Positions 1-64,000 of a stretch of DNA of 64,000 nucleotides are shown piece after piece. The notes under the pieces were generated by a model that was given only the letters and a program-made list of their open reading frames with translations, searched no databases and was not told where the DNA came from. Location: the IMG/VR virus record IMGVR_UViG_3300026521_000088, positions 32,551 to 96,550 of that record; one strand, given 5' to 3'. Source of the stretch: a virus (Duplodnaviria; Heunggongvirae; Uroviricota; Caudoviricetes). The position numbers and the translations under genes were made by a program. Positions within the stretch are counted from its first letter, which is position 1; the number at the start of each line of letters is the position of its first letter.

Positions 1-888
1 TACATCATTTTCGTAATCTCTAGTAGATGTAGCTGGTTCTATTAAGTCTAAATTTTTATAAATTCCATAAGATGTAATATTACCATTCTCATCACACTCT
101 TCATAATACTCTTCTCTTTTTAAATCACTTAATGTAGTATCATACTCATGTATTACAAACTGTAAATCTTCTATAACACCATTAGCTGTAGGGTCTAATA
201 TAACATTTCTAGTATCACATACAGTATACATAGGTTGGTTTTTAACTAATTTATATTCAGGTACTTGTACTACTTCTGTACCTTTTTGTACTGGTTGTCC
301 AGACTCTATAATTTGTTGTGCTTGTTCTTCAGACATCTCACCAGATTCTAATGCTTGTTGTATAATCTGTAATGACTCTTCTGGAGAAGCATATACAGGT
401 ACTTCTTTATCTACCATTACTTCTTCTTCATCAGTTTCCCAACCAGTCTTTACAATAACTATACCATCTGTAGCAATAGTTCTAGATATGTTATTTATTA
501 ATCTTACTTTATCTACTTTAGTAGACCATTGATAATTTATAAGTAATTCATTTTGTTTAGCTTTATCAACATCTTCAAATGTTCTAGGTTTTAATTGAAA
601 CATATCTACAGTATTTAAAAATGGTTCTTCTAATGCAGGTATTTTCCACTCTAATTGTTTTCTAATCAATTTAGGTCTAGTAGAACTTTTACCTTTAGGA
701 ACTTTTATCATAGGACCACCATCTAGATATAGTTCTCTTCTATCTAAATCAGCTATTACAACAGCTTGGTCTGATTGTGCATCAACATAGTTATTATATA
801 AATCTTTAAATGATGGTTGATTTTTCCAACAAGGTTGTAACTCTTCTGGTTCTATTAAACCTACATCTTTTAATACATTATCATCCAA
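1..888 (-). CDS. N-terminal ~295 codons of a larger protein that continues beyond the window start; function unknown (structural/late module)
   Basis: Uninterrupted minus-strand reading frame from a TTG at 886-888 (preceded by GAAAGGA SD-like sequence, stop TAA just upstream) to position 1; first in-frame ATG is ~50 codons in. Not in the ORF track because it has no stop within the window. Confidence 0.45.
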   Translation of the reverse strand, partial: MDDNVLKDVGLIEPEELQPCWKNQPSFKDLYNNYVDAQSDQAVVIADLDRRELYLDGGPMIKVPKGKSSTRPKLIRKQLEWKIPALEEPFLNTVDMFQLKPRTFEDVDKAKQNELLINYQWSTKVDKVRLINNISRTIATDGIVIVKTGWETDEEEVMVDKEVPVYASPEESLQIIQQALESGEMSEEQAQQIIESGQPVQKGTEVVQVPEYKLVKNQPMYTVCDTRNVILDPTANGVIEDLQFVIHEYDTTLSDLKREEYYEECDENGNITSYGIYKNLDLIEPATSTRDYENDV

Positions 889-945
889 TATAATCCTTTC
901 TTATATTTATATTAAAGTATATCTTAATATACCTTAAAGTATAAA

Positions 946-1503
946 TTATTTTAGTTCATCTCTTATATAACTCATAGTTAAACAGGGACAATCTTTAGTA
1001 ACTTTAGGTAACTCATTATGCCCAATAATATCTGTATTTTTTAAATTATACATATCTTTTAAAGTATTTAATGTAGTGATTAATGTTTTATGTTGTGCAT
1101 CTGTCATATTATCATAGTCAGCAATATATTTACCTTTAATAATACCTTTAATACCACCAGCATATACTACACCTATAGTACTTCTATTGTAACCTTTAGC
1201 ATGAGCTCCAGCATTATCTACCCATCTACCTTTCTCTAAAGTACCATCTCTTTTTATAAGGTAGTGGTAACCTATACCAGACCAACCTCTATCTAAATGC
1301 CAACCATCTACCATTTTAGCATCTACACTAGTATTTGAACTAGAAGAAGCAGTACAATGTACTACTATTTTCTTAATATCTCTTTTATCAGTTTTATATA
1401 GTTTTGTAGGGTTTAATACTTTACCCACAGAACTAAATTTTTTATTTCTTTTCATTGCTACTCTTTGTATTAAATTCTTTATTATAAAGTTTATTTTGTT
1501 CAT
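946..1503 (-). CDS. N-acetylmuramoyl-L-alanine amidase (Amidase_2 / PGRP / T7-lysozyme-like endolysin)
   Basis: Translated ORF shows Amidase_2 hallmarks: ...KKIVVHCTASS..., ...AGAHAKGYNRSTIGVVYAGG..., ...GHNELPKVTKDCPC (zinc-ligand His/His/Cys pattern of T7 lysozyme family). Sits at the end of the membrane-protein/lysis cluster. Confidence 0.8.
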   Translation of the reverse strand: MNKINFIIKNLIQRVAMKRNKKFSSVGKVLNPTKLYKTDKRDIKKIVVHCTASSSSNTSVDAKMVDGWHLDRGWSGIGYHYLIKRDGTLEKGRWVDNAGAHAKGYNRSTIGVVYAGGIKGIIKGKYIADYDNMTDAQHKTLITTLNTLKDMYNLKNTDIIGHNELPKVTKDCPCLTMSYIRDELK

Positions 1504-1686
1504 TTAAAACTTTACAACATTGTTTGTACTCTTTAAATTTTTTAAAAAATTCTTGCATCTTATCCATAGGTGCTTTAAACATTTTCATAATATACCTCAT
1601 ATTCTAATGGAGTATCAGTATAGTTAATATCATACATAATCATTGTTGGGTACTCTGGTTCTATATATACAGTTTCTGTACACCCG

Positions 1687-1920
1687 CTAAAGAGAAATAG
1701 TATGCTTACCGATAGTATCAGATACTTCATCTTTTTTACCTTCTTTAAATAATTTTACTTGCTTTATAGAAAATACTTTAACTTTTTCTACATTTTGTTT
1801 ATGTACTTCTTTTTGTACAATCTCAGTTTCTTTAAATTTAGCTAATTTATTATTTAAAGTATATAAGTTAAATAATAAATAACATATAATACAAGCCAGT
1901 ACACTTAAAAAATAATTCAT
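1687..1920 (-). CDS. small membrane-anchored protein (N-terminal TM helix, charged C-terminus); lysis accessory (holin/antiholin/spanin-like) candidate
   Basis: Hydrophobic N-terminus MNYFLSVLACIICYLLFNLY then Lys/Glu-rich tail; position between holin-like genes and endolysin. Confidence 0.4.
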   Translation of the reverse strand: MNYFLSVLACIICYLLFNLYTLNNKLAKFKETEIVQKEVHKQNVEKVKVFSIKQVKLFKEGKKDEVSDTIGKHTISL

Positions 1921-2002
1921 ATATCAGAATACCTACTATATGTACTACATTTTATATAATGTATTTTAAATGGTTCTGATATATACTTATAAAACTTTTT
2001 AA

Positions 2003-2245
2003 TCATACTTTTCTCCATACATCTTTATTATCATGTGGTATAACTCTCCATACTAATATTGTTAGTAAAAATATTAAAGTAAGTATCATAGAATCTGTAT
2101 AATGTAATGCACCAAATACTCCTGCTAAACCAACACTTATAGTTGTAAGTGTTGTTGATATACTAGCTTGTAAAGAGTTAGTTTTCCATAATAAGATAAG
2201 CATAGCACTAGATGATAAGTATAATAGCATAAATTCTGTTATCAT
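2003..2245 (-). CDS. small membrane protein (2-3 TM), holin-like
   Basis: 80 aa, almost entirely hydrophobic segments (LLYLSSSAMLILLW..., TLTTISVGLAGVFGALHY..., LIFLLTILVW) with basic C-terminus; overlaps upstream gene by 4 nt (ATGA). Confidence 0.45.
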   Translation of the reverse strand: MITEFMLLYLSSSAMLILLWKTNSLQASISTTLTTISVGLAGVFGALHYTDSMILTLIFLLTILVWRVIPHDNKDVWRKV

Positions 2246-2688
2246 TTTTTATCTCCTATTAATTTATCTACTAATCTTGATGGAATATGTGTAATATATT
2301 CCCATATAGGTACAGCTAATGTAGTAAGCCATATAGTTAACATAAACCAAAATGATGGTATAAGCTCTATTGCTACATTATTACCTAAAATATATGTAAG
2401 AATAGCATTACCACCACCTATAAATAATAAAAATGATGACACTGATAATATAGCACCTATAAAAAAAGCTTTTACTAATTCTAAGTTTAAACTTTTTAAA
2501 CATTCTGTATTATTATGTTCATGTTGTTTCTTTAAAATACCATAATCATAATATGCAGAACCCATACTTACAAAAGCTCCTATAAATGCTAAAATACCAT
2601 ATATAGGGTCTGTAAATAAAACCATAGTGGACATAAATCCTCCACTAGCTGATGCAGCTTTAATAGCTGCTGTTGTTTGGTTAATCAT
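2242..2688 (-). CDS. membrane protein (about 4 TM helices), holin-like
   Basis: 148 aa with four long hydrophobic stretches; adjacent to other lysis genes. Confidence 0.45.
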   Translation of the reverse strand: MINQTTAAIKAASASGGFMSTMVLFTDPIYGILAFIGAFVSMGSAYYDYGILKKQHEHNNTECLKSLNLELVKAFFIGAILSVSSFLLFIGGGNAILTYILGNNVAIELIPSFWFMLTIWLTTLAVPIWEYITHIPSRLVDKLIGDKK

Positions 2689-2751
2689 ACCAAATATCCT
2701 TTAATTTAAATATATAATTATACACTATTATAAATAATACTTATATTATAT

Positions 2752-3978
2752 TTAATATCTTACATCCCAACCTCTGTCTTCTAATGTATCAGCATTATCT
2801 TTACCGTCATCACTAGGTTCTTCTTTATTGTCTTCTAAGTACACACTACCATCTTCTATACCACTATCAACTAAAGCTTGTAATATGTTATCTAGTGCTT
2901 CTTGATCTAAATTGTTTTCATTAAAATTTATATATGTAAGTTTTTCTATTTTATCTAAACCTAATGGTTCTTCATAACAACTACATCTCAAACAATCTAA
3001 ATACTCAAGATTCACCATAGTATCACCAAAATCTAATTGATGGTCTACATAATGTTGTCCACAAATATCTATATGTGTAAGTTTAGGTAAATCTTTTAAT
3101 CCATTAACATTTGATAAACCTCCTTCATAATGTCCAGGTCCCCATATTCTACTAACATCAACATACTCTAACTCAGTTAAACTACTTAAATTATCTAAAT
3201 CACCTATCAAACCATCGTTGTGAGCAAGGTCTATATATTTTAATTTTTTACAATTATGCAAATCAGCTATTCTACCATCTAAAAAAGTAAATGGTAATTT
3301 TAATACTTCTAAATTAGGACAATCTATAAATTTACCGTATAAAGTACCACCATTAAAACCACCACCATACCAAGCACCTCTTGATTGTATATATCTTAAA
3401 TTAGGCATATTATTAAAGTAATAATCTAGTTTAGTCCTAATATGTGTACCCTCTACATTTAAGTATTCTAGTTTATGCATATTTTGCAAACAAGTAACAG
3501 GTCCTGTTATAGGTGTATCGTATAGACTTAATGTTTTTAAATTTACAAGATTTTTTAAATTATCAAAAGAATCTGTAAAACTATCATTTAAATCACTTAA
3601 TGTTAAATGTTCTAAAGTAGTACACATACTAATATTAGCTAAACCAGAACTAAACCCAGCATGTTTAAAATATAACTTTTTTAATTTAGTAAAATATGTT
3701 AATCTAGGTAATGGGCTATTAGGAATATCATTACCATTTTTATCTACAGGTCTTATCCATACCCCACCATTTACACCTATTTCAGTAAACTCTGTACCTT
3801 CTATAAAATTTAATTTATTAACACCAAATTTGAATGTGAATGGTGTACCTGTTTCTACATATTCATCATTAATGTACATGAATTTAGTATCACCTTCAAA
3901 TTGTTGTATTGGGTCACTTAATGTATTACCCAAAAACCAATACCACATAACAGGGAATGGGAATTTTTTACTATACAT
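2752..3978 (-). CDS. leucine-rich repeat (LRR) protein
   Basis: Repeated L-x-x-L-x-L-x-x-N/T units (e.g. LEHLTLSDLNDSFTDSFDNLKNLVNLKTLSLYDTPITG..., LEYLNVEGTHIRT..., LKYIDLAHNDGLIGDLDNLSSLTELEYVDVS), typical of BspA/internalin-type LRR folds. Confidence 0.6.
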   Translation of the reverse strand: MYSKKFPFPVMWYWFLGNTLSDPIQQFEGDTKFMYINDEYVETGTPFTFKFGVNKLNFIEGTEFTEIGVNGGVWIRPVDKNGNDIPNSPLPRLTYFTKLKKLYFKHAGFSSGLANISMCTTLEHLTLSDLNDSFTDSFDNLKNLVNLKTLSLYDTPITGPVTCLQNMHKLEYLNVEGTHIRTKLDYYFNNMPNLRYIQSRGAWYGGGFNGGTLYGKFIDCPNLEVLKLPFTFLDGRIADLHNCKKLKYIDLAHNDGLIGDLDNLSSLTELEYVDVSRIWGPGHYEGGLSNVNGLKDLPKLTHIDICGQHYVDHQLDFGDTMVNLEYLDCLRCSCYEEPLGLDKIEKLTYINFNENNLDQEALDNILQALVDSGIEDGSVYLEDNKEEPSDDGKDNADTLEDRGWDVRY

Positions 3979-3990
3979 AATTTTCCTTTA

Positions 3991-4476
3991 TTATTTAAAT
4001 ACACCAAATTTTAAAGCTTTAGCCATATCATTTGGTGATGTTTTACAAGGTATAAGATTTCTAAATTCTGGTATATACAATTGAAGTTCTTTAGTACATA
4101 CTTCACTACAAAAACTTTTAGTTTTATCTTCATGTATATTTTTAAATACAAACCCTAATAAACCTAAATAATCATACTTTTCTTTTTTCAATACTCTCTG
4201 TTCGCACCTAGCTCTAATAGTATCTTCATCTTGTTTAGATATATTTAATTTTAATCTATCCCAAGCTGTACCTGTAAAGCTATGTTTTTTAAATCTTACT
4301 TTATTTTCATAAGAACTAGCACTAAACATCATACCATCTGAGAAAACTATTTCTACATGACTATATGTATATTTCCATTTACCATTTAATTTATAAGACA
4401 ATGGAGAAGTCCACCATCTTACAAATTTACCATAAATACTTCCATAGTTGTTACCATAAAATGCTAAATACATCAT
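3991..4476 (-). CDS. permuted papain-fold peptidase (NlpC/P60 superfamily, YiiX/C92-like); putative peptidoglycan peptidase
   Basis: YSHVEIVFSDG ... KSFCSEVCTKEL matches the YiiX-type arrangement (SHVG-IY His motif preceding a C-S-E-[LV]-V catalytic Cys motif). Confidence 0.5.
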   Translation of the reverse strand: MMYLAFYGNNYGSIYGKFVRWWTSPLSYKLNGKWKYTYSHVEIVFSDGMMFSASSYENKVRFKKHSFTGTAWDRLKLNISKQDEDTIRARCEQRVLKKEKYDYLGLLGFVFKNIHEDKTKSFCSEVCTKELQLYIPEFRNLIPCKTSPNDMAKALKFGVFK

Positions 4477-4835
4477 AAAAAAGAACCTATTTTAAAAGGT
4501 CTAAAGTTATATACTTCTCTACCTTTACTATCTATATGTTTTATAGGTTTATCATAAGGATATACAGATTTATACTTATTTAACTTACTTTTATGTTTTT
4601 TTAGTCTTATGGTATAATATGTACCTAAATCTTTTAACATTTTATATTTTTTTAAATCTAATTTTAATACTCTTGCTAAAGTTAGTGATTTATTACCATT
4701 TTTTTTGATAGGTGTTAATATACATCCTGTACAAAAAGATTTGGTTTCTTCATTATAGTGACCATCTTTTATTAATTGTTTTTTTAAGGCTTTTAAATCA
4801 GAACAATATATTATTCTATCATTGTATTTTTTCAT
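4473..4835 (-). CDS. hypothetical basic protein
   Basis: 120-aa ORF, Lys-rich, overlaps neighbours by 4 nt in an operon-like array. Confidence 0.4.
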   Translation of the reverse strand: MKKYNDRIIYCSDLKALKKQLIKDGHYNEETKSFCTGCILTPIKKNGNKSLTLARVLKLDLKKYKMLKDLGTYYTIRLKKHKSKLNKYKSVYPYDKPIKHIDSKGREVYNFRPFKIGSFL

Positions 4836-4844
4836 ATTATTCCT

Positions 4845-6287
4845 CTATATTAAATTCAACTCTATATCAGTTAAGACATTTTGATATATCTTTAAGTTAG
4901 ATATATGCCCAAACAAGCAACCAGCTGAAACATCTACATCTGCACCACCAATAGATATGTAAGAACCATAGTCATAAGTATTAGTTAAACCTTTATTAGT
5001 AGTAGATTGTAATACACCATTAACATATACTTTAATTATACCTTCACTAAAGACAGTACCTACTCTCTTAAGTGTAGTATTATCAAACTCTTCACCAAAG
5101 TATATTGAAGACATGGTATCATCATCTACAAATAATTTATTGTTATGACTATAACTAAACCCTGCTACAAATTTATCATTACCTGTACTATCAATAAAAA
5201 CTAAAGCTTTAGCTCTATCAGTAGTATCTGTACCGTAAGAGTTTGCAGTATATACTAATGTAAAATCTCTATAAGGTAGATTATCATTTTTACTTAGTAC
5301 ACATTTTTCACCAACTCTAGTAACTTCATCATCTGTTGTAGGAATATAAGAAGTAGCAAAAGGTAATTTCTCTAATTGATTACCCCATACATAAAAATAA
5401 TCATCTGTTACACCATCATTAGTTAAATAAAGTAAATCCATATAATCATCACCATCACTATCTGTATCAGAAGTGCTTGTAATAGATAGTCTAAACCAAC
5501 CGTTTGCTAGAGCTTCTATAGTAGCATTATCAGCACCCCTATTATCAGTAATTTCACCAGTATTTAAATCAAAATCTACAGCACAACCATCACCAAATGT
5601 ATTAGCATGAAATCTTAATGTAAATAAACCATTAGTTGTACCATTTTTTACAAACCAACTACTAGTATATGTAACTTCATCTTCACTTGTACCTCGTCTA
5701 TATATATATACAGAACCATCTTCTGTAACTGTAACTTTAGCTGCTTCTGTAGCATTATTAGGTGCTGTTGAGTCATTATCTGTGATAGAACATCTAGCAT
5801 TTGAAAATGCATCATCAGTTATTTGACTATATAGTTTTATATTTGTACTAGGACCTTCTACAAGTAAACCATCTTTTTCAAATCTAGGTACATGTGCATC
5901 TACAGTTCGTAAAACACCATATCTATCAATAAATGTAGCAGAACCATCTCTAGTAAATTCTATTGGGCCATTACCTGCTTTTAAGTCTAGATTATTTATT
6001 AAAGGTGCATCAACTATTGGTTGTGATATATTAGATACTAACATATTTAAGTCTCTACTGCTATAAACTGTAGAGCCTGATTTAGTTAAATCGTTTGTAA
6101 TATCTAAACTCCCATTTACTACCCCATCTTCATCATTTTTAATAGTTCTATCATTTAAAATCTTAGCTTGTTTAGCACTAACAGATTTAGTACTATCATC
6201 TGTATTTACATCATCTACTATGTTATCTAATATAGAATTAGTTACATGCTCTTTACTAGCTATTACTACCTTATCACCACTAGCCAT
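4845..6287 (-). CDS. tail fibre / receptor-binding protein with C-terminal LamG (concanavalin-like) domain
   Basis: Asp/Thr/Ser/Asn-rich beta-type composition; C-terminus ...GCLFGHISNLKIYQNVLTDIELNLI resembles the LamG/pentraxin-like end motif also present three times in the 665-aa fibre protein. Confidence 0.55.
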   Translation of the reverse strand: MASGDKVVIASKEHVTNSILDNIVDDVNTDDSTKSVSAKQAKILNDRTIKNDEDGVVNGSLDITNDLTKSGSTVYSSRDLNMLVSNISQPIVDAPLINNLDLKAGNGPIEFTRDGSATFIDRYGVLRTVDAHVPRFEKDGLLVEGPSTNIKLYSQITDDAFSNARCSITDNDSTAPNNATEAAKVTVTEDGSVYIYRRGTSEDEVTYTSSWFVKNGTTNGLFTLRFHANTFGDGCAVDFDLNTGEITDNRGADNATIEALANGWFRLSITSTSDTDSDGDDYMDLLYLTNDGVTDDYFYVWGNQLEKLPFATSYIPTTDDEVTRVGEKCVLSKNDNLPYRDFTLVYTANSYGTDTTDRAKALVFIDSTGNDKFVAGFSYSHNNKLFVDDDTMSSIYFGEEFDNTTLKRVGTVFSEGIIKVYVNGVLQSTTNKGLTNTYDYGSYISIGGADVDVSAGCLFGHISNLKIYQNVLTDIELNLI

Positions 6288-7321
6288 TATATCTCCTCTA
6301 AGATAATATCACCATTATCTATATATAATTTATAATTTGTATCTGTACTAGCATCATCATATACTGTATCTGTACTAGATGTTTGTAGTTTTGTAGCTTT
6401 ATTAGACTCTAAAGTATCTATGTCACTTTGCAATTCCTCTAATCCAGCTTGTACATCAGTACTAGTTAAATTACCACTAGCTTCTACTTTAATCTCACTA
6501 GCTTTTTCTTCTATATTTCTATTAACTAATGTCCAATCATCTATACTTCCAGCATCATCTACTTCAGCTATTAATGTATCACCTATAGCTACTGATACAT
6601 CATAAAATTCTCCAGCTACAGTTACAGTATACATATCACCAATAGATATAGTTCCAGTATCTGGGTTATCATCTAGGTTTGGTTCATTAGCATCTGCATC
6701 ATAACTACCTTTGTAACTCATTTCACTAGCTACAGCAGCATCTACTTGCTCTTTAATAGCACTATTTATAAGTTCTGGTGTGTATCTATATACAGTATCA
6801 TCTGATGTATCTTTAATTTGATCATCAGTAGCTACAGATACTCTATTGTTATAAGCAGTCTCTATCTCTTCATCTGTTTGGTCAGCAGTAGCTCCAGATT
6901 CAATACCGTCTAATTTATCTCCATCAGCAGAAACATCTCTACCATCTACTGTACCATCTGTTACTAAATTACCAACTGATAAATCACCATCAATAGAAGC
7001 AGTACCATCAGCATTTAAAGTCATACTTTCTAGTACATTACCATCTTTATCTTTTAAAGTGAATGCAGTGGATAAGCCATCTGAAGCTACCGTAAGTTCA
7101 GCATATTTTGTACTAGCATCATCAGCTGTTTTATTAGCCCATAATTGTACTACTCTATCATCTGTAACAATAGGAGTATCTTCTGTTAAAGCTACAGTAA
7201 ATTTTTTAGTAACTACATTCTCTTCATCATCTCGCATAAAACCCATTTCATCTAAGTCTTCTATAAGTTTAAGTAAGAAGACACCAAAAGGGTCTATTAT
7301 ACGATTATAATTTATAATCAT
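6287..7321 (-). CDS. acidic tail-fibre-like structural protein
   Basis: 344 aa, very Asp/Thr/Ser rich, contiguous (ATGA-type overlap) with fibre genes on both sides. Confidence 0.45.
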   Translation of the reverse strand: MIINYNRIIDPFGVFLLKLIEDLDEMGFMRDDEENVVTKKFTVALTEDTPIVTDDRVVQLWANKTADDASTKYAELTVASDGLSTAFTLKDKDGNVLESMTLNADGTASIDGDLSVGNLVTDGTVDGRDVSADGDKLDGIESGATADQTDEEIETAYNNRVSVATDDQIKDTSDDTVYRYTPELINSAIKEQVDAAVASEMSYKGSYDADANEPNLDDNPDTGTISIGDMYTVTVAGEFYDVSVAIGDTLIAEVDDAGSIDDWTLVNRNIEEKASEIKVEASGNLTSTDVQAGLEELQSDIDTLESNKATKLQTSSTDTVYDDASTDTNYKLYIDNGDIILEEI

Positions 7322-7575
7322 ACATTAATCCTTGTTATCTTACCAGTACCTTCAGTACTTCTAAAATATATAGTTTTATCTTGAGGTACAGCTATTGATA
7401 GTTTAATATCTAATATATTCCAACCTTGTTGATCTACATCATCAAATTGATATTTTAAGTCATATTTAGCACTATTTTGTATAACACAACTTTGGTCAGT
7501 TTCTAATTTATATAAAGTACCTGGTTTTAAATAAGTACCTTTATCATCATTATCTATATCTACAGCATCTGCCAT
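7318..7575 (-). CDS. small structural protein (hypothetical)
   Basis: 85-aa ORF, overlaps the downstream gene by 4 nt. Confidence 0.4.
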   Translation of the reverse strand: MADAVDIDNDDKGTYLKPGTLYKLETDQSCVIQNSAKYDLKYQFDDVDQQGWNILDIKLSIAVPQDKTIYFRSTEGTGKITRINV

Positions 7576-7642
7576 TTATATCCTTTATTGTTTATTTAGT
7601 TTAACCAAATATTATTATACCTTATTACAAAATATTAGTAAA

Positions 7643-8212
7643 CTAATTTAATATAGTATTTTTTATATTTTGTAATTCATTAATAGATTTACAGTTATTG
7701 ACTTTAGATTCTTTATCCCATTTATTATGAATTTTATTAACCAATGCTTTTTTAACAATATTTAAAATAATGTCTATATCACCATCTTGTAAAGTTTCAA
7801 ATGTGTTATCTGCTGTTTTTATAGTATCTAAATTTAAATCTTTAATAAGTTGTAAATTTTCTAAATCCTCTTTAGAACAATCTACATAATACCCTAATGT
7901 AGAGTCTACTTTAAATCTATTATTTTGTAGGTACTGTTTTTTAATATCTTTTTTAAATTTATTTTTTATAACATCTAAAGGTAACTCTACTTGTTCTACT
8001 ATTTTTATAGCTCTACCATCTACTATCTTATAAGATATTTTACCTGGTTTATAAAAATAAGTATCTATATTTGTAGTATCCTTTATTCTAAAGTACCCAG
8101 CTTTTATTAATTCTTCATCTGTTAATTTATTTGTATACTTTCTAAATTTACCTAGCAACACTGTTCTAGGTAAATCTTCCACTTTTTGTGTATTGTTATT
8201 ATAATATTTCAT
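7643..8212 (-). CDS. hypothetical protein (structural module)
   Basis: 189-aa ORF with SD-like sequence upstream; no recognisable motif. Confidence 0.45.
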   Translation of the reverse strand: MKYYNNNTQKVEDLPRTVLLGKFRKYTNKLTDEELIKAGYFRIKDTTNIDTYFYKPGKISYKIVDGRAIKIVEQVELPLDVIKNKFKKDIKKQYLQNNRFKVDSTLGYYVDCSKEDLENLQLIKDLNLDTIKTADNTFETLQDGDIDIILNIVKKALVNKIHNKWDKESKVNNCKSINELQNIKNTILN

Positions 8213-8221
8213 ATCTAATCC

Positions 8222-10219
8222 TTATATAAGTTCTTCCAATTCTTTAGTGTATATAGTATGTTGTTCTGTACTATTTAATGCTCTATTATATACTCTTACA
8301 TTTTTAATATTACCTTTAAAAAAATCTGATGTATCACTACCATCATATTCTTGACCTAAACTAACTTTATCAATATCACTAAAATCAAAACTATAATCAT
8401 ATTCTAATATTTTATCATTATTAATTGTACATACTAGATTATCATCTATAGTTATACAAGCAAAATACCATTTATTATCAGTATATGTGTTATCTACAGT
8501 ACCAGAAGCATTTTCACCATCTAACACTAAAAATGTTTTATTGCTGTTAAAAGCTAATCTTATTTTATTATCTCCATCAGAATCATGACATGAAAAAACC
8601 TGATTACTATAATCATCGTCAGAGTCTGTTACATCTGTTTTAAACCAAAAAGTTATACTACAAGTATTTACATCTTTAAGTGAATTTGATAATTCATTTA
8701 TATTTATATAGCTAGATGTACCATTAAATAAAGCACTATTATTATCATATTCTATATCTGTATCTGTTCCATCATATTGCTTAACCCAGTGATCTTCACT
8801 AGATATAGCTAATTTATAATAAGCCATTAACCCATTATCTATTATAGGTTCTCTAGTTATCTTTTCATAATTATATATAGTTTTTATTTCTTCTTGTGTT
8901 AAAGCTCTATCATATACACGGACGTTTGAAATATTACCATTTAACTCATATCTAATATCACTACCATCATCACTATTATCAAAAGCTCCAAACAACTGTC
9001 TATAATAGTCAGTAGTTTCCCAGAAGTTAAAATCAGCACTACCTACTTCCTCAAGGTTAACATACAACTTATAGGTGTTATCATCCTTTTGAAGTACTGT
9101 ATAGTACCAAATATCTGTAGTAACAGTAGCATCGGTTGTGAATACAGTTGTATAACTATAGTCATCATGATGACCTTCTCTTCCTGCTAACTGCAATTTA
9201 TTCCCATCTGTAATATTTAGGTCAAGATTACTCCAACCAGCATCAGGTTGCGATATGTGCAATAGCCTAGTTTCTTTATCAAGTTCGCCATTAATTTTAA
9301 ACCAAAAACTTACACAAGTTTGTAGTCCTAGTGCTATATTATCTTCCACTAATTCTACTCTTGTGTTACTACCCTCACCACCAAAACTCCCAGCAATCCC
9401 CATTTCTGTCGCAGCATAAGTCAAGCCTCCATTTTCAGTACCATTATAGTTACCAGTCAAATCTTCAGCAGTACCATCTAATGGATAGTGAGCTACTAAA
9501 CCACTTATAGCTTGTGTTGGGTCACAATCATACTTTAATTGAGTGTATAACATTTCTACTTCTTGTGGGTTTAATGCTCTGTTGTAGATTTCTACTTGAT
9601 CAATCAAACCATTAAAATAATACTCCTCACTCCGTTTACCTATAGTTACAGTTGTATCATCACCTGAACCTATATAATCATCATCTAAATTACCTTTTTG
9701 TTCGATATTACTAATATATAATATTGCAGAGTTTGTACCATCAAAAATAGCAACTACTGAATATAATGTATCATTTTCTAAAGTAGTATCTGATTGAACA
9801 TTTTTACCATCTTCATTTTTAAAAGTTACTATTAATTTACTATCATAAAGTCCAATAGTATGTTCAGAATTACCAATATCTATAAGTAATTGAAACTTAC
9901 TTATATCTACTGAACTAAAAACAAAAGATACAGAATAAGTAGATAGTGATGATATTTCAATCTCAGTATCAATCTTGCTTGTGTCACCATTAAAACTACC
10001 AGCATATCCAAATTTACCATTTTCATAAGTAATATCAGTAGCTACACCATCATAATTACCTAACAAATCAGTAGCATCACCATCTAATAAGTATTTAGCT
10101 ATCAAACTACCATCATTAAATGGATCTGTACTGCTTACTAAATTCTTACTAGGCATACTTGGACAAGTTCCAGTAGATATTCCATTACAAGTTATACTTC
10201 TACAAGCTTCTAAACTCAT
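8222..10219 (-). CDS. tail fibre / receptor-binding protein with three LamG (concanavalin A-like lectin) repeats
   Basis: Three repeats each ending in a LamG-type motif: ...IDQVEIYNRALNPQEVEMLY, ...ISNVRVYDRALTQEEIKTIYNYE, ...IKNVRVYNRALNSTEQHTIYT; each preceded by GNYDG/GNYNG... glycine-rich strands. Confidence 0.6.
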   Translation of the reverse strand: MSLEACRSITCNGISTGTCPSMPSKNLVSSTDPFNDGSLIAKYLLDGDATDLLGNYDGVATDITYENGKFGYAGSFNGDTSKIDTEIEISSLSTYSVSFVFSSVDISKFQLLIDIGNSEHTIGLYDSKLIVTFKNEDGKNVQSDTTLENDTLYSVVAIFDGTNSAILYISNIEQKGNLDDDYIGSGDDTTVTIGKRSEEYYFNGLIDQVEIYNRALNPQEVEMLYTQLKYDCDPTQAISGLVAHYPLDGTAEDLTGNYNGTENGGLTYAATEMGIAGSFGGEGSNTRVELVEDNIALGLQTCVSFWFKINGELDKETRLLHISQPDAGWSNLDLNITDGNKLQLAGREGHHDDYSYTTVFTTDATVTTDIWYYTVLQKDDNTYKLYVNLEEVGSADFNFWETTDYYRQLFGAFDNSDDGSDIRYELNGNISNVRVYDRALTQEEIKTIYNYEKITREPIIDNGLMAYYKLAISSEDHWVKQYDGTDTDIEYDNNSALFNGTSSYININELSNSLKDVNTCSITFWFKTDVTDSDDDYSNQVFSCHDSDGDNKIRLAFNSNKTFLVLDGENASGTVDNTYTDNKWYFACITIDDNLVCTINNDKILEYDYSFDFSDIDKVSLGQEYDGSDTSDFFKGNIKNVRVYNRALNSTEQHTIYTKELEELI

Positions 10220-10230
10220 ATATACCTACC

Positions 10231-10683
10231 TTATCTATTAATTAAAACAACACCAGATTGGTTGTCTTCATCTTGATCATATAAATAACCATATTGTTCT
10301 AATTTTTCAATATAAGATTCAATTTCTTGATTATATTTTCTAATTATATCTTTAGCTAATTCTTCATGATATTGTGTTTTAAGTGTACTTACAAAACTAC
10401 ATACATACCTAGCTATAGCTGGAACTAAACTTTCATCTATATCTAACTCATCTTCATCAGTTTCTGGTAAATTAGGGAAACGAATAAATTGATTCTCTGT
10501 TATTTGTCTAGCAATTCTCCAACCAAATGGTGTTAAAACAGTTAAATGTACAGAGTCTGCTTCCATAGCTACTTTATTATAAGCATATTCTAGTAAACCT
10601 AGTAATTCATCATTATCTTCTGTAAGAGTTACATCTTGAATTAATAAGGCACTAACTAAACTTTTAAATCTTTTATAGGTCAT
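10231..10683 (-). CDS. hypothetical structural protein
   Basis: 150-aa acidic ORF directly upstream of the fibre gene. Confidence 0.45.
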   Translation of the reverse strand: MTYKRFKSLVSALLIQDVTLTEDNDELLGLLEYAYNKVAMEADSVHLTVLTPFGWRIARQITENQFIRFPNLPETDEDELDIDESLVPAIARYVCSFVSTLKTQYHEELAKDIIRKYNQEIESYIEKLEQYGYLYDQDEDNQSGVVLINR

Positions 10684-10792
10684 TACACCTCCTATTTTTT
10701 AATGTATAAGTATAACATATTTTATTCACTATAACTAATACTATATCATTATAAGTAATAAAATACATTTAGTATACTTTTAATCTAATTAT

Positions 10793-11185
10793 TTACTTTT
10801 TGTTAAATACATTACTATAAAAGTTATACATATTTTTAACATTCTTATCACTGTTCAGATTAAACATTCCAAGTGTGAGCCCATTTGCAATAGAAGATGT
10901 AACATTTACAGCTCTTGTACCTATCGTATCTTTTTTACCAAATACATCATTGTTTCTCCCTTGATATGCATCTAAAAGAATACCAGCACCTAATCCAACA
11001 GGACCTGCTTTTTTATAGAATTTAGATAAACCTTGTTTTGGGTATCTTTTAATATAATCTATAGCATTGTGCTTTAATATATTGTTGGTAGTTGACATTG
11101 ATACAGATAAACCATCAACGATCATATTTTCAGTAATTTCATCTTTAATTGATTTATATGTATCTGCTAGTGTATCACTCATCAC
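10793..11185 (-). CDS. hypothetical protein
   Basis: 130-aa ORF downstream of terminase, Gly/Asn-rich. Confidence 0.45.
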   Translation of the reverse strand: MMSDTLADTYKSIKDEITENMIVDGLSVSMSTTNNILKHNAIDYIKRYPKQGLSKFYKKAGPVGLGAGILLDAYQGRNNDVFGKKDTIGTRAVNVTSSIANGLTLGMFNLNSDKNVKNMYNFYSNVFNKK

Positions 11186-11497
11186 TTTCTCCTTTTTATT
11201 TAACTTTTAATCTATTTAATGAGATTAAACATTTGTATATATTCTAGTAGAGATTTTATTTAATAATCTCTACTAACTTTTAGTTATTTTTTCATATTAT
11301 TTTGTAAGATGGTTAATCTCATCTATAAAAATGTGTTTATCACCTTTATATATAACACTTTATATTCTATAGTTCTAAATTCAAATACACTAAAACTTTT
11401 ATTATATATATTACATAGAAATATTTATTTAATATTTGTTAAGGTAGGATAGCATAAATATAATTAAATAAAATACAACTCATACATAATGTATACT

Positions 11498-14488
11498 TTA
11501 CTCACTATAACTATCATAAGCTGTAGACTCTGTATCATCATCTATAATACCCCAGATATACTCATTCATAGGACTATTTCTTTTAGCTTTTTTAACTGCT
11601 TCAGCATTTTCAAATTCTTTAGCAGGATATATAATATCTATCATATTTATTTGAGAAATTAAATCTAATCCATCATCATGTTTAGAACCTATACTTGTAT
11701 ATGATGTATACTTAATCTCTTCCATAAGTTCTCTCATATCTGGAGTATCTTTTAAAGCTTCATTAAACCATATCTTTCTATTTTGAAATAATGGTAACAT
11801 TTGTCTAAATCTCCAATGTTTATTACCACCTTCAAGTCTACTCCTAATACCTTCAGAACCTATCTTAGCTCCTTTTTGTCTAGCAAAACTAAAGAATGTA
11901 TTTCTATCTACCATCATTTGTTTTAAAGAGTATATATGAATATTTTGTTGTCCATCTACTTCAACACCTACATCTACCCATCTAGCATTACCAAATACAC
12001 TTTCAACCATTTTAAAAGTTGTTCTATATTGTTCTTCTAACTCCATTTTCTTTAATGTTAAATCTACTAAAAATATATCACCACTACTAGCTACTGCCCA
12101 TAATGCTGCACCACTAAAATCACTACCTTTACTACCTGTACTTGTATAATCTGTAGTTAAATACCAATTGTATTGACTAGCTCTAGCTTTTATTTTAGCT
12201 GTGTCTATAAATTGTATTAAAGACTCTGGTACTAACCTATCTTCTTCATTACTAATTCTTAGCATTAATTCTTGATTAAATTCCCTTATAGAATTAGTCC
12301 CTAAAGCATCTTCATATCTTTCTTTAACTCTTTCGTAAGAATGCATAGGTTCCCAAGCTCCTACAAACTCTTTCTTAGTTATATTGTCATCTATCTTTTC
12401 ACACATAGGTATACAAACTGGTGTCCAAGTACCAGATTCTAATGCTTGGTATACTGGATCATTTTTATTAAATGGTGTATTAATTGCTATAATTTTACCT
12501 TTCTTACCACCTAAAGCATTTTCAGCATCAGCATACATCATAGACTTAAGTTTTTTCATAATAATTTTAGAATTAGCATCAGCCTCATTCTTAATAATAT
12601 CATCAAAAATAATACAGTTTTTAGATATACCAAATAGTGTACTATAAGCATGGTTTTCCCCAATTACTTTTTCAATATCCCTATTATTACACTGTATAGG
12701 TATTAAGTCTAGGTCTTTTGTTTCCTCTACACTTTTTACTTGTCTCCATAACATACCATTCTCTATATGTACTTGTTTAAACTTTACCTTTGTACTGGCC
12801 GATACATCAATATTCAGTATTTGCTTTACATTTTCTACCAATCTTAGTTCCCATTGATGGTTAATATTGTGTTCTTTGTTAGTTGAATTAAATACTTGTA
12901 CACCACTTCTTTTTGTATTGCGTATATAAGTAGGTAGTCCTAAACGACTAGAAATGACTTGTAGTTGTTTTAATACATTTAAATTAACACTATTTATCCT
13001 TACCTGTTGACTAACTTTCTTATTATCTATATATCCATCAGCAGCTATGTAACCAAGTAATAAATTTTTTTGCTTATTTAAGGTTATACGCATTACCCAA
13101 TCTGGCATATTTTTAATACTATTTCCACTTTTTTGGGACTTCAACCAATTTGACATGTCTGTATCGGATGTAACAATATTATAACAACCTGAACCAAACC
13201 TCTGGATACTATACTTTTTACCAAGACTATCTAGTATACTACATACTTTTTTACCAATAGTTTTCTCTTGGGTATTTGCTATAGTGTAAATTATATTACT
13301 ATTAGATATAGTCCCATCACCTAACCACAAACCATAAAGCCACCACCAATCATCGTTATCAAACTCAGTAAACTGAATCTTTTCTAACTTACTTATTTTC
13401 CTAGTTTTAAGAATCCTACCTTTAGAATCTCTAGCTATGATTTCATCATAGTATTTAACACATTCTACCAATGGAGGGTTGATTTCAGTATAATCAATCA
13501 TTGACCCAATCCAATGTCTATTTGTTAACTTGCTAGCTTCTTCCCAGCAAGCTTCATATTCAATATAATTTTTTACTAATTTTTTACTAGTTCTACACCA
13601 TACTTGGTCATTGGTACACTTTTTAGCCCAGTATTTGTGGTCTTTGCTAACAAATTCTGATTCTGTCAAACCTCTTACTTTAATTTCATACCCATTTTCA
13701 ATAAACCCTTCAGCCTTGATGGGGTGTTCTTCTATAGGATATGTACCGTACTCTGTTGTAACAATAGTCCCTCTTACATGACATTGAGGTCTTTCTGTTT
13801 TATATCTAATACCCCTTACAGAACCTCCAGCAGCACCTTTAACTTTATACATAAATGACCTAGATTTTATAGACTTATTTTCACCAGGTAGTTGCTTTCT
13901 TAAGAACTCACATTCTTCATCTGTAAATCTCATTTTTTCAAAATATTCTTTACAAAATAATGAATCCTCACATATATCTCTAATAGTATTAGCTTGAACT
14001 TTAGCTCCAGCTTGTTGTGAATCACCAAACCCTACTACAAACATAACATCACCAAAATTAGGCATCTTACCTTTTATTGCCAAGTATATAGGTAAAAATG
14101 CTGTAATAACTGTACTTTTAGCTAAACCTCTAGAACACATAATAGCTATTTTTCTATTATTAATTCTAATACTATCTTGAATTTCTTTTGAATATGGGTA
14201 TTGATGTCTTTTAATATTACCAAATACTAAGTCTACTAAAAAGTAATGCATCAAAGAGTTTTCCACTTCAAAGTCTTGTCCTTGTACTAATCGCATTAAA
14301 CTAAAAAATTCTATAGCATCTCTGCTAGGTAAATACCCACCAAATTTTAAATCCATATTATTTAGTGCTTCATCAATATTAAATTTATATTTTTTATTAG
14401 GTACTAACTGCACATCAGGCAAATCTTCTATATCGTTAGCGTTTTCTAAATACTCTTCCCACTCTTTACTTATTTTTTTATTACTCAC
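11498..14488 (-). CDS. terL: terminase large subunit interrupted by an in-frame intein with LAGLIDADG homing endonuclease
   Basis: N-extein has terminase Walker A-like MCSRGLAKST; the sequence resumes as CIIFDDIIKNE (Walker B hhhhDD) after a 389-aa insert beginning with Cys (RPQ|CHVRGTIV...) and ending ...ISKN|C; insert carries two LAGLIDADG motifs (WLYGLWLGDGTIS and LLLGYIAADGYID). C-terminal part is nuclease-domain sized. Confidence 0.85.
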   Translation of the reverse strand: MSNKKISKEWEEYLENANDIEDLPDVQLVPNKKYKFNIDEALNNMDLKFGGYLPSRDAIEFFSLMRLVQGQDFEVENSLMHYFLVDLVFGNIKRHQYPYSKEIQDSIRINNRKIAIMCSRGLAKSTVITAFLPIYLAIKGKMPNFGDVMFVVGFGDSQQAGAKVQANTIRDICEDSLFCKEYFEKMRFTDEECEFLRKQLPGENKSIKSRSFMYKVKGAAGGSVRGIRYKTERPQCHVRGTIVTTEYGTYPIEEHPIKAEGFIENGYEIKVRGLTESEFVSKDHKYWAKKCTNDQVWCRTSKKLVKNYIEYEACWEEASKLTNRHWIGSMIDYTEINPPLVECVKYYDEIIARDSKGRILKTRKISKLEKIQFTEFDNDDWWWLYGLWLGDGTISNSNIIYTIANTQEKTIGKKVCSILDSLGKKYSIQRFGSGCYNIVTSDTDMSNWLKSQKSGNSIKNMPDWVMRITLNKQKNLLLGYIAADGYIDNKKVSQQVRINSVNLNVLKQLQVISSRLGLPTYIRNTKRSGVQVFNSTNKEHNINHQWELRLVENVKQILNIDVSASTKVKFKQVHIENGMLWRQVKSVEETKDLDLIPIQCNNRDIEKVIGENHAYSTLFGISKNCIIFDDIIKNEADANSKIIMKKLKSMMYADAENALGGKKGKIIAINTPFNKNDPVYQALESGTWTPVCIPMCEKIDDNITKKEFVGAWEPMHSYERVKERYEDALGTNSIREFNQELMLRISNEEDRLVPESLIQFIDTAKIKARASQYNWYLTTDYTSTGSKGSDFSGAALWAVASSGDIFLVDLTLKKMELEEQYRTTFKMVESVFGNARWVDVGVEVDGQQNIHIYSLKQMMVDRNTFFSFARQKGAKIGSEGIRSRLEGGNKHWRFRQMLPLFQNRKIWFNEALKDTPDMRELMEEIKYTSYTSIGSKHDDGLDLISQINMIDIIYPAKEFENAEAVKKAKRNSPMNEYIWGIIDDDTESTAYDSYSE
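12617..13783 (-). mobile_element. intein (aa 236-624 of TerL) with double-motif LAGLIDADG homing endonuclease domain
   Basis: Boundaries inferred from Cys1 (C236) and C-extein Cys (C625) flanking ...SKN; LAGLIDADG blocks present; insertion immediately upstream of terminase Walker B. Confidence 0.7.
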
Positions 14489-15200
14489 ACTCTACCTCTA
14501 TTGTCTCTAAATTAACTCCTAGTTTTTGTACAGTTTCTATAGTTTCTCCTGATTCTAACTGTTTCATTTTAGCATCAGTAGATAATTTTAACTGTTCCAT
14601 AAGTTGTTGTTGAATACTTTTTGACTCATCATCCAACCCTATAGTAATATCCAACTTATTATTTTCTTCTGGTTTAAGTAGTTCTAACAATGTCTTAGAT
14701 GCTAATTGTTGTACTGTACCACTTGTAGGATTTCCATTAGCATCAGTACCAGTAGCTAATCTAGCTTGTACTTGTATTTGTTGATAAAACACTGGAGCAT
14801 ATAAAGCTTTATAATCCAGTAATTTTTGAGCTTCTAATTTAACAACTATAGGTCTAGAATTATAGTAACTTACATGAGAGCTATTCCATCTACCTTCTTG
14901 TACTAATTTATTATACTTATCAGGAAATGTAAGTTCCCAAGCTTCATTATTACTCATATTTTGTTTTAATTGTACATACTTAACAGCATCTACATAATCT
15001 TTAAAACTAACCCTTACTTCTCTTAATATAGGTAAATTATTAAGAATACTCTCTTCAGCATATTCTTGAAGTAGTCCAGTATCTTTCTCTATATTATCTA
15101 TTAGAGAAAGTACTTCATCTGTAACTTTATAGTTACTACCTTTTGGTAGTAATTTTTCTATCTTCTCTCTAGTTATATTATATTTTGTATTTGTATCCAT
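14481..15200 (-). CDS. putative terminase small subunit (positional call)
   Basis: 239-aa ORF immediately upstream of and overlapping terL by 8 nt; coiled-coil C-terminus; no diagnostic motif. Confidence 0.35.
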   Translation of the reverse strand: MDTNTKYNITREKIEKLLPKGSNYKVTDEVLSLIDNIEKDTGLLQEYAEESILNNLPILREVRVSFKDYVDAVKYVQLKQNMSNNEAWELTFPDKYNKLVQEGRWNSSHVSYYNSRPIVVKLEAQKLLDYKALYAPVFYQQIQVQARLATGTDANGNPTSGTVQQLASKTLLELLKPEENNKLDITIGLDDESKSIQQQLMEQLKLSTDAKMKQLESGETIETVQKLGVNLETIEVECE

Positions 15201-15238
15201 ATAGTATAATGTATCCTTATTGAGTTTTATTGATTTAT

Positions 15239-15247
15239 ATTATACCA
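15239..15247 (-). promoter_or_regulatory. extended -10 promoter (TGGTATAAT)
   Basis: Identical TGGTATAAT on minus strand ~35 nt upstream of the 14481..15200 start. Confidence 0.35.
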
Positions 15248-15266
15248 TAATAAATATATTTATATA

Positions 15267-16577
15267 CTATATATCATTTTTACCAAATATAACTTGTAAG
15301 AAAGGTACAGCTTTATTTAACTTTTGTCTGTTTCCATAGATAGTTTTAAATGTATTACCAGTTAATACATTATTTTCATATATAACTTCAGGTACATCAT
15401 AGTTATACTCATACTTAAACCCTATAGTAACATTACTATCATCACCTATTTCAGAAGATGTCATAGGATATATAAACTTAACTCTACCATTAGATAAAGT
15501 TACTATAAATACAAAATTATTAGTATATTTTATAGGGTAGTACCAGTAAGGTAAGTAAGAGTCTCCAGTTTCTTCTACAGCATACTGCCAAAGATTAGTA
15601 CCAGAATAAGTATAAAACTCTACATTTTTTTCATCATCTCCACTAGTTTGTAAACATAATCCTGTATCTGTTAATGTTATACCAACTATACCTGAGATAC
15701 CTTTTACATTACTATATCCTATCTCTATATATGGTTGTGGTATATTATCTTTAATAGGATATAAATATACTTTAGGTTCATCTACATTATATTTAGTATT
15801 GGTAACAGCTATGTAAGAATGTCCTGATACTGTAGTATAAGCATCAAATATAACACCAAAATCTTCTATATCTGGTTTATCTAAAATTTGGTAACCACCA
15901 AAATCTTTATCAACTAAATATACATTACTTTCTCTTGATAAGTACTCACCATCACTATAAGCAGGTGTACTAGAACAAACAAGTACATTATCTAACAATG
16001 TAAGGTTATGACCAAATTCTCTTATACTATCATTTATTTTAAACTCTGGTCTAAAGGTATCTACAATATTATTATTAGTTCTATCAAATTTAAATATAGC
16101 ACCATAAGGTTGAGAATCTGGTAATTCAGAACCATAACCTGTATCTGCTAAATATAGGTAATTTTCTGTAAGTACAACATTTGGTCCTACATTAGCATCA
16201 TCTTTTTCATATAGATCTCTACCCTCTTGTGGTTCTACCATATATATTTCTTCATCATATATACCTAATTTATCAAACCTATACACATAAGCTTTAGCAG
16301 TAACTTCATCATAATCAATAACACCTATAGCTATATGATTCTCATACACACTTGCTGTATGCCCAAATTCCATAAAGAATGGTTCTAAATAATTTCTAGG
16401 TCTTATAGTATATAATTTCTCACCTGTTAAATTATCATAAGCATATACTGTACCTATTGATTTAGTATAATCTACAGAATAATCTAATTCACCTATAAAT
16501 GTTATCTCATTTGTACTAGCTAATATAAAACAATATTCTGAACCTGTATCAGAAACTTTTGCTATATGTTCTGTCAT
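15267..16577 (-). CDS. hypothetical late protein (first gene of the minus-strand module)
   Basis: 436-aa Tyr/Asp/Gly-rich ORF right downstream of an extended -10-type promoter; function undetermined (could be portal or another virion protein). Confidence 0.5.
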   Translation of the reverse strand: MTEHIAKVSDTGSEYCFILASTNEITFIGELDYSVDYTKSIGTVYAYDNLTGEKLYTIRPRNYLEPFFMEFGHTASVYENHIAIGVIDYDEVTAKAYVYRFDKLGIYDEEIYMVEPQEGRDLYEKDDANVGPNVVLTENYLYLADTGYGSELPDSQPYGAIFKFDRTNNNIVDTFRPEFKINDSIREFGHNLTLLDNVLVCSSTPAYSDGEYLSRESNVYLVDKDFGGYQILDKPDIEDFGVIFDAYTTVSGHSYIAVTNTKYNVDEPKVYLYPIKDNIPQPYIEIGYSNVKGISGIVGITLTDTGLCLQTSGDDEKNVEFYTYSGTNLWQYAVEETGDSYLPYWYYPIKYTNNFVFIVTLSNGRVKFIYPMTSSEIGDDSNVTIGFKYEYNYDVPEVIYENNVLTGNTFKTIYGNRQKLNKAVPFLQVIFGKNDI

Positions 16578-16599
16578 TTTAAACCTTTATTTTTATATT

Positions 16600-16608
16600 A
16601 TTATACCA
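16600..16608 (-). promoter_or_regulatory. extended -10 promoter (TGGTATAAT) for late operon
   Basis: Minus-strand TGGTATAAT ~20 nt upstream of the SD/ATG of the 15267..16577 gene; the same ATTATACCAT plus-strand motif recurs upstream of the 14481..15200 gene. Confidence 0.4.
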
Positions 16609-16820
16609 TTATATTTATCTACATTTACACTTGATGGTATATAAGTTTAAAATATAATAATTATAACTTATATTATACCTATAAAAATAACTAATATAAT
16701 AAAATATAATTTTTTAAAAGATACTACTATAAAATATTACATAATTTTAAAAAGTATTTTTCTTAAATTTTCAAATTTTCAAATTTTTATTTTTTTCTGT
16801 ATTTTTACAGTATACCCTAT

Positions 16821-16837
16821 TATCATCATAGATGATA
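16821..16837. promoter_or_regulatory. perfect 7-3-7 palindrome TATCATC-ATA-GATGATA in the divergent switch region (operator-like)
   Basis: Seen directly in sequence; next to a C6 run and ACTTCGTAT direct repeats in an otherwise AT-rich non-coding 390-nt region between the two divergent modules. Confidence 0.4.
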
Positions 16838-16968
16838 AACCACTCCCCCCTCTATCTACTTCGTATATATGGGACCCATAATTATATTTCATATAATTAT
16901 TTACTACAGATACTTCGTATCTTTCGTTAGGTTCTATGTGATAGAAATTTTAAATTAAAAGGGTAGTT

Positions 16969-17184
16969 ATGACAAGTACAGAAGTAAGTAAGTATTTTGC
17001 TAAAAAATTAGCAAAGAAATTTGGTACAGGTATTGAGGATATTAAAGAAGCAGGAGCTTTTGTGGCAAATGCAGGATTTAAGCTTAAATCAAAAAAAGAC
17101 GGTAAAGTATACAAAGTATACATGAGTGAGATCCTAGCTCTGATGCACAGTATGCGAGAAGACAAGGATATACCAGAGCTATAA
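16969..17184 (+). CDS. small basic protein (first early gene)
   Basis: 71-aa ORF with AAAGGG SD; mirror minus-strand ORF 16950..17165 judged antisense artefact. Confidence 0.4.
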   Translation: MTSTEVSKYFAKKLAKKFGTGIEDIKEAGAFVANAGFKLKSKKDGKVYKVYMSEILALMHSMREDKDIPEL

Positions 17185-17272
17185 GCTTTGGTACAGATTA
17201 AAAAATCTCAGTAAGATAGATACTATAGGTGCTAGAAATAGCTAATAATAAATTAAATTTAAAGGATAAGTA

Positions 17273-17626
17273 ATGGAATATGCAGTAGTAATAATTGGAT
17301 TAGTGATTGTTTGGAAGATGCTTAAAACAAATGAAGCAAAAACTATAGGTAGAGAACTTACAACAGTTACAGTATCAGGTTTAAAGTCAGCAAGTAACAT
17401 TGCAAAAAGTGGTGAGATAATCACCAAAGATTGGCTTGAAGAAAGTCTAATCGAGTCTGTTGAACAATCTACTAAATTAGAATCTAGATTAGCTAAACTT
17501 ACATTAGACCAAGTTAAGTCTGAAAATGCTGAACTTAAAGGTGTAGATAATACAGTTAAAGAGAAATACGAAGCTGAACTTGCTGCCAATATGCAAAAGT
17601 TAGAAAATTTGAGAAAAGGATTATAA
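17273..17626 (+). CDS. membrane-anchored coiled-coil protein
   Basis: N-terminal TM (AVVIIGLVIVW) followed by charged helical region. Confidence 0.5.
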   Translation: MEYAVVIIGLVIVWKMLKTNEAKTIGRELTTVTVSGLKSASNIAKSGEIITKDWLEESLIESVEQSTKLESRLAKLTLDQVKSENAELKGVDNTVKEKYEAELAANMQKLENLRKGL

Positions 17627-17877
17627 GATGAATAATAATCAACTTAAAGCAGCAATAGCTCTGCTAGGTTCTAAAGCTACTGTAGCTGACTTAGCAAAAC
17701 TTATGAAAATAGTTAAAGCTTAGAGAAATCTAGGCTTTAGCTAAATTAGTCAATGTAGGATTGTTGTTAGAAAACCTTAATAAGTTAAAATGTATAAATC
17801 TAACAACAATATTTGAAAAAACATAAGTTAAAACTATTATAGTAGGACTTATATATTATGTCTGTAGGAGGATAAAA

Positions 17878-18126
17878 ATGAGAAAAATCAAAAAAAGTAA
17901 TGGATCTAGATATGATCTGTATCTAGGAAAAGATTTAGAGTTTATGGAGTTTACAGCTCCAAATTATGATACATATGCACCTGATGGTGCATATGTAAAA
18001 ACAGTAGATAAAAAGGTATATTGGATAGGTTTAATGTCTACATCTAGTGGAAATATATGCAATATAATAACAAAAAAAGAAATAGAAACTAGATTAAATA
18101 ATAACTGGAATATCTGTTCTTGTTAA
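17878..18126 (+). CDS. hypothetical protein
   Basis: 82-aa ORF with AGGAGG SD (ctgtaggaggataaaaATG). Confidence 0.45.
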   Translation: MRKIKKSNGSRYDLYLGKDLEFMEFTAPNYDTYAPDGAYVKTVDKKVYWIGLMSTSSGNICNIITKKEIETRLNNNWNICSC

Positions 18127-18408
18127 AAAAATCAAATAAACTCAAATATATAATATAAGTTTTCTGTACTTTGTTATATATTTGAATAAATATTACTCAA
18201 AAATAAAAAGTAGGATTTATATATTTTAAAATCAAATTAACTCAAACATAAGCTATATAATATATAGTCATCAAATGAGTTATAGAGTATAAGATACATA
18301 GGATTAAATTCTAATGCTAAAGTCTATCAAGGTAGGCTTTATGGATTAGACTAGCTGTGCAATAGTGCCAACAAAACCAAATAAAATAACCAAATAAAAG
18401 GAAAACCA

Positions 18409-19068
18409 ATGAATACAAATAACCAGACACAACAAACATTTAAAGAATTATTAGCAGCAAAAGTAGCAGAACAACAAGCTAAAGCAGAAGAGTTAAGGCT
18501 AGAAGCACAGATGAAATTACTTGATGACGAAAAGTATTTAGAGTCAGTTCGTAAGACAGAAGCTATGAAAAAAGAGACATCAAGACTAAATACAATTATG
18601 AGATCTATCAATACTATGGAACCATTTGTTACACCAAAAGGTGAGAAATTTGGTATTAGATGTTTTCCAGTAAGTTTCTTTGGATTAGGACATAGCTTAG
18701 TAATGGGTATTGTCTTGTCATCTGCTCAAGCCTTTACAGAAGAAAAGTTAATGGAATATTCAGCTATTTCAGGAGTAAATGAAATTCTATTACAACAAGC
18801 TGTTATAGCATTTGGCAGACCAGCTTACTTTAGTAAAGATGGTAAATTGATAGATGAAGAGAAAGGAAACTTTGAAGAGTTCTCAGCTCTACTAACATCA
18901 GTCTATATGGAGCTAGAACTTATGGAGTTTGCTGCTTCAGATATTACAGAAGCTAAGTATAATGCTTATTTTGAAAGAGAGTTAAAGAAAGCTAAAATCC
19001 AAAAAGAAGAGTTTGAGAAAGCTGAGATTCTAGATAATGAAGGAGGTGACTTCGTTATCAATGACTAA
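18409..19068 (+). CDS. putative N-terminal fragment of split T7-like single-subunit RNA polymerase
   Basis: Assignment by position and size: 219 aa + 231 aa places the DWRGR motif at ~aa 450, comparable to T7 RNAP (DWRGR at ~421-425); helical, charged composition like the T7 N-terminal domain. No diagnostic motif in this piece itself. Confidence 0.4.
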   Translation: MNTNNQTQQTFKELLAAKVAEQQAKAEELRLEAQMKLLDDEKYLESVRKTEAMKKETSRLNTIMRSINTMEPFVTPKGEKFGIRCFPVSFFGLGHSLVMGIVLSSAQAFTEEKLMEYSAISGVNEILLQQAVIAFGRPAYFSKDGKLIDEEKGNFEEFSALLTSVYMELELMEFAASDITEAKYNAYFERELKKAKIQKEEFEKAEILDNEGGDFVIND

Positions 19069-19151
19069 AAGATAAGTAAGTAGTCTTAGGACTGCTTATG
19101 TAACCAGCACTATTGTTATATATATATTATTAATTCTGTAGGAGGAATTAA

Positions 19152-19847
19152 ATGATAAGAAATCAAATATTAGATGGAAAGTTAGCGTTACCTGAAATAA
19201 CAGGTTTTGAAGAAAAATATGGTAAAGATATATATAGTAAGATAGATTACATGTTCCAAGCTATGTTTAGAGCATACCTTAAACAAGGTACAAAAGGTAC
19301 CATATCTTTACCATATTGGATTAAGAAGATAGAAAATGTTAAAGCAGTTAATAGTGCTTTAATAGTTCTATCTAAATCAGGTTGGGTAACATCTGTTTCA
19401 AATCCTAGTAGGAATTGGGCAGAAGCTTACATAAATGAAGATAAACTACTTGAGTATGTAACTAAAGAAGAGTTAGCTCAGGTTAGATTGAACAATAAGT
19501 TTAATGCTTATGTCCTAACAAATACTGAAAAAGCAGTATCTAACAATAAAGTTAGAGTAACTGGAAAAGTTATGGAAACAGGTTTAATTAGAGAAGGTTT
19601 CAGAAAAGCTGGTAATGTTGAGTTTGAACTTGATACTGGTACAATAGCTAAGTACCATGACGAGGTAATAGCTCTAGTGAATAAAGGTATTGAAAAGATG
19701 GCTAAAAAGCATAGCTCTATAAAAGAAGACTTAGCTAATTATGCTATAACAGGTGAAGAAGTAGTTGAGTCTTATATTTATGCTGAAGGTATGACATATA
19801 CTCCTGGACAAAATAGTATAGATTGGAGAGGTAGAAACATCAAGTAA
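19152..19847 (+). CDS. middle fragment of split T7-like single-subunit RNA polymerase
   Basis: ORF ends ...NSIDWRGRNIK*, i.e. the conserved DWRGR motif of T7-type RNAPs; the next ORF continues with the NPxG segment that follows DWRGR in T7 RNAP. Confidence 0.7.
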   Translation: MIRNQILDGKLALPEITGFEEKYGKDIYSKIDYMFQAMFRAYLKQGTKGTISLPYWIKKIENVKAVNSALIVLSKSGWVTSVSNPSRNWAEAYINEDKLLEYVTKEELAQVRLNNKFNAYVLTNTEKAVSNNKVRVTGKVMETGLIREGFRKAGNVEFELDTGTIAKYHDEVIALVNKGIEKMAKKHSSIKEDLANYAITGEEVVESYIYAEGMTYTPGQNSIDWRGRNIK

Positions 19848-19900
19848 GATGTTCTGCCTTAGGTTATAAAAATATATATAAAAAATAAAAGGGAAGAAAA

Positions 19901-21136
19901 ATGAGTATGTTAGATAAAATTGGTAATCCAGTAGGTTTTAAGATTATGAGAGCTATGTTAGTAATTCCAGAACAATATAGAAACATTGCAACAGCTAACG
20001 GACTTAAAAATGTGTATCTATTTATAGGTGAGTTATTAGGTTATAAGAATGGAACTGTTCAAGGTAAAATTGAGTTTGGTAGAGAAGCATACTTTAACAG
20101 AACTTTAATTGAAGATATAGAGTTAGATGACTTATATGAGAATATATGGTTAGAAAGACTTTATGAAGATATTGATAGAGTTTTAAATGTAAGAGGAAAC
20201 TATCAGAAAGTTCTAACTTTAAGAAAGTATGAATTAGGTACTATGACTTTAGAAGAATGTGCTAAAGTTATTGAGACATTTGAATATAGAAAATGGTCTG
20301 TACCTATAGAGATAGATGTGTCTGCTAGTGTATTAGCAATCATAGGACTTCTATTAGGGCATAAACCATTTATGAAAAGAACTAATATGATTGGTAACAC
20401 TATTCAAGATGCTTGGAAACATGATGTAGTAACTAACAGAGTACAATTCAAAAGTATTATGAGAATAATTTATGGTTCGTCTATGCCAACTAGCCAAATG
20501 TGGTTAGAGGATGATATTCAGTATACAACTGAAGAGTTACAAGCATTTAGCCAAGAGTTAAAAGATGGTGAGTTAGCTGTAGCTGCTAAATTCAGAGACT
20601 TTCTGATTAAGAATGCTAATATGAAAGAAGAGATGAATATAGTAGTAGACAAAGAAGAGTTTACAATCTACTGCAACAAATTCAGAAATGTAGGTGAGAA
20701 GACTACAAAGTATGATGTATATAATTCAGCTACAAATTCTATCAGAACAATTCAGAATACAAGTACTAAAAAAGTACCAGATTTAAAGAGATTTGCTGTA
20801 AGTACTGTGACTACACTCATTCACAATTTAGATTCACAATGTATGAATAACACAGTAGAAGCAGTAATAGATAAATTTGGATGGGTTATAGACATTCATG
20901 ATGCAATTATAGTTTGTCCAGAAGTTGTAGATTATGCTAGAGATATATACTGTAGTGGTACAGATTCTGATAAACCGAGTTTAGAAAGAATCTATAGAGA
21001 AAGAAATAGTATCCTATCTAAGTATTTTACAAGTATTGGTATTAGACCAAGTAAAATAAAAGAGTGGGGTGAAGTTATGAGTAAAGTAGATAAATTTGAA
21101 GGAGAGTTTAGATGTAACAGAATTGTACTAAAATAA
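19901..21136 (+). CDS. C-terminal (palm/fingers) fragment of split T7-like single-subunit RNA polymerase
   Basis: Begins ...DKIGNPVGFKIMRAML (cf. T7 FNPQGNDMTKGLL); motif A IDVSASVLAII (cf. T7 FDGSCSGIQHF), motif B NRVQFKSIMRIIYGSS (cf. T7 RSVTKRSVMTLAYGSK), motif C IDIHDAIIV (cf. T7 LIHDSFGT). Own SD (aaagggaag) before the ATG. Confidence 0.85.
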   Translation: MSMLDKIGNPVGFKIMRAMLVIPEQYRNIATANGLKNVYLFIGELLGYKNGTVQGKIEFGREAYFNRTLIEDIELDDLYENIWLERLYEDIDRVLNVRGNYQKVLTLRKYELGTMTLEECAKVIETFEYRKWSVPIEIDVSASVLAIIGLLLGHKPFMKRTNMIGNTIQDAWKHDVVTNRVQFKSIMRIIYGSSMPTSQMWLEDDIQYTTEELQAFSQELKDGELAVAAKFRDFLIKNANMKEEMNIVVDKEEFTIYCNKFRNVGEKTTKYDVYNSATNSIRTIQNTSTKKVPDLKRFAVSTVTTLIHNLDSQCMNNTVEAVIDKFGWVIDIHDAIIVCPEVVDYARDIYCSGTDSDKPSLERIYRERNSILSKYFTSIGIRPSKIKEWGEVMSKVDKFEGEFRCNRIVLK

Positions 21137-21139
21137 AGA

Positions 21140-21194
21140 CTTAAGTAGGTGACCTGTATAGGTTACTTGCTTAAGTTATTTTTTTTTTTTTTTT
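21140..21194 (+). terminator. rho-independent terminator after the RNAP gene
   Basis: Imperfect hairpin (cttaagtaggtgacc ... ggttacttgcttaag) followed by a 16-nt T run (21179-21194); a second T13 run at 21265-21277. Confidence 0.6.
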
Positions 21195-22745
21195 GATTTT
21201 AATGAACTAACTTTTTAAGAAGCCAAGTAATAACTAAAGTATCTTTTATAAGGTATTTTAGTTATTTTTTTTTTTTAAATTAATAAACATAGTGGATAGT
21301 ATTTATTAAGATATTAGATATTTATTACTTTTTATTATAAGAAAAAACTTATTGATAAAGAGAGTAAGTAAAATAGATACTAAATAAAAAGGATATGTAA
21401 TAATACAACTGACAAAAAAACTATCAAATACATTACTTGTAGAAAGTTTGTGTGGAGATGGTAATAATATAACTTTACTATGGGTTAAACCTGCTAACTT
21501 ATTTACTACACCACACGATGAACTATTAAATATTAATAGTATGTTATTATTAAATTTAGAAGCATTAATATATAATAAATAAAAGGATATATATGATTCA
21601 ATTAATGAAATTTCAAAATAAAGATTCAAATAATGCAATTAGTAGGAGTAATATAGGCTACTGTAATTATATAACTTCATTGTGGTTTATGGTTATTCTT
21701 CCAGATATTAAATCTATTAATGCTTCTAAAAGAATGTTAGTACATCTAGATGGGTTAATAATGGATAATATAAATGAAAAGGTATATATATATGACACAA
21801 ATACTAAAGACTAAAGGTGGAACAAGTACAAGAATTCAAATTACTAGAACAACTACACCTATATGTGTAACATCATTATGGTATGCATCTCAAACTTTAT
21901 TTAGTAAAAATAGGTTTGATGGTAACATTAGACTACTGATAGATTTAGAAAGATTAGTAATAAAAACTTATAAAGGTGTACTTAATGATTCAATTATTAG
22001 AAAGATATAAAAATGTATCTTATGGGTTAGTTTCATATAATAGATATTTTTCAAGAGTATCTATTATTATAACAAAATTTTCTAGATTTAATGCTAATAA
22101 TACTCTTATAGTATGTTTAAATGATATAGATGTATATGCTAATTTAAAGGATAAAAATGATTAACTTAATTAGATATAACAGTGGGGTTATAGCATACGG
22201 TAATTATTACGATAAACATATAACTTTTTTATGTATAGTCGGTATATGGGAAATAAGTATAAATAAAAATTTGTTAAAAAATTTAGATGAACTAATGCTA
22301 ATAAAATAAGGATTTCTATGTTACAAATAATGAAGATAAAAAATAATGTAAGATTAAATTGGTTAGGTTATAGCTTATATTGTATAACAGATTTACCATA
22401 TTTATCAAATATACAGTTAATTAACACACCTTATGGTAGTAATAATAGGGGTTTATCAACACTTATTAATATGTATACTTTTAAAACATGTAAGGATTAA
22501 AAAATTATGACTCAAGTACTTAAAAGACATGTTACAGATTATAAGTTACATTATTCTAGTATTTTCATAGTAAATAATCATATTTTATCAAAATACTGGT
22601 TTTTCTTAACTGATTGTAGAAAAATAAATCAAAATATATTAGTTAAGTTAGGTTGTAGCAATATAAAAATTTAAGGATATATTAGAAAATCTATTAATAT
22701 TTAGATTTGCTAAATAAATAAGATATATAAAATAAAGGAATTAAA

Positions 22746-23090
22746 ATGACAACAGAGCAGTATATTAGAGAAAAGAATAAATTAGTTTATAAAGCTACAG
22801 GTATGGTGTTAGTACCAGAAGATCAAATTATTGATATGGGGTATAAAGATACTTTTAGAGCTACAGAACATTTAGATAAGTTGAGTTGTCCTTATTGTCT
22901 TTATTATTTTGATAATGACTGTAAAGGTTGTATTATGTATGAAAAAGGTAATGGTTGTTTAGACGGATATGGTTCATACGAGCGTATAGTTGAATATCTA
23001 GAAAATACGGAATGCTTAAATAGTGATTATGATGTTATTCCAGGATTATATGAATTAGGTGTGAAATATAAAGAAAGTAACGAAAGGTAA
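22746..23090 (+). CDS. Cys-rich small protein (possible zinc-binding)
   Basis: CPYCLYYFDNDCKGC and further Cys pairs; good SD. Confidence 0.5.
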   Translation: MTTEQYIREKNKLVYKATGMVLVPEDQIIDMGYKDTFRATEHLDKLSCPYCLYYFDNDCKGCIMYEKGNGCLDGYGSYERIVEYLENTECLNSDYDVIPGLYELGVKYKESNER

Positions 23091-23093
23091 AAA

Positions 23094-23651
23094 ATGTATA
23101 AATTTAATAGGATAGAGACTAAAGTATTAGAAGCTTTAGCTAAATTAGATAGATGGAGTATTGTAGGAGCTAAAGCTCTATCTTATTATGGTGTACATAG
23201 ATTTACTAAAGATACTGATATTTTATGTCATACAGAAGTAGCTAAAAGTATACTAGAAATATTTAAACAACAAGGGTTTAATATAACCTATTGTGATATA
23301 TCTCAAGTAAATGCTGTAAAAGATGGTGTAGAGTTTGATATTCTTATTACTTCTGCACCAGAATATAGTAATGCTTTAACTAAGCAAAAAGGTACATACT
23401 ACACTACTTGTAGTGGTTTATTAGATATGTACTTATTAAGTGATAAAGAGCAGAATCAATTTGATGCTGTTAATCTATTACAGAGTAATAGTAATTGTAA
23501 ACCTAGTGAAGAAGTAGTTAGTATAGAACTGGGTAGATACCAATATCTTTTAGAGAAATCTAAAGAAGATATTAAGTATTTCAAACCTAGAGCATTATCT
23601 GATGAATTTAACCTAGAAGAGTTATTACTAGAGTTAGATGATATTGAATAA
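23094..23651 (+). CDS. nucleotidyltransferase-fold protein, AbiEii/DUF1814-like
   Basis: VGAKALSYYGVHRFTKDTDILCH matches the G-[GA]-x-A-L-x(4)-G-x-x-R-x-[ST]-x-D-[IL]-D signature of AbiEii-type (pol-beta superfamily) nucleotidyltransferases. Confidence 0.5.
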   Translation: MYKFNRIETKVLEALAKLDRWSIVGAKALSYYGVHRFTKDTDILCHTEVAKSILEIFKQQGFNITYCDISQVNAVKDGVEFDILITSAPEYSNALTKQKGTYYTTCSGLLDMYLLSDKEQNQFDAVNLLQSNSNCKPSEEVVSIELGRYQYLLEKSKEDIKYFKPRALSDEFNLEELLLELDDIE

Positions 23652-23667
23652 ATTTAAAGGATAAAAA

Positions 23668-24258
23668 ATGAAGAAAATGACAACATTATTTAAAAAAACA
23701 GATGATCAGTCTAAAGTTATTGATGAACTTAGAGAAGAGAATAGATGGGTTTTAGAAAATTCTACAGCATATAGAAAATGGGATGGTACAGCTTGTGCTA
23801 TTATTAATGGAAAATTATATAAAAGATATGATGCTAAAATCAATAAAAAAACAGGTAAAAGAAAAATACCACCAGCTAATTCTATTGCTTGTCAAGAACC
23901 AGATGAAATAACAGGGCATCAACCATATTGGACTCCAGTATTAGATGAAAATAAAAGTGATAAGAGAATGTTAGATGCATTTAATAAAATTGTAGATACA
24001 AAAATTTTAAGTAAATACCCTTCAAAGTATGATGGAACTTACGAGTTTTGTGGACCTAAAGTAAATGGTAATCCAGAACAATTAAAAGAACATGTACTTA
24101 TACCACATAAAGAAGAAAAACTAGATATAGTTGATTATAGTTTTGCAGGGTTAAAACAATACTTAACAGATATTAATATTGAAGGTATTGTATTTTGGAA
24201 TAAAAATAATGATAAAAAATGTAAGATTAGAAAAACAGATTTTAATATTAAAAGATAG
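23668..24258 (+). CDS. small covalent nucleotidyltransferase (ATP-dependent RNA/DNA ligase-like, KxDG)
   Basis: Motif I RKWDGTACAI (KxDG), motif IV-like EGIVFW, motif V-like KCKIRK; 196 aa, so a minimal ligase-like domain. Confidence 0.5.
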   Translation: MKKMTTLFKKTDDQSKVIDELREENRWVLENSTAYRKWDGTACAIINGKLYKRYDAKINKKTGKRKIPPANSIACQEPDEITGHQPYWTPVLDENKSDKRMLDAFNKIVDTKILSKYPSKYDGTYEFCGPKVNGNPEQLKEHVLIPHKEEKLDIVDYSFAGLKQYLTDINIEGIVFWNKNNDKKCKIRKTDFNIKR

Positions 24259-24341
24259 AATCTTAAATATTATAAAAATTAGTAGGTATTTATAATAGGT
24301 TCATTTAATCTAATATAAAATATTAGATCAAAGGAGTAGTA

Positions 24342-24536
24342 ATGAAAAAGTTAGTAATTAATGTAATACTTATTACTTCAGTATTTAGTAGTACTGATAT
24401 AGTAACTAACGAATGTGCTATAGCTCTAACAGAAGCTACTAAAATACATGCTAAATATATGGATGGTAATGTATCTATAACAGAAGATTATAATACTTAT
24501 AATTTAGCATTAAACATATGTAATATAAAAGGATAA
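24342..24536 (+). CDS. small protein with N-terminal hydrophobic segment
   Basis: 64-aa ORF, SD aaaggag. Confidence 0.4.
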   Translation: MKKLVINVILITSVFSSTDIVTNECAIALTEATKIHAKYMDGNVSITEDYNTYNLALNICNIKG

Positions 24537-24539
24537 ATA

Positions 24540-24749
24540 ATGAAAATATATCAGTATATATTATATCCATATGAAGAATATGATGATGAATTGGGAGAAT
24601 GGGTCACAAACCACGACAATCCAAATAACTGGATAACAGAAGAAAGATTACTACAAGACAATGATGTAAAAAGTATTGAAGAAGTAGACTTGTCAATGTA
24701 CAATGTACAAGAAATAAGCAACAAGGAATATAATGATACAATTAAGTAA
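24540..24749 (+). CDS. small highly acidic protein
   Basis: 69 aa, strongly Asp/Glu/Tyr rich. Confidence 0.45.
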   Translation: MKIYQYILYPYEEYDDELGEWVTNHDNPNNWITEERLLQDNDVKSIEEVDLSMYNVQEISNKEYNDTIK

Positions 24750-24927
24750 AATACCTGAACCTTTTAAGTCTAAATTAGAAGCTACTTTAGGTAATAAGGA
24801 TTACTGTATAATGGAGAGTAGTTATATTTTCCGTTATGAAGATATTAGCACAGATTTTGGTAAATGGCTTATCTCAAAAGGTGAAGAAGAATTTGCTGGT
24901 GAGATTGAGTATAAATTAACAATTTAA
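24733..24927 (+). CDS. small protein, MIQ-start family member
   Basis: Starts ATGATACAA (MIQ) like the paralog clusters; overlaps upstream ORF. Confidence 0.4.
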   Translation: MIQLSKIPEPFKSKLEATLGNKDYCIMESSYIFRYEDISTDFGKWLISKGEEEFAGEIEYKLTI

Positions 24928-24945
24928 ATTTAAAAAGGACAAATA

Positions 24946-25338
24946 ATGGAAAAATTATATATAAAAGCAACAAGAAATAAGTAGAGATTTCAAACAACAA
25001 GAGAACATATATCAGTAGAAGAGTTATGGGATTTACCACTTAAATCAAGAACAAACTTTGATTTAGATACAGTAGCAAAAACTGTAAATAAACAAGTAAA
25101 AAAAACTGAAGAAGAATCTTTTGTTACAACTACAGCAAAAGATACAGAACCAAAAGAGAAACTTGAATTTGTTAAATATATCATTTCAGTCAAGCTACAA
25201 GAAGCTAAAGACAAACAAGATGCACAAGCAAAAGCTGGAAGAAAACAACAAATTCTAGCGTTATTAGCTGAAAAAGAAGTAGAAGGACTTAAAGCAAAAT
25301 CAAAAGAAGAGTTGCTTAAAGAGTTAGAATCTTTATAA
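24946..25338 (+). CDS. 130-codon reading frame interrupted by a single in-frame TAG at codon 13 (24982-24984): pseudogene or amber read-through/recoded gene
   Basis: ATG with AAAAGGA SD; after the TAG the same frame stays open for 117 more codons with no ATG and ends in a coiled-coil-like KE-rich tail; only a spurious minus ORF is called across it. Confidence 0.4.
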
Positions 25339-25428
25339 GTAACTTAAATTCATATCCGTTACCATTTTACTACTATGTTTTAAAATGGTAATAATATAAA
25401 TTAAAGTAGATTACTAAGGAGTTAGTAA

Positions 25429-25767
25429 ATGCAAGGTTTATGGAAAGATAAAACTAAGCACTATTTAAAGTCTAAGTTAAAATACTATATAAGAGATAAT
25501 AAAATTTTATATGGTAAAGATTTAGATATTGTACATAATAATGATGTATGTGTTAAAGTTTTAAATAGTATTAAACAAGATAGCTTTGTATGTATAAAAA
25601 ATAAAATAGTTAAATTATCTTCTAATCTAATATATAGACATTCTAAAAAATGTATTTATGACTTAGAGTATGAAGATATTTTTATAAATAGTACATTTAA
25701 TAAAATAGGTAGTAAAAATATATACTCTGATAAAGAGTTAATAGAATTTAAATATAAGGATAAATGA
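25429..25767 (+). CDS. hypothetical protein
   Basis: 112-aa Lys-rich ORF with AAGGAG SD. Confidence 0.5.
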   Translation: MQGLWKDKTKHYLKSKLKYYIRDNKILYGKDLDIVHNNDVCVKVLNSIKQDSFVCIKNKIVKLSSNLIYRHSKKCIYDLEYEDIFINSTFNKIGSKNIYSDKELIEFKYKDK

Positions 25768-25876
25768 TGTGTAATATCAGAACAAGAAAAAATGATGTAA
25801 AACTAACAATCAAACAAGCACAACAAGCACTGAAGATAGCAAAGTCTTTAAATAAAGAGTTATATATACTAAGATA

Positions 25877-25896
25877 TTAACCTTATTTAAGGTTAA
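25877..25896 (+). terminator. hairpin (ttaacctta-tt-taaggttaa) upstream of tRNA cluster
   Basis: Perfect 9-bp inverted repeat seen in sequence; weak T tract after it. Confidence 0.35.
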
Positions 25897-25933
25897 TCTT
25901 GTATAATTAGATTTATATAACATATCAATATAT

Positions 25934-26019
25934 GCTGCTATGGTGGAAAGGTAGACACTGAAGGCTTAAAACCTTCTGACTGAAAAGTCGTCCCAGTTCG
26001 AATCTGGGTAGCAGTACCA
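25934..26019 (+). tRNA. tRNA-Leu (anticodon TAA), type II with long variable arm, CCA encoded
   Basis: Acceptor GCTGCTA/TAGCAGT, anticodon arm GAAGG-CTTAAAA-CCTTC, variable stem-loop, T arm CCCAG-TTCGAAT-CTGGG, then ACCA. Confidence 0.8.
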
Positions 26020-26021
26020 AA

Positions 26022-26095
26022 TCTCCAATAGCTTGAAGGTCAAGCAAATGACTGTTAATCATTAGTTGTAGGTTCGATTCCTACTTGGAGAGCCA
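26022..26095 (+). tRNA. tRNA-Asn (anticodon GTT), CCA encoded
   Basis: Acceptor TCTCCAA/TTGGAGA, D arm GCTT-GAAGGTC-AAGC, anticodon arm AATGA-CTGTTAA-TCATT, T arm GTAGG-TTCGATT-CCTAC, then GCCA. Confidence 0.8.
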
Positions 26096-26164
26096 ATATA
26101 TAATTATAATAACTAACTATTAGCTATTAAATATAGGTTAAAACTTATATAGTTAACCATTTAT

Positions 26165-26240
26165 GTTGTACTGCTACCTGGGGTAGATATAGTAATATAT
26201 AGATAGTAATATCTTATAGGTTCGAATCCTATGTACAACA
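26165..26240 (+). other. tRNA-like element / degenerate tRNA (acceptor stem and T arm intact, anticodon region replaced by an ATAGTAATAT tandem duplication)
   Basis: GTTGTAC...GTACAAC acceptor pairing and ATAGG-TTCGAAT-CCTAT T arm are perfect, but no canonical anticodon stem can be drawn; 10-nt direct repeat inside. Confidence 0.3.
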
Positions 26241-26667
26241 CCTCCTACAAATAAGTAGTAAAGTTTATAGTAGAAAATTTTTAACATACCTATTTCCTTT
26301 TAAAGTATGTATTTTCATTTTCCTTCCCTTTTTAAATTTTAACTGACAAACTATAATTCTACTATAAACCTACTACTTATTATTTTTAATAAACCAATAT
26401 TTATATTGATTTATTAAAAATAATAATATACATATATACAAGGATTTACTATGTTACAAGTACTTAATCATAAGTATACATTTGCAAGAACAACTACTAA
26501 AGGATATTATGTAAAATATTATATATTTTCTTTTATACATTTTAGAAAACAACTACATCTACTACATATACGCAATTATAATAGTATAAAAACATTAGAT
26601 GAGACTCTATTATCTTTAATATAGACTATAAAATATTATAAATAATTATAATAAATAAAGGAAAATA

Positions 26668-26850
26668 ATGATACAGATAATTGAAAGTACTAAAATACAT
26701 ACTGATACTCTTAGTAGGTTAGACACTAGTCATATTGTGAAAAACATAGTTGATTTTTATATTAGACAAATGCCATATAACAATAATGGAATTATACTAT
26801 TACAACTTACTGCATTAATAGTAGAGGTTACAGATGATACAGAATGTTAA
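26668..26850 (+). CDS. small protein, MIQ paralog family
   Basis: AAATAAAGGAAAATA-ATGATACAG start; ~60 aa; shares MIQ...DFY...LL pattern with neighbours. Confidence 0.5.
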   Translation: MIQIIESTKIHTDTLSRLDTSHIVKNIVDFYIRQMPYNNNGIILLQLTALIVEVTDDTEC

Positions 26851-27031
26851 TACAATATATTCTAAAATGTATGATCCTAGAAACAAGTATAAATTACATT
26901 ATAGTCAGGATACTGAGGATTTTTTTATTAATTGGTACTTATCTTCACAACTTTTAGATAGTAATAGTAGTATTTTATATAAACTAACAGAATATCTACT
27001 AGACTATACACAACAAAATAAAGGAAAATAA
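26834..27031 (+). CDS. small protein, MIQ paralog family
   Basis: MIQNVN... with ...TEDFFINWYL core; overlaps neighbours. Confidence 0.5.
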   Translation: MIQNVNTIYSKMYDPRNKYKLHYSQDTEDFFINWYLSSQLLDSNSSILYKLTEYLLDYTQQNKGK

Positions 27032-27219
27032 TGATACAAAATATAGCTGCTAATACTAAACTTATTCATAAATTTATATCTAAACCACATATTATAAAAA
27101 GTACCTCTGATAATGATTTTTATATACCCAATCTATTATCTGGTACACATACAAGAATACTAGCAGGTATTGTTATGTTAGTAATAAAGGGTGCTGATGT
27201 TGCAAAATATAAGACATAA
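27031..27219 (+). CDS. small protein, MIQ paralog family
   Basis: AAATAAAGGAAAATA-ATGATACAA start; ...NDFYIPNLL core. Confidence 0.5.
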   Translation: MIQNIAANTKLIHKFISKPHIIKSTSDNDFYIPNLLSGTHTRILAGIVMLVIKGADVAKYKT

Positions 27220-27388
27220 TATTAGTAAGAACTTAATAGGTGTAAGATTAGTACTTGATCAAGATAAAAATATTTATATTACTAAAAATATTTTTTATAC
27301 TCAAGTATATATAAAAAATAAAATAAGTAAAGTATGTACTAAACTTTTGAGAAATACAGTCTACCTACTTTATAAAAATACTAAATAA
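27191..27388 (+). CDS. small basic protein
   Basis: 65-aa ORF in the same tight array. Confidence 0.35.
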   Translation: MLMLQNIRHNISKNLIGVRLVLDQDKNIYITKNIFYTQVYIKNKISKVCTKLLRNTVYLLYKNTK

Positions 27389-27406
27389 ACAAATAAAGGA
27401 AAAAAT

Positions 27407-28633
27407 ATGAAAAATGTACTAGATTTAATAAAAGAAGATATGATTTCACCAAAATATAAAAATGCTGATGATGTAATGGATATGGTTATTACTCAAGAGA
27501 CAGATACACTGTTAAATCCAGCATATAATAAAGAGTATAGTAAATTCTTAGATACTCTTAAAGAAGACTTTAAAAAAGACATTAAATTGAACTTTAGTGA
27601 GTCATATGGTCTAGATACACCATTAGAGTTTATAGGAACAGGTGGTGTAGGAGCAAACCTATTATATATGTTAGAACACCATAGAAATTTCACTGAAGAT
27701 AATAATGGTGAAAAATTCTATATACCAAACTCATTCTTTGAATTTGACCATTGGGACTTTAGCAATTTAGCTAGAATACCATTTATACCAGAAAAATATC
27801 GTAAAGGTGAAGATATTGTAGCTAAAGAACTTGCTAACCATGATGCTAAAGAAGAGCAATTTCTAGACCCATTATTTATTGAGGCTAGCCATAATAAGCT
27901 ATCGAAAATAATTCCTTGTGGAGCTATGGATTTAGAAACTAGAAAAGTAATGACTACTGCTAAAATACCATACATCACAGTTACACACAAAGATGATAAG
28001 CTACAAATTAAATTATGTCCTACACCTGTAGAACATGAGTCTTTAATGGCTGAAACATATGGTATGATTGATGTAAACTTCTTGTTACCAGCAGTACATC
28101 TAGCTTCATTCTATATCTCAGATATTATGAATGCTGCAAATACTGATAAAACAGAAGGTTACAATATATCTGCAGTTAAAGCTTATGAGGATATTAAAGT
28201 CTTCAAAGCTGAAATGTTGAAGTATAGAGAGTTAACTATAGCTAATGAAGCTAATAGTAACAATGATATTTTACAAAGTTTTATCTTGTATTGTGCAGAT
28301 ATTGTAAAAGATAGAACTAACTATAATTTAGAAGATACAGATGAGTTACAAAAATTTAGAGTAGAAATTTACACTGAAGTAACTAGAAGACTTTCTAATG
28401 CTGAAGACTTAGAAGCAATGGTCAATAGTTCAAAAGAATCATTTAATCATCTAGGTGGTAAAGAGTATGTATGTACAAGAGCCAAAGAATTGCTAGATCT
28501 AGACACCTTATGGAGTGGTATGGAAGATAGAGTATTACTAGAAATTACACCAGATGATGTAAGAGACTTTCTAGAAGTCAAAAATACAAAGGAAGCTTAT
28601 GAACTTGTTAGAAGACTTTCATCCAATAATTAA
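27407..28633 (+). CDS. E1-like adenylyltransferase (ThiF/MoeB/HesA family)
   Basis: Rossmann nucleotide-binding motif LEFIGTGGVGANLLYML followed by FEFDHWDFSNLARI (cf. ThiF/MoeB VLVVGAGGLGS ... LIDFDVVELSNLNRQ). Confidence 0.7.
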   Translation: MKNVLDLIKEDMISPKYKNADDVMDMVITQETDTLLNPAYNKEYSKFLDTLKEDFKKDIKLNFSESYGLDTPLEFIGTGGVGANLLYMLEHHRNFTEDNNGEKFYIPNSFFEFDHWDFSNLARIPFIPEKYRKGEDIVAKELANHDAKEEQFLDPLFIEASHNKLSKIIPCGAMDLETRKVMTTAKIPYITVTHKDDKLQIKLCPTPVEHESLMAETYGMIDVNFLLPAVHLASFYISDIMNAANTDKTEGYNISAVKAYEDIKVFKAEMLKYRELTIANEANSNNDILQSFILYCADIVKDRTNYNLEDTDELQKFRVEIYTEVTRRLSNAEDLEAMVNSSKESFNHLGGKEYVCTRAKELLDLDTLWSGMEDRVLLEITPDDVRDFLEVKNTKEAYELVRRLSSNN

Positions 28634-29222
28634 AGAATTAGTAGTATATAAAGATATTACTAAATTCTTTAAAAAAACTAGAGAGATTAGAATAAATTAC
28701 ATAACTGCTATATGTGATAATATAGCAGTACCTATTTATTACTATTCAGAGGAACAATGGGGTTCTAGAGCTTATATTGATTATACTATGAAACTGGATA
28801 CAATTAGAGATTTAGATAAATCTATTATAGATTGTAAAATAAAAGAGTTGCAAGAGTTAGGGTTAAATATAACAAGTATTTCATTAACAGATAATCTACA
28901 CACTCATCCAGTAGGTTGTACTAGTTTTTCACCTACAGATTATAATGGTTGTTTAAAACCTGACTATACAGAGAATAGCTTAGGTACTAATATGTTATTT
29001 TCATTTACTGGAGAGCTTTATAAAACTATTGTGAGAGAACAAATAAATGGTGAGTATAAGTATTATAAAGTTAAACAAATAGAAGTAGATGACTTTATAC
29101 CACATATAGATATTAAAGAGGAGCATTTTAAAACTAAAGCATTAACATACCTTACTGTAAATTTAATGAAACAAAAGATAAAGAAAAAACTACATAAATC
29201 AAAAATTAAGCATAAAAGATAA
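28599..29222 (+). CDS. JAB/JAMM (MPN+) metalloprotease-fold protein
   Basis: Exact JAMM motif H-x-H-x(7)-S-x(2)-D: HTHPVGCTSFSPTD, with an upstream Glu (SEEQW); overlaps the E1-like gene by 35 nt. Confidence 0.7.
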   Translation: MNLLEDFHPIIKELVVYKDITKFFKKTREIRINYITAICDNIAVPIYYYSEEQWGSRAYIDYTMKLDTIRDLDKSIIDCKIKELQELGLNITSISLTDNLHTHPVGCTSFSPTDYNGCLKPDYTENSLGTNMLFSFTGELYKTIVREQINGEYKYYKVKQIEVDDFIPHIDIKEEHFKTKALTYLTVNLMKQKIKKKLHKSKIKHKR

Positions 29223-29302
29223 GTGCTTCAAGCTACTATTATTTAGTAGTTTTGAGCAACTATTTTAGTTAGCAAAAAAAAAAAATACTATAAGGAAATA
29301 CA

Positions 29303-29851
29303 ATGGCAACATTAAGAGAGAGAGCAGAAGCAAAACTAAGAGAGCAAAACAAAATGGATACAACTACAACAGAAGAGGTAACAAAATTGTTTGAACAAGC
29401 TCAAGAGAGCGTTGTAAGTACTGCACAGGAAGTAAAAAAATCAGATAGTGGAGCAGATATGTCTATAGCCCAAAATGAAGTAGAGGCTATTTATGATGGT
29501 AAAGATACAGTTGAATACCCTAAAGGTATTACAGATGTGCTAAATGATGAAGATGTTAAACCAACTATAGCTATAAAAGCTATCAAAGCTTATGTAAAAG
29601 CTACTAGAAAAGCTTATAGTAAGGATAAAGTACAAGTAAAAGGTTTTAGTTTTAAAACTAGTGCATCTGAGAAGATTATGGCTATTGCTGATGAGGTAGA
29701 TAGAATCAATGAAAAACTAGAAGATTTTGACCAAAGCAATAGAGAAGTAGGTTCAAAAATCTATAACTTAGAAAAAGAAGCAGAAAGACTTGTAGCTACA
29801 AGTGCAGTATTACTTGGTCTATTGGTAAAATCTAGTAATAAATTAATCTAG
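29303..29851 (+). CDS. hypothetical coiled-coil protein with hydrophobic C-terminus
   Basis: 182 aa, no Cys; A12 tract immediately upstream (29274-29285). Confidence 0.5.
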   Translation: MATLRERAEAKLREQNKMDTTTTEEVTKLFEQAQESVVSTAQEVKKSDSGADMSIAQNEVEAIYDGKDTVEYPKGITDVLNDEDVKPTIAIKAIKAYVKATRKAYSKDKVQVKGFSFKTSASEKIMAIADEVDRINEKLEDFDQSNREVGSKIYNLEKEAERLVATSAVLLGLLVKSSNKLI

Positions 29852-29884
29852 TTACTAGCTAGTGCCTATATTTATATAGGTACT

Positions 29885-31003
29885 ATGGTATTAACAATTA
29901 AAATAAAGGGGTTAAAAATGACAAGAAATAAACAGAACGAAGCATTTATTAGAAAAGTGTTACTAGCTAAAGCTATTGAAAAAGTTGTAAAACAAGTTGA
30001 TTTTGATACAGATGTTAATGTAGAGCATTTCTCTGAAACCTACGGTATTTATGTATCTAAATTTGATAGAGATTATGTAAAATCTTTAATTGATAAAAAA
30101 GAAAATTTATCTCAAATTAAAGATATGAAAGTTACAGGTTACGATGTACAAGGATTGATTGGTCTAGCTAATTTATTAGATACTATGTCAGATAATCCTG
30201 ATTTTTATGGTTGTATTGTTCTTATTGAAAAAGCTAATCAAAAAATTCCATATAACCCATTGTCTGAGTCTTTTATGAAAAAACTAACATCTGGTGTTAT
30301 TAAAATCAATGATGATACAAAACTAAAAGTTTTTATTTATTCTATCAACGGTGAAGTAGATAACGATGTAGCTTTACAAACTGTAGATATGTTATCTAAA
30401 ATTTCTGTAATTAATGCAGAGACTGTTCAAATTGAAAAACCAGATGATGAAGAAGAGGTTAAAACTTTATGGTTAAAAGCACCTGTAGCTTGGGATACTA
30501 ACAACAGCCAGAACTCGGTTGTTAATAATGGTACATTAGAAGACATTCACTTAGATCAATTACATAAATCTATTACATTTACTGCTTCAAATAGAATTGA
30601 TTATAAAGATTTGTTAGCTTATGATATTGATATGCTATTAAACAGTGAAATTGAAGACAATTCTAATTCCATTATTAAGAGAATGTTAGATAACAATTGG
30701 ATGATTGAATTATCTGTTATTGATATTGGTGGTATGATTGTACCAGCATATGGTTTTTTTGAACATAAAGATAATGCTATGTATGATATTTTATGTGCTA
30801 CAAGACACCCAAATATTTCAAATGACGGGTCTAACTACTGTACTGGTGCTAACGGAAGAACTACCCTGAAGGGTATTTCAGAATTAAGTTATGGTAACCT
30901 AACATCACCACTCAATAGTAACATTTGGTCAAAAAATAGCTTATCTATAGCTAAAGGGTTTGTAGCTTATTATACTGAGAAATTTTTAAATCTAGAAGTA
31001 TAA
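29885..31003 (+). CDS. hypothetical protein
   Basis: 372-aa ORF, no recognisable motif. Confidence 0.5.
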   Translation: MVLTIKIKGLKMTRNKQNEAFIRKVLLAKAIEKVVKQVDFDTDVNVEHFSETYGIYVSKFDRDYVKSLIDKKENLSQIKDMKVTGYDVQGLIGLANLLDTMSDNPDFYGCIVLIEKANQKIPYNPLSESFMKKLTSGVIKINDDTKLKVFIYSINGEVDNDVALQTVDMLSKISVINAETVQIEKPDDEEEVKTLWLKAPVAWDTNNSQNSVVNNGTLEDIHLDQLHKSITFTASNRIDYKDLLAYDIDMLLNSEIEDNSNSIIKRMLDNNWMIELSVIDIGGMIVPAYGFFEHKDNAMYDILCATRHPNISNDGSNYCTGANGRTTLKGISELSYGNLTSPLNSNIWSKNSLSIAKGFVAYYTEKFLNLEV

Positions 31004-31012
31004 AGGTAACTT

Positions 31013-31258
31013 ATGATAACAACACAATATTTGTATGATTGTAACCCAGAGGATTTTAAAGATTTACCTTATAAGGATGCTATAAAATATAAGTATAACC
31101 AAGCTAAGATGCTTGGTTATAGACTATACAAAGAGTTGATACTTAAAAATGATAACACTAAAGAGAGTTATTTAAATAATACTGAACTAAGAAAAAGATT
31201 GTATATGGTAAATAAAGCTGAAAAACATAATAGAATCCTACTGGATGAATTAAATTAA
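31013..31258 (+). CDS. hypothetical small protein
   Basis: 81-aa ORF. Confidence 0.45.
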   Translation: MITTQYLYDCNPEDFKDLPYKDAIKYKYNQAKMLGYRLYKELILKNDNTKESYLNNTELRKRLYMVNKAEKHNRILLDELN

Positions 31259-31267
31259 AGAATTAGA

Positions 31268-31477
31268 ATGAAATATAATAAAGTAAGTATTATAACCGAG
31301 ATAGCAGTAGTATGTATGTACCTTGTGATAATAATTGGTATAGGTTATGGGTATATTAATAATATTATCCAAAAAGTACATTCAGAACTTGAGCCATTAA
31401 CGACTCAAGTTGTTATAGGTATAGGTGGAATATTTGTACCACCTATTGGTGTTCTTATGGGGCTTTTTGTCTGGTAA
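31268..31477 (+). CDS. small 2-TM membrane protein (possible partner of the SPFH protein)
   Basis: 69 aa, two hydrophobic helices. Confidence 0.45.
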   Translation: MKYNKVSIITEIAVVCMYLVIIIGIGYGYINNIIQKVHSELEPLTTQVVIGIGGIFVPPIGVLMGLFVW

Positions 31478-31519
31478 TAGCTAAATAAATTCAAAAAAAA
31501 AAAAAATAAAAGATAAACA

Positions 31520-32488
31520 ATGGAAATTTTTAAGAAAAATGAATATGAGCAAGTTATAGGTGTAAATACAAAATTCATTATTGGTAGTATAGTAAGTATT
31601 ATTGTAATTGTTGCAGCACTATTAAGTTTTTATACTATAAATAGTGGGTATGTAGGTGTACTATCTACAATGGGTAAATACCATAAAAATGAAATAAACC
31701 CTGGACTTAACTTTAAGATACCTTATATGCAAAGTGTAACAGTGTTTAATACTAAAGCGCATGTGGTGAATTATAAAGGTTCAAAAGATCTACCTGATAC
31801 TGAAGACATTATCAATAAACCTTATATTGTGGTTCTTGATAAGAACAATCAAAATATTGTGATTGAGTTATCAGTACAGTATCAACCAGTTGCATCTGAA
31901 GCATCTGAGATTCTTACACAATATGGTAAAACATACTTTTATAAAGCTATTAACCCTATCGTAAGAGAGGTTGTAAGAGATGTAATTGGAAAATATGAAG
32001 CAGAAACTATTGCTTTAAATAGAACAGCTATAGCTACAAAACTTAAAGATACACTTATCAATAGATATAAAAATAATCATCAATTCTCTATCTTAGAAGT
32101 ATCTCTAAGAAACATTAGATTACCTAAACTTATTAAAGATAAGATTAATCAAGTACAAGTAGCTGCACAAGAAGAGCAAAGGTTAGCTAGAGTTGCTAAA
32201 CAAGCTCAAAGACATCAAGAGATTAAGACTATTGAAGCTAATACAAGAATGATTGAAATTACTACTAAAGCTAAAGCTCAAGCAGAAAAGAAAAAGATTG
32301 AAGCAGATGCTAAAGCTTATCAAATTCTAACAGAAGCTAATGCTAAATCAAAAGCTAACGAAGAGATTGCTAAATCTATAACACCAACATTGATTCAATA
32401 TAATCAAATTAACAAATGGTCTGGTATATATCCATCTACATATATGGGTAGTGGTATGAATAATGATGTAATTTTAAATATGAAATAA
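31520..32488 (+). CDS. SPFH/band-7 (stomatin/prohibitin/HflKC-like) membrane protein
   Basis: N-terminal TM, then SGYVGVLSTMGKY...PGLNFKIPYMQSVTVFNTKAH (canonical SPFH start) and a long coiled-coil QEEQRLARVAKQAQRHQEIKTIEA... tail. Confidence 0.75.
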   Translation: MEIFKKNEYEQVIGVNTKFIIGSIVSIIVIVAALLSFYTINSGYVGVLSTMGKYHKNEINPGLNFKIPYMQSVTVFNTKAHVVNYKGSKDLPDTEDIINKPYIVVLDKNNQNIVIELSVQYQPVASEASEILTQYGKTYFYKAINPIVREVVRDVIGKYEAETIALNRTAIATKLKDTLINRYKNNHQFSILEVSLRNIRLPKLIKDKINQVQVAAQEEQRLARVAKQAQRHQEIKTIEANTRMIEITTKAKAQAEKKKIEADAKAYQILTEANAKSKANEEIAKSITPTLIQYNQINKWSGIYPSTYMGSGMNNDVILNMK

Positions 32489-32948
32489 ATAGGACTTCAG
32501 TCCTATATATTTTTTAAAGTATTATATATAAATATTTTTAAAAATATACAGGAGTTAGGTAATGGTGCAGGTAGTAAAGAAATATAAGAAAGATTGTTAT
32601 ATTTTGGATTATTCAAATTTATGTATGTCTACAGATAGTTTAGATGTAAACCTATGTTTACTGTATGAGATAGATGAGTTAACATATATACCATAATATA
32701 ATATAAGTTATAAATATTTTATACTAATGTAATGACTTATTATTAAAAACAATATAAATCTAGATAAGAGGGGTATAAATGATACAATTAGTTAATATGT
32801 ATTATACAGAAATAGAAGGTAGTCCTAAAATAAAAGTACATAAATGGAATTACTTATATGCTGGTTCATCATCATTAAATAACAGTATTAATACAGAGTT
32901 GTTATATAGGATAAATTACTTAAAACTACATACATAAAGGTAAGCATT

Positions 32949-33161
32949 ATGATTCAACTAATAAATTTAACAACAGAAGATTTAACTTGTGATGATTTTA
33001 CATATAAAGCTTATATAGATAAACTACATAGGTCTTTAATACATACAAAGTATAAAGATTTTTATACTAATGCTCCATTACTAACACTAAACAATAATAT
33101 ACATTATGAAATTTTATATTTATTTTGTGCTAAATTAACAAATTCTATAGAAAAGTATTAA
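32949..33161 (+). CDS. small protein, MIQ paralog family
   Basis: MIQLINL...KDFYTNAPLL; a further unlisted member (MIQLVNMYY..., ~52 aa) starts at 32779. Confidence 0.45.
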   Translation: MIQLINLTTEDLTCDDFTYKAYIDKLHRSLIHTKYKDFYTNAPLLTLNNNIHYEILYLFCAKLTNSIEKY

Positions 33162-33257
33162 AAATGGTAACATTTATAGCTAATGTAAATAAATTAGGTA
33201 TATAAATACTAATGCATATATACTATATAGTATGTTTTTTAAATACAAAGGAAAATT

Positions 33258-33443
33258 ATGGTAAATAATATAAAACTAAGTACTAATAAATCATATGTAC
33301 ATTTATATTCGGTTAAAAAAAGACTAATAATATATTTACCAAAATTTACCTTATCTGGTATAAATAGGGTAATTTTATTAGAGATAGGTGTATTATTTAA
33401 TAACTTAGAGGGTACAAATGATACAAGTAATAAAATTATATAG
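33258..33443 (+). CDS. small hypothetical protein
   Basis: 61-aa ORF with AAAGGAAAAT SD. Confidence 0.35.
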   Translation: MVNNIKLSTNKSYVHLYSVKKRLIIYLPKFTLSGINRVILLEIGVLFNNLEGTNDTSNKII

Positions 33444-33593
33444 AAATATTGATAAAAAAGAAATAGATATAGGCTTTAATACTTATATTGGTATACTATC
33501 TTATGTTATATTCCCTATATCAACAAATACAAATATAATAAATTATAACTTATTAACAGATAAGTTTATTTATTATACTTATAAAGGTAATTT

Positions 33594-33785
33594 ATGATTC
33601 AACAAACATATCATATTAATAAGTCATATTCATCAAAACTTGTTAAATATAGTTATTATAGTTATTATAATAATAATATAAACATATCTTATTATATTTA
33701 TAAAGAAGTAATTAAAACAGAGTGTAATATAAATGATAATATCCTATTTTTTATAGGTATGTTACTTCGTAAAGTTACACATTAA
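33594..33785 (+). CDS. small protein, MIQ-start, Tyr/Asn-rich
   Basis: MIQQTY...; low complexity, so uncertain. Confidence 0.3.
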   Translation: MIQQTYHINKSYSSKLVKYSYYSYYNNNINISYYIYKEVIKTECNINDNILFFIGMLLRKVTH

Positions 33786-34242
33786 ATTAAAGTATATATA
33801 ACTTTAATCAATTATAAGGAGGTTAGTATGAAACTGATGACATAAACATACATATATATCTATATATATAAGGTAGATTACACACTTTATACATTACATT
33901 TGGTAGACTTTTATGTCTACCGAAAATATATAATAAAGCTTACAAAGGTAGGTTTTTAATATATTTTAAAGAATTAAGATGAATTACATTTTTAGTTATA
34001 TACTAATAACTTTGTTTATAGTCTTAGTATATATGTACAATAATCATATAAATACTATTAGTATGTATAGATATGAAGTTGTATATGATATTAATGAAGT
34101 AGCATATACTAATAATTCTGTAGATGTACATAATTGTATATGTACTACTGAAGGAAATATTTGTGGTAATTTTAGGGTATATCATAACCCATTTTTCAAG
34201 TAAAACATACAACTAATTAAAGTCTGAAATAAAGGATAAATA

Positions 34243-34482
34243 ATGATACTTATAGACAGAATATATATAGAAGATCGATTTATAGAACAGGAATTTAATG
34301 TGATAACTAATTGGAAATTTATGAGGTATAAATCATTAAGTTATATGTATATTAAATATAAACGATTACTGTATATGTACTATAAATATAATAAAAATTA
34401 TAATATAGATTTCGATAGACTTATACAAGTTAATGGCGTAAGTTTTTATAATGTATATAGGGTAACAAATGAAAATAGGTAA
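34243..34482 (+). CDS. small hypothetical protein
   Basis: AAATAAAGGATAAATA-ATGATAC start motif. Confidence 0.35.
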   Translation: MILIDRIYIEDRFIEQEFNVITNWKFMRYKSLSYMYIKYKRLLYMYYKYNKNYNIDFDRLIQVNGVSFYNVYRVTNENR

Positions 34483-34819
34483 TATTGTAGGAGTAATGGA
34501 AATAGGGAATGGTTTTACCACTGAGTGTATAAAAGGTATAGATGGTGCGTACCATTTTACAACATCTCGAGATGGTGTTTTTGTACACCATTTTTATAAC
34601 TATATGACATTAGATAATGCTGTAAGTTACCTGGAAAAACGCTTGTTCTTAAAAGATATTGTAATTTTACAATTTAATGATGGTAGTTATACTACTACTA
34701 AATTAAAAAATAAAATGATTTTCCCAGAAAGGTTTATGAGAAGTAAACCTATAAGGTATTGGGTATTTGATGATATTACTAAAGAAAATATGGAAAATAT
34801 TAGAGTTATATTAAACTAA
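34469..34819 (+). CDS. hypothetical protein
   Basis: 116-aa ORF. Confidence 0.45.
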   Translation: MKIGNIVGVMEIGNGFTTECIKGIDGAYHFTTSRDGVFVHHFYNYMTLDNAVSYLEKRLFLKDIVILQFNDGSYTTTKLKNKMIFPERFMRSKPIRYWVFDDITKENMENIRVILN

Positions 34820-34830
34820 AAGTAGATAAG

Positions 34831-35322
34831 ATAATTTACTTCACAAGTGACTTACATATACATCATAAAAATATATGTAAATATAGAACAAAATTTAAAA
34901 CAACAGAAGAACACGACAACTATTGGATAGATAAAATACTTAGTTTAGGTAAAATAGATATTTTATATATATTAGGGGATTTTATATTTGATACAAATGA
35001 GGAAACATTTAATAAAACAATAAATAAATTAAAGAATATCAAATGTAGAATTAAGTTGATAATGGGTAATCATGACTCCTTAAAGTTATATAAAATAAAT
35101 AATCCTAAAATAGAGATGCAATTACCACTATTTACATATAAAGATTTTTGGTTATCTCATTGTCCTATACACCCACAAAAGATGAGAACCAGATAGGGTA
35201 ACATTCATGGACATTTACATGATGTTATTTTAGATGATAAATTATATTTTGATGTATCCCCAGAAAAGCATAACTATAAATTTGTGTCATTGAATGATAT
35301 AAAGGAATATTATAATAAATAG
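34831..35322 (+). pseudogene. calcineurin-like metallophosphoesterase lacking a canonical start codon and carrying one in-frame TAG (35194-35196)
   Basis: Frame reads KIIYFTSDLHIHH (motif I D-x-H) ... ILGDFIFD (GD-x-x-D) ... LIMGNHD (GNH[DE]) ... TAG ... GNIHGHLHD (GH-x-H); no ATG/GTG/TTG at the domain start; frame is -1 relative to the upstream 34469..34819 ORF. Confidence 0.5.
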
Positions 35323-35355
35323 ATCAAAATATATTAAAATAAAAAAGGAAGTAAA

Positions 35356-35973
35356 ATGACAAGAGAACAGTATTTAAAACATAAAGAAGTAATGGATCAA
35401 TTCTACCATCAACCTGAATGTACTGCTATATGGTGTAAAAACTGTAGTGGGTGGGTAAAAACAACACGCCCTAGCTGGTTTTTAGAAAGTACTTATGTTA
35501 TCAATGATAAATACATAGACTTAAGAAAAGCTGTAGTTGATGGAGAAACTATTCAATGGGAACAAACTGAAAATAATTGGATAGATTTACCAAAAAATTA
35601 TGATTTTATAAAAGCAGAAGAGAATGGTGCAACAATAGAAGAGTATAGAATCAAACCAGAAGAACCTAAATTTAAAACAGGTGACTGGGTAAGAGTTAAA
35701 GAAGCACCTGCTGATATTTACAAGATAGCAGATATTGATAGTAATGAAATATATGGAACAAATTGTATAGGGTATAACACATCAGAGCAAATTGAATTGT
35801 GGGAACCTAAAAAAGGTGAATGGTGTTGGATAGGCAAAGCGTTTGCTAAGTTTATTGAAAAAGATACAGATAGTAATTATGTTGGAATTTGTTATCAATA
35901 TAGTGATAAAGTATATGATAAACACATTGAACCGTTTATAGGTGAATTGCCTACCAAATATAAAAACAGATAA
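35356..35973 (+). CDS. hypothetical protein with Cys-rich N-terminus
   Basis: HQPECTAIWCKNCSGW; 205 aa. Confidence 0.5.
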   Translation: MTREQYLKHKEVMDQFYHQPECTAIWCKNCSGWVKTTRPSWFLESTYVINDKYIDLRKAVVDGETIQWEQTENNWIDLPKNYDFIKAEENGATIEEYRIKPEEPKFKTGDWVRVKEAPADIYKIADIDSNEIYGTNCIGYNTSEQIELWEPKKGEWCWIGKAFAKFIEKDTDSNYVGICYQYSDKVYDKHIEPFIGELPTKYKNR

Positions 35974-35990
35974 GATAATAGGAGAAAATT

Positions 35991-36623
35991 ATGGGGTTAG
36001 ATATGAATATCTTTAAGCTAACTAAAAAAGTAATTGAAATAGAAAAACAAAAAGAACAATTAAGTAGTCAATTTGATAGAGAACTTAATAAAGAAATAGA
36101 TAAAATAACATCTCAAATTAAAGATGATTGTATTAACCATCTCAATAAATTTAACATAGAGATAACAGAAGATAATGTTAAAGTAGTTATAAGCAACCTA
36201 GTAGAAAGTACTTGGGTTACAGATAAAGAATCAAGGTATAATATGTTATTTAGATATTTTCCTGTATATGATCTATTTATAGAAGAAAAGAAACAAAACA
36301 AAATATATGAAGATTTTCTAAAGTTACAAGAAAAGATAGAACCAAATAAAAACTTAATATCTTTACATAGTAGTTATCAAAAATTAGACGCATTAGATAT
36401 AAAAAGAGAAGAAGTAGCTTATTGGAGAAAATACCATGATTTAAATAGTTATATCTTGGAAACATATGGTGGAGGTAATTGTGAAGATACTACACTGTCC
36501 TTAGAAGATTTAAAAGATATTAAAAAGTTTATAAAAAACGATAACAAAGATACCACACAAATAGATAAAATTATAAGTAATTTTGATAATGAATGTACTT
36601 ATGTATATAATCCTTGGTGGTAG
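35991..36623 (+). CDS. hypothetical protein
   Basis: 210-aa ORF. Confidence 0.5.
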   Translation: MGLDMNIFKLTKKVIEIEKQKEQLSSQFDRELNKEIDKITSQIKDDCINHLNKFNIEITEDNVKVVISNLVESTWVTDKESRYNMLFRYFPVYDLFIEEKKQNKIYEDFLKLQEKIEPNKNLISLHSSYQKLDALDIKREEVAYWRKYHDLNSYILETYGGGNCEDTTLSLEDLKDIKKFIKNDNKDTTQIDKIISNFDNECTYVYNPWW

Positions 36624-36703
36624 TGTGGTAGGTAATATATATGAAATAGTATGTATTTTAGCGTGTTTATTAAATACTAGCAGATAAATATTAAGGAAAA
36701 GTA

Positions 36704-37009
36704 ATGTTAAATGAAGACAAGGTAGAGGAATTAGTAGAAGCAATAGAGAAAAGTTTTAACTGTGTTACTGGGGTTGATTTTTGGTCAGTTGTACAAAAAG
36801 AAAAAGGTAATAAAACTGAGGTGCAAATAGGTATAATTTATGTTGATGCTAACGAAGATGATGTCTATAAAATCGACAATAACTCACATATTTTAGATAC
36901 TATACTTAAGAATATCAATATAAATGTTGTAAGTAAACCAATATTTGATATAGGAGACACATACCCAGATGGTTCGTCTTATTATAGTCTTAGATTTCTT
37001 ATAGAATAA
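36704..37009 (+). CDS. hypothetical protein
   Basis: 101-aa ORF. Confidence 0.45.
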   Translation: MLNEDKVEELVEAIEKSFNCVTGVDFWSVVQKEKGNKTEVQIGIIYVDANEDDVYKIDNNSHILDTILKNININVVSKPIFDIGDTYPDGSSYYSLRFLIE

Positions 37010-37087
37010 AATTAAATATAAAACAAAAAACTATTAAAAAGATCTTAATGATAAATTAATCAATTTAAAAGATATTAAGGAGATATT

Positions 37088-37411
37088 ATGACACTACAAC
37101 CAATAGAGTTAAGTGATGAATTTGTAACACAAAATATAAAAAATTCAACCGTTAAATATAGTCTAGCACCAAAAGATTATTTTGAGTGTTTTCACAAGCA
37201 TATTTGCTCTAAACATAACCTATTTGGTACTTTACAGGTATATGACTTCGATATAAGTAAAGAAAAGCTATACAGAATGTATTTAAATGATACTAAAGTA
37301 GACTATATAACAGATACTAGAGCATTAAAAAGTCTCTTAGAAATAGGTACAGAGGTTATTATATTAGAAAAAATAGATAATGATGTAATACCCTATAAAT
37401 TAGTACAATAA
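37088..37411 (+). CDS. hypothetical protein
   Basis: 107-aa ORF with AAGGAG SD. Confidence 0.45.
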   Translation: MTLQPIELSDEFVTQNIKNSTVKYSLAPKDYFECFHKHICSKHNLFGTLQVYDFDISKEKLYRMYLNDTKVDYITDTRALKSLLEIGTEVIILEKIDNDVIPYKLVQ

Positions 37412-37429
37412 TAAACATAAGGAAAACAA

Positions 37430-38521
37430 ATGAATAACCAAACTAAATTTTTTTTTTTAAATAATAGTGGTACAGTAAGAGTTATAGAACTGGATAAAGA
37501 TACAATACAAGAATCACTGGTACCTGCTATATATGAAGTAAACTATAATCAAATGACAGGATATTATCTTACATATATAACTGATAAGTATAAATTACCT
37601 AAGCGTATTCTTGGTTCTATAAACAAAAGAGTAGATAAGGTAATCAATACCTACAATAATGAACCAAATAAAAATACTGGTGTACTATTACTTGGGGAGA
37701 AAGGTTCAGGTAAAACTCTACTATCTCAGGTTATTGCGAACAAAATGATAGAGCAAAATATTCCCGTTATTACAGTAAATACACAATTTTCTGACTCTTC
37801 TTTTATAAATTTCATTAAATCTCTTGATAATATCTGTCTAATATTTGATGAGTTCGATAAGCATTATTATAGACTAAAAGATGAAGGTGAAGCTGATGAT
37901 ACACAAACAGAAATCCTAAAACTCTTTGAGGATAATAATGATAAAAAATCAAAGAATTTAAATATCATTATTGCAAATAATGGGTATAGAATATCAGATT
38001 TTCTAATAGATAGACCTTCAAGGTTTAAATATAGATGGCACTATAATAAAGTAGAACCAGAAGTGATAGAAGAATTATGTTCTATACATAATCTTCCTAG
38101 TGATAAAACAAAACAACTTGTAGATTACTCAAAATCTGTTAAGTTGTTCTCATTTGATATTCTTGAATCGATAATTAAAGAATGTATATTATACTCTAAT
38201 GAAGATTTTAATGATATTATAGAGGATATGAATATACCTAAAGTAAAACAAGAAATAAAATTTAAAATTGAAGAAGTAGAATATAAAGGTAAAACATATA
38301 AGGCACAAAAAGAGGTATATATTAATCATTATTTTAAATTAAATAATATATACGATGCTATACAAGATAAAAATATACCTCATGAATCTATGTCATATAG
38401 TTTAGATAACCTTATTTACTCGGATAGTACAACAGAAATATACAGTATTATGAGAAATGAAATGTTAATAAAAGTAACTAAGGTATTTGAGACTGTGGAT
38501 TATAGAAATCTATTAGTGTAA
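37430..38521 (+). CDS. AAA+ ATPase
   Basis: Walker A LLLGEKGSGKTLLS, Walker B CLIFDEFD; T11 homopolymer at codons 7-10 (37449-37459). Confidence 0.65.
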   Translation: MNNQTKFFFLNNSGTVRVIELDKDTIQESLVPAIYEVNYNQMTGYYLTYITDKYKLPKRILGSINKRVDKVINTYNNEPNKNTGVLLLGEKGSGKTLLSQVIANKMIEQNIPVITVNTQFSDSSFINFIKSLDNICLIFDEFDKHYYRLKDEGEADDTQTEILKLFEDNNDKKSKNLNIIIANNGYRISDFLIDRPSRFKYRWHYNKVEPEVIEELCSIHNLPSDKTKQLVDYSKSVKLFSFDILESIIKECILYSNEDFNDIIEDMNIPKVKQEIKFKIEEVEYKGKTYKAQKEVYINHYFKLNNIYDAIQDKNIPHESMSYSLDNLIYSDSTTEIYSIMRNEMLIKVTKVFETVDYRNLLV

Positions 38522-38631
38522 AGGCTATAATAATGAAATTAGATTCTTTGAACCTATTAAAAACTCACATAAATGTGAATTATATTGTTTGAAATATGAA
38601 AAATATAGATATTTACCATGGAGACGAAAAA

Positions 38632-39201
38632 ATGTCACAATATAAAAATAGACAAAACAAAAGAAACTATTCGGTAGGAGTGTATCTTGGGAGATTTCAA
38701 CCTTTTCATCATGGGCACAACTCAATAATTCAACAAATTATAATGGATGGTAGAATACCATTATTACTTATAGGACATAAAGGTTCTTTAAATGATAGAC
38801 ATCCATTATCTATAACTCAAATAAAAGAGCTTATTAGATTGTTATATCCAGAAAACCAGGTAATGATTGAATATGTTGAGGATAATGACAGTTGGGATAA
38901 ATGGTACGATACTTTAATGTACAAAATAAATCTAAATACTACACTAAACAATATTGTCATATATTCCCATGAAAAAGAGTGCGACAATACTACTTTTAGG
39001 TTTAGAGATAAATACTTTGTAAATTGTTCACAAAATGAATGTTTTATAGTAGATGATATACCAATAAAATATTGTGAAGAGTATATTGACAATAAAGGAC
39101 AAGTACTATCAGCAACAAAAATAAGAGAAGATAAAGAATATGCTATGCAACATTTAGATGCTAGAATTTTTAAACAATTAGAAGAGTGGAGGTTATGGTG
39201 A
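38632..39201 (+). CDS. nadM: nicotinamide mononucleotide adenylyltransferase (NadM/NMNAT-type cytidylyltransferase fold)
   Basis: GVYLGRFQPFHHGHNSII = (H/T)xGH nucleotidyltransferase motif of NMNATs; track ORF starts at 38596 but the ATG at 38632 has a better SD (ggagacgaaaaaATG). Confidence 0.7.
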   Translation: MSQYKNRQNKRNYSVGVYLGRFQPFHHGHNSIIQQIIMDGRIPLLLIGHKGSLNDRHPLSITQIKELIRLLYPENQVMIEYVEDNDSWDKWYDTLMYKINLNTTLNNIVIYSHEKECDNTTFRFRDKYFVNCSQNECFIVDDIPIKYCEEYIDNKGQVLSATKIREDKEYAMQHLDARIFKQLEEWRLW

Positions 39202-39803
39202 AAACAATTAAAATATTAAGTAAAGAGCCGCTTGCAAAACCAAAGTTTCTTAAAACAGAACTTGTAACTTACCAAAAAGATAATGAAAAACCAAGACAAT
39301 GGGAAGTTTTACAAGGATTTGATACAGTACACATTCTCATTAAAAATACTGATACAAACAAGTTCTTGTTAGTCAAGCAAAACAGAATACCTGTAGCTGT
39401 CAAAAATACTAATCAAGGTATTTGTATAGAATGTTGTGCAGGGATTATTGATAAATACCAACATTCAAAATCATCTTTATATCAAGCTAAATTAGTAGCT
39501 AGAGATGAGATACTTGAAGAATTAGGTTATCATAAAGAAAATTTAAAGGATATTGAATTAGTAGACACATTACTAAGTTCAGTAGGCACTGTTGGTTCTA
39601 AACAATACTTGTTCTATTGTGAAGTTAACGATTCTGAATATACAGGACAACATTTAGAACCAGATGAAGAAATTGAAGTTATTGAATATACAAGTAATGA
39701 TTTAATGGATTTAATATTTAAAGAGTATAATACAGACTCGGTGACTAAATATTTATGTTTAAATCATATTGGAGAAATATATAACATAAAGGATAATTTA
39801 TGA
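39186..39803 (+). CDS. Nudix hydrolase (ADP-ribose pyrophosphatase-like; NatV C-terminal-domain equivalent)
   Basis: Nudix box-like ...LVARDEILEELGYH...; overlaps the NMNAT gene by 16 nt and the NadV gene by 4 nt. Confidence 0.6.
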   Translation: MEVMVKTIKILSKEPLAKPKFLKTELVTYQKDNEKPRQWEVLQGFDTVHILIKNTDTNKFLLVKQNRIPVAVKNTNQGICIECCAGIIDKYQHSKSSLYQAKLVARDEILEELGYHKENLKDIELVDTLLSSVGTVGSKQYLFYCEVNDSEYTGQHLEPDEEIEVIEYTSNDLMDLIFKEYNTDSVTKYLCLNHIGEIYNIKDNL

Positions 39804-41239
39804 GTAAACTATTAGAATCAACATTAATAACAGGAGATAGTTATAAATATGGGCATCCATTTCTATTAAGAGATGATATAGCTTATCAATATAACTATAT
39901 GGAAGCAAGAAAAGGCGATGATATAATATTTGTAGGTATGCAATATTATATTAAAAAGTTTCTAACAAAAGTACCATCAAAGAAACAAATTAAAAAAGTT
40001 AAAAAGATGGCATTAAAGCATGGAATTTATTTTGATGAAAAGATGTGGAAATACATCAATAAATTAGGATATTATCCAATTAGAATTAAAGCAATACCAG
40101 AAGGAACAAAAGTACCATCAGGTGTACCATTAGTTACTTTTGAAAATACAGATCCAGAATGTGTAGGATTAGTAGGTTTTCTTGAAACTCTGTTTATGAA
40201 AGTATGGATGCCAACATCGGTTGCTACGCAAAGCTATGAAGTTAAACAGATGTTATTAAAGTATGGTTCACCTGAATGGGCTGAATATGCTTATCACAAT
40301 TTTGGTTCTAGAAGCACAACATCATTAGAACACGATATGATTGCTGGATACGCACACCTAACACAATTTAAAGGAACTGACAGCTTTTCTTCACTATTCT
40401 TTTGCGAAAAATACTATAATCAAGGGAAAGAACCAGCAGGATATTCAGTATTAGCAACAGAGCACTCTGTTACTACAATGAATGGTATAGAAAACGAAGA
40501 AGAGTTTGTATATAAAACATTATTAAATAATCAAAATAGTCAAATTATCTCATTTGTTGGAGATTCTTATGATATTTATAAATTTACAGATTTTGTAACA
40601 AATCCAAACGGTAGAATAAGAAAATTACTAAACAAAAGAAAAAACCAAAAACTTGTAATTAGACCAGATAGTGGAGAACCAATTAAAGTACTTAAAGGTG
40701 TTATTGATATAATGAAAAACAATGATTGTTTTAATTCTGGAATAGAAGGTAAACTATTGTCGCCTAAATACGGAATTCTTTGGGGTGATGGTATAACACA
40801 AAAAATAATTGAACACATTCTACAATACTTCACTAATGAATCTTATAGACAATTCATGATAAATAGTAGTACAGACATACTAGCAACTAAAATTAAAAAT
40901 TTACAATTACTAGCAGCAGAAAACTTTGTATTTGGTTCTGGGACAGACTTAGTTAATTCAAAAGATAGAGATACTTATGGATTTGCTATTAAATGTTCAT
41001 CAGTTACACTTAAAGATGGTACAGAGCTAGATGTATTCAAAAATCCTATAACTGCACCTACTAAAAAATCGAAAAGAGGTAGAGTAGAAACAGCATTTAA
41101 CACAGCAAAGAAAACATATAGAACAACTAAAGGTGGGTATAAAGATATAGAAACGAAAGCGTTACAGTTAATATTTGAAGATGGTAAGTTATATAATGAA
41201 ACTTCCCTAGAAAACATTAGAAGTAACAGTTTAAAATAA
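39800..41239 (+). CDS. nadV: nicotinamide phosphoribosyltransferase (NAMPT/NadV)
   Basis: N-terminal TGDSYKYGH (NAMPT DSYK motif), 479 aa, typical NAMPT length and composition. Confidence 0.75.
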   Translation: MSKLLESTLITGDSYKYGHPFLLRDDIAYQYNYMEARKGDDIIFVGMQYYIKKFLTKVPSKKQIKKVKKMALKHGIYFDEKMWKYINKLGYYPIRIKAIPEGTKVPSGVPLVTFENTDPECVGLVGFLETLFMKVWMPTSVATQSYEVKQMLLKYGSPEWAEYAYHNFGSRSTTSLEHDMIAGYAHLTQFKGTDSFSSLFFCEKYYNQGKEPAGYSVLATEHSVTTMNGIENEEEFVYKTLLNNQNSQIISFVGDSYDIYKFTDFVTNPNGRIRKLLNKRKNQKLVIRPDSGEPIKVLKGVIDIMKNNDCFNSGIEGKLLSPKYGILWGDGITQKIIEHILQYFTNESYRQFMINSSTDILATKIKNLQLLAAENFVFGSGTDLVNSKDRDTYGFAIKCSSVTLKDGTELDVFKNPITAPTKKSKRGRVETAFNTAKKTYRTTKGGYKDIETKALQLIFEDGKLYNETSLENIRSNSLK

Positions 41240-41510
41240 ATATAAAGGTAAAAATTATAAAAGATATAAAAAGACAAGAACTAGAAATAGGTGATAAAGT
41301 AGTTGTAAGCTACCCACCATTTAATTCTCAGGAACTTACAATGGACTTTGGTGAGGTAGTAAAAGTAGCTCCAACATCAGCAACAATTAAGCTATCGGAT
41401 AATACAACTAGAACTTTTAAAGTAAGTAGAGGTTATGGTAGTATAAATGACTACTCTAAAAGAGTCATCAAACTATAAGAAAATACCAACTAAAACATAA
41501 GGATAAAATA

Positions 41511-41819
41511 ATGAATAAAAATAGACTTGTAATACAAGCTTGTGGTGATTATGTAGCATTTCATGAAATGGATATAGATGTAGTATATGAGTTTGGTACT
41601 TGTAATATCATAAATATACTAGAAGAGATAAAGGATGATAGACTTGAACTTATATGTGATAAAATAGATAAAGATGAACAATTAACAAACGAAGAACAAG
41701 AGCTCTTAGATGAGATAGTAGAAGAGTATGTAGATAATTATACAGGAGATTATTATGACTTAACTATTGCTTTTGGTTATAACATAGAAGGTAATTGGTA
41801 CATAAATTTTTATAAATAA
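41511..41819 (+). CDS. small acidic protein
   Basis: 102 aa, Glu/Asp/Tyr-rich. Confidence 0.45.
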   Translation: MNKNRLVIQACGDYVAFHEMDIDVVYEFGTCNIINILEEIKDDRLELICDKIDKDEQLTNEEQELLDEIVEEYVDNYTGDYYDLTIAFGYNIEGNWYINFYK

Positions 41820-41822
41820 ATA

Positions 41823-41848
41823 GGTATAGAGTGTTACCACTCTATACC
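41823..41848. terminator. bidirectional terminator hairpin (11-bp perfect stem ggtatagagtg / cactctatacc, loop ttac) at a convergent gene junction
   Basis: Seen directly; sits between the plus-strand 41511..41819 gene and the 3' end of the minus-strand 41834..42337 gene. Confidence 0.55.
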
Positions 41849-42337
41849 TTGTCCTTCTAATCCATTATCAGCATCCATTATACTATATGCAGATAATCTT
41901 TGTTTAGGAACTACTACTTGTTTAGTAGGTTGATTCGAAACAGTAGGTGTTACTTTTTTAGGTTGTAATCTTTGTTTAACTTTATGTACTACTTGTCTAG
42001 GTTTAGCTATAACAGTAGTAGGTATAATTTTATCTGTATCTTGTACAACTTGAAAATTTGGAGGAACTAATGTATTATACTCATCGCCTACTCTATTAGC
42101 TAAAATTTTATTAGATGTACCTATATAAGTAGGTGTTTCAAATAAAGTATTACCTAATCCTTTAGTTACTATAGGTACAATATTTGTAGATTTACTAGAT
42201 TGTGTAGATAAACCTCTAATACTATTTAACAGCTCTTCATCATTATCTGGGTATTTTAAGGCAATAGATGTAAATGGTGATACTTCCTTGTTTTGATTAA
42301 CTCTTTGTTTTAAATGATTTAACATATTACTATGCAT
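41834..42337 (-). CDS. hypothetical Pro/Gln/Lys-rich protein (only minus-strand gene inside the plus module)
   Basis: 167-aa ORF; its own divergent promoter region lies at 42338-42430. Confidence 0.45.
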   Translation of the reverse strand: MHSNMLNHLKQRVNQNKEVSPFTSIALKYPDNDEELLNSIRGLSTQSSKSTNIVPIVTKGLGNTLFETPTYIGTSNKILANRVGDEYNTLVPPNFQVVQDTDKIIPTTVIAKPRQVVHKVKQRLQPKKVTPTVSNQPTKQVVVPKQRLSAYSIMDADNGLEGQGIEW

Positions 42338-42430
42338 AAGTGTAATATCCTTTATATATTATTTTAATATATAAAGTATATCATATATAGATATAGAATA
42401 GCAAATTTACACATAAAATAAAGGGATAGA

Positions 42431-42748
42431 ATGACAATACTTACTAATATACTACATAGTATAAATTATATAAAAATATATACAAATAATATATTATTTA
42501 AAAATAAAAATATATATGTAATAACTGTATTATTTGTAGGGGAATTAGAGAAAGTTTATAGCTTTATAAATAAAGATAAAGCTAAATTAAAAATGATAGA
42601 ATTATGTAAAGACTGGTGTAACCAAACATTAGTATTAGAGTATTTAGAAAAAGGTAATACTTTAGATACTGTAGATGATTGGATTCAATATTTTCAAATA
42701 ATACATGATGATTGTTATATAGAGTTAAATAAAACTATATTAAAATAA
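42431..42748 (+). CDS. hypothetical protein
   Basis: 105-aa ORF. Confidence 0.4.
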   Translation: MTILTNILHSINYIKIYTNNILFKNKNIYVITVLFVGELEKVYSFINKDKAKLKMIELCKDWCNQTLVLEYLEKGNTLDTVDDWIQYFQIIHDDCYIELNKTILK

Positions 42749-42758
42749 AGGGTACTAA

Positions 42759-43910
42759 ATGACAAAAGTAGAGTTAAAACTAATAGATGCGAATGTTAAA
42801 GCTCAGTTACAACAAAAAGAAGTAGGTCCACTATTTATAGTTGGGTTGCCAGGTACTGGTAAAACTTCAAGTATTGTAACATTAGCTAATACTAATAATA
42901 TAAATATTTTAGTAGTATCAGCACCTACATTAACTGTGGAAGTCCTTACAGGTTTACCTCATGATAATATAGTAGATACTAACCAAGGTAAAAAAACAGT
43001 AGTATCTTGGAGTGTACCTGAGATTATTGCTCAAGCTAATAAATTAAGTGAAGACAAAGATACTATCTTACTTATTGATGATTTTCATGCTACACCTAAG
43101 CATATTCAAGCTTATTTTTTTAAATTGTTATTAGGTAGAAGTATTGGTTCACATAAATTAGAAGATAATATTGCTATTTTAGGTACTATGAATAATAGTG
43201 AAGAAGCTGGTTTTTATGGTATTAACTCTGCTATTCGAAATAGGTTAGCTGTGCTAGATGTTAAGTTTAATTTCGATTATTGGTTTAAAAATTATGGAAA
43301 TGGCTTACATTATATTATAAAATCATTCTTAACATTATATAAAAGTTCAGTACAAGAAGAAGAAAATACATCATTAGAAGGTTATGCTACAGCTAGAAGT
43401 TGGACATATTTTAGTAATATGTTAAAAGAACTAGATGATGAATTTATAAAAGTTAATATTGTTAAATTAGCTAAAATGTATATATCTACAGATATGGCTT
43501 ATAAACTAGAACAACATACTATATATATGGATCAATTTGATTTTAAATATAAAGTAGAGACTAGAGAAGATATTGATTTAGAGTCTATAGATCAAATGCA
43601 AAAGATGATGTTTTCATATATTCTTAACTTTATTGATACTGTACAAGATGCTAAATATTTATTAGAAATAATGAGTAAAAATAGTAAAGATGATGCTTTT
43701 ATTGGATTTATTGTAGGTGAGTTGTACTCTATATATCTAAGTGATAAATACTCAGATGGTATTAGATTTATGGTTGATACATTATTAGATTTTAAAATTA
43801 TTAAATCTAATTATCCTAATACTTCTACAGCAGTATTAAATACTGTAAAAAAAGTTAAATTTAAAAATTTAAATAGTGCTATGGAAATAGCTACTAATTT
43901 TATATTATAA
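42759..43910 (+). CDS. AAA ATPase (MoxR-like)
   Basis: Walker A FIVGLPGTGKTSSI, Walker B ILLIDDFH; followed directly by a vWA protein as in MoxR-vWA pairs. Confidence 0.6.
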   Translation: MTKVELKLIDANVKAQLQQKEVGPLFIVGLPGTGKTSSIVTLANTNNINILVVSAPTLTVEVLTGLPHDNIVDTNQGKKTVVSWSVPEIIAQANKLSEDKDTILLIDDFHATPKHIQAYFFKLLLGRSIGSHKLEDNIAILGTMNNSEEAGFYGINSAIRNRLAVLDVKFNFDYWFKNYGNGLHYIIKSFLTLYKSSVQEEENTSLEGYATARSWTYFSNMLKELDDEFIKVNIVKLAKMYISTDMAYKLEQHTIYMDQFDFKYKVETREDIDLESIDQMQKMMFSYILNFIDTVQDAKYLLEIMSKNSKDDAFIGFIVGELYSIYLSDKYSDGIRFMVDTLLDFKIIKSNYPNTSTAVLNTVKKVKFKNLNSAMEIATNFIL

Positions 43911-43919
43911 GGGTATATA

Positions 43920-45284
43920 ATGATACAAATTAAACAAGAGATTATTAACAAATTTACTACTAAAGTAGTTACTGAATCTAATATTATTGCTGATGTTAAT
44001 AAAACTTCAGCAATATTTATTAAACTACTATCCCATTTTAAATTTAATTTTAAATTTAGAAAAGTAGAAAATTTAAATTCATATCTTTTTACAGATATAC
44101 AAAAAAAGTATAAAATTATGGTAAATACATCTAAAACTAAAGCAGATATTATTGATGTAAATATTTATTATACTAAAGAGAAAGAACTACAAGAGATATT
44201 AAAAGTACTTGATGTATCAAATAAACCTGATGGTTATTGTGGTTTTATCGTGACTAGAGAGTTATTTAAAGTGTTATTAGGACATACAACTTATACACAT
44301 TACAATAAATATAAATATTTAGTAACTTCTAAACTTGATGAAAAATATGCTTATCTCGTTTTAGTTATTGCATCTAATTTATATATTGAGCATATTGTAG
44401 CTGGTATATGTAATGATAATAATGTACAATTTGATACAAGTAAATTAAAATATCTAGATGATATTTTATTAAAAAATATAAATTCATATCCTAGAGTTAT
44501 TAGAGATGTAGTTGAACAATTAAATATTATTTTGTCTGTTAGTACAAATTTATATAAAGATGATGTTATCTTATACTCTGATAAATTGCTAGAATATGAT
44601 GAACACACTATTTTTATTGCAGAAGTATTAGAAACTACAATTAACTCAGAAGTAAGAGGTTTTACAAGTTCTCCTATTTTTAAAACAGCATTAGCTTCTA
44701 AAAATACTGTAAATACAGACTGGATTAAAGAGCTAAAGAAACATATTAGCAGGTTTACTTATGAACGAACTAATGATATTGAATCTACTTGGGGTAAGTA
44801 TAACAATACTTATAAAAATATCTTTACTGCACCTGGAGCTAATTGCATTACACATAAATTAAAATTTGTACTATCTATTGATCAATCAGGTTCTATGACA
44901 AATGAAGATATTGCTTTGATTCAGGAAGTTATGAAAGTTATTGCAAAAGATACTGCTGAAGCTACTATTATTTTACATGATACAGAAATTGCTGATATTA
45001 TTGATATAGTAGATTTAGAAGAAGATGAGTTAAAGAAAAAACTTATTGAATCTACACATAGAGTGTGTACTGGTGGTACTTCACATAAGCATGTATTTGA
45101 ATATCTATCTACTTTAACAAATTTAGAAGATATTCTATATATATCTTTCAGTGACAATTATAGCGATATTGAAGAGGCTTACAAAAAATATAGAAAATAT
45201 ATGAATAAACTAGATTGTATATTTTTATCTACATCTGATAAAAAAGTAAATATAAATAGTATAAAAAATATTAAGATATTGTAA
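43920..45284 (+). CDS. von Willebrand factor A (vWA) domain protein
   Basis: MIDAS motif LSIDQSGSMT (DxSxS) in the C-terminal half; starts with the ATGATACAA (MIQ) motif. Confidence 0.55.
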   Translation: MIQIKQEIINKFTTKVVTESNIIADVNKTSAIFIKLLSHFKFNFKFRKVENLNSYLFTDIQKKYKIMVNTSKTKADIIDVNIYYTKEKELQEILKVLDVSNKPDGYCGFIVTRELFKVLLGHTTYTHYNKYKYLVTSKLDEKYAYLVLVIASNLYIEHIVAGICNDNNVQFDTSKLKYLDDILLKNINSYPRVIRDVVEQLNIILSVSTNLYKDDVILYSDKLLEYDEHTIFIAEVLETTINSEVRGFTSSPIFKTALASKNTVNTDWIKELKKHISRFTYERTNDIESTWGKYNNTYKNIFTAPGANCITHKLKFVLSIDQSGSMTNEDIALIQEVMKVIAKDTAEATIILHDTEIADIIDIVDLEEDELKKKLIESTHRVCTGGTSHKHVFEYLSTLTNLEDILYISFSDNYSDIEEAYKKYRKYMNKLDCIFLSTSDKKVNINSIKNIKIL

Positions 45285-45322
45285 TGTATGTATATAATTT
45301 AACTAGATAAAGGTAATAAAGT

Positions 45323-46666
45323 ATGACAAATGTAATAAATGAACATATAAATAGGGTTATAGACTATGAATATAATAAAAATATGTACATAGTTAGAGTT
45401 ATACCTAGGTATGGACAACCTGAAGATTCTGAAATATTTTCTTTAAAAATTATAAATTATTTAGATAATGTAGTTGTAAATATTGATAAATTTATTGATT
45501 CTTTTCTAATAGTGTACACTCTGTACAGAATATATGAGTTTAATAGTACTTTAATAGTACATAATTCTAACTCAGATAAAATAACTAAAGAAGCACTTAT
45601 ACAGAATTTACCTTTAAAACAGAAAAATTTATATGAATACTTGGTATCTATACCTACTAGAAAATCTATACAAATAAAAGTAAATGAAGATATAGTAAAG
45701 TATTATGATGTAAATTACATAGAGACTTTACTAGAACCATTACTTAAAAAATATACTATAAATGATTTGTTAGTACAGTTATTTCAAGCAATGTATAAAG
45801 ATACTGTAGTAAAAAATAAATATGTATATACTAGTACAAGTTATAAAATACAAAATTCTTTTGATATAGCAAAAATAAAGATAAATGAGAGAGAAAAGCG
45901 TTTACTTTTAAAAGTACCTAAATTGGATATGTTTAGTGCTAAATTATATAATAAATATATATCTAGTTTAAAGTCTTTTAAATCTTCAGATATGATGAGA
46001 GTTTTAGATAAGCTATTACCAACATTTATTATTGAAGTAGAGGATGATGATAGTAAGAGAGAAGTTTTAGAGTATATTTTAAATACAATGTTAAAAAAAC
46101 TTACATCTAAATATTATATATCAAATATATTAGGTAAAAGGTTAGCTTTTATACAAGATATATATAGTTTAAATATTGATTTTTATTCTTTAAATGTATA
46201 TAAATTTACAAGATATATGTATAATGTAGATACAAGTTTTTTCTTAAAGCTTAATCATTTAGATTCTGTATTTACATATATAGATGAACAAGAGATAGTA
46301 AATGATATTTATACAGATTTAGATATAAAAATACTAAAAAATATTATTATTTTTAAAAACAGTAAACCTAAAGATTATACAAAATATTCACATAGAGATT
46401 TAATAATTTTTTTAAAAACATATTCTACAATGTTATATATTTTAAAATATAAAAAATATAATATAAAATATAATAAAGAATTAGTAAAATTAGTAAATCA
46501 AAATATACAGTTAGTTACACAAACTTTAAAAAATAAGAAAGTATCAAAAGTAGATAAGCAAATATTAGCTACTGAATTAGATAGATTACATAAAGAAGTA
46601 TGTATAGCTAATATACTGTATAAAAGTATTAAAAAAGAAGGTTTATATGAAAAGGGTAATTTATGA
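45323..46666 (+). CDS. hypothetical Lys/Tyr/Ile-rich protein
   Basis: 447-aa ORF. Confidence 0.5.
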   Translation: MTNVINEHINRVIDYEYNKNMYIVRVIPRYGQPEDSEIFSLKIINYLDNVVVNIDKFIDSFLIVYTLYRIYEFNSTLIVHNSNSDKITKEALIQNLPLKQKNLYEYLVSIPTRKSIQIKVNEDIVKYYDVNYIETLLEPLLKKYTINDLLVQLFQAMYKDTVVKNKYVYTSTSYKIQNSFDIAKIKINEREKRLLLKVPKLDMFSAKLYNKYISSLKSFKSSDMMRVLDKLLPTFIIEVEDDDSKREVLEYILNTMLKKLTSKYYISNILGKRLAFIQDIYSLNIDFYSLNVYKFTRYMYNVDTSFFLKLNHLDSVFTYIDEQEIVNDIYTDLDIKILKNIIIFKNSKPKDYTKYSHRDLIIFLKTYSTMLYILKYKKYNIKYNKELVKLVNQNIQLVTQTLKNKKVSKVDKQILATELDRLHKEVCIANILYKSIKKEGLYEKGNL

Positions 46667-46842
46667 TTAAATATGAAGATTTAAATATAACAACAGTGCA
46701 ATATCTACAACTACAAAACCTAGAACTGGTGCATCAATATGAATTATGTAGTATAACTACAGTTCTTGTAAAAGGAGTTCTTATTTTGTTTTTAATATAT
46801 TTTGCATATAAAATAGCAACAAATAAAATCACAAATATATAA
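46663..46842 (+). CDS. small tail-anchored membrane protein (paralog A; MIKYEDLNIT...)
   Basis: 59 aa, C-terminal TM; ATGA overlap with the upstream stop; below the ORF-track size cutoff; paralogous to 47234..47392. Confidence 0.4.
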   Translation: MIKYEDLNITTVQYLQLQNLELVHQYELCSITTVLVKGVLILFLIYFAYKIATNKITNI

Positions 46843-46855
46843 GAGAGGATTAATA

Positions 46856-47182
46856 ATGGCAAAAGTAGCATATAATAATTGTTATGGTGGATTCACTTTA
46901 TCAAAAGAAGCAAGTAAATTATTAAACGAGAGAAAAGGTTATAAACCTGAAGATAGTAAGTATATTAACCCAGAATGCGGATTTATACGTTATTTACCTA
47001 GACATGATAAAGACCTTATAACAGTTATAGAAGAAATGGAAGAAAATGGTAAAGATCCATCTGGTGATTTTTCTAAAATACGACTAACAGAAGTTGAAGG
47101 TAAGTATATTATAGATGAGGATGATGGTATGGAGACAGTAGTAGAGTCAGATGTGTTTGACTGGATAGATACAAAAGAGTAA
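46856..47182 (+). CDS. small acidic protein
   Basis: 108 aa, acidic C-terminal half. Confidence 0.45.
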   Translation: MAKVAYNNCYGGFTLSKEASKLLNERKGYKPEDSKYINPECGFIRYLPRHDKDLITVIEEMEENGKDPSGDFSKIRLTEVEGKYIIDEDDGMETVVESDVFDWIDTKE

Positions 47183-47233
47183 TAAATAACTTATTTAATA
47201 ATATATATATAAAATAAAATTGAAGGAATTTAT

Positions 47234-47392
47234 ATGATTAAGTATAAAGATTTAAATATAACAATGTTAAAAGACTTATCACCACAAGCTGTAGAGTTGA
47301 TAAATAAACATGAGCTGTACAATATGTGCACTAATATTGCTGGTATATTACTTATTAGTTTTATAGTGTTTATAGTGTATAAAGCTGAGTGA
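47234..47392 (+). CDS. small tail-anchored membrane protein (paralog B; MIKYKDLNIT...)
   Basis: 52 aa, same N-terminus and C-terminal TM as paralog A. Confidence 0.4.
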   Translation: MIKYKDLNITMLKDLSPQAVELINKHELYNMCTNIAGILLISFIVFIVYKAE

Positions 47393-47410
47393 TAATTAAA
47401 AAGGATTTAT

Positions 47411-47935
47411 ATGAAAAAATATGATGTATGTTTAAAATTTGTAGATACTATAGATTCTGAATGTAAATCTGGTAATGTTGAGCTAGTAGATAATGGTATA
47501 TATCATTATGGTACATTAATAGCTTTAAAATATAAATTACCTTCAGGTAAATTTATAATTGTACTAGATAAAGATATGATAGGTAGGTCTGTATCAACTA
47601 CAGCATTATGTACAGATATTATACGAGCTACTAATACTGACCCAAATTTAAAGCTTATAAAATTAAACTTTACTTATGACTCTAAAAAATCTAAAGATAT
47701 TATTAACGATATATATAATGAGTATATAGAAATTATACATAAAATATCTAGAATGAGAAATTTAGATAAAAAACAAGTACATATTAATGAATTTAAACAA
47801 TTTATTAAACAAGATATACACTATATATTTCTATTACATAATGAATTATTTAAACAAAGAAAGGTGCAGAAAAGAGTTATAACTAAACTAGTAAGTAAAT
47901 TAACTTTAGAAGCTATGAAATATAAAATAATATAA
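47411..47935 (+). CDS. hypothetical protein
   Basis: 174-aa ORF. Confidence 0.5.
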   Translation: MKKYDVCLKFVDTIDSECKSGNVELVDNGIYHYGTLIALKYKLPSGKFIIVLDKDMIGRSVSTTALCTDIIRATNTDPNLKLIKLNFTYDSKKSKDIINDIYNEYIEIIHKISRMRNLDKKQVHINEFKQFIKQDIHYIFLLHNELFKQRKVQKRVITKLVSKLTLEAMKYKII

Positions 47936-47943
47936 GGATAAAT

Positions 47944-48573
47944 ATGACTGAAAATATGTTAAAAGTTGTTGTACCTATATCAGAGTATGATGTAGGACTT
48001 TTTAAAAAACTTAAGGATAAGTTAGTATGGACTTTACCAACTAATACAGATGAAGAGATTGAATTACATTTTATATCTGATAAACAATATATAAGTGAGA
48101 CTAAAAATACAATTAAAAAATTAGATCCTATAAAAGAAATGATGTTGTATCAATCAGAAAGAGGTTTAGATAAACTAGAATATAACCCTTTAAATGAAGC
48201 TTCTATGGTATTTGAAGAGATTTTAGAATCTTTAGGTTATAACCTTGATAAATCTAAAAGAAATGTATTAAAAGATAGATTAGAAGAGTTTGTAGAAGAA
48301 TTATATTTTGATTGTATTACTACAAAATTGGATAAATCTGAATATACAGGACATAATGTAGTAGATCCTCATTTAGATCAAATTGAACTTAATGTAGGTG
48401 CTATTATGAAATTAGGTTATGATGTAAATAAATCTATATTAGAAATGACTAAAGAAATTAGAAGCAGAAAAGGGGAGATTATTAACGGTAAGTTTGAAAA
48501 ATTTACTAAAGATGATCCTAGATATGCAGAACCTTATAAAGCAGATTATAGTAAAACAAAATTAAAAGAGTAA
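47944..48573 (+). CDS. hypothetical protein
   Basis: 209-aa ORF. Confidence 0.5.
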   Translation: MTENMLKVVVPISEYDVGLFKKLKDKLVWTLPTNTDEEIELHFISDKQYISETKNTIKKLDPIKEMMLYQSERGLDKLEYNPLNEASMVFEEILESLGYNLDKSKRNVLKDRLEEFVEELYFDCITTKLDKSEYTGHNVVDPHLDQIELNVGAIMKLGYDVNKSILEMTKEIRSRKGEIINGKFEKFTKDDPRYAEPYKADYSKTKLKE

Positions 48574-48576
48574 AGT

Positions 48577-48948
48577 ATGGGTAGATATTATAATGGAGAT
48601 ATAAATGGTAAATTTTGGTTTGCTGTTCAAAATAGCGATGCAGCAGATCAATTTGGTGTAGTTGGAAGACAACCAGATGAACTTATATATTATTTTGATG
48701 AAAGTAATATACAAGATATAACAAATAGATTAACTTATTTAAAAGATGCTTTAGGTGATTATAAAACAAAACTAGATAGATTTTTTGATAAAGTACCAGC
48801 TTATAATGAAAAGACTGTAGAAGAACATGGTATGGATTATGAAGAATTTGAAGAAAAAGTAAGATATTATGCTGATTTACAACTAGGTGAAAAGATACTA
48901 AAATGCATTGAAGACAAAGGTGAGTGTGAATTTATAGCAGAATGTTAA
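48577..48948 (+). CDS. hypothetical protein
   Basis: 123-aa ORF followed by a terminator hairpin. Confidence 0.5.
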   Translation: MGRYYNGDINGKFWFAVQNSDAADQFGVVGRQPDELIYYFDESNIQDITNRLTYLKDALGDYKTKLDRFFDKVPAYNEKTVEEHGMDYEEFEEKVRYYADLQLGEKILKCIEDKGECEFIAEC

Positions 48949-48955
48949 TATAATA

Positions 48956-48988
48956 TATAACTAGTATATACATACTAGTTATATTTTT
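48956..48988 (+). terminator. rho-independent terminator (12-bp perfect stem tataactagtat / atactagttata, then T5)
   Basis: Seen directly in sequence. Confidence 0.6.
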
Positions 48989-49042
48989 ATATTAATTATA
49001 AATAATTATAAATATACTTAATATAAAAATATAAGGAGTATT

Positions 49043-49471
49043 ATGAGTGAAGAAACACTACAAGCTACTATTATAGCTATAGGTAAAGAATTTTACCCAG
49101 AGTTAATATTTGTAGGTAGTACTAATGGTATTAATTTAAGTAAATTAACACCTAAAGATAAGGCAATACTATTAAAAACATTATATGAACAAGGTTTTGT
49201 TAAAGGACATGAAGATTTAACAATCTACTTACCTAATAATGAAGTAATACATATTGAATTAAAAGTAGGTAAAAATAAGCAATCTAAAGACCAAATAGCC
49301 TACCAACAAAAGTTAGAGAACTTAGGACATACATATTACTGTTTAAATGACATTAATGATGTATTTAAGACACTTAATAAGCATTTAGGTACAAAGTATT
49401 GTACAAAACTTTTTAACTCTTATAATGGAAATATGAGTAAAGAATTAGTAAAACATCAATACAGTTTATAA
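49043..49471 (+). CDS. VRR-NUC-like PD-(D/E)xK nuclease domain protein
   Basis: ...DLTIYLPNNEVIHIELKVGKNKQSKDQIAYQQKLENLGHTYYCLNDINDVFKTL fits the VRR-NUC pattern (D...hhhhELK...Q..w...L...G). Confidence 0.5.
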   Translation: MSEETLQATIIAIGKEFYPELIFVGSTNGINLSKLTPKDKAILLKTLYEQGFVKGHEDLTIYLPNNEVIHIELKVGKNKQSKDQIAYQQKLENLGHTYYCLNDINDVFKTLNKHLGTKYCTKLFNSYNGNMSKELVKHQYSL

Positions 49472-49490
49472 AATCAATAAAGGAAATAAC

Positions 49491-49757
49491 ATGATACCAA
49501 TTAAAAATAGAAGAGAATACCCAAAAGCAGTAAAAGAAGCACTATTAAATAGATATAAAGAATTATCAAAAAATAAAAATATAAAAAATCATGGGTTACA
49601 AAAACAATTAGCAAATGAATTTAATGTATCTCATGCTACAGTATGTAGATGGGTAAATAACAGTAAATATAACAGTACAACAGCATTGGTATACATAGAA
49701 GGTAATTATATTATATATAAAGGTGCTAGATATGAACCTGTATGTAGAGTTAAATAA
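49491..49757 (+). CDS. small helix-turn-helix DNA-binding protein
   Basis: ANEFNVSHATVCRWVNN is a classic HTH recognition-helix signature. Confidence 0.5.
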   Translation: MIPIKNRREYPKAVKEALLNRYKELSKNKNIKNHGLQKQLANEFNVSHATVCRWVNNSKYNSTTALVYIEGNYIIYKGARYEPVCRVK

Positions 49758-49823
49758 CTGCAGTAAATACAAGATATTTAAATAATAATATATAGTATAA
49801 GTAGTACATAATAAGGAGTAAAT

Positions 49824-50864
49824 ATGCATATAGTGATACCAAAAAAGCTGAATGTTGGATTTGTAAACAGGAAAGATACCTATTCAGGTAAACTAGCTTA
49901 TATTACATATTGGGATAATAAAGGTAAATTAAGAAAAGAAGTATCTTGGCAAAAGTGGAGAGATAAAAAAATTCCAAATATGAAATTAGCTAATAAACCT
50001 ATTGAGGGATTTGTGTTAAATAAACGAGTTGGAGGGTATAAAACTGGTTGGAATACAAGAGCTACTTATATTAGAGTATATGATCCTAGGGGGTTTGATA
50101 TTAACATAAGTGTAGATAATTTACTATATATACTAGAAAGTGTTACTTGTTCAAAAAATAAAGGACTTGAAAGTAAATTTGTATATGGTTGGTCTGGTAC
50201 AGAACTAGTATTAGTACCTGTAGTTTCACCAGATTATATTGAACATAAAAAATTTTCTGATAAGTTATTCAACAACAAATTTATTAAAACAAAAGAATTA
50301 AAAATAGGTTCATTATACGAACATATAAATAAAAATACATATTTATATTTAGGTAGAAGTAATGCTTACGAGGATAATAAGTCCTTAGTACCAGATAAAC
50401 AAAAAGGTAAAACAAAATATTTTTGGTTTAAAGATATAAATTCTACTTATAAAAATGGGATTGTATGTATGTCTACAGTAAATAAGAAATTTACAGGTTG
50501 TATTGGAGAAGATTTATCTGCAGTATCAAATGCGACAGAACTTATGATGAATGATATACGGTATAAAAAACCTGGTAAAGTTGTACATGAATATATCACA
50601 AAAACAGATATTGTTGAAATTTTTAATACAAAAAAATGTTGTAAAAACAAAGAATTATTTGCATATTTCGATACTGAAGTAGGTGTTAAAACATTAATAC
50701 TAGAAGTAGAGACAAGTGAATATATAGTTGATCATCTTAACTCTAACCCTATTCGGTATGAACATTTAACTTTAGATAGTTTTATAGATAAATACAAGCC
50801 TAGAATTACTAAATACTATAACGAAGATAATACCATTAGATATATTAAAGGTGAATATAATTAA
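49824..50864 (+). CDS. hypothetical protein
   Basis: 346-aa ORF. Confidence 0.5.
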   Translation: MHIVIPKKLNVGFVNRKDTYSGKLAYITYWDNKGKLRKEVSWQKWRDKKIPNMKLANKPIEGFVLNKRVGGYKTGWNTRATYIRVYDPRGFDINISVDNLLYILESVTCSKNKGLESKFVYGWSGTELVLVPVVSPDYIEHKKFSDKLFNNKFIKTKELKIGSLYEHINKNTYLYLGRSNAYEDNKSLVPDKQKGKTKYFWFKDINSTYKNGIVCMSTVNKKFTGCIGEDLSAVSNATELMMNDIRYKKPGKVVHEYITKTDIVEIFNTKKCCKNKELFAYFDTEVGVKTLILEVETSEYIVDHLNSNPIRYEHLTLDSFIDKYKPRITKYYNEDNTIRYIKGEYN

Positions 50865-50914
50865 AAGCAATATAAATAACTTACTAAATAAAAAATATTA
50901 CTAAGGATTAGATA

Positions 50915-51166
50915 ATGTATATACAAGACCCAAAAACGAAAGAACCACCAAAATTAAATGAAAAATATGTACAAAAGGCTGAAAAAGCTTTGGAATCAGT
51001 ACATTACCCTATTATTATAAATATTGGAAGACACCTTATGAACTCCTATACACAAGACTATATTGAAAATGAAATTAGGAAAACAGGTTATTATCAAGTA
51101 ACTAGAAGACTTAGTAATTGTGGTAAATATGAAGTACTTGAGGTTATGTATAACTATGAAACCTAG
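50915..51166 (+). CDS. hypothetical small protein
   Basis: 83 aa; overlaps the helicase gene start. Confidence 0.4.
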   Translation: MYIQDPKTKEPPKLNEKYVQKAEKALESVHYPIIINIGRHLMNSYTQDYIENEIRKTGYYQVTRRLSNCGKYEVLEVMYNYET

Positions 51167-52970
51167 ACCAGTACAACTACGATATGTAGACAATATTAAA
51201 GTTGATACGAGTAATCTACTTATTGCTCCTATGGGGTTAGGTAAGTCATTTATACTTAAACTTATAGTTGATAAATATTTTAATAATAAGAAAATACTAG
51301 TATTAACTAATAGAAGACAATTAACATTACAGTTATCATCATACTTTAAAGATCATACCTTTATCCTATCTGGTAAAGATTATGATGAAAATTCACATAT
51401 TCATCTAGCAACATTTCAAACATTAAATAGAAGAGATATAGATTTAAGTACTTATGATTTAGTATGTGTTGATGAGATACATGAAGTTTTTAATGTAAAA
51501 TTAATGAAAACTATCAAAGGCTTAAACTGTACTAAAGTGTATTTAACAGGAACTCCTATTAACTCTAAAGGTAAGTTTTTAGGTAAATTTGATAATGTTA
51601 TGGAATATATAAATATTGAAAAAATGATAGAATTAGGTTATTTAGCTAAAACTAGATTTATTTCAAAAGCTAATATTTTAGCTGATGAAGCAGATATTGG
51701 TATTCAAAACGGAGATTATAAATCAGAAGGTATTGAAAGAGTTATAGATAAACAAGCTATTATTCAATGGGTTGTAAATGATAATTTAGAGTACAAATGG
51801 GGTACTGAACATAAAGCTATTATGTATGTTAATTCTATTGCTACAGCTATTAAAGTTATGGAAGCAATGAATGAAGATACTATTAGAGTAGTACATTCTA
51901 AGTTATCTAGTAAAGAATTAGAGAGTACTTTAAAATGGTTTCATGAAACTGATGTAGGTATTCTTATTAATGTAAGAATGTTAACTACAGGAACTGATAT
52001 ACCTACTGTTGATACTATTATTAACTTATCTCCTACAAAGATTATATCCTTATACTTACAATCTATTTGGAGAGGTTCTAGAGTAAATGGTGATAAAGAA
52101 ACTATAGTATATGATTATACTGGTAATTTATTGAAAATTTCACCATATTATACAGATTGGTATAAGAAAAGTAAACCAAGCTGTAGAGATAAATGTAAGG
52201 AATTTCCAGAAAATAGTATTGCTAGACATATGTGTTTAGAAACTTGTAAGATACCAGAACATCAATTTATTATATGTAATGGTAAACCTTCTTATACTTT
52301 TGAACAAGATCCATATAAATCTGAATATATTGTAAAAGGTACACCTTGTAATAAAGGGTACCCTTTTCATGCTATGGAGTACAAAACAACAGTTCCACCT
52401 AATAGTATAGGTAAACTATGGGTATGGTCAAAATGTCCTTGTGGTTGTATTACTAGATATACCTTAGAGACTATGACACAACCTAGTAAAACTATTGAAT
52501 TATATAGTAATGTAGTAGATTCTAATAATATTATATTTATATATAACAAAAAAGAAAGAAAAGGATTAGTTATAGCTGAAAGTATTAGAAAGAAAAACTA
52601 TAGCTATAAGACAGTTTATAGTCAAGAAGAGTTATATGAGTATGCTTTAAAGTTATTTAAAGGTAAAAAATTTACAATAGGTAGTAATATACCATTACCT
52701 AAATTAAAGAATATAACTGTTATACCTAAACTAGAAGAATATGTAGATTTAATAGATTGGACAAAAGACAACCCTAAAGTAATGAGAAAGATTATTACAT
52801 ATAAATTAAACAATATGGTTAAGGAATATGGTATGAAAAAAGGTTATGTTTATTGGTTTAAAAAATTAGTAAAAGAGAGTAACGAACGATATGTTATGAA
52901 AGGTTTAGAGAATGTATATGATAGATATTCTCTAATGGCTTTAAAAAGAAAATTAGAACAAATGCAATAA
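51120..52970 (+). CDS. superfamily 2 (DEAD/DExH-like) helicase with C-terminal Cys-rich region
   Basis: Motif I LIAPMGLGKSF, motif II VCVDEIHE, motif III LTGTP, motif VI QSIWRGSR; Cys cluster CRDKCKEF...CLETCKIPEH. Confidence 0.7.
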   Translation: MVNMKYLRLCITMKPRPVQLRYVDNIKVDTSNLLIAPMGLGKSFILKLIVDKYFNNKKILVLTNRRQLTLQLSSYFKDHTFILSGKDYDENSHIHLATFQTLNRRDIDLSTYDLVCVDEIHEVFNVKLMKTIKGLNCTKVYLTGTPINSKGKFLGKFDNVMEYINIEKMIELGYLAKTRFISKANILADEADIGIQNGDYKSEGIERVIDKQAIIQWVVNDNLEYKWGTEHKAIMYVNSIATAIKVMEAMNEDTIRVVHSKLSSKELESTLKWFHETDVGILINVRMLTTGTDIPTVDTIINLSPTKIISLYLQSIWRGSRVNGDKETIVYDYTGNLLKISPYYTDWYKKSKPSCRDKCKEFPENSIARHMCLETCKIPEHQFIICNGKPSYTFEQDPYKSEYIVKGTPCNKGYPFHAMEYKTTVPPNSIGKLWVWSKCPCGCITRYTLETMTQPSKTIELYSNVVDSNNIIFIYNKKERKGLVIAESIRKKNYSYKTVYSQEELYEYALKLFKGKKFTIGSNIPLPKLKNITVIPKLEEYVDLIDWTKDNPKVMRKIITYKLNNMVKEYGMKKGYVYWFKKLVKESNERYVMKGLENVYDRYSLMALKRKLEQMQ

Positions 52971-52981
52971 AAAGGGTTTTT

Positions 52982-53698
52982 ATGACTATAAATAATTATG
53001 ATATGAGTTCTACAGGCTTAAATATTGAGTTAGATGTATTTTATGATGAAGATAAGGCTAGAGATAATTACACTAATTACTTAGTACATTTAAAAGATGA
53101 TGTATATGAGTATCTACCATATAATGATAGAAGTAAATGGAAGTCAAATAGTTGTGAATCTTATATAAAAATAGATACCCAAAAAAATAGACTTGGTACT
53201 CTTTTAAGATTACTTGTGGAAAAATTTGATTATACCGATTTTAAAAGTTATACTAAAGATAAAGCTATAGAAGAAATTTTTGATAACTTTCAATTTCCAG
53301 ATGATATGTTATATTTAGAATATTTATTAGACTTATATGATATACAATATAAAAAACTATATATAAGTAAAAGAATAGTTGGATATAGCCAAGGTGAATG
53401 TAATATAGTTATCTATAGACCTAAAATATTTAGACAACAAACAGTACTAAAAGAAGATGAATTAAAAGATGAGGATTTAGTTAATTCTGATTGGTTATGT
53501 AATCTTTTATATGATGCACCATTATATTTAACTATAGTTATAAATGGTGTTGAATATGAGTCAAATATATATCATAATAGATATATAGATTTTAACAAAA
53601 ATACTTTTATACAAGAGTGTCTATATCATTTTAAAGAAGTGGATAAAGATATACTACAACAAGAGTTAGAACGAATTGTACCAGATACAATTTATTAA
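52982..53698 (+). CDS. hypothetical protein
   Basis: 238-aa ORF. Confidence 0.5.
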   Translation: MTINNYDMSSTGLNIELDVFYDEDKARDNYTNYLVHLKDDVYEYLPYNDRSKWKSNSCESYIKIDTQKNRLGTLLRLLVEKFDYTDFKSYTKDKAIEEIFDNFQFPDDMLYLEYLLDLYDIQYKKLYISKRIVGYSQGECNIVIYRPKIFRQQTVLKEDELKDEDLVNSDWLCNLLYDAPLYLTIVINGVEYESNIYHNRYIDFNKNTFIQECLYHFKEVDKDILQQELERIVPDTIY

Positions 53699-53708
53699 AG
53701 GATAAATA

Positions 53709-54233
53709 ATGAAATATGAAGAATTAGTAGAAGAGTGTAAAAAAGATATTATAAAAGAGTTAGAAGAATTATTAAAATTACCAAAAGATTATAAAATTAA
53801 ATATAATATGTTAATAAAATCAGAGGTAAGATATACAGATTGTATTACAGATATACATAGTATTAATAAAGCTCTAGAACAACTTAAAGAAATAGAATTT
53901 GATAAAGATAAATACTTAAAAGTAACTACAGAAATAGATACTGATATTGATGCTTATGCAGTAGATAACGAAATTATTATTGAACAAACTGATGTATTTA
54001 TTAAATCTACTGCTATTAAACCTATTAGTAAAAATAAACTAGAAGAGTTACTAGCAGGTACATACTCATTTAATCAATTATTTAAAGAGTATTTAACAGC
54101 TAGAATTATGGAAGAAAAAGGTGTTAGATTACATACTTATGAAATTGACTGTAAATTACTAGAACTATATAAAAATGGTACTCTTGATTATAATCAATTA
54201 ATAGAGAGTTTAGTATCTGTATGTAAGGTATAA
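53709..54233 (+). CDS. hypothetical protein
   Basis: 174-aa ORF. Confidence 0.5.
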   Translation: MKYEELVEECKKDIIKELEELLKLPKDYKIKYNMLIKSEVRYTDCITDIHSINKALEQLKEIEFDKDKYLKVTTEIDTDIDAYAVDNEIIIEQTDVFIKSTAIKPISKNKLEELLAGTYSFNQLFKEYLTARIMEEKGVRLHTYEIDCKLLELYKNGTLDYNQLIESLVSVCKV

Positions 54234-54236
54234 ATA

Positions 54237-55739
54237 ATGAGGTATACTACTGAACAACAAAATGTAATTGAAGCTAGTTTAGTAGAACCTTTAGTATTAG
54301 TAGATAGTGTAGCTGGTTCAGGTAAGTCAAGTGTTTTAGAAGGTGTTGCTGAAGCTCATAATAATGAAAAATGTACCTATATTGTATTTAACAAAGAACA
54401 AGAGATTGAAGCTAAACGGAGATTTAATAAGAAAGTTAGAGTACACACTACTCATGCTTTAGCTTATAATTATGTTATAAGGCAAGGTTTAGAGTTAGAT
54501 AGTAATAACAAACTTATTGAATCTACTGATATGTTTGGAATATCTACAACAAAACCTAGAAAATTAGGTTCATTTAATGTGAACACTATAGTAGAAAATA
54601 TTAAAGCTAGAGAAAAAGAGAAGGTAGTATATTGGTTTGAAGTATTTTGTAAAAGTCAGTATTTAACTGTAGATGAGTTTTGTAAAGTAGAAGAAAAAGC
54701 TAATAAAAGAAAAGATTTATTAAATAAATATTTTAACTTAATGGTTAAAAAACAAATAGATGTTACTTTTGAGTTTAATCTAAAATATTTACAAATACTA
54801 AGTGTAGCTGGTGTTATTGATTTTGGTATTAATGTGCTATTAGTAGATGAATTACAAGATTTTTCAATTCCTATGTTAGAAGTATTAAAACATATTAATG
54901 TTAAACATATTGTAGGTGTAGGTGATAAAAATCAACAATTATACTCATTTGCTGGTGCAGTTAATGGATTCAGCTATTTAGCTGACCAAAATCCTAAGTA
55001 TATGAAATTAACACAATCATTTAGAGTTCCTACAAAAGTAGCTAAGAAAATTGAGATTTTTGGTAGATTATATTTAGACCCTAACTTTGAGTTTAAAGGT
55101 ACTGATAATCAACCTAATATACTAACTGAAGCATATATTACTAGTACTAATTCAGCATTAATTGAACAGATTGAATTATTTCATTTACAAAGAAAACCTT
55201 ATAGACTTACTAGAAGTGTTGCATCTATATTTGAAGCAGTTAAAGTTATTATGTACCTTAATAAGAAAGGTGTATATAACAAAAAATATAGTTTTTTAAA
55301 TAGAGGTATTGATGAATATTTTTCAGGTAAAACTAAAGCTAAAAGTCTTATAGGTTATATTAAAACAGAATATTCATACCATATAGAGATTCAAGCAGCA
55401 ATTAGTATTGTACTAAAAATGGGTAATATCAGACTTAAGAAACTTATGGAAGAAGCTAAATTAAATGAGAAGAAAATAGCTTATAAAACTGCTCGTACTA
55501 CATTAGCAACATCACATACATTAAAAGGTAAAACTTTTAGTAAAGTTTTCTTAGATTCTGGTTTATTACCTAAAGATGAGATATTAGATACTTCTATAAA
55601 TTTTAGAACTATTGAAGAACAAGAAGCATTAAATAATTTATATGTTGCAGCTACTAGATGTAATCAAGAAAGTAAGACTACTCTAATAGATCAAGCTATA
55701 AAATATAAACTGAAGGAGAAACATGCTAAGTCAAATTAA
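54237..55739 (+). CDS. superfamily 1 helicase (UvrD/RecD/Dda-like)
   Basis: Walker A VDSVAGSGKSSVL, Walker B/motif II LLVDELQDFS, C-terminal ...VAATRC motif VI-like. Confidence 0.65.
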   Translation: MRYTTEQQNVIEASLVEPLVLVDSVAGSGKSSVLEGVAEAHNNEKCTYIVFNKEQEIEAKRRFNKKVRVHTTHALAYNYVIRQGLELDSNNKLIESTDMFGISTTKPRKLGSFNVNTIVENIKAREKEKVVYWFEVFCKSQYLTVDEFCKVEEKANKRKDLLNKYFNLMVKKQIDVTFEFNLKYLQILSVAGVIDFGINVLLVDELQDFSIPMLEVLKHINVKHIVGVGDKNQQLYSFAGAVNGFSYLADQNPKYMKLTQSFRVPTKVAKKIEIFGRLYLDPNFEFKGTDNQPNILTEAYITSTNSALIEQIELFHLQRKPYRLTRSVASIFEAVKVIMYLNKKGVYNKKYSFLNRGIDEYFSGKTKAKSLIGYIKTEYSYHIEIQAAISIVLKMGNIRLKKLMEEAKLNEKKIAYKTARTTLATSHTLKGKTFSKVFLDSGLLPKDEILDTSINFRTIEEQEALNNLYVAATRCNQESKTTLIDQAIKYKLKEKHAKSN

Positions 55740-55929
55740 ATTATGGTATTGGTGGAATTTTATAATAAATAAAAATATATACGATATTTATCAATATTGG
55801 GAAACATATCCTAATCTCACAATACAACAACAAATAAACCAAGAACAAATTATACTGTATTTAGCAGATGGTTATAGTGTTTTTGATATACCAGCTTCTA
55901 AAATAAAGGAGGCTGGAATTTTAATATAA
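55723..55929 (+). CDS. small hypothetical protein
   Basis: 68 aa, Trp/Tyr-rich. Confidence 0.35.
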   Translation: MLSQIKLWYWWNFIINKNIYDIYQYWETYPNLTIQQQINQEQIILYLADGYSVFDIPASKIKEAGILI

Positions 55930-55939
55930 GGATAGATAT

Positions 55940-56935
55940 ATGGTAAATTTATTTAACAATATACCTGTATACACTACTCTAAAAGAAACAGAAGATACAA
56001 TATTTATAAATAATAATGAGGTTATACCAGAATGGTTAGCTTTAAGATATATAGATATTTCTTTAAAATCTTATAGTGGTAAAAGAGAGCTTAATAGAAT
56101 TAGTACAACAGAATTTAGTAAAAGTGATAAACAAATATTACTAGAGCAACAAAGAATACAGAATGGTTATAAAATAACTGTAGATGTAGAAGATATTGTA
56201 TCTAGTGTATTAGGTACTATTGTACATGAAGGTATATTACAAACAGAACCAGAAAGACAAGAAAAAAGTATTGGAAAATGGGTTATATCAGGACAAGCAG
56301 ATAGGATTGATAATAATACTATATATGATTTAAAACATACTTCAATATACTCTGGTAAAAATCTTTTAAGAGAATTGGATTTATACCCTAAATACCATGA
56401 GATGTCTTTAGAAGATTTACAAGTTAAATGTCCTAGTATATTCAAGTATCTTAGTCAATTAGCTATTTATAATTGGTTATATAATTTAGATAATGATATA
56501 GGGTATATTACATTTATTTTTAATAATTGGACTTTTAAAGATAAACAAGATATAAAAAATAAAAATATGCAAATAGAGTTTAAATTACCTAGTATAGATA
56601 AGATTGAACAATATTTAATTAATAGATTGAATAGATTAAAATCTTATCAAGATACAGGATATTTGCCTGATTGTGATGATAATACTCTAGGCATCTCTAC
56701 AACTAGAACTTATAAAATAGTTAAATATGGTAAAACTAGAGCAGTAAATGGTAGTGGTGGTTCTTTTAATACTTTAAATGAAGCTTCTATAGCACAATTA
56801 AAATTTCCTAATACAGAGATAAAAGAGACAGTAATTACAACAGAACCTACTTTATGTTTAAATTGGTGTAAATTTAATAAAGAAGGTATATGTGAACAAG
56901 GTCAAAAAATAAAGGAAGCATATGAAACAATATAG
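55940..56935 (+). CDS. PD-(D/E)xK nuclease, Cas4/RecB-family-like exonuclease
   Basis: GQADRIDNNTIYDLKHTS (D ... [DE]-L-K nuclease core) plus C-terminal Cys cluster CLNWCKFNKEGIC reminiscent of Cas4 Fe-S ligands. Confidence 0.5.
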   Translation: MVNLFNNIPVYTTLKETEDTIFINNNEVIPEWLALRYIDISLKSYSGKRELNRISTTEFSKSDKQILLEQQRIQNGYKITVDVEDIVSSVLGTIVHEGILQTEPERQEKSIGKWVISGQADRIDNNTIYDLKHTSIYSGKNLLRELDLYPKYHEMSLEDLQVKCPSIFKYLSQLAIYNWLYNLDNDIGYITFIFNNWTFKDKQDIKNKNMQIEFKLPSIDKIEQYLINRLNRLKSYQDTGYLPDCDDNTLGISTTRTYKIVKYGKTRAVNGSGGSFNTLNEASIAQLKFPNTEIKETVITTEPTLCLNWCKFNKEGICEQGQKIKEAYETI

Positions 56936-57296
56936 AATGTCTGGGAACTTTAAAATGTTTATAAATGTACTGTTTAATATATTGACAGTATATTACTGTA
57001 TAATAAATCCTACAGATACATTATATACATCTATTTATATTGTTATAACTGCTATTATTGTAATAACTATGTGGCTTACATTTTTCTTAGATGATACTTA
57101 TTTAATAAAAACAGCAAAACAGTATAAAGATTATAATAATACACATTTAGCTATATATTATTTACAAATAGCTATTACAGGTATTATTCTTATAATTTAC
57201 GATTACCAATTGTTAGGTGCTTTATATACTTCTATTATAATACCTTTCTCTTTTATACAGACATATAAGGATATGTATTATGAGATTGATTACTAA
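56922..57296 (+). CDS. membrane protein (3-4 TM)
   Basis: Hydrophobic helices throughout the 124-aa ORF. Confidence 0.45.
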   Translation: MKQYRMSGNFKMFINVLFNILTVYYCIINPTDTLYTSIYIVITAIIVITMWLTFFLDDTYLIKTAKQYKDYNNTHLAIYYLQIAITGIILIIYDYQLLGALYTSIIIPFSFIQTYKDMYYEIDY

Positions 57297-60039
57297 AGAC
57301 AAACCATTATATAGAGATACTAAAAGTACAAGAACATTATTTGAAGTATATAAAAGAAGATTTCCTAAAGGTAAACAACCTACTGAAGATAATCTAGTTA
57401 AAGATGGTGGTGTAGATTTAAGTTTAATACCTAACTTAGAAGATAGAATTAATAAAATAAGAGCAGATTTTTTAAATGTTAAAGTATGGTTACTTGAAAC
57501 TGAAAAAGACTTAAATAGATTATTTAAGTATATTGAAGATTTTGATACTATATCTATGGATACTGAAACAAATAACCCACAAAAGTTTCATTTTCCTAGT
57601 ATATATTTATGGTCTATATCGTGTAAACCTAATGAAGCATTTGTAATACCGTATCATTTTAATAAAACAGTATCAAATTATCTAATTAGTACTGATAAAA
57701 TGGTAGTAATGCATAATGCTGGTTATGATATGAAATTAGTACATAAAATGACAGGTAAATTTATTAAGAATTTTGCAGATACACTACTTATAGAATACTC
57801 TTATGTAAATGATGCAGTTAATACACCATCACTATCATTAAAGAATTTATGTAAAAGTCAATATGGTAGTTGGGCAGAAGATGTTACAGATTTAACTGAA
57901 GATTGTATTAATGATGAAAACTTACTATATTACAGTGGTGTAGATAGTATGAGTACATTATGGCTATATAACAAATATAAAGCCAAAATAGTGAATGAAG
58001 ATACTGTAGATCTATTTAACATATTTCCTGCTAAACACCCTAAAGAAAGGTCATATAGTAGGGAATGGTTTTATAAAAATATTGCTGTACAATTATTACC
58101 ATTAACTATAGATTTTATGAATAATGGATTACATTTTAATATTGATAGACTTGAGCAACTTAATACTAAACTAGAAGATGAGTTAGCTAGAATAGATAAA
58201 GAAGTTAAAGATTTACCAATAGTTATGGAATATTGGGAAAAGTTAAGTAAGAGACAAGCTACTAAAAAAGCTGAGAAATATGAAACTGATAGATTAAATG
58301 TTATTGAAGCAAGTAATAAAAGTTTGAGTCCTAATAACTCTACTTTTGTTGATTTATTTATGCAATTAAAATATCCAAATATTACAAAACCATCTAAAAG
58401 TAAGAGTTGGACATATACTGTATTAAAAACATTACTAGGACCTGATAATCCAGTAGCTTTAGCGTTAAAAAATAAAGATATGGAAAGTTTAAGATATACA
58501 CCTGAATTTGCAGATATTTTTGAAAGAGTGGATAGTATTATTATAGAAGATAAGAAACAGTTAGCTTTAGAAAAATGTAAAGAAACTAAGCAAAAAACTT
58601 ATCTTTCAGCTTTAACTTCATTAGATTTTAAAGTATTATCATCTGCTAATCAAAAGAAATATATACTTAATAAAGGATATAAGCTTGAGTCAAATGAGAA
58701 ATCAGCAAAAACTGGTGAAGACTCATTTGGTAGAAAAGAGATTGAAAGACTGTTAAAACAAGAAAAAGAAGGTGAAGCTAAGACATTCTTACAATTAGCA
58801 GTAGACTATAGTACTGCTGCTGTTATAAAGAAAAACTTCATTGAAAACATTTTAGCAGGTCATTTAAATGGCAATATGCATAGCAATTATAGATTAGGTG
58901 GAACAAAGACTTTCAGACCATCTAGTGGTGGTGGTAGTAGAGATAGAAAAAAAGATCCTGAATTATTAGGAGCTATTAATCTATTAAATCAACCATCTAG
59001 TGGTAATAAATACGCTTCAGAATTTAAGCACTGTATAACAGTACCTGATGATGATTGGGTATGGATAACTGCAGATTTTACTGCTTTAGAGGAAAACTGC
59101 ATGGGAAACATATCAAAAGATAAGACTAAAACTAAGATTTTAAAAGAAGGTTTTGATAGTCATTGTGTTCATGCTCCAGCATATTTTAGTAGAATTGAAG
59201 AAATTTTAGGAAAAAATGATGGTAGTTTAGAATGGAATAAGAATTTTAAGCTACAATGTGATTCTAATAAAGAATTAGCACAACTTAGACAAGATTCAAA
59301 ACCTATAAGTTTCAGTTTGGCTTACTTAGCTGGTTTAACAGGATTATTTAGGTCAGTAGGTTATACAGAAGATATTTTCTCTGATGAGATTAGATTTAAA
59401 GATTATCAATTTACAACTGATTTATCTAAACAAGTTAGTTTTAATGGTTCTGAATATTTAGCTCCTACTAAAGATGCTATATGGTATGATGTAGAAGATT
59501 ATAAACATTTAGATACTAAGTACCATAAGTTTTTTGAACAAGCTGTATTACCAGCAAAACAAGCACACTATAAATATCATAATAGTATGTATAGTGGTTT
59601 AAAAAATTATAGAGAAGAAGTTGTATTACCACAAATTAAAAAATATAAAGATTATCATATAGGTTTAGGATTATATATTAATCATAAAGGTAGAGTAAGT
59701 AATGGTGTACTTAGAACTCTTAATAATGCTGGTTATCAAGGTTGGTCATGGTTAGCTCTAATTGCTATGGAAAAATTTAGAAGAGTATGTGTTAAAGAAG
59801 GTAAAGCAGATAGTGTAAAAAATATTTGTTCTATATATGATAGTGTTTATTTCTTAGTAAAAAAAAATATAGATACTATTAAATGGGTAAATAAGACACT
59901 TAAACCAATACTTGAGACTCAATACCTAGAAGACCAAGAAATACCTTTAAAAGCTGAAATAGAGATAAGTACAGATAGTTGGAAAGACTTTGTTAAATTT
60001 GATTCTATTGAAGATTTAAGAGGTTATTTATATACATAA
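57280..60039 (+). CDS. family A DNA polymerase (Pol I-like) with 3'-5' proofreading exonuclease domain
   Basis: Exo I SMDTETN, Exo II MHNAGYDMKLV, Exo III YSGVDSMSTLWLY; pol motif A ITADFTALEENCMG, motif B RQDSKPISFSLAYLAG, motif C-like IYDSVYF. Confidence 0.85.
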   Translation: MRLITKDKPLYRDTKSTRTLFEVYKRRFPKGKQPTEDNLVKDGGVDLSLIPNLEDRINKIRADFLNVKVWLLETEKDLNRLFKYIEDFDTISMDTETNNPQKFHFPSIYLWSISCKPNEAFVIPYHFNKTVSNYLISTDKMVVMHNAGYDMKLVHKMTGKFIKNFADTLLIEYSYVNDAVNTPSLSLKNLCKSQYGSWAEDVTDLTEDCINDENLLYYSGVDSMSTLWLYNKYKAKIVNEDTVDLFNIFPAKHPKERSYSREWFYKNIAVQLLPLTIDFMNNGLHFNIDRLEQLNTKLEDELARIDKEVKDLPIVMEYWEKLSKRQATKKAEKYETDRLNVIEASNKSLSPNNSTFVDLFMQLKYPNITKPSKSKSWTYTVLKTLLGPDNPVALALKNKDMESLRYTPEFADIFERVDSIIIEDKKQLALEKCKETKQKTYLSALTSLDFKVLSSANQKKYILNKGYKLESNEKSAKTGEDSFGRKEIERLLKQEKEGEAKTFLQLAVDYSTAAVIKKNFIENILAGHLNGNMHSNYRLGGTKTFRPSSGGGSRDRKKDPELLGAINLLNQPSSGNKYASEFKHCITVPDDDWVWITADFTALEENCMGNISKDKTKTKILKEGFDSHCVHAPAYFSRIEEILGKNDGSLEWNKNFKLQCDSNKELAQLRQDSKPISFSLAYLAGLTGLFRSVGYTEDIFSDEIRFKDYQFTTDLSKQVSFNGSEYLAPTKDAIWYDVEDYKHLDTKYHKFFEQAVLPAKQAHYKYHNSMYSGLKNYREEVVLPQIKKYKDYHIGLGLYINHKGRVSNGVLRTLNNAGYQGWSWLALIAMEKFRRVCVKEGKADSVKNICSIYDSVYFLVKKNIDTIKWVNKTLKPILETQYLEDQEIPLKAEIEISTDSWKDFVKFDSIEDLRGYLYT

Positions 60040-60068
60040 ATAAAGAATAATAAATAAACGGAGGAAAT

Positions 60069-62477
60069 ATGTTAGATGAAGAATATTTAGATAATGAATT
60101 AAAAAATATTGAACAAAATGTAGAAGAAGGTTTAGTTAAAATTAATGAAGCTAGAAAGCTATTACCAACACACTATAAGGATTTAATGTCAGATATTGGA
60201 GGAGATATTGATACTGATTTTGATTTAAATAGATTACCATCCAATCTTAGAAAAATGGTAGAAATCTTTGAAGTTGAAGCTCCAGCATTAGGTACACAAA
60301 CTAATGTTATGGTAGCTACTATGGCTTATGCTTCATTATTTGGTAAATTTAGACCTTATATTAGAGACATTCTTGTATCTAAAAAAGCTGATATTCCAGC
60401 TAATGTATTTGCCATAAGTTTAGTAGGTTCTGGGGAAGGTAAAGACAAATCATTTGATTTAGGTCTTGATATTCTTAAAAAAGCTAATACATTAATATTA
60501 GATAAGATGGTACTAGACTCAGAGATTAAAGCTAAAAGAATTGCTATAGCTAAAAATAGAGAAAAACAAGAAAAAGAAGGGGTACCTAAAGATAAGATTG
60601 TAGATGACGATAGTGGTTGGAATAAGTATTATAATCAACCTCATGATTCTATCTTTAAAATGGCTACTTATGAAGGTTTACTTGCTGCTGCTGAAGAAAC
60701 TACAAAGAATGGTGAACTAGGTAATATCTTCGTAGCTATATCAGAGTTAGGTAATAGTTTAAAACTAGACCCTAATATTGATAGACTTATGATGGTATTA
60801 GCAGAATTATATGATGTAGGTAAAGCTCCTGAAGATTTAAAGAAAACTAAAGAGCTTAAAACTGGAGCTATTGAAGGTTTAGCACCTAGTATGTTAGCAC
60901 ATACATCCCCAGCACCATTGTTAAGTGATTCTAAGTTAGTAGCTAAGTTAAAGACTATGATTGGTTCATACTTTGGTAGAAGAGCTTATATCTTATATAC
61001 ATCATTATCTGAAACTGTAGAGAATGTAGAATTAAATACAGATTTAGAAAATCAAGTAAAAATGATGATGCAATCAACATTTAAATCTGTAGAAGACATC
61101 GAAGTAGTTGAGAGTAATGCTGTAGAAGCTGTTACAAGATTATTGTCTGGTACAGACTTACATATGTTATCATTAACTGATGATGCTAGAATGTTATATG
61201 GTAAGTATTTTTTATTAAATAAATATTATAGAAGGCTTAGTTATATGAAAGACCAAGATTTTAGTGGTGAAGGACTTTTAACTGAGTTAACTAATAGACA
61301 TTGGAGAGCAATTAAAGTAGCTGGAATTTGGGCTTTAGCTCAAAACAGTAGTGTAATTACTAAAGATTTAATGTCTTCTGCTATTTATTTTACAGAGTAT
61401 TTAGGTAAAGGTTTAAGAAAACTAATGGATATGATTGATTTAGAAGTACATGAAAGATTCATTAGAGCTTTAGAAAATAAAGATATTGGTTCGACTTATA
61501 GGTTTGACCAATTAATTAAACAAAACTATGTAAAAAAAGCAGATAAAAATCAAATATCAGCATTACTTACAGCAGTAAATTCAGCTCTTCAAGGTAAAGC
61601 AGTAGTTATTGCAGATTATAAAAAATCTATACTAAATATTGATATTATTAAAGAATCTGAAGGCGAGTATGGATTTTCTTATATTAAATTCCCAAAAGGT
61701 CTAGATAAAGATAAAAGAAAAGAGATAGCTTATAAAGGTTTTAAATACTACAAGAAAGACTTATCTTACTTAAAAAATATACTAGCTAATGATTGTGCTT
61801 ATTTACCATTTAAACTAAAAGATGGTTATAGAAAAGATGATAACGTTATTTCTACAACAAATTATGTAGTACTAGATGTTGATAAATCAGATATTGATAT
61901 GGATGTATTACATGAGACATACTTAAGTGGTACGTTACATATGATAGCTACAACCTCTGACAATACTAATAAGCGTAAGTTTAGAATTATTATACCTATT
62001 CAGCAACAATTAGGTGAAAATAATCAAATCTATAAATATGTTATTCAACGGATTGCAGATGAACTTATGTTAGATATTGATTTACTAGGTAGAAGTCAAG
62101 TAATGTATGGTTATAGTGATAGTATTGTATTAGATAACATTAATAGTAATTTACAACCAATGGATGTAGGTAATTATATTAAAGATGCTGCATCTAATAT
62201 TCAAGTAAATACACATTCTAAACAGTTAACTAAAGCTGAACAAAAGAAATTACAAGCAAATATGGAACATGACTTTGAGACAGTATTTAGTAGAGCTATA
62301 TATGCTCCTAATGGTCAAGGTAGTATTAGTCTATTCTTAGCTGGTAGAGACATGCAACAAGCTGGTTGTACTTTTAAAGAAATTGAAATATATCTTAATA
62401 AAATCAACTCTATGTGGACTTCACCTATGCCACATAGTAGATTAAATAAGATAATCAACCAGTTTAAGGTAGTTTAG
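60069..62477 (+). CDS. putative replication protein (primase/helicase-like); AEP-type primase-like motifs in C-terminal part
   Basis: C-terminal VVLDVDKSD (DxD) ... LHMIATTS (sxH-like) ... KFRIIIP resembles archaeo-eukaryotic primase/PrimPol catalytic motifs; N-terminal region has a P-loop-like LVGSGEGKDKS. Location between PolA and the SSB-like gene supports a replication role. Confidence 0.4.
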   Translation: MLDEEYLDNELKNIEQNVEEGLVKINEARKLLPTHYKDLMSDIGGDIDTDFDLNRLPSNLRKMVEIFEVEAPALGTQTNVMVATMAYASLFGKFRPYIRDILVSKKADIPANVFAISLVGSGEGKDKSFDLGLDILKKANTLILDKMVLDSEIKAKRIAIAKNREKQEKEGVPKDKIVDDDSGWNKYYNQPHDSIFKMATYEGLLAAAEETTKNGELGNIFVAISELGNSLKLDPNIDRLMMVLAELYDVGKAPEDLKKTKELKTGAIEGLAPSMLAHTSPAPLLSDSKLVAKLKTMIGSYFGRRAYILYTSLSETVENVELNTDLENQVKMMMQSTFKSVEDIEVVESNAVEAVTRLLSGTDLHMLSLTDDARMLYGKYFLLNKYYRRLSYMKDQDFSGEGLLTELTNRHWRAIKVAGIWALAQNSSVITKDLMSSAIYFTEYLGKGLRKLMDMIDLEVHERFIRALENKDIGSTYRFDQLIKQNYVKKADKNQISALLTAVNSALQGKAVVIADYKKSILNIDIIKESEGEYGFSYIKFPKGLDKDKRKEIAYKGFKYYKKDLSYLKNILANDCAYLPFKLKDGYRKDDNVISTTNYVVLDVDKSDIDMDVLHETYLSGTLHMIATTSDNTNKRKFRIIIPIQQQLGENNQIYKYVIQRIADELMLDIDLLGRSQVMYGYSDSIVLDNINSNLQPMDVGNYIKDAASNIQVNTHSKQLTKAEQKKLQANMEHDFETVFSRAIYAPNGQGSISLFLAGRDMQQAGCTFKEIEIYLNKINSMWTSPMPHSRLNKIINQFKVV

Positions 62478-62609
62478 AGGTATTACATACTATAATTCGT
62501 AATAGATTATATTAGTAAATATAAGGCTATAGAGGGTTAAAATACTCTACTGGAATTAATACGGGATAACACATAAAATTAAAATAAAAATCAAATTAAA
62601 AGGAAACAC

Positions 62610-63509
62610 ATGCAAAATTTATTCGCAGATATTGATCTAGATCAAATTAAAAAAGAAGTAGAGGTTAGAGGTACAGCAGGATTTTATAAACCAGGCATTC
62701 ATAAGATTGTAGATACAACCGTATATAGATATGACTCAGAGTGGAATGGTCAAACTTTTTCAAATGTTGTAATTGAGTTTGAACGAGAAGATGGTGCTAA
62801 ATTGCAACAAGAACTTAGCCCTCATACTAAATCATATCAAAAAGAAGGTAGATCTGATTTTGTAAACTTTATTAGTAATCTTACTATTTGTACAGGTAGA
62901 GAAGAAGAGTTTAACAATCTTAAAACAACATTTAATGCTCTACCAATTATTAAATTTACAGACAAATATAAAAAAGAACGTGATGCAAGAGTGATTAGAA
63001 TTTTTTCTGGAGCTAAGTATAGTATTCTTACAACAACAGAACTACAATTAGGTAATAATGGTATTTACACTTCTCAAGCCTTGGATGTTAGATTTGTATT
63101 TAGAGATGAGGATAATGCTTCAGCTAATGAAATTAAAGCTGGTGATGCTGATAAATTTGGTGGTAATTATGAACATTGGAACAATCCAGAAAATTATGAA
63201 ACTAAAGTCCATGCTGCATATGATAAAATTAATTATGATAACTGGGAAGATAAACCAAATAGAGAATTAAAAGAACAACTTGTAGAAGCTATTGAATATT
63301 ACAAAGATGGTGGTAATCTATCTGAAGAGTTACCTGGACAAGATGGTATTCCTAAATCTGATAGACAAAGAGCTCATCATTTACTATTAGATGGTCTTAC
63401 TGCTAAAGAAGTGAAAGCAAGATTTGAAGCTCTTAAAGCTGGTACTACATGTACTTCAAATGATATTGATTCTATGGATTCTGACGAAGATGAAGTTCCA
63501 TTTCCATAA
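62610..63509 (+). CDS. putative single-stranded DNA-binding protein (T7 gp2.5/SSB-like acidic C-terminal tail)
   Basis: C-terminus ...DSMDSDEDEVPFP: acidic tail with terminal aromatic residue as in E. coli SSB (DDDIPF) and T7 gp2.5; position in the replication module. Confidence 0.4.
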   Translation: MQNLFADIDLDQIKKEVEVRGTAGFYKPGIHKIVDTTVYRYDSEWNGQTFSNVVIEFEREDGAKLQQELSPHTKSYQKEGRSDFVNFISNLTICTGREEEFNNLKTTFNALPIIKFTDKYKKERDARVIRIFSGAKYSILTTTELQLGNNGIYTSQALDVRFVFRDEDNASANEIKAGDADKFGGNYEHWNNPENYETKVHAAYDKINYDNWEDKPNRELKEQLVEAIEYYKDGGNLSEELPGQDGIPKSDRQRAHHLLLDGLTAKEVKARFEALKAGTTCTSNDIDSMDSDEDEVPFP

Positions 63510-63519
63510 GGAGTGATTA

Positions 63520-64000
63520 ATGGCAGCATTTGGTAAAACAAATCTAGAGCTTAAGAACTTATCAGAGAAGGAGACTTTCTCTGGTAAATCATTTATGATT
63601 TATAATGATTCAGCTACTAGAAAGACAAGAACATTAGGTACATTACCTGGTAGAACTATTCATTGTTCATTAGATAATGGAGCAGAATCTGCTATGAGAG
63701 CAGCAGAACTACTAGAGATTGAAGGTGCAACTCACCACGAAGTCAAGATTAATAACTTAGCAGATTTAGATGCAGTAATCACTACATTGCAAACAAGTAA
63801 AGCATATATTGGTGGTTTTGATACAGTAGTATTTGATAATTTAGTAGAAATTACTCAATTACTTAAAGATAGAATTGTGACATCATCTAGATATAAAGCA
63901 GACCAATTAAAACTTGAAGATATTATGGACCCAGAAGCTAGGCTATCTGCTCAATCATCTAAAACTATGGCTTTGTATAATGACATTCAAATCCAGACAA
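63520..64000 (+). CDS. 5' part of an ORF continuing beyond the window; RecA-fold-like with degenerate P-loop (speculative)
   Basis: SFMIYNDSATRKTRT looks like a Walker A (hhIYGxxGxGKT) with the glycines lost; VVFDNLVE Walker B-like. Reading frame still open at 64000. Confidence 0.3.
   Translation, partial: MAAFGKTNLELKNLSEKETFSGKSFMIYNDSATRKTRTLGTLPGRTIHCSLDNGAESAMRAAELLEIEGATHHEVKINNLADLDAVITTLQTSKAYIGGFDTVVFDNLVEITQLLKDRIVTSSRYKADQLKLEDIMDPEARLSAQSSKTMALYNDIQIQT

Follow-up and report, generated by a model that had tools for sequence, protein, structure and literature searches.

The large terminase subunit (TerL) encoded in a 64-kb stretch of uncultured phage DNA (64,000 nucleotides, part of a roughly 104-kb contig; hereafter referred to as the window) is 996 residues long, and a 389-residue segment lies between the two Walker motifs of its ATPase domain. 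What this segment is, and how a terminase interrupted at such a position could reach an active form, are the questions that this locus raises. Here we report that the segment is very probably a class 1 intein that houses a nested LAGLIDADG homing endonuclease and interrupts the TerL gene of a distant N4-like phage. The identifications of the intein and of the terminase are both far beyond chance. Terminase inteins, insertion at Walker B and a non-His penultimate residue have all been published already, and the interruption, although real, belongs to a familiar kind of phage parasite.

A terminase split between Walker A and Walker B

The TerL precursor is encoded on the minus strand (11498..14488, with the stop codon at 11498–11500) and begins with a GTG start codon, with a GAGG-like ribosome-binding site about 9 nt upstream; the open reading frame (ORF) shares 8 nt with the preceding gene. 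A first-pass annotation, made from the sequence without stating the strand, had described a 996-aa TerL reading frame interrupted at residues 236–624 by an insert of 389 aa, starting with Cys and ending in ISKN before a further Cys, and had predicted that excision would restore a terminase of about 607 aa. The reading frame is present, the boundaries of the insert are exact (12617..13783, minus strand), and its removal leaves joined exteins of 607 aa. The precursor matches PHROG 38 (terminase large subunit) at E = 1.4e-52, and the joined flanks match it in one stretch at E = 6.8e-59. The joined flanks also matched 438 cultured-phage terminases, with single-piece alignment among the matches listed. 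The large terminases of N4-like phages (Schitoviridae) align with the joined exteins over 92–95% of the length at ~33% identity, and the best-matching among the matches listed do so in one piece, without the insert. Judged by the similarity of its terminase and DNA polymerase, the host is an uncultured, distant N4-like phage. Neither a second terminase nor a second intein copy was found in the 64-kb window.

A structural model of the joined exteins matched solved terminases in a Foldseek search at E = 3.5e-17 to 5e-11. The full-length terminases matched were those of PhiV-1, D6E, T4 (gp17) and HK97, and the ATPase domain of P74-26 and terminase nuclease domains were matched as well. The protein thus has the N-terminal P-loop ATPase, with Walker A and Walker B, and the C-terminal RNase H-like nuclease by which a TerL is recognized. 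A profile built from 34 terminase sequences found no terminase among PDB sequences, so the Walker assignments rest on the AlphaFold model and Foldseek.

The N-extein (13784..14488, minus strand; residues 1–235) comprises the N-terminal region along with half of the ATPase domain, the first; its last residues are ...YKTERPQ. It contains the Walker A motif, or P-loop, SRGLAKST (14111..14134, minus strand; residues 119–126), in which R120, K124, S125 and T126 are invariant across the 34 aligned terminases; the joined-extein model shows a strand (113–118), a loop and a helix (124–139) in this region. The C-extein (11498..12616, minus strand; precursor residues 625–996 and the stop codon) comprises the remainder of the ATPase domain along with the nuclease domain. 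It opens with the Walker B strand, CIIFDD (12599..12616, minus strand; precursor residues 625–630), whose first codon (12614–12616) encodes the +1 Cys. In the joined-extein model, strand 236–240 (CIIFD) has the insertion point at its first residue and precedes the D240 and D241 pair, both of which are invariant among the aligned terminases. The flanks therefore join Walker A to Walker B, with the insertion just before the latter, as the first-pass annotation had it. Because the insert parts Walker A from the Walker B strand, the 996-aa precursor would be inactive as a packaging ATPase.

Splicing motifs and fold of the intein

The intein (precursor residues 236–624) consists of a Hint splicing domain and the nested endonuclease, starts with CHVRGT and finishes with FGISKN, after which the next residue is the Cys of CIIFDD. 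Its AlphaFold model (pLDDT 91.3, pTM 0.86) matched PI-SceI, TliVMA and PI-PfuI by Foldseek at E = 8e-15 (PI-SceI) to 8.5e-10; with PhoVMA included, the matches that establish the Hint fold span E = 8e-15 to 3e-08. The fold was assigned by structure search, the PDB sequence search being weak: with the intein as query, it returned PI-SceI at E = 0.6 only, over the second LAGLIDADG motif.

Block A, CHVRGTIVTTEYG (13745..13783, minus strand), provides Cys1 as the first nucleophile, and its residues C1, H2, G5, T6, T10 and G13 do not vary among the 22 family members aligned; Cys1 is also present in 50 of 51 wider representatives. Block B, VSKDHKYW (13628..13651, minus strand; intein residues 45–52), contains Ser46-Lys-Asp-His49, a TxxH motif with Ser for Thr, and V45, H49 and Y51 are invariant in the 22 aligned members, position 46 being S, T or N. 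Blocks F and G, DLIPIQC...HAYSTLFGISKN (12617..12709, minus strand; intein residues 359–389), include His378 (the block F His), Lys388 and Asn389; I363, Y380, G385 and N389 never vary, S387 hardly does, and either K or H is found at position 388. Because the region from LIPIQC to HAY is variable and gapped in the family alignment, block F position 4 could not be assigned an Asp. Cys1, His49, the C-terminal Asn and Cys+1 are conserved throughout, with Thr or Asn in place of Ser46 in some members. The penultimate His, usual although not obligatory in class 1 inteins, is replaced by Lys388.

A class 3 assignment was considered for the conserved Cys365 and rejected. The WCT triplet (Trp B:12, Cys F:4 and Thr G:5) is absent, B:12 being Tyr51 and G:5 being Ser387, and Cys1 is invariant; Cys365, although common in the family, is replaced in P0004, P0031 and P0036.

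The nested homing endonuclease

The homing endonuclease domain (12794..13366, minus strand; approximately intein residues 140–330) is the part deleted in the mini-inteins P0008, P0027 and P0031. It carries two LAGLIDADG blocks, both already recognized in the first reading of the sequence: motif 1, WWWLYGLWLGDGT (13310..13348, minus strand; intein residues 146–158), with the catalytic Asp156, and motif 2, LLLGYIAADGYI (13028..13063, minus strand; intein residues 241–252), with the catalytic Asp249. Pfam matched the intein with LAGLIDADG_3 (E = 6e-13) and Hom_end (E = 1e-5), and Foldseek matched the endonuclease part with I-DmoI (E = 4e-08). The motifs, the acidic residues and the alpha-beta-beta-alpha-beta-beta-alpha fold are those of a two-motif monomeric LAGLIDADG endonuclease. 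A Pfam scan of the 30 other ORFs of the window revealed no other homing endonuclease.

Relatives with and without the intein

The closest relatives (P0006, P0007, P0009, P0010 and P0015; 603–614 aa) lack the 389-aa segment, and the joined flanks align with intein-free relatives at 68–74% identity in a single HSP, with no gap across the junction. The segment is thus an insertion and not a native domain. This comparison, which had been proposed at the outset together with the caveat that the segment might prove native to intein-free relatives, confirms the insertion point.

A homologous intein occupies the site of the window's intein in 28 metagenomic proteins, in two of them one residue downstream. 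A word-indexed protein search with the intein alone had returned one truncated relative, and an exhaustive representative search was used instead; 535 representatives fall at E ≤ 1e-10. Among the 29 intein-bearing proteins, the window included, the C-terminal dipeptide is KN in 23 and HN in 6, and the KN endings come from many independent samples. The first-pass annotation had singled out KN in place of HN; the ending is real but less unusual than implied, as KN is the majority form here and Lys at this position has been published (PMC5050341). The wider intein family has His-Asn at the penultimate and terminal positions in 48 of 51 representatives. The +1 residue is Cys in all 29 intein-bearing proteins, whereas the equivalent residue of intein-free proteins is I, M, A, L or V (84/87); many intein-bearing relatives have Cys also at −1.

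The site exists in several states among the relatives, with a full-length intein, with a mini-intein (172 and 126 aa) or empty, and in P0002 the Asp of motif 2 is changed to Ala. The homing life cycle is therefore visible in this group. No match at E ≤ 1e-3 emerged when 50,697 records of cultured phages were searched by tblastn with the intein as query, so the intein has no characterized close relative among them. An exact look-up of the window's own precursor protein likewise gave no record. A neighbour-joining tree on identity distances, which is crude, was used descriptively only.

Selection and mobility

The nearest intein relatives of the window's intein are only 51–58% identical to it, and the evidence for selection and transfer therefore comes from relatives and not from the window copy. 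The dN/dS of KN-type relatives is 0.10–0.13 for the whole intein and 0.06–0.10 for the endonuclease; at ~0.1 in the clade, it is alike in the splicing and endonuclease parts, and purifying selection acts on the intein in this clade. Furthermore, the inteins of P0012 and P0014 are 97% identical in DNA, whereas their exteins are 68–69% identical in protein. Such similar inteins in divergent terminases indicate recent transfer among these relatives, and therefore recent homing.

Proposed splicing and homing mechanism

On the basis of the conserved residues, the intact frame and the purifying selection in relatives, we infer that the window copy undergoes protein splicing. After translation, Cys1 would attack the Gln235–Cys236 peptide bond, Cys+1 would receive the N-extein, cyclization of Asn389 would free the intein, and an S-to-N shift would complete the joined 607-aa terminase with the sequence ...TERPQ-CIIFDD... 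and the predicted junction peptide ...TERPQCIIFDDIIK. As Lys388 stands in the usual place of the penultimate His, Asn cyclization would presumably be helped by this Lys, by the block F His378 or by both; the role of either residue is a matter of speculation.

The excised intein would be a site-specific DNA endonuclease, and the window copy is predicted to cleave the intein-free allele. In a mixed infection, intein-free terminase genes would be cut at the same spot, and repair off the intein-bearing copy would insert the intein. The +1 Cys codon would move along with it, since intein-free genes usually have no Cys there. One intein-free allele, L001, with the junction sequence GAAAGACCACAT|ATGATAATATTTGATGAT, agrees with the joined junction of the window at 62 of 72 nt and is a plausible candidate homing target.

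Taken across the family, we consider it an even chance that all of the following hold together. One intein lineage would have spread through uncultured phage terminases, bringing its own +1 Cys into a hydrophobic β-strand at four adjacent Walker B codons (RP-x|C-h-h-h-DD, RP-x-h|C-h-h-DD, RP-x-h-h|C-h-DD and RP-x-h-h-h|C-DD), and would also have entered DnaB-like helicases at their Walker B strand. The sub-clade of the window's intein would have exchanged the penultimate His for Lys while remaining mobile and under purifying selection, and Lys would therefore be a working substitute for His in Asn cyclization.

Alternative explanations

The alternative that survives best, although we think it unlikely, is that splicing is kept but the homing endonuclease is dead, so that the intein is a fixed passenger with vertical inheritance only. 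Inteins normally pass through a stage of endonuclease decay in their life cycle, as the 172- and 126-aa mini-inteins and the Asp-to-Ala change of P0002 illustrate, and the GC content of the intein (31.4%), close to that of the exteins (29.4%), fits long residence. However, the window copy keeps both motifs and both catalytic Asp residues, the endonuclease dN/dS is low in the KN relatives, and a near-identical intein occurs in divergent terminases.

Conditional splicing is a still less probable reading, in which a post-translational switch, for example a redox switch acting through Cys1 and Cys+1, would time a late activation of the terminase. Such switches have been proposed where inteins lie within ATPase motifs, and the splicing rate is tuned by the penultimate residue (PMC5050341); both splice nucleophiles are Cys, and the Cys at −1 in many relatives would be in keeping with this idea. 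Mobility and selfish persistence nevertheless account for all the data, and it is the intein, not the terminase, that imposes the +1 Cys.

We give little credence to a splicing-defective intein, in which loss of the penultimate His would have left a terminase pseudogene in a defective or mis-assembled genome. The penultimate His normally helps Asn cyclization, and some inteins without it splice poorly (PMC5050341), but the dominance of KN endings across independent samples, together with dN/dS of ~0.1 and recent transfer among KN inteins, speaks against a defect, as do the intact 996-codon reading frame and the fact that this is the sole TerL within the 64-kb window. In addition, phage inteins are on record in which Gly, Lys or Ser fills this position, and the one with Gly splices better than its His mutant (PMC5050341).

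Finally, a native accessory domain of the terminase lineage, never removed, would account for the presence of the segment at the same place in many relatives, but this reading is ruled out by the closer, intein-free relatives with their gapless alignment, and it also conflicts with the Hint and LAGLIDADG fold with its splice-junction residues, with the splitting of the ATPase β-sheet core and with the occurrence of the intein family in DnaB-like helicase and DUF932 proteins.

Implications and comparison with known inteins

For annotation, the class 1 intein reading means that this gene encodes a terminase precursor with an intein, and neither a 996-aa fusion protein nor two genes. The finding leaves the current understanding of phage packaging unchanged, and the window copy itself is ordinary for intein biology; its family is useful material. 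It offers a series of inteins in which Lys naturally replaces the penultimate His, which bears on how Asn cyclization is assisted, clear cases of an intein imposing a non-native +1 Cys on its host, one locus with full-length, mini and empty sites, and, within a single ATPase strand, related inteins inserted at adjacent codons. Inteins that end in KN and splice with Cys flanks could also be worth screening as tools for protein engineering.

Phage terminase inteins splice, and some cut intein-free alleles (Kelley et al. 2016, PMC5050341). The mycobacteriophage TerL1-e inteins (for example, Gaia gp2; PMC5050341) resemble the window's intein in their location at the Walker B motif of the large-terminase ATPase domain. 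TerL1-e groups with class 3 inteins (PMC5050341), whereas the window's intein, with Cys1 and no WCT triplet, is of class 1; the TerL1-e hosts are actinophage terminase_1 proteins, whereas the host terminase here is N4-like.

Conservation of the penultimate His is poor among phage inteins, in which Lys, Gly and Ser have been reported instead (PMC5050341). Inteins with a non-His residue before Asn retain splicing (Chen, Benner and Perler 2000; Ssp DnaE; the mycobacteriophage RDF intein, with Gly), and the block F His can assume the role. The intein described here differs from these in that its residue is Lys and is held clade-wide, in a wider family that almost always ends in His-Asn.

The best structural matches, PI-SceI (the yeast VMA1 intein) and the archaeal VMA and PI-PfuI inteins, likewise combine a Hint domain with a nested two-motif LAGLIDADG endonuclease (Foldseek TM 0.5–0.6) and have class 1 chemistry in common with the window's intein (Cys1, C-terminal Asn and Cys+1). 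They share only 10–13% sequence identity with it, interrupt other host proteins and end in His-Asn. TerL inteins also occur in the metagenome-assembled genomes of uncultured crAss-like phages, in whose Delta group the TerL 'typically contains an intein' (Yutin et al. 2021, PMC7886860); the crAss-like example is of the Hint-Hop type (PMC7886860), whereas the window phage is N4-like by its terminase and DNA polymerase similarity.

Insertion of an intein in the large terminase gene

The precursor of the large terminase subunit (TerL) is encoded by a 996-codon open reading frame (ORF; positions 11498-14488) that begins with GTG, carries a GAGG-like ribosome-binding site about 9 nt upstream of its start and overlaps the preceding gene (14481-15200) by 8 nt. 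The first-pass annotation had placed a LAGLIDADG intein at residues 236-624 of this 996-residue frame, with excision leaving about 607 residues; all of these numbers were right, and the strand, which it had not given, was found to be minus. The 389-residue insert (12617-13783, minus strand) starts with CHVRGT, ends with FGISKN and is directly followed by Cys625, within CIIFDD. The annotated Cys start, ISKN end and following Cys were thus read in the sequence, as were the flanking Walker A (SRGLAKST, residues 119-126) and Walker B motifs, the two LAGLIDADG blocks (WWWLYGLWLGDGT at intein residues 146-158 and LLLGYIAADGYI at 241-252) and a penultimate Lys, giving a Lys-Asn (KN) ending in place of the usual His-Asn (HN).

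Removal of the insert leaves 607 residues, which PHROG 38 (terminase large subunit) matches in one stretch (residues 82-577, E = 6.8e-59), whereas its match to the unspliced precursor is broken into two. A tblastn search with these joined flanks matched 482 cultured-phage records, 438 of them with a single location that spans 80% or more of the query; the top matches, about 33% identical, came from N4-like phages of Vibrio, Alteromonas, Pseudomonas and Escherichia. The comparison with intein-free homologues that had been proposed favours an insertion over a native terminase domain: the closest insert-free relatives in a large protein collection (P0006, P0007, P0009, P0010 and P0015; 603-614 residues) share 68-74% identity with the joined flanks, and each aligns with them as a single HSP across the junction. 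The initial observation is therefore confirmed and its interpretation supported, and the element is almost certainly an intein with a LAGLIDADG endonuclease in the large terminase. No second terminase copy was found in the 64-kb window.

We modelled the joined flanks from 34 intein-free terminases (pLDDT 77.5). The model matched solved full-length terminases (PhiV-1, D6E, T4 gp17 and HK97; E = 3.5e-17 to 8e-12) and, more weakly, the P74-26 ATPase domain (E = 4e-07). A strand (113-118), a loop and a helix (124-139) form the P-loop, and a second strand (236-240, CIIFD) precedes the invariant Asp240-Asp241, which places the insertion point at the very start of the Walker B strand, on its first residue. 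An 87-residue ORF (12384-12647, plus strand) lies antisense within the terminase gene and spans the C-terminal splice junction; it is hydrophobic and of low complexity, and in AT-rich DNA it has most likely arisen by chance.

Intein architecture and predicted splicing

Pfam detected LAGLIDADG_3 (E = 6e-13) and Hom_end (E = 1e-5) in the insert. A structure model built on 22 family members (pLDDT 91.3, pTM 0.86) has as its best structural matches whole intein-endonucleases, namely PI-SceI (E = 8e-15), the TliVMA and PhoVMA inteins and PI-PfuI, followed by the stand-alone I-DmoI, which matches the endonuclease part. In the alignment of the 22 members, the invariant residues are C1, H2, G5, T6, T10 and G13 in block A, V45, H49 and Y51 in block B (in a Ser46-x-x-His49 setting), and W346, I363, Y380, G385 and N389 in blocks F and G. 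The catalytic-motif Asp is retained in both LAGLIDADG blocks of the window intein. Judged by its residue pattern, the window intein is of class 1, with two departures from the textbook: the penultimate Lys388, and no Asp placeable at position 4 of block F, because the stretch from LIPIQC to HAY is variable and gapped.

In the predicted splicing pathway, Cys1 would form a thioester at Gln235-Cys236, the N-extein would be passed to the Cys at position +1 (the first C-extein residue), Asn389 would cyclise, and the exteins would be ligated to give ...TERPQCIIFDD.... The free intein would then cut empty terminase alleles in co-infection and be copied into the cut allele along with its Cys codon. 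The window copy very probably still splices, and its endonuclease is probably active. Some inteins are known to do without the penultimate His, and its role can be taken over by a block F His (PMC5050341 and papers cited there). His378 is a candidate for such a stand-in here, although the KN-type relatives P0004 and P0031 have Ser at that position.

Full-length, mini and empty alleles in relatives

Among the best 120 related proteins, 28 besides that of the window carry a homologous intein at the site. With the window included, 23 of the 29 inteins end in KN and six in HN; the HN inteins of P0036 and P0039 lie one residue further along the strand. Position +1 is Cys in all 29 intein-bearing proteins, whereas the equivalent residue in 87 empty-site relatives is Ile (55), Met (14), Ala (7), Leu (6), Cys (3) or Val (2). 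The +1 Cys (window codon 12614-12616) therefore comes with the intein and is not native to the terminase, and the spliced enzyme would have Cys where a hydrophobic residue normally sits. The Cys-bearing empty alleles, P0070, P0071 and P0102, have the flanks RYRTERPA|CF[IL]FDDI, common to the intein-bearing P0003 and P0027, which fits a footprint of precise intein loss. Mini-inteins occur at the same site in P0008 (172 residues) and in P0027 and P0031 (126 residues each), with the endonuclease domain cleanly deleted and the KN ending kept. Full-length, mini and empty sites at one locus are the stages expected of a homing cycle. Of 72 nt compared across the joined junction of the window, 62 match in the intein-free allele L001, so suitable homing targets exist in nature.

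Other inteins occur in close terminase relatives, some of which have two or three in one protein (such as P0021, 1,368 residues, and P0030, 1,415 residues). A different intein, of about 361-367 residues, with an Ala start (ALALD...) and a VTHN|S end, lies in the P-loop (Walker A) between Lys and Ser in P0021, P0027, P0084, P0102 and P0107; another lies near the C-terminus, at about residue 547 of the joined exteins, in P0004, P0008, P0030 and P0073-P0078 (Pfam PF14890). Genes with a T5orf172 domain are found a few kb upstream of the terminase gene on relatives' contigs (L002 2639-3040 and L005 910-1338); the domain was not found in the window ORFs scanned.

Selection and transfer

Between the window intein and its nearest full-length relatives identity is only 51-58%, a distance at which synonymous sites are saturated, and dN/dS was therefore taken from three KN-type relatives that are closer to one another and have retrievable DNA. 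In these relatives dN/dS was 0.06-0.10 for the endonuclease part and 0.10-0.13 for the intein as a whole.

Recent transfer is seen between relatives. The inteins of P0012 (L006 501-3533) and P0014 (L007 501-3569) are 97% identical in both protein and DNA, whereas their exteins share 68-69% protein identity, with dS saturated or near-saturated. The pattern is reversed between P0014 and P0011, with exteins 94-96% and inteins 89% identical. Such decoupling is a prediction of recent homing between divergent terminase genes. The high DNA identity of P0012 and P0014 extends past the junctions, by about 60 nt on the upstream side and 30 nt on the downstream side, and may be a co-conversion tract. Relative to the window, intein identity exceeds extein identity in a distant clade (51-58% versus 40-49%) and is the lower of the two in a near clade. 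The P0004 intein is a mosaic, in which the second endonuclease half (12794-13108) shares 81% identity with the window copy and the remainder 42-54%; this suggests recombination between inteins.

The wider family and known terminase inteins

When 1.84 billion representative proteins were searched with a profile built from the 22 inteins, 535 matched at E <= 1e-10, 82 of them at E <= 1e-30. Among 51 new full-length representatives, the HN ending is found in 48 and the KN ending in one, which suggests that His is the ancestral state and that Lys arose in the window's clade. The flank pattern RP-x, n hydrophobic residues, intein, Cys, 3-n hydrophobic residues, DD was found in 59 of 77 full-length members, with 25 in register n=0 (that of the window, 12599-12616), four in n=1, 12 in n=2 and 18 in n=3. 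By motif anchoring rather than full structural alignment, inteins of one family thus sit at four neighbouring positions along the Walker B strand. A crude tree puts 24 of the 25 members of the window's register in essentially one group, with P0145 outside it, and interleaves registers n=2 and n=3. Beyond these registers, where host assignments rest on the same anchoring, family members (profile E about 1e-45 to 1e-55) appear in DnaB-like helicase relatives (P0158 and P0162), including a case in the Walker B strand of such a helicase (RPDMVV|CDYHAL), in DUF932 proteins (P0170 and P0179) and at a different site in another terminase (P0172).

Terminases are the commonest phage hosts of inteins; those of mycobacteriophages have seven intein sites, all in the ATPase domain, and their inteins have been shown to splice and to cut intein-free alleles (PMC5050341). 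One of them, TerL1-e, is a Walker B insertion like the window intein. Terminase inteins have also been reported in uncultured crAss-like phages (PMC7886860) and bacterial prophages (PMC4760082), and nucleotide-binding sites common to different hosts have been proposed as the route by which inteins jump from one to another (bioRxiv 10.1101/2025.01.02.630785). Every element of the window intein thus has precedent. The window intein had no match at E <= 1e-3 among 50,697 cultured-phage records, so this family is not described in cultured phages, and it is the family-level patterns that deserve specialist attention, namely selection on inteins with Lys in place of His, a +1 Cys foreign to the terminase, and insertion in neighbouring registers.

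Other features of the window

The phage genome has a GC content of 26.7%. Adjacent genes for tRNA-Leu (anticodon TAA) and tRNA-Asn (GTT) lie at 25934-26095. A nicotinamide/nicotinate phosphoribosyltransferase (39800-41239, plus strand; Pfam NAPRTase E = 8e-25, NAMPT_N E = 3e-12) points to NAD salvage by the phage. An Amidase_2 endolysin (946-1503, minus strand) and an SPFH/Band 7 protein (31520-32488, plus strand) are also encoded, and a 665-residue protein with three Laminin_G_3/concanavalin-like repeats (8222-10219, minus strand) is likely a virion or receptor-binding protein. The replication module (51120-62477, plus strand) comprises a helicase, DNA polymerase A and a primase; the polymerase is 28-30% identical to its best cultured matches, which belong to Alteromonas AD45-type and N4-like phages, so that the window comes from a distant N4-like phage.

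What the first reader, a model, noticed from the sequence alone, without database searches (positions are those of the whole stretch)
18409..21136. T7-like single-subunit RNA polymerase encoded as three separate ORFs
ORF 19901..21136 carries T7-RNAP motifs A (IDVSASV), B (KSIMRIIYGSS) and C (IHDA). ORF 19152..19847 ends exactly with the DWRGR motif, and the downstream ORF continues with the NPxG segment that follows DWRGR in T7 RNAP. The pieces (219 + 231 + 411 aa = 861 aa) add up to T7 RNAP size (883 aa). Each piece has its own SD and ATG, and the gaps (83 nt and 53 nt) are out of frame and contain stops. This is therefore not a simple sequencing frameshift or an intron; it looks like a naturally fragmented multi-chain ssRNAP. 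Engineered split T7 RNAPs are functional, but a natural three-piece enzyme would be unusual.
Basis: partly seen in the sequence, partly recalled or inferred. Interest (0 to 1): 0.85.

Follow-up and report, generated by a model that had tools for sequence, protein, structure and literature searches.

The report
Two-chain phage RNA polymerase plus partner
Two of the three genes are the halves of a very divergent T7-type RNA polymerase that a marine N4-related phage makes as two chains, as coliphage N4 is already known to do; the third gene is a separate, conserved neighbour of unknown fold, not a missing polymerase piece.

Summary

The split is real. It is identical in a second assembly, shared by a relative at 72% ORF3 protein identity, and flanked by genes under purifying selection (dN/dS 0.22-0.28). 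No intron, intein halves or recoding structure is present.

ORF1 is not a polymerase fragment. Its confident model matches no solved structure, all 129 homologues found (120 listed) are stand-alone 215-233 aa proteins, and it stays separate where the polymerase is fused. It is, however, tightly linked to the polymerase gene (34 of 37 viral loci), so it is probably a cofactor.

Natural two-chain T7-like polymerases are already known (N4 gp15+gp16). What is new: an unannotated, highly divergent family, the RNAP II reported missing from AD45-like phages; a break site 29 residues from N4's; and repeated fission in the same linker. Interest is moderate.

The parts
18409..19068 (+). ORF1, 219 aa, acidic (pI 4.8). 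Conserved stand-alone partner gene (PHROG 22535, unknown function). It is not part of the polymerase and is a candidate transcription cofactor.
   Evidence: all 129 homologues stand-alone; the 120 listed are 215-233 aa; pLDDT 91, no PDB fold match; upstream of the RNAP in 34 of 37 IMG/VR loci and in all other loci examined; no similarity to N4 gp1, N4 gp2 or T7 RNAP; dN/dS 0.23; pI.
19069..19151 (+). ORF1-ORF2 intergenic gap, 83 nt, with a non-significant hairpin (about 19076-19099) and a strong Shine-Dalgarno sequence AGGAGG (19140-19145). No terminator.
   Evidence: z -1.5; identical in the independent assembly L055.
19152..19847 (+). ORF2, 231 aa, basic (pI 9.0). Small RNAP subunit: the N-terminal region (probably a winged helix at about aa 25-95), a thumb-equivalent region, and the DWRGR motif (19821-19835) three residues before the stop. 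Equivalent in role to N4 gp15 (RNAP1).
   Evidence: PHROG 27203; aligns to residues 1-231 of the fused ~640-aa homologues; structure; profile alignment of aa 148-231 to N4 gp15 162-243, with DxRGR aligned; dN/dS 0.28.
19848..19900 (+). The fission junction: a 53-nt AT-rich spacer carrying stops (TAA at 19886-19888 in ORF3's frame) and an SD-like AAGGGAAG (19889-19896). It is unstructured.
   Evidence: dG -4 kcal/mol, z 0.18; no Rfam hit; the spacer differs in length, 34 nt, and in sequence in L005.
19901..21136 (+). ORF3, 411 aa. Large catalytic RNAP subunit with the palm and fingers. Motifs: NPVG (19925-19936), motif A PIEIDVSAS (20303-20329), motif B RVQFKSIMRIIYGSS (20438-20482), HNLDS (20822-20836), motif C DIHDA (20891-20905). 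Equivalent to N4 gp16 (RNAP2).
21138..21195 (+). Intrinsic terminator: an 18-bp stem (21138-21177) followed by a T-run. It closes the ORF1-ORF2-ORF3 transcription unit.
   Evidence: dG -24.3 kcal/mol, z -5.97, 0 of 200 shuffles fold as well.

Best explanation
The window comes from a ~104-kb, very AT-rich (26.7% GC) marine podovirus-type phage. It is related to the Alteromonas AD45 phages and, more distantly, to N4-like phages.

ORF2 and ORF3 encode the two subunits of a heterodimeric single-subunit-type (T7/N4 RNAP II-like) DNA-dependent RNA polymerase. The small subunit contributes the N-terminal domain, the thumb and the DxRGR motif. The large subunit contributes the rest of the palm and the fingers, with motifs A, B and C. 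The two chains are translated separately, each from its own ribosome-binding site, on one operon mRNA. They assemble non-covalently into an enzyme equivalent to the single ~640-aa chain that most relatives make.

The split arose by gene fission. A short spacer carrying a stop codon, an SD sequence and an ATG was inserted into a surface loop three residues after DxRGR, in a lineage whose ancestor had a fused gene. By analogy with N4, the enzyme most likely transcribes middle (replication-phase) phage genes.

ORF1 is not a polymerase fragment. It is a separate ~24-kDa acidic protein with no detectable structural relatives, co-transcribed and almost always linked with the polymerase gene. It is most likely an accessory or recruitment factor, playing the role that the non-homologous proteins gp2 (N4) and Drc (LUZ7) play for RNAP II.

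Shown: the fold, the intact motifs, the reality and conservation of the split, purifying selection, and the linkage and separateness of ORF1. Inferred: heterodimer assembly, the middle-gene role, and ORF1's cofactor function.

For: Sequence link to N4 RNAP II. Profile-profile probability 92.5%, E 4.8e-7, 353 aligned columns covering DxRGR, NPxG, motifs A and B, and HxxDS.

One protein in relatives. 96 of the best 120 homologues are fused proteins that read through the junction.

The split is real. A second assembly is 100% identical over 3,004 nt. The same 3-ORF layout occurs in L005 at 72% ORF3 protein identity, with a different spacer. dN/dS is 0.22-0.28. There is no Rfam intron, the spacer is unstructured, and ORF3's frame is closed upstream of its ATG.

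Derived fission. The window clade is nested among fused lineages.

Operon. The only terminator follows ORF3.

Phage affinity. The DNA polymerase and the RNAP pieces hit the AD45 phages first, then Schitoviridae. AD45 phages are N4 relatives with a virion RNAP, and their describers found no RNAP II (PMC3821669).

Precedent for the mechanism. N4 RNAP II is a gp15/gp16 heterodimer that needs gp1 and gp2 (PMC4496689). LUZ7 RNAP II uses the unrelated Drc (PMC7145618).

ORF1 linkage. It lies upstream of the polymerase in 34 of 37 assessable IMG/VR loci and in L001, L005-L008 and L010.
Confidence: 0.8

Rival explanations
1. One reading: a three-piece T7-like RNAP in which ORF1 is the detached N-terminal (promoter-binding) domain, so that 219+231+411 aa reconstitute an 883-aa-type enzyme.
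For: The summed length (861 aa) is close to T7 RNAP (883 aa). ORF1 is co-oriented, apparently co-transcribed and tightly linked with the polymerase genes. N4-type minimal RNAPs have truncated N-terminal domains and need helper proteins (PMC4496689).
Against: The confident ORF1 model (pLDDT 91.4) has no match to T7 RNAP or any other RNAP (best PDB hit E 0.37, TM at most 0.2). hhalign of the ORF1 family against T7 RNAP gives probability 0.04%. None of 129 homologues is fused to anything, and none of about 45 loci shows ORF1 joined to the polymerase, even where ORF2+ORF3 are fused. ORF2+ORF3 alone align over 520 residues of T7 RNAP and equal the size of the complete N4 RNAP II.
Confidence: 0.04
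2. The ORF2/ORF3 break is an artefact or a decaying pseudogene: an assembly indel, or a recent inactivating mutation in a normally single-chain gene.
For: Most relatives are single-chain. One apparent 416-aa homologue (P0014) turned out to be a fused gene truncated at its contig end. This shows that short gene calls can mislead.
Against: An identical junction occurs in a separately assembled contig. The same break point occurs in L005, which has diverged to dS about 0.9, with both halves intact and dN/dS 0.22-0.28. No residues are lost at the junction, and each half has its own start codon and SD sequence. Analogous clean splits exist in other lineages.
Confidence: 0.03
3. A single chain is restored after transcription or translation, by intron splicing, split-intein trans-splicing, programmed frameshifting, readthrough or ribosomal bypass across the 53-nt spacer.
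For: This lineage is rich in mobile elements. Group I introns interrupt the same gene in the AD45 phages and other relatives, and the window's terminase carries a LAGLIDADG domain that suggests an intein.
Against: 53 nt is far too short for a group I or group II intron, and Rfam finds nothing there. Neither side of the junction carries extra residues that could be intein halves: the sequence is collinear with the fused homologues to within 1-2 residues. The spacer is unstructured (z 0.18). It contains a stop in ORF3's frame. It is not conserved in length or sequence in L005 (34 nt against 53 nt).
Confidence: 0.02
4. The protein is not an RNA polymerase but another member of the right-hand family-A polymerase superfamily, such as a DNA polymerase or a primase-polymerase.
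Confidence: 0.03

Closest known systems
Coliphage N4 RNA polymerase II (gp15 + gp16; PDB 6DT7) and its Schitoviridae homologues (RNAP1/RNAP2)
   Different: The break point lies 29 residues upstream of N4's (231|232 against about 260|262 in common numbering). Most members of this family are single-chain. Sequence similarity is undetectable by BLAST or HMMER. The N-terminal half is not recognisably gp15-like and appears to contain a winged-helix module. The candidate cofactor ORF1 is unrelated to gp1, gp2 or Drc.
T7 RNA polymerase (single chain, 883 aa) and engineered split T7 RNAPs
   Different: About 240 residues shorter. No match to Pfam RNA_pol. The natural break lies in the loop after DxRGR (about T7 residues 426-430 by motif register), which to my knowledge is not one of the commonly used engineered sites (67, 179, 301, 601). 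T7 RNAP needs no cofactor.
Alteromonas phages vB_AmaP_AD45-P1 to P4 (unclassified N4 relatives)
   Same: The only cultured phages with homologues of all three ORFs, in the same order. They have a comparable genome size (100-104 kb) and gene content.
   Different: In AD45 the polymerase is split at the N4-like site (profile about 255), with an 84-aa ORF in between. Its large-subunit gene is further interrupted by a group I intron carrying a GIY-YIG/NUMOD endonuclease gene. All pieces are annotated as hypothetical, and the describing paper reported that no RNAP II genes were found (PMC3821669).
RNAP II cofactors N4 gp2/gp1 and LUZ7 Drc (gp14)
   Same: Small phage proteins encoded in the early region that are required for, or bind to, the heterodimeric RNAP II. 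They are lineage-specific and mutually non-homologous (PMC7145618). ORF1 is likewise lineage-specific, linked to the polymerase, and acidic like gp2 (pI 4.8 against 5.2).
   Different: There is no sequence or structural similarity. ORF1 is larger (219 aa against 161 aa for gp2). ssDNA binding and polymerase binding are untested.

Membership tests
T7-like single-subunit RNA polymerase superfamily (ORF2+ORF3) | Right-hand palm, fingers and thumb fold closest to T7, mitochondrial and N4 RNAPs | tested here: met
   [not shown]
T7-like single-subunit RNA polymerase superfamily (ORF2+ORF3) | Conserved motifs T/DxxGR, A (catalytic D), B (R..K..YG) and C (HD) | tested here: met
   DWRGR, IEIDVSAS, RVQFKSIMRIIYGS and IHDA are all present. 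D224, R226, R228, D370, Y422, H564 and D565 are invariant, and K415 and G423 are at least 90% conserved, in 57 sequences.
T7-like single-subunit RNA polymerase superfamily (ORF2+ORF3) | Match to the curated sequence model Pfam PF00940 (RNA_pol) | tested here: not met
   No hit for ORF2, ORF3 or their concatenate. Only 1 of 57 family members reaches E 0.069. The family lies outside the model's reach, so membership is claimed at the fold and motif level only.
T7-like single-subunit RNA polymerase superfamily (ORF2+ORF3) | DNA-dependent RNA synthesis | not testable with these tools
   Requires biochemistry.
N4 RNAP II-type heterodimeric RNAP | Two separately encoded chains, with DX2GR in the small one and motifs A-C in the large one | tested here: met
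   The definition is taken from PMC4496689.
N4 RNAP II-type heterodimeric RNAP | Specific sequence homology to gp15/gp16 homologues | tested here: inconclusive
   [not shown]
N4 RNAP II-type heterodimeric RNAP | Same subunit boundary as gp15|gp16 | tested here: not met
   The N4 boundary maps to about 260|262, whereas the window's is at 231|232. Relatives of type B (L006, AD45) do match N4's boundary to within about 5 residues.
N4 RNAP II-type heterodimeric RNAP | Encoded by a phage that also has a virion-packaged RNAP (N4-type transcription scheme) | not tested
   No ORF longer than 996 aa lies in the window, and the remaining ~40 kb of the source contig was not available. The AD45 relatives do have a (split) vRNAP (PMC3821669).
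T7 RNAP N-terminal domain (claimed for ORF1) | Structural or sequence correspondence to T7 RNAP residues about 1-325 | tested here: not met
   The Foldseek PDB search finds no RNAP hit (best E 0.37). hhalign against T7 RNAP gives probability 0.04%.
RNAP II cofactors (N4 gp1/gp2, LUZ7 Drc) (considered for ORF1) | Homology to gp1, gp2 or Drc | tested here: not met
   hhalign probability 0.2% to gp2 and to gp1. No PDB fold match of any kind, and the Drc crystal structure was reported and should be in that library (PMC7145618). Functional analogy remains possible, because these cofactors are not homologous to one another either.
RNAP II cofactors (N4 gp1/gp2, LUZ7 Drc) (considered for ORF1) | Binds ssDNA and the polymerase | not testable with these tools
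   Requires EMSA and pull-down experiments.

The most novel reading that the evidence does not exclude
ORF1 is an obligatory third component of the enzyme: a specificity or recruitment subunit with a previously unseen fold that supplies the promoter-engagement function lost from the truncated N-terminal domain. In addition, the loop after DxRGR would be a structurally privileged fission/fusion point that ssRNAP genes have crossed repeatedly, at four positions within about 30 residues, N4's among them.
Probability: 0.3. Interest if true: 0.6.

Novelty: new variant of a known kind. Interest (0 to 1): 0.45.

Why it matters
1. It identifies the RNA polymerase II that the describers of the AD45-type phages reported as missing. 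This is a widespread family (at least 330 clusters at 50% identity), mostly found in environmental metagenome and viral contigs, that Pfam, PHROGs and NCBIfam all leave unannotated. Genome annotation and models of transcription in these abundant N4 relatives can therefore be corrected.

2. The family is a natural experiment in polymerase architecture. One enzyme exists as a single chain and as two chains cut at three different nearby positions (plus N4's), and its gene is also invaded by group I introns at catalytic motifs. This bears on why N4-type polymerases are heterodimeric, which the N4 review calls an open question. It also offers naturally validated split sites for engineering split T7-type polymerases.

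3. ORF1 is a conserved protein of unknown fold, tightly linked to a minimal ssRNAP. It is a good candidate for a new class of transcription factor.

None of this overturns current understanding, so the significance is moderate.

Tried and rejected
Searches that found nothing useful:
- Pfam, NCBIfam and PHROG scans of the three ORFs gave no functional label.
- phmmer of ORF2 and ORF3 against PDB sequences found nothing relevant.
- A family HMM against the PDB gave only E 0.6 to mitochondrial RNAP.
- Megablast of the region against phage genomes found no match.
- BLASTP of ORF2 against gp15 and ORF3 against gp16 was not significant.
- hhalign of the family against single gp15 found nothing.
- A profile search of the ORF1 family against the PDB found only noise.
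- Looking up P0121 (the 94% ORF1 relative) found it is not on record.
- Scanning IMG/VR with the ORF1 alignment gave only 6 loci, so I switched to the RNAP alignment.
- The N4 RNAP II structure paper (PMC6120196) is not held.
- The exhaustive HMMER job listed only family members in its top 150, so it could not show which canonical ssRNAP clade comes next.

Ideas rejected:
- Split intein: there are no extra residues at the junction.
- Intron: 53 nt is too short and Rfam finds nothing.
- Frameshift or bypass: there is a stop in the target frame, and the spacer is unstructured and not conserved.
- P0014 as a second type-A split: it is a fused gene cut by its contig end.
- Deciding the ancestral state of the whole family: the outgroup-rooted NJ tree is too weak. 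Only the derived status of the window's own split is claimed.
Full report
**1. Observation**

- ORF1: 18409-19068, 219 aa.
- ORF2: 19152-19847, 231 aa, ending ...SIDWRGRNIK*.
- ORF3: 19901-21136, 411 aa, starting MSMLDKIGNPVGF....

The gaps are 83 nt and 53 nt. The three ORFs are in three different frames, and each ATG is preceded by a Shine-Dalgarno-like sequence. ORF3 contains PIEIDVSAS (motif A), RVQFKSIMRIIYGSS (motif B), HNLDS and DIHDA (motif C). ORF3's frame is closed by a TAA at 19886-19888, so a simple frameshift out of ORF2 cannot reach it.

**2. Are these polymerase pieces?**

Standard annotation sees nothing.
- Pfam has no RNA_pol hit for any ORF.
- PHROGs places ORF1 in phrog_22535, ORF2 in phrog_27203 and ORF3 in phrog_22493 plus phrog_22720. 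All four are of unknown function.
- NCBIfam finds nothing.
- phmmer against PDB sequences finds nothing relevant.

The homologue search was decisive. Of the best 120 relatives of ORF3, 96 are proteins of about 600-670 aa that contain ORF2 and ORF3 as one chain. They read straight through the junction. For example, P0003 reads ...NDSRGRNISGMLNKIGNPIGFKIMR..., whereas the window reads ...IDWRGRNIK* | MSMLDKIGNPVGFKIMR....

I aligned the window's ORF2+ORF3 concatenate with 56 fused homologues (A1) and predicted its structure. The model has pLDDT 94.2 and pTM 0.89.
- Foldseek against the PDB puts T7 RNAP elongation complexes first (E 9e-12, probability 1.0), followed by yeast and human mitochondrial RNAPs.

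The catalytic and ssRNAP-specific residues are invariant or nearly invariant in the family: D224, R226 and R228 of DxRGR; N240 and P241; D370 of motif A; K415, Y422 and G423 of motif B; H539 and D542; H564 and D565 of motif C. ORF2+ORF3 is therefore a complete, catalytically intact polymerase of the single-subunit type. It is too divergent for Pfam: only 1 of 57 members touches PF00940, at E 0.069.

**3. Is the split real?**

Yes, for four reasons.
- A separately assembled ENA contig (L055) is 100% identical to window 17198-20201 over 3,004 nt, including both gaps.
- A different phage (L005; 72% identity in ORF3, 64% in ORF2, 59% in ORF1) has the same layout of 221+229+411 aa and the same break (...DWRGRNIK* | MSML.KIGNP...). 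Its spacer is different and shorter, 34 nt.
- Between these two phages dS is about 0.9-1.45, yet dN/dS is 0.23, 0.28 and 0.22 for ORF1, ORF2 and ORF3. All three genes have therefore stayed under purifying selection since the split.
- The spacer has no Rfam match and is unstructured (dG -4 kcal/mol, z 0.18). No residues are missing or added at the junction, which excludes split-intein halves.

In the model the break falls in a loop between strand 222-224 and helix 232-235, where pLDDT dips to 85. The only intrinsic terminator is the strong one right after ORF3 (21138-21177 plus a T-run; dG -24.3, z -6.0). The three genes therefore look like one operon.

**4. ORF1**

- I enlarged its family using the syntenic ORFs from L006 and AD45. 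This gave 129 homologues; the 120 listed are all 215-233 aa and none is fused to anything.
- Its AF2 model is confident (pLDDT 91.4, pTM 0.78). It has a long N-terminal helical hairpin, a small alpha/beta core and a long C-terminal helix.
- Foldseek against the PDB finds no significant match at all (best E 0.37, TM at most 0.2) and no RNAP.
- hhalign of the family against T7 RNAP, N4 gp2 and N4 gp1 finds nothing.

ORF1 is, however, strikingly linked to the polymerase. An ORF1-family gene lies upstream in 34 of 37 assessable IMG/VR loci, and in L001, L005-L008 and L010. It is usually directly adjacent, regardless of whether the polymerase is fused or split. The family is uniformly acidic, with pI 4.7-5.6.

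The most economical reading is a dedicated accessory factor. N4 RNAP II needs gp1 and gp2 (PMC4496689). LUZ7 RNAP II binds the unrelated ssDNA-binding protein Drc, and the Drc authors stress that these cofactors differ between N4-related lineages (PMC7145618). This step is inference from synteny and analogy only.

**5. What phage, and what is already known?**

The only cultured relatives are the Alteromonas phages vB_AmaP_AD45-P1 to P4. They carry homologues of all three ORFs in the same order, all annotated as hypothetical. The window's DNA polymerase also hits AD45 first and then classical N4-like phages.

The AD45 paper describes these phages as N4 relatives whose virion RNAP is split into two ORFs. 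[quoted passage not shown] Later papers citing AD45 do not mention an RNAP II either. The ORF2/ORF3 family is therefore very probably that missing enzyme.

The known precedent is N4 RNAP II. [quoted passage not shown] In 2015, 24 of more than 500 homologues were heterodimeric (PMC4496689).

I built a seven-member Schitoviridae RNAP1+RNAP2 profile and aligned it to A1. The result was probability 92.5%, E 4.8e-7 and 353 columns, from ORF2 residue 148 through DxRGR, NPxG, motifs A and B, to HxxDS.

**6. Split sites**

In that alignment the N4 gp15|gp16 boundary maps to concatenate positions about 260|262. This is 29 residues downstream of the window's boundary at 231|232.

Within the new family I found the following break sites:
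- **Type A** (profile about 232): the window and L005.
- **Type A'** (about 237): L010, 205+245+406 aa...DPRGRDNAGYL* | MAIGNPIGYKV..., with a 24-nt spacer containing stops.
- **Type B** (about 255-256): L006, AD45, about 16 IMG/VR loci and many protein clusters. Type B coincides with N4's boundary to within about 5 residues.

Breaks at profile positions about 334/374 and about 539 are different in kind. They are group I introns (Rfam RF00028, 55-97 bits) and sit in or next to motif A and in the LIH|NLDSQ motif. In AD45 the intron carries a GIY-YIG/NUMOD endonuclease ORF.

NJ trees place the window+L005 clade and the L010 lineage inside different fused clades, so the window's split is a derived, independent fission. 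Rooting with Schitoviridae puts the type-B clade among the earliest branches. The ancestral state of the family as a whole is therefore unresolved: it could have been fused, or split as in N4 (a weak method).

**7. Mechanism proposed**

One operon mRNA (ORF1-ORF2-ORF3) is translated into three proteins. The ORF2 protein (26 kDa, pI 9.0) and the ORF3 protein (48 kDa) assemble non-covalently into a minimal T7-type polymerase. By analogy with N4 this enzyme transcribes middle genes. The ORF1 protein (25 kDa, pI 4.8) probably helps it engage templates or promoters.

Shown: fold, motifs, intactness, conservation, selection, linkage and operon signals. Inferred: assembly, timing and the role of ORF1.

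**8. Verdict**

Two points are wrong. The enzyme has two pieces, not three, and natural two-piece enzymes of this family have been known since 2002.

What is new is moderate:
- an unannotated, highly divergent and widespread ssRNAP family that fills a reported gap in AD45-type phages;
- a break site different from N4's, in a linker that has been cut repeatedly;
- a tightly linked partner protein with no detectable structural relatives.

I rate novelty as a new variant of a known kind, and interest at 0.45.

Noticed in passing
window 11498-14488 (- strand): The terminase large-subunit ORF is unusually long at 996 aa. The TerL PHROG match covers only aa 624-966, and a LAGLIDADG_3 homing-endonuclease domain sits at aa 474-528. 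This suggests an intein inserted in TerL.
   Followed up: partly
L001/L002 6778-7032 (Alteromonas phages AD45-P4 and AD45-P1); also L045 7012-7313 and 7856-8100, L046 7002-7248, L047 7589-7874, L049 7144-7354: Group I introns (Rfam RF00028, 55-97 bits) interrupt the polymerase gene of relatives at catalytic motifs, next to motif A and inside LIH|NLDSQ. In AD45 the intron carries a GIY-YIG/NUMOD endonuclease ORF, and GenBank annotates the exons as separate hypothetical proteins. Protein clusters P0073, P0105 and P0111 end exactly at this site.
   Followed up: yes
L056, L058-L062 (Schitoviridae) and L001 5668-5922: In the classical N4-like phages sampled, except N4 itself and one record whose RNAP1 is unannotated, one or two small ORFs (66-107 aa) lie between RNAP1 and RNAP2. 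AD45 likewise has an 84-aa ORF between its two polymerase pieces. This shared arrangement hints that the type-B split may be ancestral and homologous to N4's.
   Followed up: partly
[not shown]
   Followed up: partly
window 25934-26095: Two adjacent tRNA genes, Leu(TAA) and Asn(GTT), in a genome of only 26.7% GC. They match the AT-rich codons that such a phage would favour.
   Followed up: no
window 39800-41239; 37430-38521; 2752-3978 (-): Auxiliary genes: a nicotinamide phosphoribosyltransferase (NAD salvage), an AAA/STAND-like ATPase, and a leucine-rich-repeat protein in the structural module.
   Followed up: no
window 19069-19151 and 19848-19900: Both intergenic gaps contain an ATATATAT(A) tract upstream of the ribosome-binding site. 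N4 RNAP II promoters are short and AT-rich (PMC4496689), so these tracts could be internal middle promoters. In a 27% GC genome they may equally be chance.
   Followed up: no
L030 5941-7710: One IMG/VR relative shows the polymerase in two adjacent stop-to-stop segments (profile 5-330 and 362-636) only 6 nt apart. This could be yet another break site or a sequencing frameshift.
   Followed up: no

Follow-up and report, generated by a model that had tools for sequence, protein, structure and literature searches.

The two genes described here lie next to each other on the plus strand of a 64-kb window, i.e. the whole stretch of DNA analysed, which belongs to a contig of at least 104 kb from an uncultured, tailed and very AT-rich phage. 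ORF1 encodes a small nucleotidyltransferase (NTase) of the Pol-beta fold and ORF2 a minimal RNA ligase (Table 1). They are separated by 16 nt, the sequence AAAGG(T/A)AAAAAATG stands 5' of each of them, and they are probably co-transcribed. Both adjacent ORFs, as well as all the motifs quoted in a preliminary description of this DNA (GAKALSYYGVHRFTKDTDIL, KWDG and EGIVFW), were found where that description had placed them. These motifs go beyond chance matches, since they are nearly invariant in relatives (150 ORF1-type and 36 ligase sequences), and both ORFs are real conserved genes, as is evident from the existence of homologs (50–90% identical to ORF1; more than 1,600 sequences in the case of ORF2).

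The region of ORF1 is early-looking and rich in small ORFs. An Rfam scan detected two tRNAs and nothing else, a sigma-70 promoter scan gave no excess over background, and the GC content of ORF2 showed no anomaly and no sign of foreign origin. The sequence TAGTAGGTTCATT, present after ORF2, was considered as a repeated promoter-like element and rejected (12 matches with ≤2 mismatches vs 5.6 expected, mostly intragenic).

Table 1. Features of the ORF1–ORF2 locus and related genes of the window.
Feature	Position (nt)	Strand	Remarks
ORF0	22746–23090		Missing from the closest relative, L006
ORF1	23094–23651	+	185 aa; small Pol-beta-fold nucleotidyltransferase, MenT1-like fold, 'Tyr-type' subfamily
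NTase motifs I/II, G25-A26 ... R36-x-T38-x-D40-x-D42	23166–23225	+	GAKALSYYGVHRFTKDTDIL, residues 25–44; aligned to MenT1
D82 (EFDILI), third Pol-beta-type metal-site carboxylate	23337–23339	+	Aligned to the Asp of MenT1 VVVDLLF
C-terminal subdomain motif, Y113-LLS-D-K118-E-Q120-N-Q-F-D124	23430–23465	+	From profile alignments to MenT1
Acidic C-terminal tail, FKPRxLxDEFxLEELLLELDDIE	23580–23648	+	Conserved, phage-family-specific
'Ligase slot'	23654–24282	+	Present in the window; unrelated DNA instead in the closest relative, L006
ORF2	23668–24258	+	196 aa; RLIG1/C12orf29-family minimal ATP-dependent 5'-to-3' RNA ligase, NTase domain only
Ligase motif I, K37-W-D39-G40	23776–23787	+	KWDG, residues 37–40; K37 is the predicted AMP-accepting lysine
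Ligase motif Ia, R53	23824–23826	+	Aligned to Yasminevirus R89
Ligase motif III (E126) and motif IIIa (H147)	24043–24108	+	Aligned to Yasminevirus E174 and H195
Ligase motif IV (E172-GIVF) and motif V (K186-I-R-K189)	24181–24234	+	Pattern match only; EGIVFW, residues 172–177, at 24181–24198
tRNA-Leu and tRNA-Asn genes	25934–26095		1.7 kb downstream of the ORF1/ORF2 pair
Homolog of the UvrD-like helicase gene of L013/L014	54237–55739		About 30 kb from ORF2

ORF2, a ligase of the RLIG1 family

ORF2 clearly belongs to the RLIG1/C12orf29 family and is, by fold and catalytic residues, a minimal 5'-to-3' RNA ligase. It had previously been read as a covalent nucleotidyltransferase of the KxDG type, and this was borne out by a full-length match to PHROG 14301 ('RNA ligase'; E 2.3e-57) and by matches to Yasminevirus RLIG1 (PDB 9c6l) in sequence (E 1e-5), profile (E 1.2e-12) and fold; it is an RLIG1-family protein and not an Rnl2 or DRB0094-like ligase, the examples named at the same time for a profile search. 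In a Foldseek search with the AF2 model of ORF2 (pLDDT 91.3), the best match was 9c6l_A (E 4e-10, TMq 0.77) and the top 12 were all Yasminevirus RLIG1 chains (TMq 0.70–0.77), followed by the far weaker T4 Rnl1 and Naegleria Rnl. The model and the Foldseek matches revealed a minimal ligase NTase fold to which no further RNA-binding domain is attached. This single-domain fold and the catalytic motifs I, Ia, III and IIIa are shared with the RLIG1 proteins of Yasminevirus (277 aa) and human, which are longer and contain insertions that ORF2 lacks. ORF2 itself is too divergent for direct scoring by the Pfam family RLIG1 (PF17720; no match even at E≤1), and this family was matched by 33 of its 36 close homologs (49–67% identical).

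The K37-W-D39-G40 motif of ORF2 aligns with K73-T-D75-G of Yasminevirus RLIG1, and the alignment with the K73M mutant chain (9c6m) starts one residue after the mutated Lys. The E172-GIVF and K186-IRK189 motifs resemble LEGVV (E240) and YKLHR (K253) of Yasminevirus by pattern rather than by residue alignment; from this pattern and the whole-chain fold match we infer that E172 and K186 are equivalent to E240 and K253. Residues K37, D39, G40, R53, E126, H147, E172–F176 and K186–K189 are invariant in alignment A2, which comprises the 36 ligase homologs. The roles of the active-site residues of Yasminevirus RLIG1 have been described (PMC11071452, PMC11494293).

Ligases of this type are already known and annotated from cultured phages. 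Along its entire length ORF2 shows 46% identity to gp057 of Cellulophaga phage phi10:1, annotated as 'RNA ligase', and homologs in Ralstonia phage RP12 and in mycobacteriophages carry the same annotation. The human and Yasminevirus RLIG1 proteins, as well as some homologs from bacteria and viruses, are known to auto-adenylylate with ATP and to seal RNA with 5'-P/3'-OH ends; RLIG1 homologs seal tRNA anticodon loops, and the bacterial and viral ones join tRNA halves in vitro (PMC11494293, where the phage of origin of the assayed 'C. phage RLIG1' is not stated in the text). By homology, ORF2 would be a 'sealing-only' ligase, in which ATP adenylylates K37, the AMP would then be passed to the 5'-phosphate of the RNA, and attack by the 3'-OH would close the nick. 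Its likely substrates would be nicked tRNA anticodon loops or other broken 5'-P/3'-OH RNAs, and its role may be counter-defence against host RNA-cutting systems.

ORF1, a distant relative of MenT1

The protein encoded by ORF1 has three parts: an NTase core, a C-terminal subdomain made up of helices, and an acidic tail at the C-terminus. Direct profile searches against Pfam, PHROGs, NCBIfam, padloc and PDB sequences gave nothing significant: there was no match to AbiEii (PF08843) at E≤1, the only NTase-family match listed being PF14907 (E 0.14), and none in the padloc defence library. A PDB match of the close-family profile to FIH (E 0.05) was located on the acidic tail and was rejected as spurious. 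MenT1 was reached with E 0.24 by ORF1 alone and with E 0.14 by the close-family profile; the wider family profile matched it with E 1.4e-14, a value that is significant only via intermediate sequences, which came from an exhaustive representative search.

The predicted structure of ORF1 shows a bi-lobed NTase fold like that of MenT1, MenT3 and MenT4, and the nearest solved structure by fold is MenT1 (PDB 8AN4), a toxin of the AbiEii/AbiGii family. Confidence in the model is only moderate overall (pLDDT 77) and poor in the catalytic loop (residues 25–40); the tail was modelled as helices (pLDDT about 62–68). A BFVD fold search yielded weak matches to miscellaneous viral NTases (TM <0.5), none of them informative. 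ORF1 is a small Pol-beta-fold nucleotidyltransferase from a rare, phage-restricted subfamily, with a fold close to that of MenT1. Eight close homologs were detected among 5.8 billion proteins, all of them from related uncultured phages; tblastn with ORF1 gave no match in a set of 50,697 phage genomes, and blastn of the region gave only one match, of 169 nt, to an uncultured phage of 636 kb.

MenT1 (Rv0078A of M. tuberculosis), to which ORF1 is only about 16% identical, is a DUF1814 tRNA nucleotidyltransferase toxin that adds CMP to tRNA 3' ends (PMC10435456) and whose residue roles have been described (PMC10435456, PMC11375011). Residues G25..R36-T38-D40-D42 of ORF1 were aligned to G..R37-F-T39-R-D41-V-D43 of MenT1. 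The DxD is kept (D40-T-D42 in place of D41-V-D43), and among 150 ORF1 relatives the core residues are conserved in 100% (G25), 98% (R36), 99% (D40) and 98% (D42) of sequences. T38, which is invariant in these relatives (100%), corresponds to the auto-phosphorylation site T39 of MenT1 (PMC11375011), and position 82 is occupied by D in 89% and by E in 6% of them. ORF1 differs in having G-A where MenT1 has G-G; motif I of AbiEii is hG[GS].

The C-terminal subdomain motif corresponds to K137 ... R146 ... Q148 ... D152 of MenT1, with Tyr113 in place of Lys137 (K189 in MenT3), a residue that MenT1 requires for nucleotide binding and toxicity (PMC10435456, PMC11375011). Position 113 is K in 118 and Y in 25 of the 150 relatives; the Tyr is found in all 25 members of the subfamily of ORF1 ('Tyr-type'), and sequences with Y113 co-vary with A26, S116 and K118. 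D124, aligned to D152 of MenT1, is kept in 95% of the relatives. The acidic tail is an addition relative to MenT1; its residues F163, K164, P165, R166, L168, L174, E175 and L177 are invariant in alignment A1, a similar tail is present in the outgroups P0129–P0131, and it is absent from more distant ORF1 relatives.

These distant relatives match NTP_transf_5, DUF6036, AbiEii and Aminoglyc_resit. The families DUF6036 (PF19502), DUF2204 (PF09970) and NTP_transf_5 (PF14907), to which distant relatives of ORF1 belong, have the RxTxDxD core in common with it, although ORF1 and its 'Tyr-type' relatives fall below their curated cut-offs. We know of no function for any of these three families.

In the preliminary description ORF1 was credited with an AbiEii/DUF1814 signature, and part of this reading stood, namely a Pol-beta NTase with MenT1 as the nearest relative. 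As judged from the sequences, the term 'AbiEii-like' is true of ORF1 at the level of the superfamily and does not denote membership of the family: ORF1 is placed outside AbiEii because of the lack of a direct family match, the replacement of Lys137 by Tyr and the lack of a conserved antitoxin-like neighbour. In contrast to MenT1, it is phage-encoded and has no MenA-like gene beside it. Since the metal site (D40, D42, D82) and the nucleotide-contact residues R36, K118, Q120 and D124 are intact, ORF1 would most likely still transfer an NMP from an NTP to a hydroxyl acceptor, for which the 3' end of RNA or tRNA may be the best guess.

Gene neighbourhoods of ORF1 and ORF2

Analysis of related sequences did not support the proposal that the two genes form a functional NTase-plus-ligase module. 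No ligase was found near ORF1 in any of eight related ORF1-bearing lineages (L001, L002, L003–5 (the same gene as in L025/26), L006, L007, L008/9, L010/11 and L019–21; 1.7–10 kb examined on each side), and none of 80 viral (IMG/VR) ligase loci contained an ORF matching the NTase profiles; the commonest neighbours in these loci were terminase-like and portal-like genes. In cultured phages, ligases of the RLIG1 type stand alone.

The closest relative, L006, carries an ORF1 that is 90% identical and is not accompanied by a ligase, other small genes occupying the ligase slot. Blastn matched positions 23083–23653 of the window to 2753–3320 of L006 (92%), and positions 24335–24535 to 3797–3996 (95.5%); between these matches L006 contains 476 bp with ORFs of 89 and 56 aa. 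The motif TATTTATA[AG]TAGGTTCATT stands after ORF1 in L006 and after ORF2 in the window. Two other sequences, L013 and L014, contain the ligase together with homologs of three or four further genes of the window, and in these the ligase lies either upstream of a UvrD-like helicase gene or a few kb away from it.

No conserved antitoxin-like or other partner gene was detected beside the ORF1 homologs, whose upstream and downstream neighbours are unrelated across seven lineages; the only shared gene is a 45-aa membrane-like ORF, present in L001 and L010 only. In several relatives the ORF1 homolog lies directly upstream of a T7-like phage RNA polymerase gene, of which tblastn and HMM searches found no homolog in the window. 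The distant 'Tyr-type' relatives showed no TA-like pattern, their contigs being too short or their neighbours unrelated. By sequence reading, some of these neighbours resemble UV-endonuclease-like and ketosynthase-like genes.

The adjacency of ORF1 and ORF2 was found only in this phage, and the pair is therefore not a conserved two-gene system. On balance we consider it probable that a MenT1-like NTase and an RLIG1 ligase have come together incidentally here, as independent accessory genes made adjacent by mosaic gene shuffling in an early/middle plus-strand block. The close spacing, co-orientation and probable co-transcription of the genes run counter to an incidental adjacency. Moreover, published work connects both families with tRNA (MenT1 with 3' ends, RLIG1 with anticodon loops) and two tRNA genes are located nearby, so the two products may co-operate in this particular phage.

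Possible roles of the two proteins

The acceptor of ORF1 might be something other than RNA, either a small molecule, as in the case of ANT(2'') and LnuA, or a protein, as for the MNT antitoxins that AMPylate HEPN toxins; ORF1 could then inactivate a host defence effector or signal. This is unlikely, given that matches to antibiotic NTases are mostly confined to the shared NTase core and that the strongest link of ORF1 at the sequence level is to MenT1.

ORF1 might also be a toxin of the AbiEii/MenT type, acting in a TA or exclusion module or in early host shutoff, with extension of the 3' CCA ends of host tRNAs blocking their charging. It is in keeping with this that MenT1 is the best fold match, that T38, D40 and D124 match T39, D41 and D152, that the locus is early-looking with small ORFs around it (and, in relatives, directly upstream of the phage RNA polymerase), and that the phage has tRNAs of its own. 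We nevertheless regard a toxin as quite improbable, because the Lys needed for nucleotide binding and toxicity of MenT1 is Tyr throughout the subfamily, PF08843 is not matched, no antitoxin-like neighbour is conserved (the flanking genes differ in every lineage), and a phage that poisoned all tRNAs would poison itself as well.

There is little likelihood that the two proteins constitute an RNA repair or modification pair, in which, for example, the NTase would rebuild or modify tRNA 3' ends and the ligase would reseal anticodon-loop breaks made by host defence. The arrangement of the genes, the neighbouring tRNA-Leu and tRNA-Asn genes and the action of characterised relatives of both proteins on tRNA (MenT1, PMC10435456; RLIG1, PMC11494293) would fit such a pair, but the linkage is kept in no other lineage examined, L006 has ORF1 without an adjoining ligase, and ligases of this type are solitary in cultured phages. 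A known parallel is the repair of tRNA by T4 Pnkp and Rnl1 after cleavage by the PrrC anticodon nuclease, proposed by the RLIG1 authors as a functional analogy for viral RLIG1 homologs (PMC11071452). ORF2 is likewise a predicted phage-encoded 5'-to-3' RNA ligase; however, it belongs to another ligase family than Rnl1 and lacks the C-terminal tRNA-binding domain of the latter, and its neighbour is an NTase, whereas the partner of the T4 ligase is a kinase-phosphatase. No end-healing enzyme (PNK, phosphatase or HD), and hence no counterpart of Pnkp, was present among the Pfam families listed (25 of 33) for the window's 47 largest ORFs, and the annotations around the ligase genes of phi10:1, RP12 and Collard include none. 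Equally doubtful is a more specific version, in which ORF1, as a 'Tyr-type' MenT1-like branch acting on RNA 3' ends early in infection, would form with the RLIG1 ligase a two-step repair unit free of a kinase-phosphatase. Such an ORF1 might serve host takeover, or the repair or masking of ends attacked by defence systems.

Finally, the replacement of the MenT catalytic Lys, the conserved acidic tail and the RNA polymerase adjoining the ORF1 homolog in several relatives would suit a dead NTase-fold scaffold or decoy, whose tail could bind, for example, a phage or host polymerase, yet this is most improbable, as all three metal-binding carboxylates, G25, R36, T38 and D124 show little or no variation even between highly divergent relatives, which is typical of active enzymes.

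The incidental adjacency of an RLIG1 ligase and a MenT1-like NTase, which we favour, indicates that a functional pair cannot be deduced from the proximity of two genes in an early region that is mosaic. ORF2 is a further phage example of the recently defined RLIG1 family and supports the idea that stand-alone 'sealing-only' RNA ligases occur widely in phages as mobile accessory genes, possibly directed against metal-dependent RNases whose products have 5'-P/3'-OH ends. ORF1 is the more informative half of the locus: this relative of tRNA-modifying toxins is very rare and confined to phages, and it combines an intact metal site with a Lys-to-Tyr replacement at a residue essential in MenT1 and with a conserved acidic tail. 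If ORF1 acts on tRNA, it would represent a toxin fold used on the side of the phage.

A small nucleotidyltransferase with a MenT1-like fold

ORF1 encodes a small Pol-beta-fold nucleotidyltransferase (NTase), which is MenT1-like in fold and lies outside the AbiEii family. No significant match was obtained when Pfam, PHROGs, NCBIfam, padloc and the phage genome collection were searched directly with this protein, and only 8 homologs (50–90% identity) were detected among 5.8 billion proteins; an exhaustive profile search added 35 more distant ones. In the combined alignment G25, T38, D40 and D42 are invariant and R36, D82 and D124 nearly invariant, and members of this set match NTP_transf_5, DUF6036, Aminoglyc_resit and AbiEii, mostly under the curated cut-offs. 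The acidic C-terminal tail (FKPR..L.DEF.LE.LLLELDDIE) is conserved in the close family and in three outgroups. Among the small NTases around MenT1, DUF6036 and NTP_transf_5, ORF1 forms a rare and divergent branch.

The combined profile matched MenT1 (the M. tuberculosis tRNA nucleotidyltransferase toxin, PDB 8AN4) with E 1.4e-14 over ~135 positions. In the comparison with solved structures the highest score was obtained for MenT1 (10.2), followed by TM1012 (9.5), ANT(2'') (8.8), MenT3/TglT and LnuA (8.6 each) and MenT4 (7.6). Functional residues of MenT1, taken from PMC10435456 and PMC11375011, were mapped to ORF1 by profile alignment: R37, T39, D41, D43, R146, Q148 and D152 correspond to R36, T38, D40, D42, K118, Q120 and D124, respectively. 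The metal triad is preserved, which speaks for an active enzyme. The one position singled out as differing is K137, required for nucleotide binding and toxicity of MenT1 (PMC10435456, PMC11375011), which is Y113 in ORF1. Of 150 ORF1 relatives, 118 have Lys and 25 have Tyr at position 113; Tyr113 goes together with G-A at positions 25-26, Ser116 and Lys118, and Lys113 with G-G and Arg118. The census thus shows Tyr113 to be a subfamily signature.

The preliminary description had called ORF1 AbiEii-like. Its identity as an NTase and the MenT1-like fold stand, but membership of the AbiEii/MenT toxins does not: ORF1 lacks the catalytic Lys, a Pfam match and an antitoxin partner. We can only infer that ORF1 works "like" an AbiEii/MenT NTase, and the analogy with MenT1 tentatively points to an RNA 3' end as its putative acceptor.

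An RNA ligase of the RLIG1 family

The adjacent gene, ORF2, encodes an RLIG1-family RNA ligase, a newly added member of a known phage ligase family that has been annotated before. Its ligase-like character, proposed at the outset, is borne out by a PHROG match, a structural match to RLIG1 and invariant catalytic residues. PHROG 14301 ("RNA ligase") matches ORF2 end to end (E 2.3e-57). More than 1,600 homologs were found, and identities of 36–46% (tblastn) were observed to the annotated "RNA ligase" of Cellulophaga phage phi10:1, Ralstonia phage RP12 and a mycobacteriophage cluster; an identical protein is recorded on a 104-kb metagenomic contig. ORF2 itself is below Pfam detection in the PF17720 search, and 33 of 36 aligned homologs match this family ("RLIG1, RNA ligase 1"). 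The PDB sequence search matched only Yasminevirus RLIG1 (9c6l/9c6m; E 1e-5 for ORF2 alone, E 1.2e-12 as a family profile). The confident structure model (pLDDT 91.3) matches the fold of the same chains with TM 0.70–0.77, and other ligases score far below.

The active site in the Yasminevirus crystal structure comprises K73, D75, R89, E174, H195, E240 and K253 (PMC11071452, PMC11494293). The first five correspond to K37, D39, R53, E126 and H147 of ORF2 by residue alignment, and the last two were matched by pattern to E172 and K186; across the family alignment none of the seven varies. Since ORF2 belongs to the RLIG1 family and its active-site residues are invariant, the family mechanism is assumed, in which a lysine would be adenylylated, the AMP would be handed to the RNA 5'-phosphate, and the 3'-OH would then attack. 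Published RLIG1 enzymes ligate 5'-P/3'-OH ends exclusively and can seal tRNA anticodon loops in vitro (PMC11494293), and viral copies have been proposed to oppose tRNA-cleaving defences (PMC11071452); by analogy, ORF2 might have such a role.

Linkage of the two genes

Both ORFs of the preliminary description are present at the very positions it gave and are co-oriented, with a gap of 16 nt (see the table); the peptide strings quoted from them lie at residues 25-44 of ORF1 and 37-40 and 172-177 of ORF2, and the broad enzyme classes had been assigned correctly. An AAAGG(T/A)AAAAAATG start region precedes each ORF. The suggestion that they form an RNA-repair or RNA-modification pair, or a toxin-like module, did not hold up: linkage was found neither in eight ORF1 lineages nor in 80 viral ligase loci, and the pairing is not conserved.

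Coordinates of features in the window and in loci of relatives (L numbers)
Feature	Position	Strand	Size or content
Large terminase subunit ORF	11498-14488	-	996 aa
Three successive ORFs	18409-21136	+	219, 231, 411 aa
Terminator-like hairpin	21138-21177	+	18 pairs, then T run
Small ORFs only	21180-22745, 26100-27400		44-78 aa
ORF0	22746-23090	+	114 aa
Homology to L006, ORF1 block	23083-23653
ORF1	23094-23651	+	185 aa
ORF2	23668-24258	+	196 aa
~20-nt motif	24284-24305; L006 3322-3343
Homology to L006, next small gene	24335-24535		95.5% identity
tRNA-Leu(TAA), tRNA-Asn(GTT)	25934-26095		plus-strand block
NAPRTase ORF	39800-41239	+
UvrD-like helicase homolog	54237-55739
ORF downstream of ORF1 homolog	L001 6435-9059; L003 5636-8341; L010 2655-5198; L011 1478-4021		847-901 aa
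Second NTase-looking gene	L002 4398-4955		185 aa
Closest ligase homologs	L013 856-1461; L014 5001-5582		61-63% identity

The surroundings of ORF1 were fetched for 7 of the 8 homologs and the nearest outgroup; in these eight lineages no RLIG1-like gene occurs in the 1.7–10 kb examined on each side. The most telling case against conserved linkage is the closest relative, L006, whose ORF1 is 90% identical as protein (~92% as DNA). Homology with the window spans ORF1 and restarts at the next small gene; between these blocks lie the ligase in the window and 476 bp with unrelated 89-aa and 56-aa ORFs in L006. A ~20-nt motif, TATTTATA[AG]TAGGTTCATT, follows the ORF2 stop in the window and the ORF1 stop in L006, an arrangement that would fit insertion of the ligase gene in front of the motif, and likely marks the recombination boundary of the ligase cassette; no clear repeats of it were found elsewhere in the window. 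The neighbours of ORF1 change from lineage to lineage; all that recurs, in some relatives, is a T7-like RNA polymerase gene immediately downstream. ORF0, the upstream gene, ends 3 nt before ORF1 but is absent from L006 and so does not qualify as a conserved ORF1 partner; its Cys-rich product (CxxC...CxxC) gave no significant match in the family search.

In four loci an 847–901-aa ORF lies directly downstream of the ORF1 homolog; in L010 and L011 this ORF contains a single-subunit RNA polymerase domain of the T7-like type (PF00940), and no homologs of the four proteins were detectable in the window. In L002 a second, unrelated NTase-looking gene (LTGSRAYTGY...DSNYDICLL) lies just upstream of the ORF1 homolog, with Anti-Pycsar Apyc1-like genes and a PF01068 ATP-dependent ligase, all within 3 kb.

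The loci with the closest ligase homologs, L013 and L014, contain no ORF1 homolog and have only three or four further homologs in common with the window. There a UvrD-like helicase lies downstream of, or a few kb from, the ligase; its window homolog is ~30 kb from ORF2. Because the ligase lies near the helicase in these loci and near ORF1 in the window, it appears to occupy different genome positions. In a census of 80 IMG/VR loci that carry this ligase (+/-6 kb), none of 2,310 ORFs matched either NTase profile at E<=0.01; recurrent ligase neighbours resemble terminase and portal genes (cluster representatives, read by eye), in agreement with the annotated arrangement of phi10:1. No NTase or kinase is annotated next to the ligase in RP12 and mycobacteriophage Collard, and the 25 Pfam families listed, out of 33, for the 47 largest ORFs of the window, itself part of a genome, include no polynucleotide kinase/phosphatase-type domain. 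Joint action of both enzymes in this single phage is improbable.

The surrounding genome region

The window, with a GC content of only 20–30%, represents phage genome surroundings: a minus-strand block up to ~16.6 kb includes the large terminase subunit gene, and the plus-strand block contains genes for DNA polymerase A, helicases, NAPRTase and amidase. A DNA-level search found no close cultured phage for this region.

The terminase (PHROG 38) has a ~380-aa insert with a LAGLIDADG domain. The 621-aa homolog of L003 lacks this insert, with residues 1-202 and 584-951 directly joined there; the insert looks like an intein or a homing-endonuclease insertion. The three successive ORFs match PHROGs of unknown function, their summed length approximates that of a T7-type polymerase, and the 411-aa ORF gave a faint match (E 0.04) to the C-terminal portion of a PHROG for phage RNA polymerase; they could represent a polymerase that is split or very divergent. 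The strong hairpin directly 3' of this ORF suggests a transcription-unit boundary ~1.9 kb upstream of ORF1. Many of the small ORFs start with MIQ, MTQ or MLQ and some have a common start region, AAGGAAAATAATGATACA; they may reflect a paralogous early-gene family or conserved gene-boundary sequences. NAPRTase and NAMPT-type NAD-salvage domains occur among the large ORFs, around 39800-41239; the ORF at these coordinates is homologous to the NAPRTase gene of L014 and might counter NAD-depleting host defences. Overall, the region of ORF1 and ORF2 is an ordinary mosaic early-gene region, and ORF1 is its one mildly interesting orphan enzyme.

What the first reader, a model, noticed from the sequence alone, without database searches (positions are those of the whole stretch)
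24946..25338. Intact-looking 130-codon gene with a single in-frame TAG at codon 13
The ATG has a good SD. The frame then continues 117 codons after the TAG (24982-24984) with no ATG downstream, so the distal part cannot be expressed on its own. This is either a very recent nonsense mutation, or TAG is read through or recoded, at least occasionally. A second gene (34831-35322) shows the same pattern.
Basis: seen in the sequence. Interest (0 to 1): 0.6.

Follow-up and report, generated by a model that had tools for sequence, protein, structure and literature searches.

The report
Two amber-interrupted accessory phage genes
Two non-essential genes of an AT-rich phage each carry one premature TAG stop codon; the evidence favours ordinary, recent knock-out mutations, not a changed genetic code.

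Summary
Gene 1 (24946-25338) has a Shine-Dalgarno (SD) site, ATG, TAG at codon 13 and 117 further open codons with no usable restart. It matches phage family phrog_2018 end to end, so the first 12 codons belong to the gene.

Recoding is not supported:
- Ten related metagenome contigs have TGG (Trp) at that codon, so TAG is one G-to-A change.
- Only two of about 90 genes have an internal TAG.
- TAG ends about 11 genes, as often as TGA, including gene 2's own stop and the gene just upstream of gene 1.
- No CUA-anticodon tRNA is in the window or in related contigs.

Context points to loss of function. Every relative with an intact gene 1 has a 677-aa partner gene (phrog_1735) immediately upstream. 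In this phage two small unrelated ORFs occupy that position. Gene 2 (a metallophosphoesterase, TAG at codon 122) has a sister strain with an independent in-frame TGA three codons upstream.

A second assembly carries both TAGs, so they are not errors of this one contig. dN/dS of 0.15-0.25 shows the mutations are recent, or that TAG is leaky. Low-level amber suppression by a host tRNA, or a phage tRNA outside the window, is not excluded (about 0.2).

The parts
24946..25338 (+). Gene 1: phrog_2018 family member of 130 codons, function unknown, interrupted by TAG at codon 13
   Evidence: phrog_2018, E 9e-37, full length; relatives at 74-90% identity. An AF2 model of relative P0001 has pLDDT 84 and no PDB fold match.
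24982..24984 (+). In-frame TAG of gene 1; the orthologous codon is TGG (Trp) in all close relatives
   Evidence: DNA alignment and pattern scan of JGI metagenomes. L009-L014 and L016-L019 all have TGG. L020 has TAG.
24935..24939 (+). Shine-Dalgarno AAGGA, 6 nt before the ATG of gene 1
   Evidence: GGA is present in L009 and L011 and shifted 2 nt upstream in L012.
24540..24927 (+). Two small ORFs (69 and 64 aa) at the position where relatives carry the 677-aa phrog_1735 (DUF8224) partner gene
   Evidence: homology to L012 ends at the partner's start codon and resumes at gene 1's SD; no homologue in the window; the 64-aa ORF is not a remnant of it; partner adjacent in 12 of 12 loci with an intact gene 1 and enough upstream sequence.
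34831..35322 (+). Gene 2: calcineurin-like metallophosphoesterase (phrog_547, PF00149) with ATA at the start position, an internal TAG at codon 122, and TAG as its own terminator (35320-35322)
35194..35196 (+). In-frame TAG of gene 2, at a variable position (K/Y/L/I/T/H/M/V/A/D in homologues; AAA in the two closest)
   Evidence: The same TAG is in L021.
34831..34833 (+). ATA at the position of the ATG start of gene 2; shared with strain L022, whose ORF is otherwise intact
   Evidence: dN/dS window vs L022 = 0.15.
25934..26095 (+). tRNA-Leu(UAA) and tRNA-Asn(GUU): the only tRNAs in the window, neither able to read UAG
26165..26242 (+). tRNA-like element without an anticodon loop, so not a suppressor; also the junction where strain variants diverge

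Best explanation
Both TAGs are ordinary premature stop codons, that is, loss-of-function alleles of two accessory genes in an uncultivated AT-rich (about 26% GC) tailed phage that uses the standard code.

Gene 1 (phrog_2018) normally sits directly behind a 677-aa partner gene (phrog_1735). In this lineage the partner was swapped out by cassette replacement. After that, a TGG-to-TAG transition at codon 13 was tolerated or favoured.

Gene 2, a metallophosphoesterase, is dispensable in this phage group. Nonsense alleles of it segregate in the population: TAG in this strain and TGA in a sister strain.

Shown: the single-step origin, the missing partner, normal use of TAG as a stop, the absence of a suppressor tRNA in the window, and the parallel nonsense allele. 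Inferred: that no full-length protein is made, and that loss of the partner is why gene 1 became dispensable.
For: 1. Relatives at 74-90% identity all have TGG where the window has TAG. G-to-A at TGG is an ordinary route to a stop: the window holds 184 TGG codons, and about 26% of transition-accessible nonsense targets give TAG.
2. Only 2 of about 90 genes carry an internal TAG, and none carries an internal TGA or TAA.
3. Crude stop usage is TAA 67, TAG 13, TGA 10. Two of the 13 TAG calls are fragments of the two interrupted genes, which leaves about 11, level with TGA. TAG terminates the RNA ligase gene just upstream of gene 1, the gene just downstream of gene 2, and gene 2 itself.
4. No tRNA with a CUA anticodon is in the window or in ten of the related contigs, two of which (L020, L021) are the same strain. 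The tRNA-like element has no anticodon loop.
5. phrog_1735 lies immediately upstream of phrog_2018 in 12 of 12 loci with an intact gene and enough upstream sequence, and in GenBank phages of several families. The only loci lacking it there are the window and L020, the TAG carriers.
6. Sister strain L015 has an in-frame TGA at a nearly invariant Arg of the phosphoesterase, while an otherwise identical protein (P0243) has Arg.
Against: 1. Both interruptions are TAG, although only about 21-26% of one-step nonsense targets give TAG, so two of two has p of about 0.05-0.07.
2. dN/dS of both genes (0.15-0.25) is like that of intact neighbours, and neither gene has a frameshift or a second stop. This fits very recent inactivation, but it fits continued function through read-through equally well.
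3. The TAG allele of gene 1 occurs on two strain backgrounds that differ downstream of 26235, so it has survived at least one recombination event.
4. The window is only part of the genome. A suppressor tRNA or a relocated phrog_1735 gene could lie outside it, and the host is unknown.
5. The link between partner loss and the TAG rests on one evolutionary event.
Confidence: 0.7

Rival explanations
1. Leaky amber suppression. A suppressor tRNA of the host, or one encoded by the phage outside the window, reads UAG at low efficiency. Both genes then still yield some full-length protein, and TAG acts as an expression-lowering or conditional codon while still ending most translation.
For: Both interruptions are TAG. 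Both genes are otherwise intact, with dN/dS of 0.15-0.25. The gene 1 TAG persists on two strain backgrounds. One TAG sits at a hydrophobic/aromatic site (W/Y/L/I/M) and the other at a freely variable site, so Trp, Tyr or Leu would suit both, and Gln or Lys only the variable site. Most TAG-terminated genes have a second in-frame stop within 2-8 codons, although that is expected anyway at 26% GC.
Against: No CUA tRNA is in the window or in related contigs. TAG is not avoided as a terminator relative to TGA. The sister strain's lesion in gene 2 is TGA, not TAG, which argues for plain inactivation of that gene. Gene 1's partner gene is missing from its usual position. Gene 1 has no downstream RNA structure (z = 0.13). 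Gene 2 has only a marginal hairpin, and it includes the stop codon itself (z = -1.96).
Confidence: 0.2
2. Sequencing or assembly artefact, or a minority variant fixed in the consensus.
For: Read support cannot be inspected here. The sample holds several co-existing strains (L011, L012, L015, L016, L020-L022), which can confuse consensus calling.
Against: The same TAGs appear in separately assembled MEGAHIT contigs L020 and L021, and L020 has a different downstream sequence. The surrounding sequence has no indels or frame problems.
Confidence: 0.06
3. Genome-wide or block-wise reassignment of TAG to an amino acid, as in the code-15-like recoding of crAss-like and Lak phages.
For: Only the two in-frame TAGs themselves.
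Against: About 11 genes, including genes within a few hundred bases of both sites and gene 2 itself, end in TAG. There are 2 internal TAGs in roughly 18,000 codons. No suppressor tRNA was found, and Rfam found nothing beyond the two tRNAs at gathering threshold.
Confidence: 0.02

Closest known systems
Nonsense-mutated (pseudogenised) accessory genes in phage genomes
   Same: A single premature stop in a non-essential gene, intact orthologues in close relatives, and no restart codon. Independent nonsense alleles of the same gene occur in sister strains.
   Different: Decay is minimal. There are no frameshifts and no second stop, and dN/dS is still low, so the event is very recent. For gene 1 it coincides with replacement of a conserved neighbouring gene.
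Classical amber (sus) mutants of phages grown on suppressor hosts (T4, lambda; own knowledge)
   Same: A TGG-to-TAG transition inside an otherwise intact gene. The phenotype depends on whether the host carries a suppressor tRNA.
   Different: These are natural metagenomic alleles, not products of mutagenesis. The genes appear to be accessory, so no suppressor is needed for viability.
Stop-codon-recoded phages: TAG read as Gln in crAss-like and Lak phages, code 15, block-wise use (abstracts of bioRxiv 10.1101/2022.06.29.495998 and PMC10879173, listed)
   Same: In-frame TAG in conserved phage genes, and an AT-rich phage that carries tRNA genes.
   Different: Recoded phages have many in-frame TAGs and encode a suppressor tRNA(CUA). 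Here there are two in-frame TAGs, normal terminator use of TAG in the same region, and only tRNA-Leu(UAA) and tRNA-Asn(GUU) in the window.
Phage escape from abortive-infection or sensor defences by knocking out the sensed accessory gene (own knowledge; not tested here)
   Same: Recurrent independent loss-of-function alleles in one accessory gene across co-existing strains (window TAG, L015 TGA).
   Different: No defence system or trigger relationship is known for this phosphoesterase or for phrog_2018. This is a speculative reason for the selection, not a shown one.

Membership tests
Stop-codon-recoded phage (TAG reassigned, code 15 type) | Many in-frame TAG codons in conserved genes | tested here: not met
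   2 interrupted genes among about 90.
Stop-codon-recoded phage (TAG reassigned, code 15 type) | TAG depleted or absent as a terminator in the recoded block | tested here: not met
   About 11 TAG terminators against 10 TGA. They include genes adjacent to both sites and gene 2's own stop.
Stop-codon-recoded phage (TAG reassigned, code 15 type) | Phage-encoded suppressor tRNA with anticodon CUA | tested here: not met
   ARAGORN and Rfam find only Leu(UAA) and Asn(GUU) in the window. None is in related contigs. The rest of the genome is not available.
Stop-codon-recoded phage (TAG reassigned, code 15 type) | TAG aligns consistently with one amino acid in homologues | tested here: inconclusive
   Site 1 is W in close relatives and Y/L/I/M in distant ones. 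Site 2 is K in the closest and highly variable otherwise. With n = 2, no consistent residue emerges.
phrog_2018 (gene 1) | Full-length profile match, including the N-terminal ATRxKxRF motif | tested here: met
   E 9e-37 over positions 2-132 of 132; alignments.
phrog_2018 (gene 1) | Adjacent upstream phrog_1735 (DUF8224) gene | tested here: not met
   Present in 12 of 12 other loci with enough upstream sequence. Absent at the locus and anywhere in the window.
Calcineurin-like metallophosphoesterase PF00149 / phrog_547 (gene 2) | Profile match and conserved metal-binding motifs (DxH, GD, GNHD, GHxH) | tested here: met
   PF00149 at 32.3 bits (cut-off 21.5) and phrog_547 at E 3e-44. D8, H10, G50-D51, G80-N81-H82-D83 and H127-G128-H129-x-H131 are invariant and present.
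Recent pseudogene / nonsense allele | Premature stop where intact orthologues have a sense codon, with no in-frame restart | tested here: met
Recent pseudogene / nonsense allele | Relaxed selection (dN/dS near 1, further lesions) | tested here: not met
   dN/dS is 0.15-0.25 with no further lesions. This is compatible only with very recent inactivation, or with retained function.
Translational bypass or stop-hopping (T4 gene 60 type) | Matching take-off and landing codons around the stop | tested here: not met
   AAG-TAG-AGA and AGA-TAG-GGT have no matching landing codon. The residues right after the stop (R14, F15; G-N-I-H) are conserved and must be translated.
Pyrrolysine decoding of UAG | tRNA-Pyl(CUA) and pyl genes | tested here: not met
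   No CUA tRNA is in the window. The host is unknown, so host-side Pyl machinery cannot be tested.

The most novel reading that the evidence does not exclude
The phage, or its unknown host, supplies a weak amber suppressor. TAG would then be used inside otherwise intact accessory genes to make their expression conditional or very low, while TAG still works as a terminator elsewhere. That would be a mild, gene-specific use of stop-codon read-through in a phage that otherwise uses the standard code.
Probability: 0.15. Interest if true: 0.55.

Novelty: already known. Interest (0 to 1): 0.2.

Why it matters
Scans for alternative genetic codes in phages need true negatives. Here two in-frame TAGs in conserved genes look like recoding but behave like plain nonsense alleles. 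The case shows which cheap checks separate the two: terminator usage, the orthologous codon in near relatives, a tRNA scan, and the fate of partner genes.

Two further points are of modest interest. The phrog_1735/phrog_2018 pair appears to be a functional unit, because one member is knocked out where the other is missing. The phosphoesterase is repeatedly inactivated in co-existing strains, which could reflect selection, for example escape from a host sensor. That idea is speculative.

Tried and rejected
- TAG read as Leu by the neighbouring phage tRNA-Leu. Distant homologues have L/M at site 1 and L/V at site 2, which suggested this. It was rejected because the tRNA has a normal UAA anticodon in a CUUAAAA loop, and the close relatives have W at site 1 and K at site 2.
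- The tRNA-like element 26165-26242 as an odd suppressor. Rejected: it has no 7-nt anticodon loop, no CUA, and no Rfam tRNA score.
- Loss of the ATG start in gene 2 as a second lesion proving a pseudogene. Withdrawn: strain L022 shares ATA with an intact ORF, and dN/dS is 0.15. ATA probably initiates translation.
- My guess that the region is a head module (portal, scaffold, capsid). No PHROG support; the neighbours are RNA ligase, an SPFH lipoprotein, an ATPase and a nicotinamide phosphoribosyltransferase.
- Read-through-stimulating RNA structure. None for gene 1, and only a marginal hairpin for gene 2.
- Code 4 for sister contig L015. The database translated its TGA as W. However, the codon aligns with a nearly invariant Arg, an otherwise identical protein has R, and relatives use TGA as a stop.
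- Function of gene 1 and its partner. No Pfam hit above its gathering cut-off, and no NCBIfam, PDB sequence or PDB fold match.
- Searches for the same phage. No match to a 24-kb query in GenBank phages and no close relative in IMG/VR. The genome could not be extended usefully beyond the window.

Full report
**The observation**

The window is an AT-rich (about 25-30% GC) tailed-phage sequence. Structural and packaging genes lie on the minus strand up to about 17 kb. These include tail proteins and a terminase large subunit. The rest of the window carries early, metabolic and replication genes on the plus strand.

At 24946-25338 there is an AAGGA Shine-Dalgarno (SD) site, an ATG, TAG at codon 13 (24982-24984), and 117 further sense codons ending in TAA. 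No ORF of 30 aa or more with an ATG, GTG or TTG start is listed in that frame after the TAG. The distal part therefore cannot be expressed on its own.

The complete 130-aa conceptual product matches PHROG family phrog_2018 from end to end (E 9e-37). A conserved N-terminal motif, ATRxK-[W/Y/L/I/M]-RF, spans the TAG.

The second gene (34831-35322) is a calcineurin-like metallophosphoesterase (PF00149, phrog_547). Its TAG is at codon 122 (35194-35196), directly before the GNIHGHLH metal-binding motif.

**The orthologous codons**

A search of the large protein collection returned four close relatives of gene 1 at 74-90% identity, all with Trp at position 13. Their contigs, plus three more found by a DNA pattern scan of JGI metagenomes, all read TGG. 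That makes ten loci in all. The window's TAG is thus one G-to-A transition from the ancestral codon.

For gene 2 the TAG falls on a position that varies freely among homologues: K, Y, L, I, T, H, M, V, A and D all occur. The two closest relatives have AAA there.

My first impression was that both TAGs align with Leu and might be read by the adjacent phage tRNA-Leu. It did not survive. That tRNA has an ordinary UAA anticodon, and the close relatives show W and K.

**Is TAG recoded in this genome?**

The evidence says no.

- A six-frame scan found only these two genes split by an internal TAG, and none split by TGA or TAA. Every other same-frame junction is an ordinary gene boundary followed by a start codon.
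- About 90 crude gene calls end in TAA 67 times, TAG 13 times and TGA 10 times. Two of the TAG calls are fragments of the interrupted genes, so the real figure is about 11.
- TAG is therefore used as often as TGA. It ends the RNA ligase gene just upstream of gene 1, the gene just downstream of gene 2, and gene 2 itself.
- ARAGORN and Rfam find only tRNA-Leu(UAA) and tRNA-Asn(GUU).
- A third, tRNA-like element at 26165-26242 has two GUAA-tetraloop hairpins where the anticodon and variable arms should be. It does not score as a tRNA.
- Ten of the related contigs, two of which (L020, L021) are the same strain, hold no CUA-anticodon tRNA.
- Stop-hopping is excluded. There are no matching landing codons, and the conserved residues directly after each TAG must be translated.
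- Gene 1 has no read-through-type RNA structure after its TAG. Gene 2 has a marginal hairpin that includes the stop itself (z = -1.96).

**Context of gene 1**

In three GenBank phages a gene of about 680 aa lies just upstream of the phrog_2018 gene. In the metagenomic relatives that upstream gene is a 677-aa member of phrog_1735, listed as DUF8224 in precomputed hits. The two families have almost the same distribution in GenBank phages and are adjacent wherever I compared coordinates.

A tblastn of both proteins against every locus fetched showed the pair adjacent in 12 of 12 loci that have an intact gene 1 and enough upstream sequence.

In the window, homology to relative L012 stops exactly at the partner's start codon and resumes at gene 1's SD site. 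Between these points lie two small unrelated ORFs (24540-24927), the first of which has an 87%-identical counterpart upstream of the partner gene in relative L019. No phrog_1735 homologue exists anywhere in the 64 kb.

So the only genomes that lack the partner at this locus are the ones carrying the TAG. This is a single evolutionary event, so it is suggestive and not statistical. The partner could also have moved outside the window.

**Context of gene 2**

The closest relative, L015 (88% nucleotide identity), carries an in-frame TGA at a nearly invariant Arg, three codons upstream of the window's TAG. The database had translated that TGA as Trp. Another member of the same 90% cluster, P0243, is otherwise identical and has Arg. 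L015 is therefore an independent, very recent nonsense allele of the same gene. Nonsense alleles of this phosphoesterase evidently segregate among co-existing strains, which marks the gene as dispensable.

I first counted the ATA at the start position (34831-34833; L015 has ATG) as a second lesion. However, strain L022 also has ATA with an otherwise intact ORF. The window-versus-L022 comparison gives dN/dS of 0.15 over dS of 0.41. ATA probably serves as a weak initiation codon here, so I withdrew that argument.

**Are the TAGs real, and how old are they?**

Exact-protein look-ups recovered two MEGAHIT contigs from ENA sample ERZ27262639.

- L020 is identical to window 20071-26234 apart from three T-run indels, and carries the gene 1 TAG. 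It diverges from 26235 onward, dropping to 70-81% identity further downstream.
- L021 equals window 26156-39371 at 99.96% identity. It carries the ATA start and the gene 2 TAG.

The TAGs are therefore reproduced in another assembly, and the gene 1 allele sits on two strain backgrounds.

Pairwise dN/dS is 0.17-0.20 for gene 1 and 0.15-0.25 for gene 2. Intact neighbouring genes give 0.07-0.36. Neither gene has any further lesion. So the inactivations are recent relative to the 9-12% divergence from relatives. The alternative is that the genes are still expressed by read-through.

**Weighing the explanations**

Four lines of evidence favour plain nonsense alleles (confidence about 0.7).

- The origin is one G-to-A step at a Trp codon.
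- TAG is used normally as a terminator.
- No suppressor tRNA was found.
- The partner gene is missing from its usual position, and gene 2 has a parallel TGA allele.

Several points keep leaky amber suppression alive (about 0.2).

- Both lesions are TAG. Since 21-26% of one-step nonsense targets give TAG, two of two has p of about 0.05-0.07.
- Both genes are otherwise pristine.
- The gene 1 allele has persisted through recombination.
- The rest of the genome and the host are unseen.

An artefact is unlikely (about 0.06). Genome-wide or block-wise reassignment is contradicted within the window (about 0.02).

**Function of the genes**

The function of gene 1 remains unknown. An AlphaFold2 model of the close relative P0001 has pLDDT 84. 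It shows a small N-terminal helix plus beta-hairpin domain, in which residue 13 lies just before the first strand, followed by long helices. Nothing significant was found in PDB by fold or by sequence, nor in NCBIfam; Pfam gave only two weak hits well below their gathering cut-offs. The partner protein likewise had no hit in Pfam, NCBIfam or the PDB sequence search.

**Verdict**

These are recent knock-out alleles of accessory genes, not evidence of an altered code. Interest is low (0.2). The residual novel reading, gene-specific conditional expression through weak amber suppression, has a probability of about 0.15.

Noticed in passing
window 26165-26242 (+); also L020:6092-6169 and L021 about 183-260: A tRNA-like element with a 7-bp acceptor stem, a D-like arm and a perfect T arm (GGTTCGAATCC). 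Two 5-bp hairpins with GUAA tetraloops (a 14-nt tandem duplication) replace the anticodon and variable arms. It has no Rfam tRNA score. It is conserved in three strain variants, and the variants diverge at it. L021 has tRNA-Met(CAU) upstream of it where the window has Leu and Asn.
   Followed up: partly
window 34831-34833; L022:696-698: The phosphoesterase gene has ATA where sister strain L015 has ATG. A second strain (L022) shares ATA with an intact ORF, and dN/dS is 0.15. ATA therefore seems to serve as an initiation codon in this phage group.
   Followed up: partly
L015:863-865: The sister strain's phosphoesterase has an in-frame TGA at a nearly invariant Arg, three codons from the window's TAG. 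The protein database had translated it as Trp (code 4). An otherwise identical protein (P0243) has Arg. Two independent stops within five codons of the same gene could be chance (about 4%) or could reflect selection for loss.
   Followed up: partly
window 11498-14491 (-): A 997-aa terminase large subunit. phrog_38 matches only residues 625-967, and a LAGLIDADG_3 domain lies at residues 475-529. It probably hosts an intein with a homing endonuclease.
   Followed up: partly
window 24540-24927 compared with L012:2005-4038 and L009:5501-7534: Clean cassette replacement. The 2-kb phrog_1735 gene is exchanged for two small ORFs, with breakpoints exactly at the start codon and at the next gene's SD site. 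The phrog_1735 + phrog_2018 pair is conserved across Ackermannviridae, Vequintavirinae, Bastillevirinae, phiCbK-like and marine phages, and its function is unknown.
   Followed up: partly
window 41834-42337 (-): A single 167-aa gene on the minus strand inside the long plus-strand block. Function unknown.
   Followed up: no
window 21179-21180 and 21265, compared with L020: The only differences between the window and contig L020 over 6.1 kb are T-run length differences in an intergenic gap. They may be homopolymer assembly noise or real variation.
   Followed up: no
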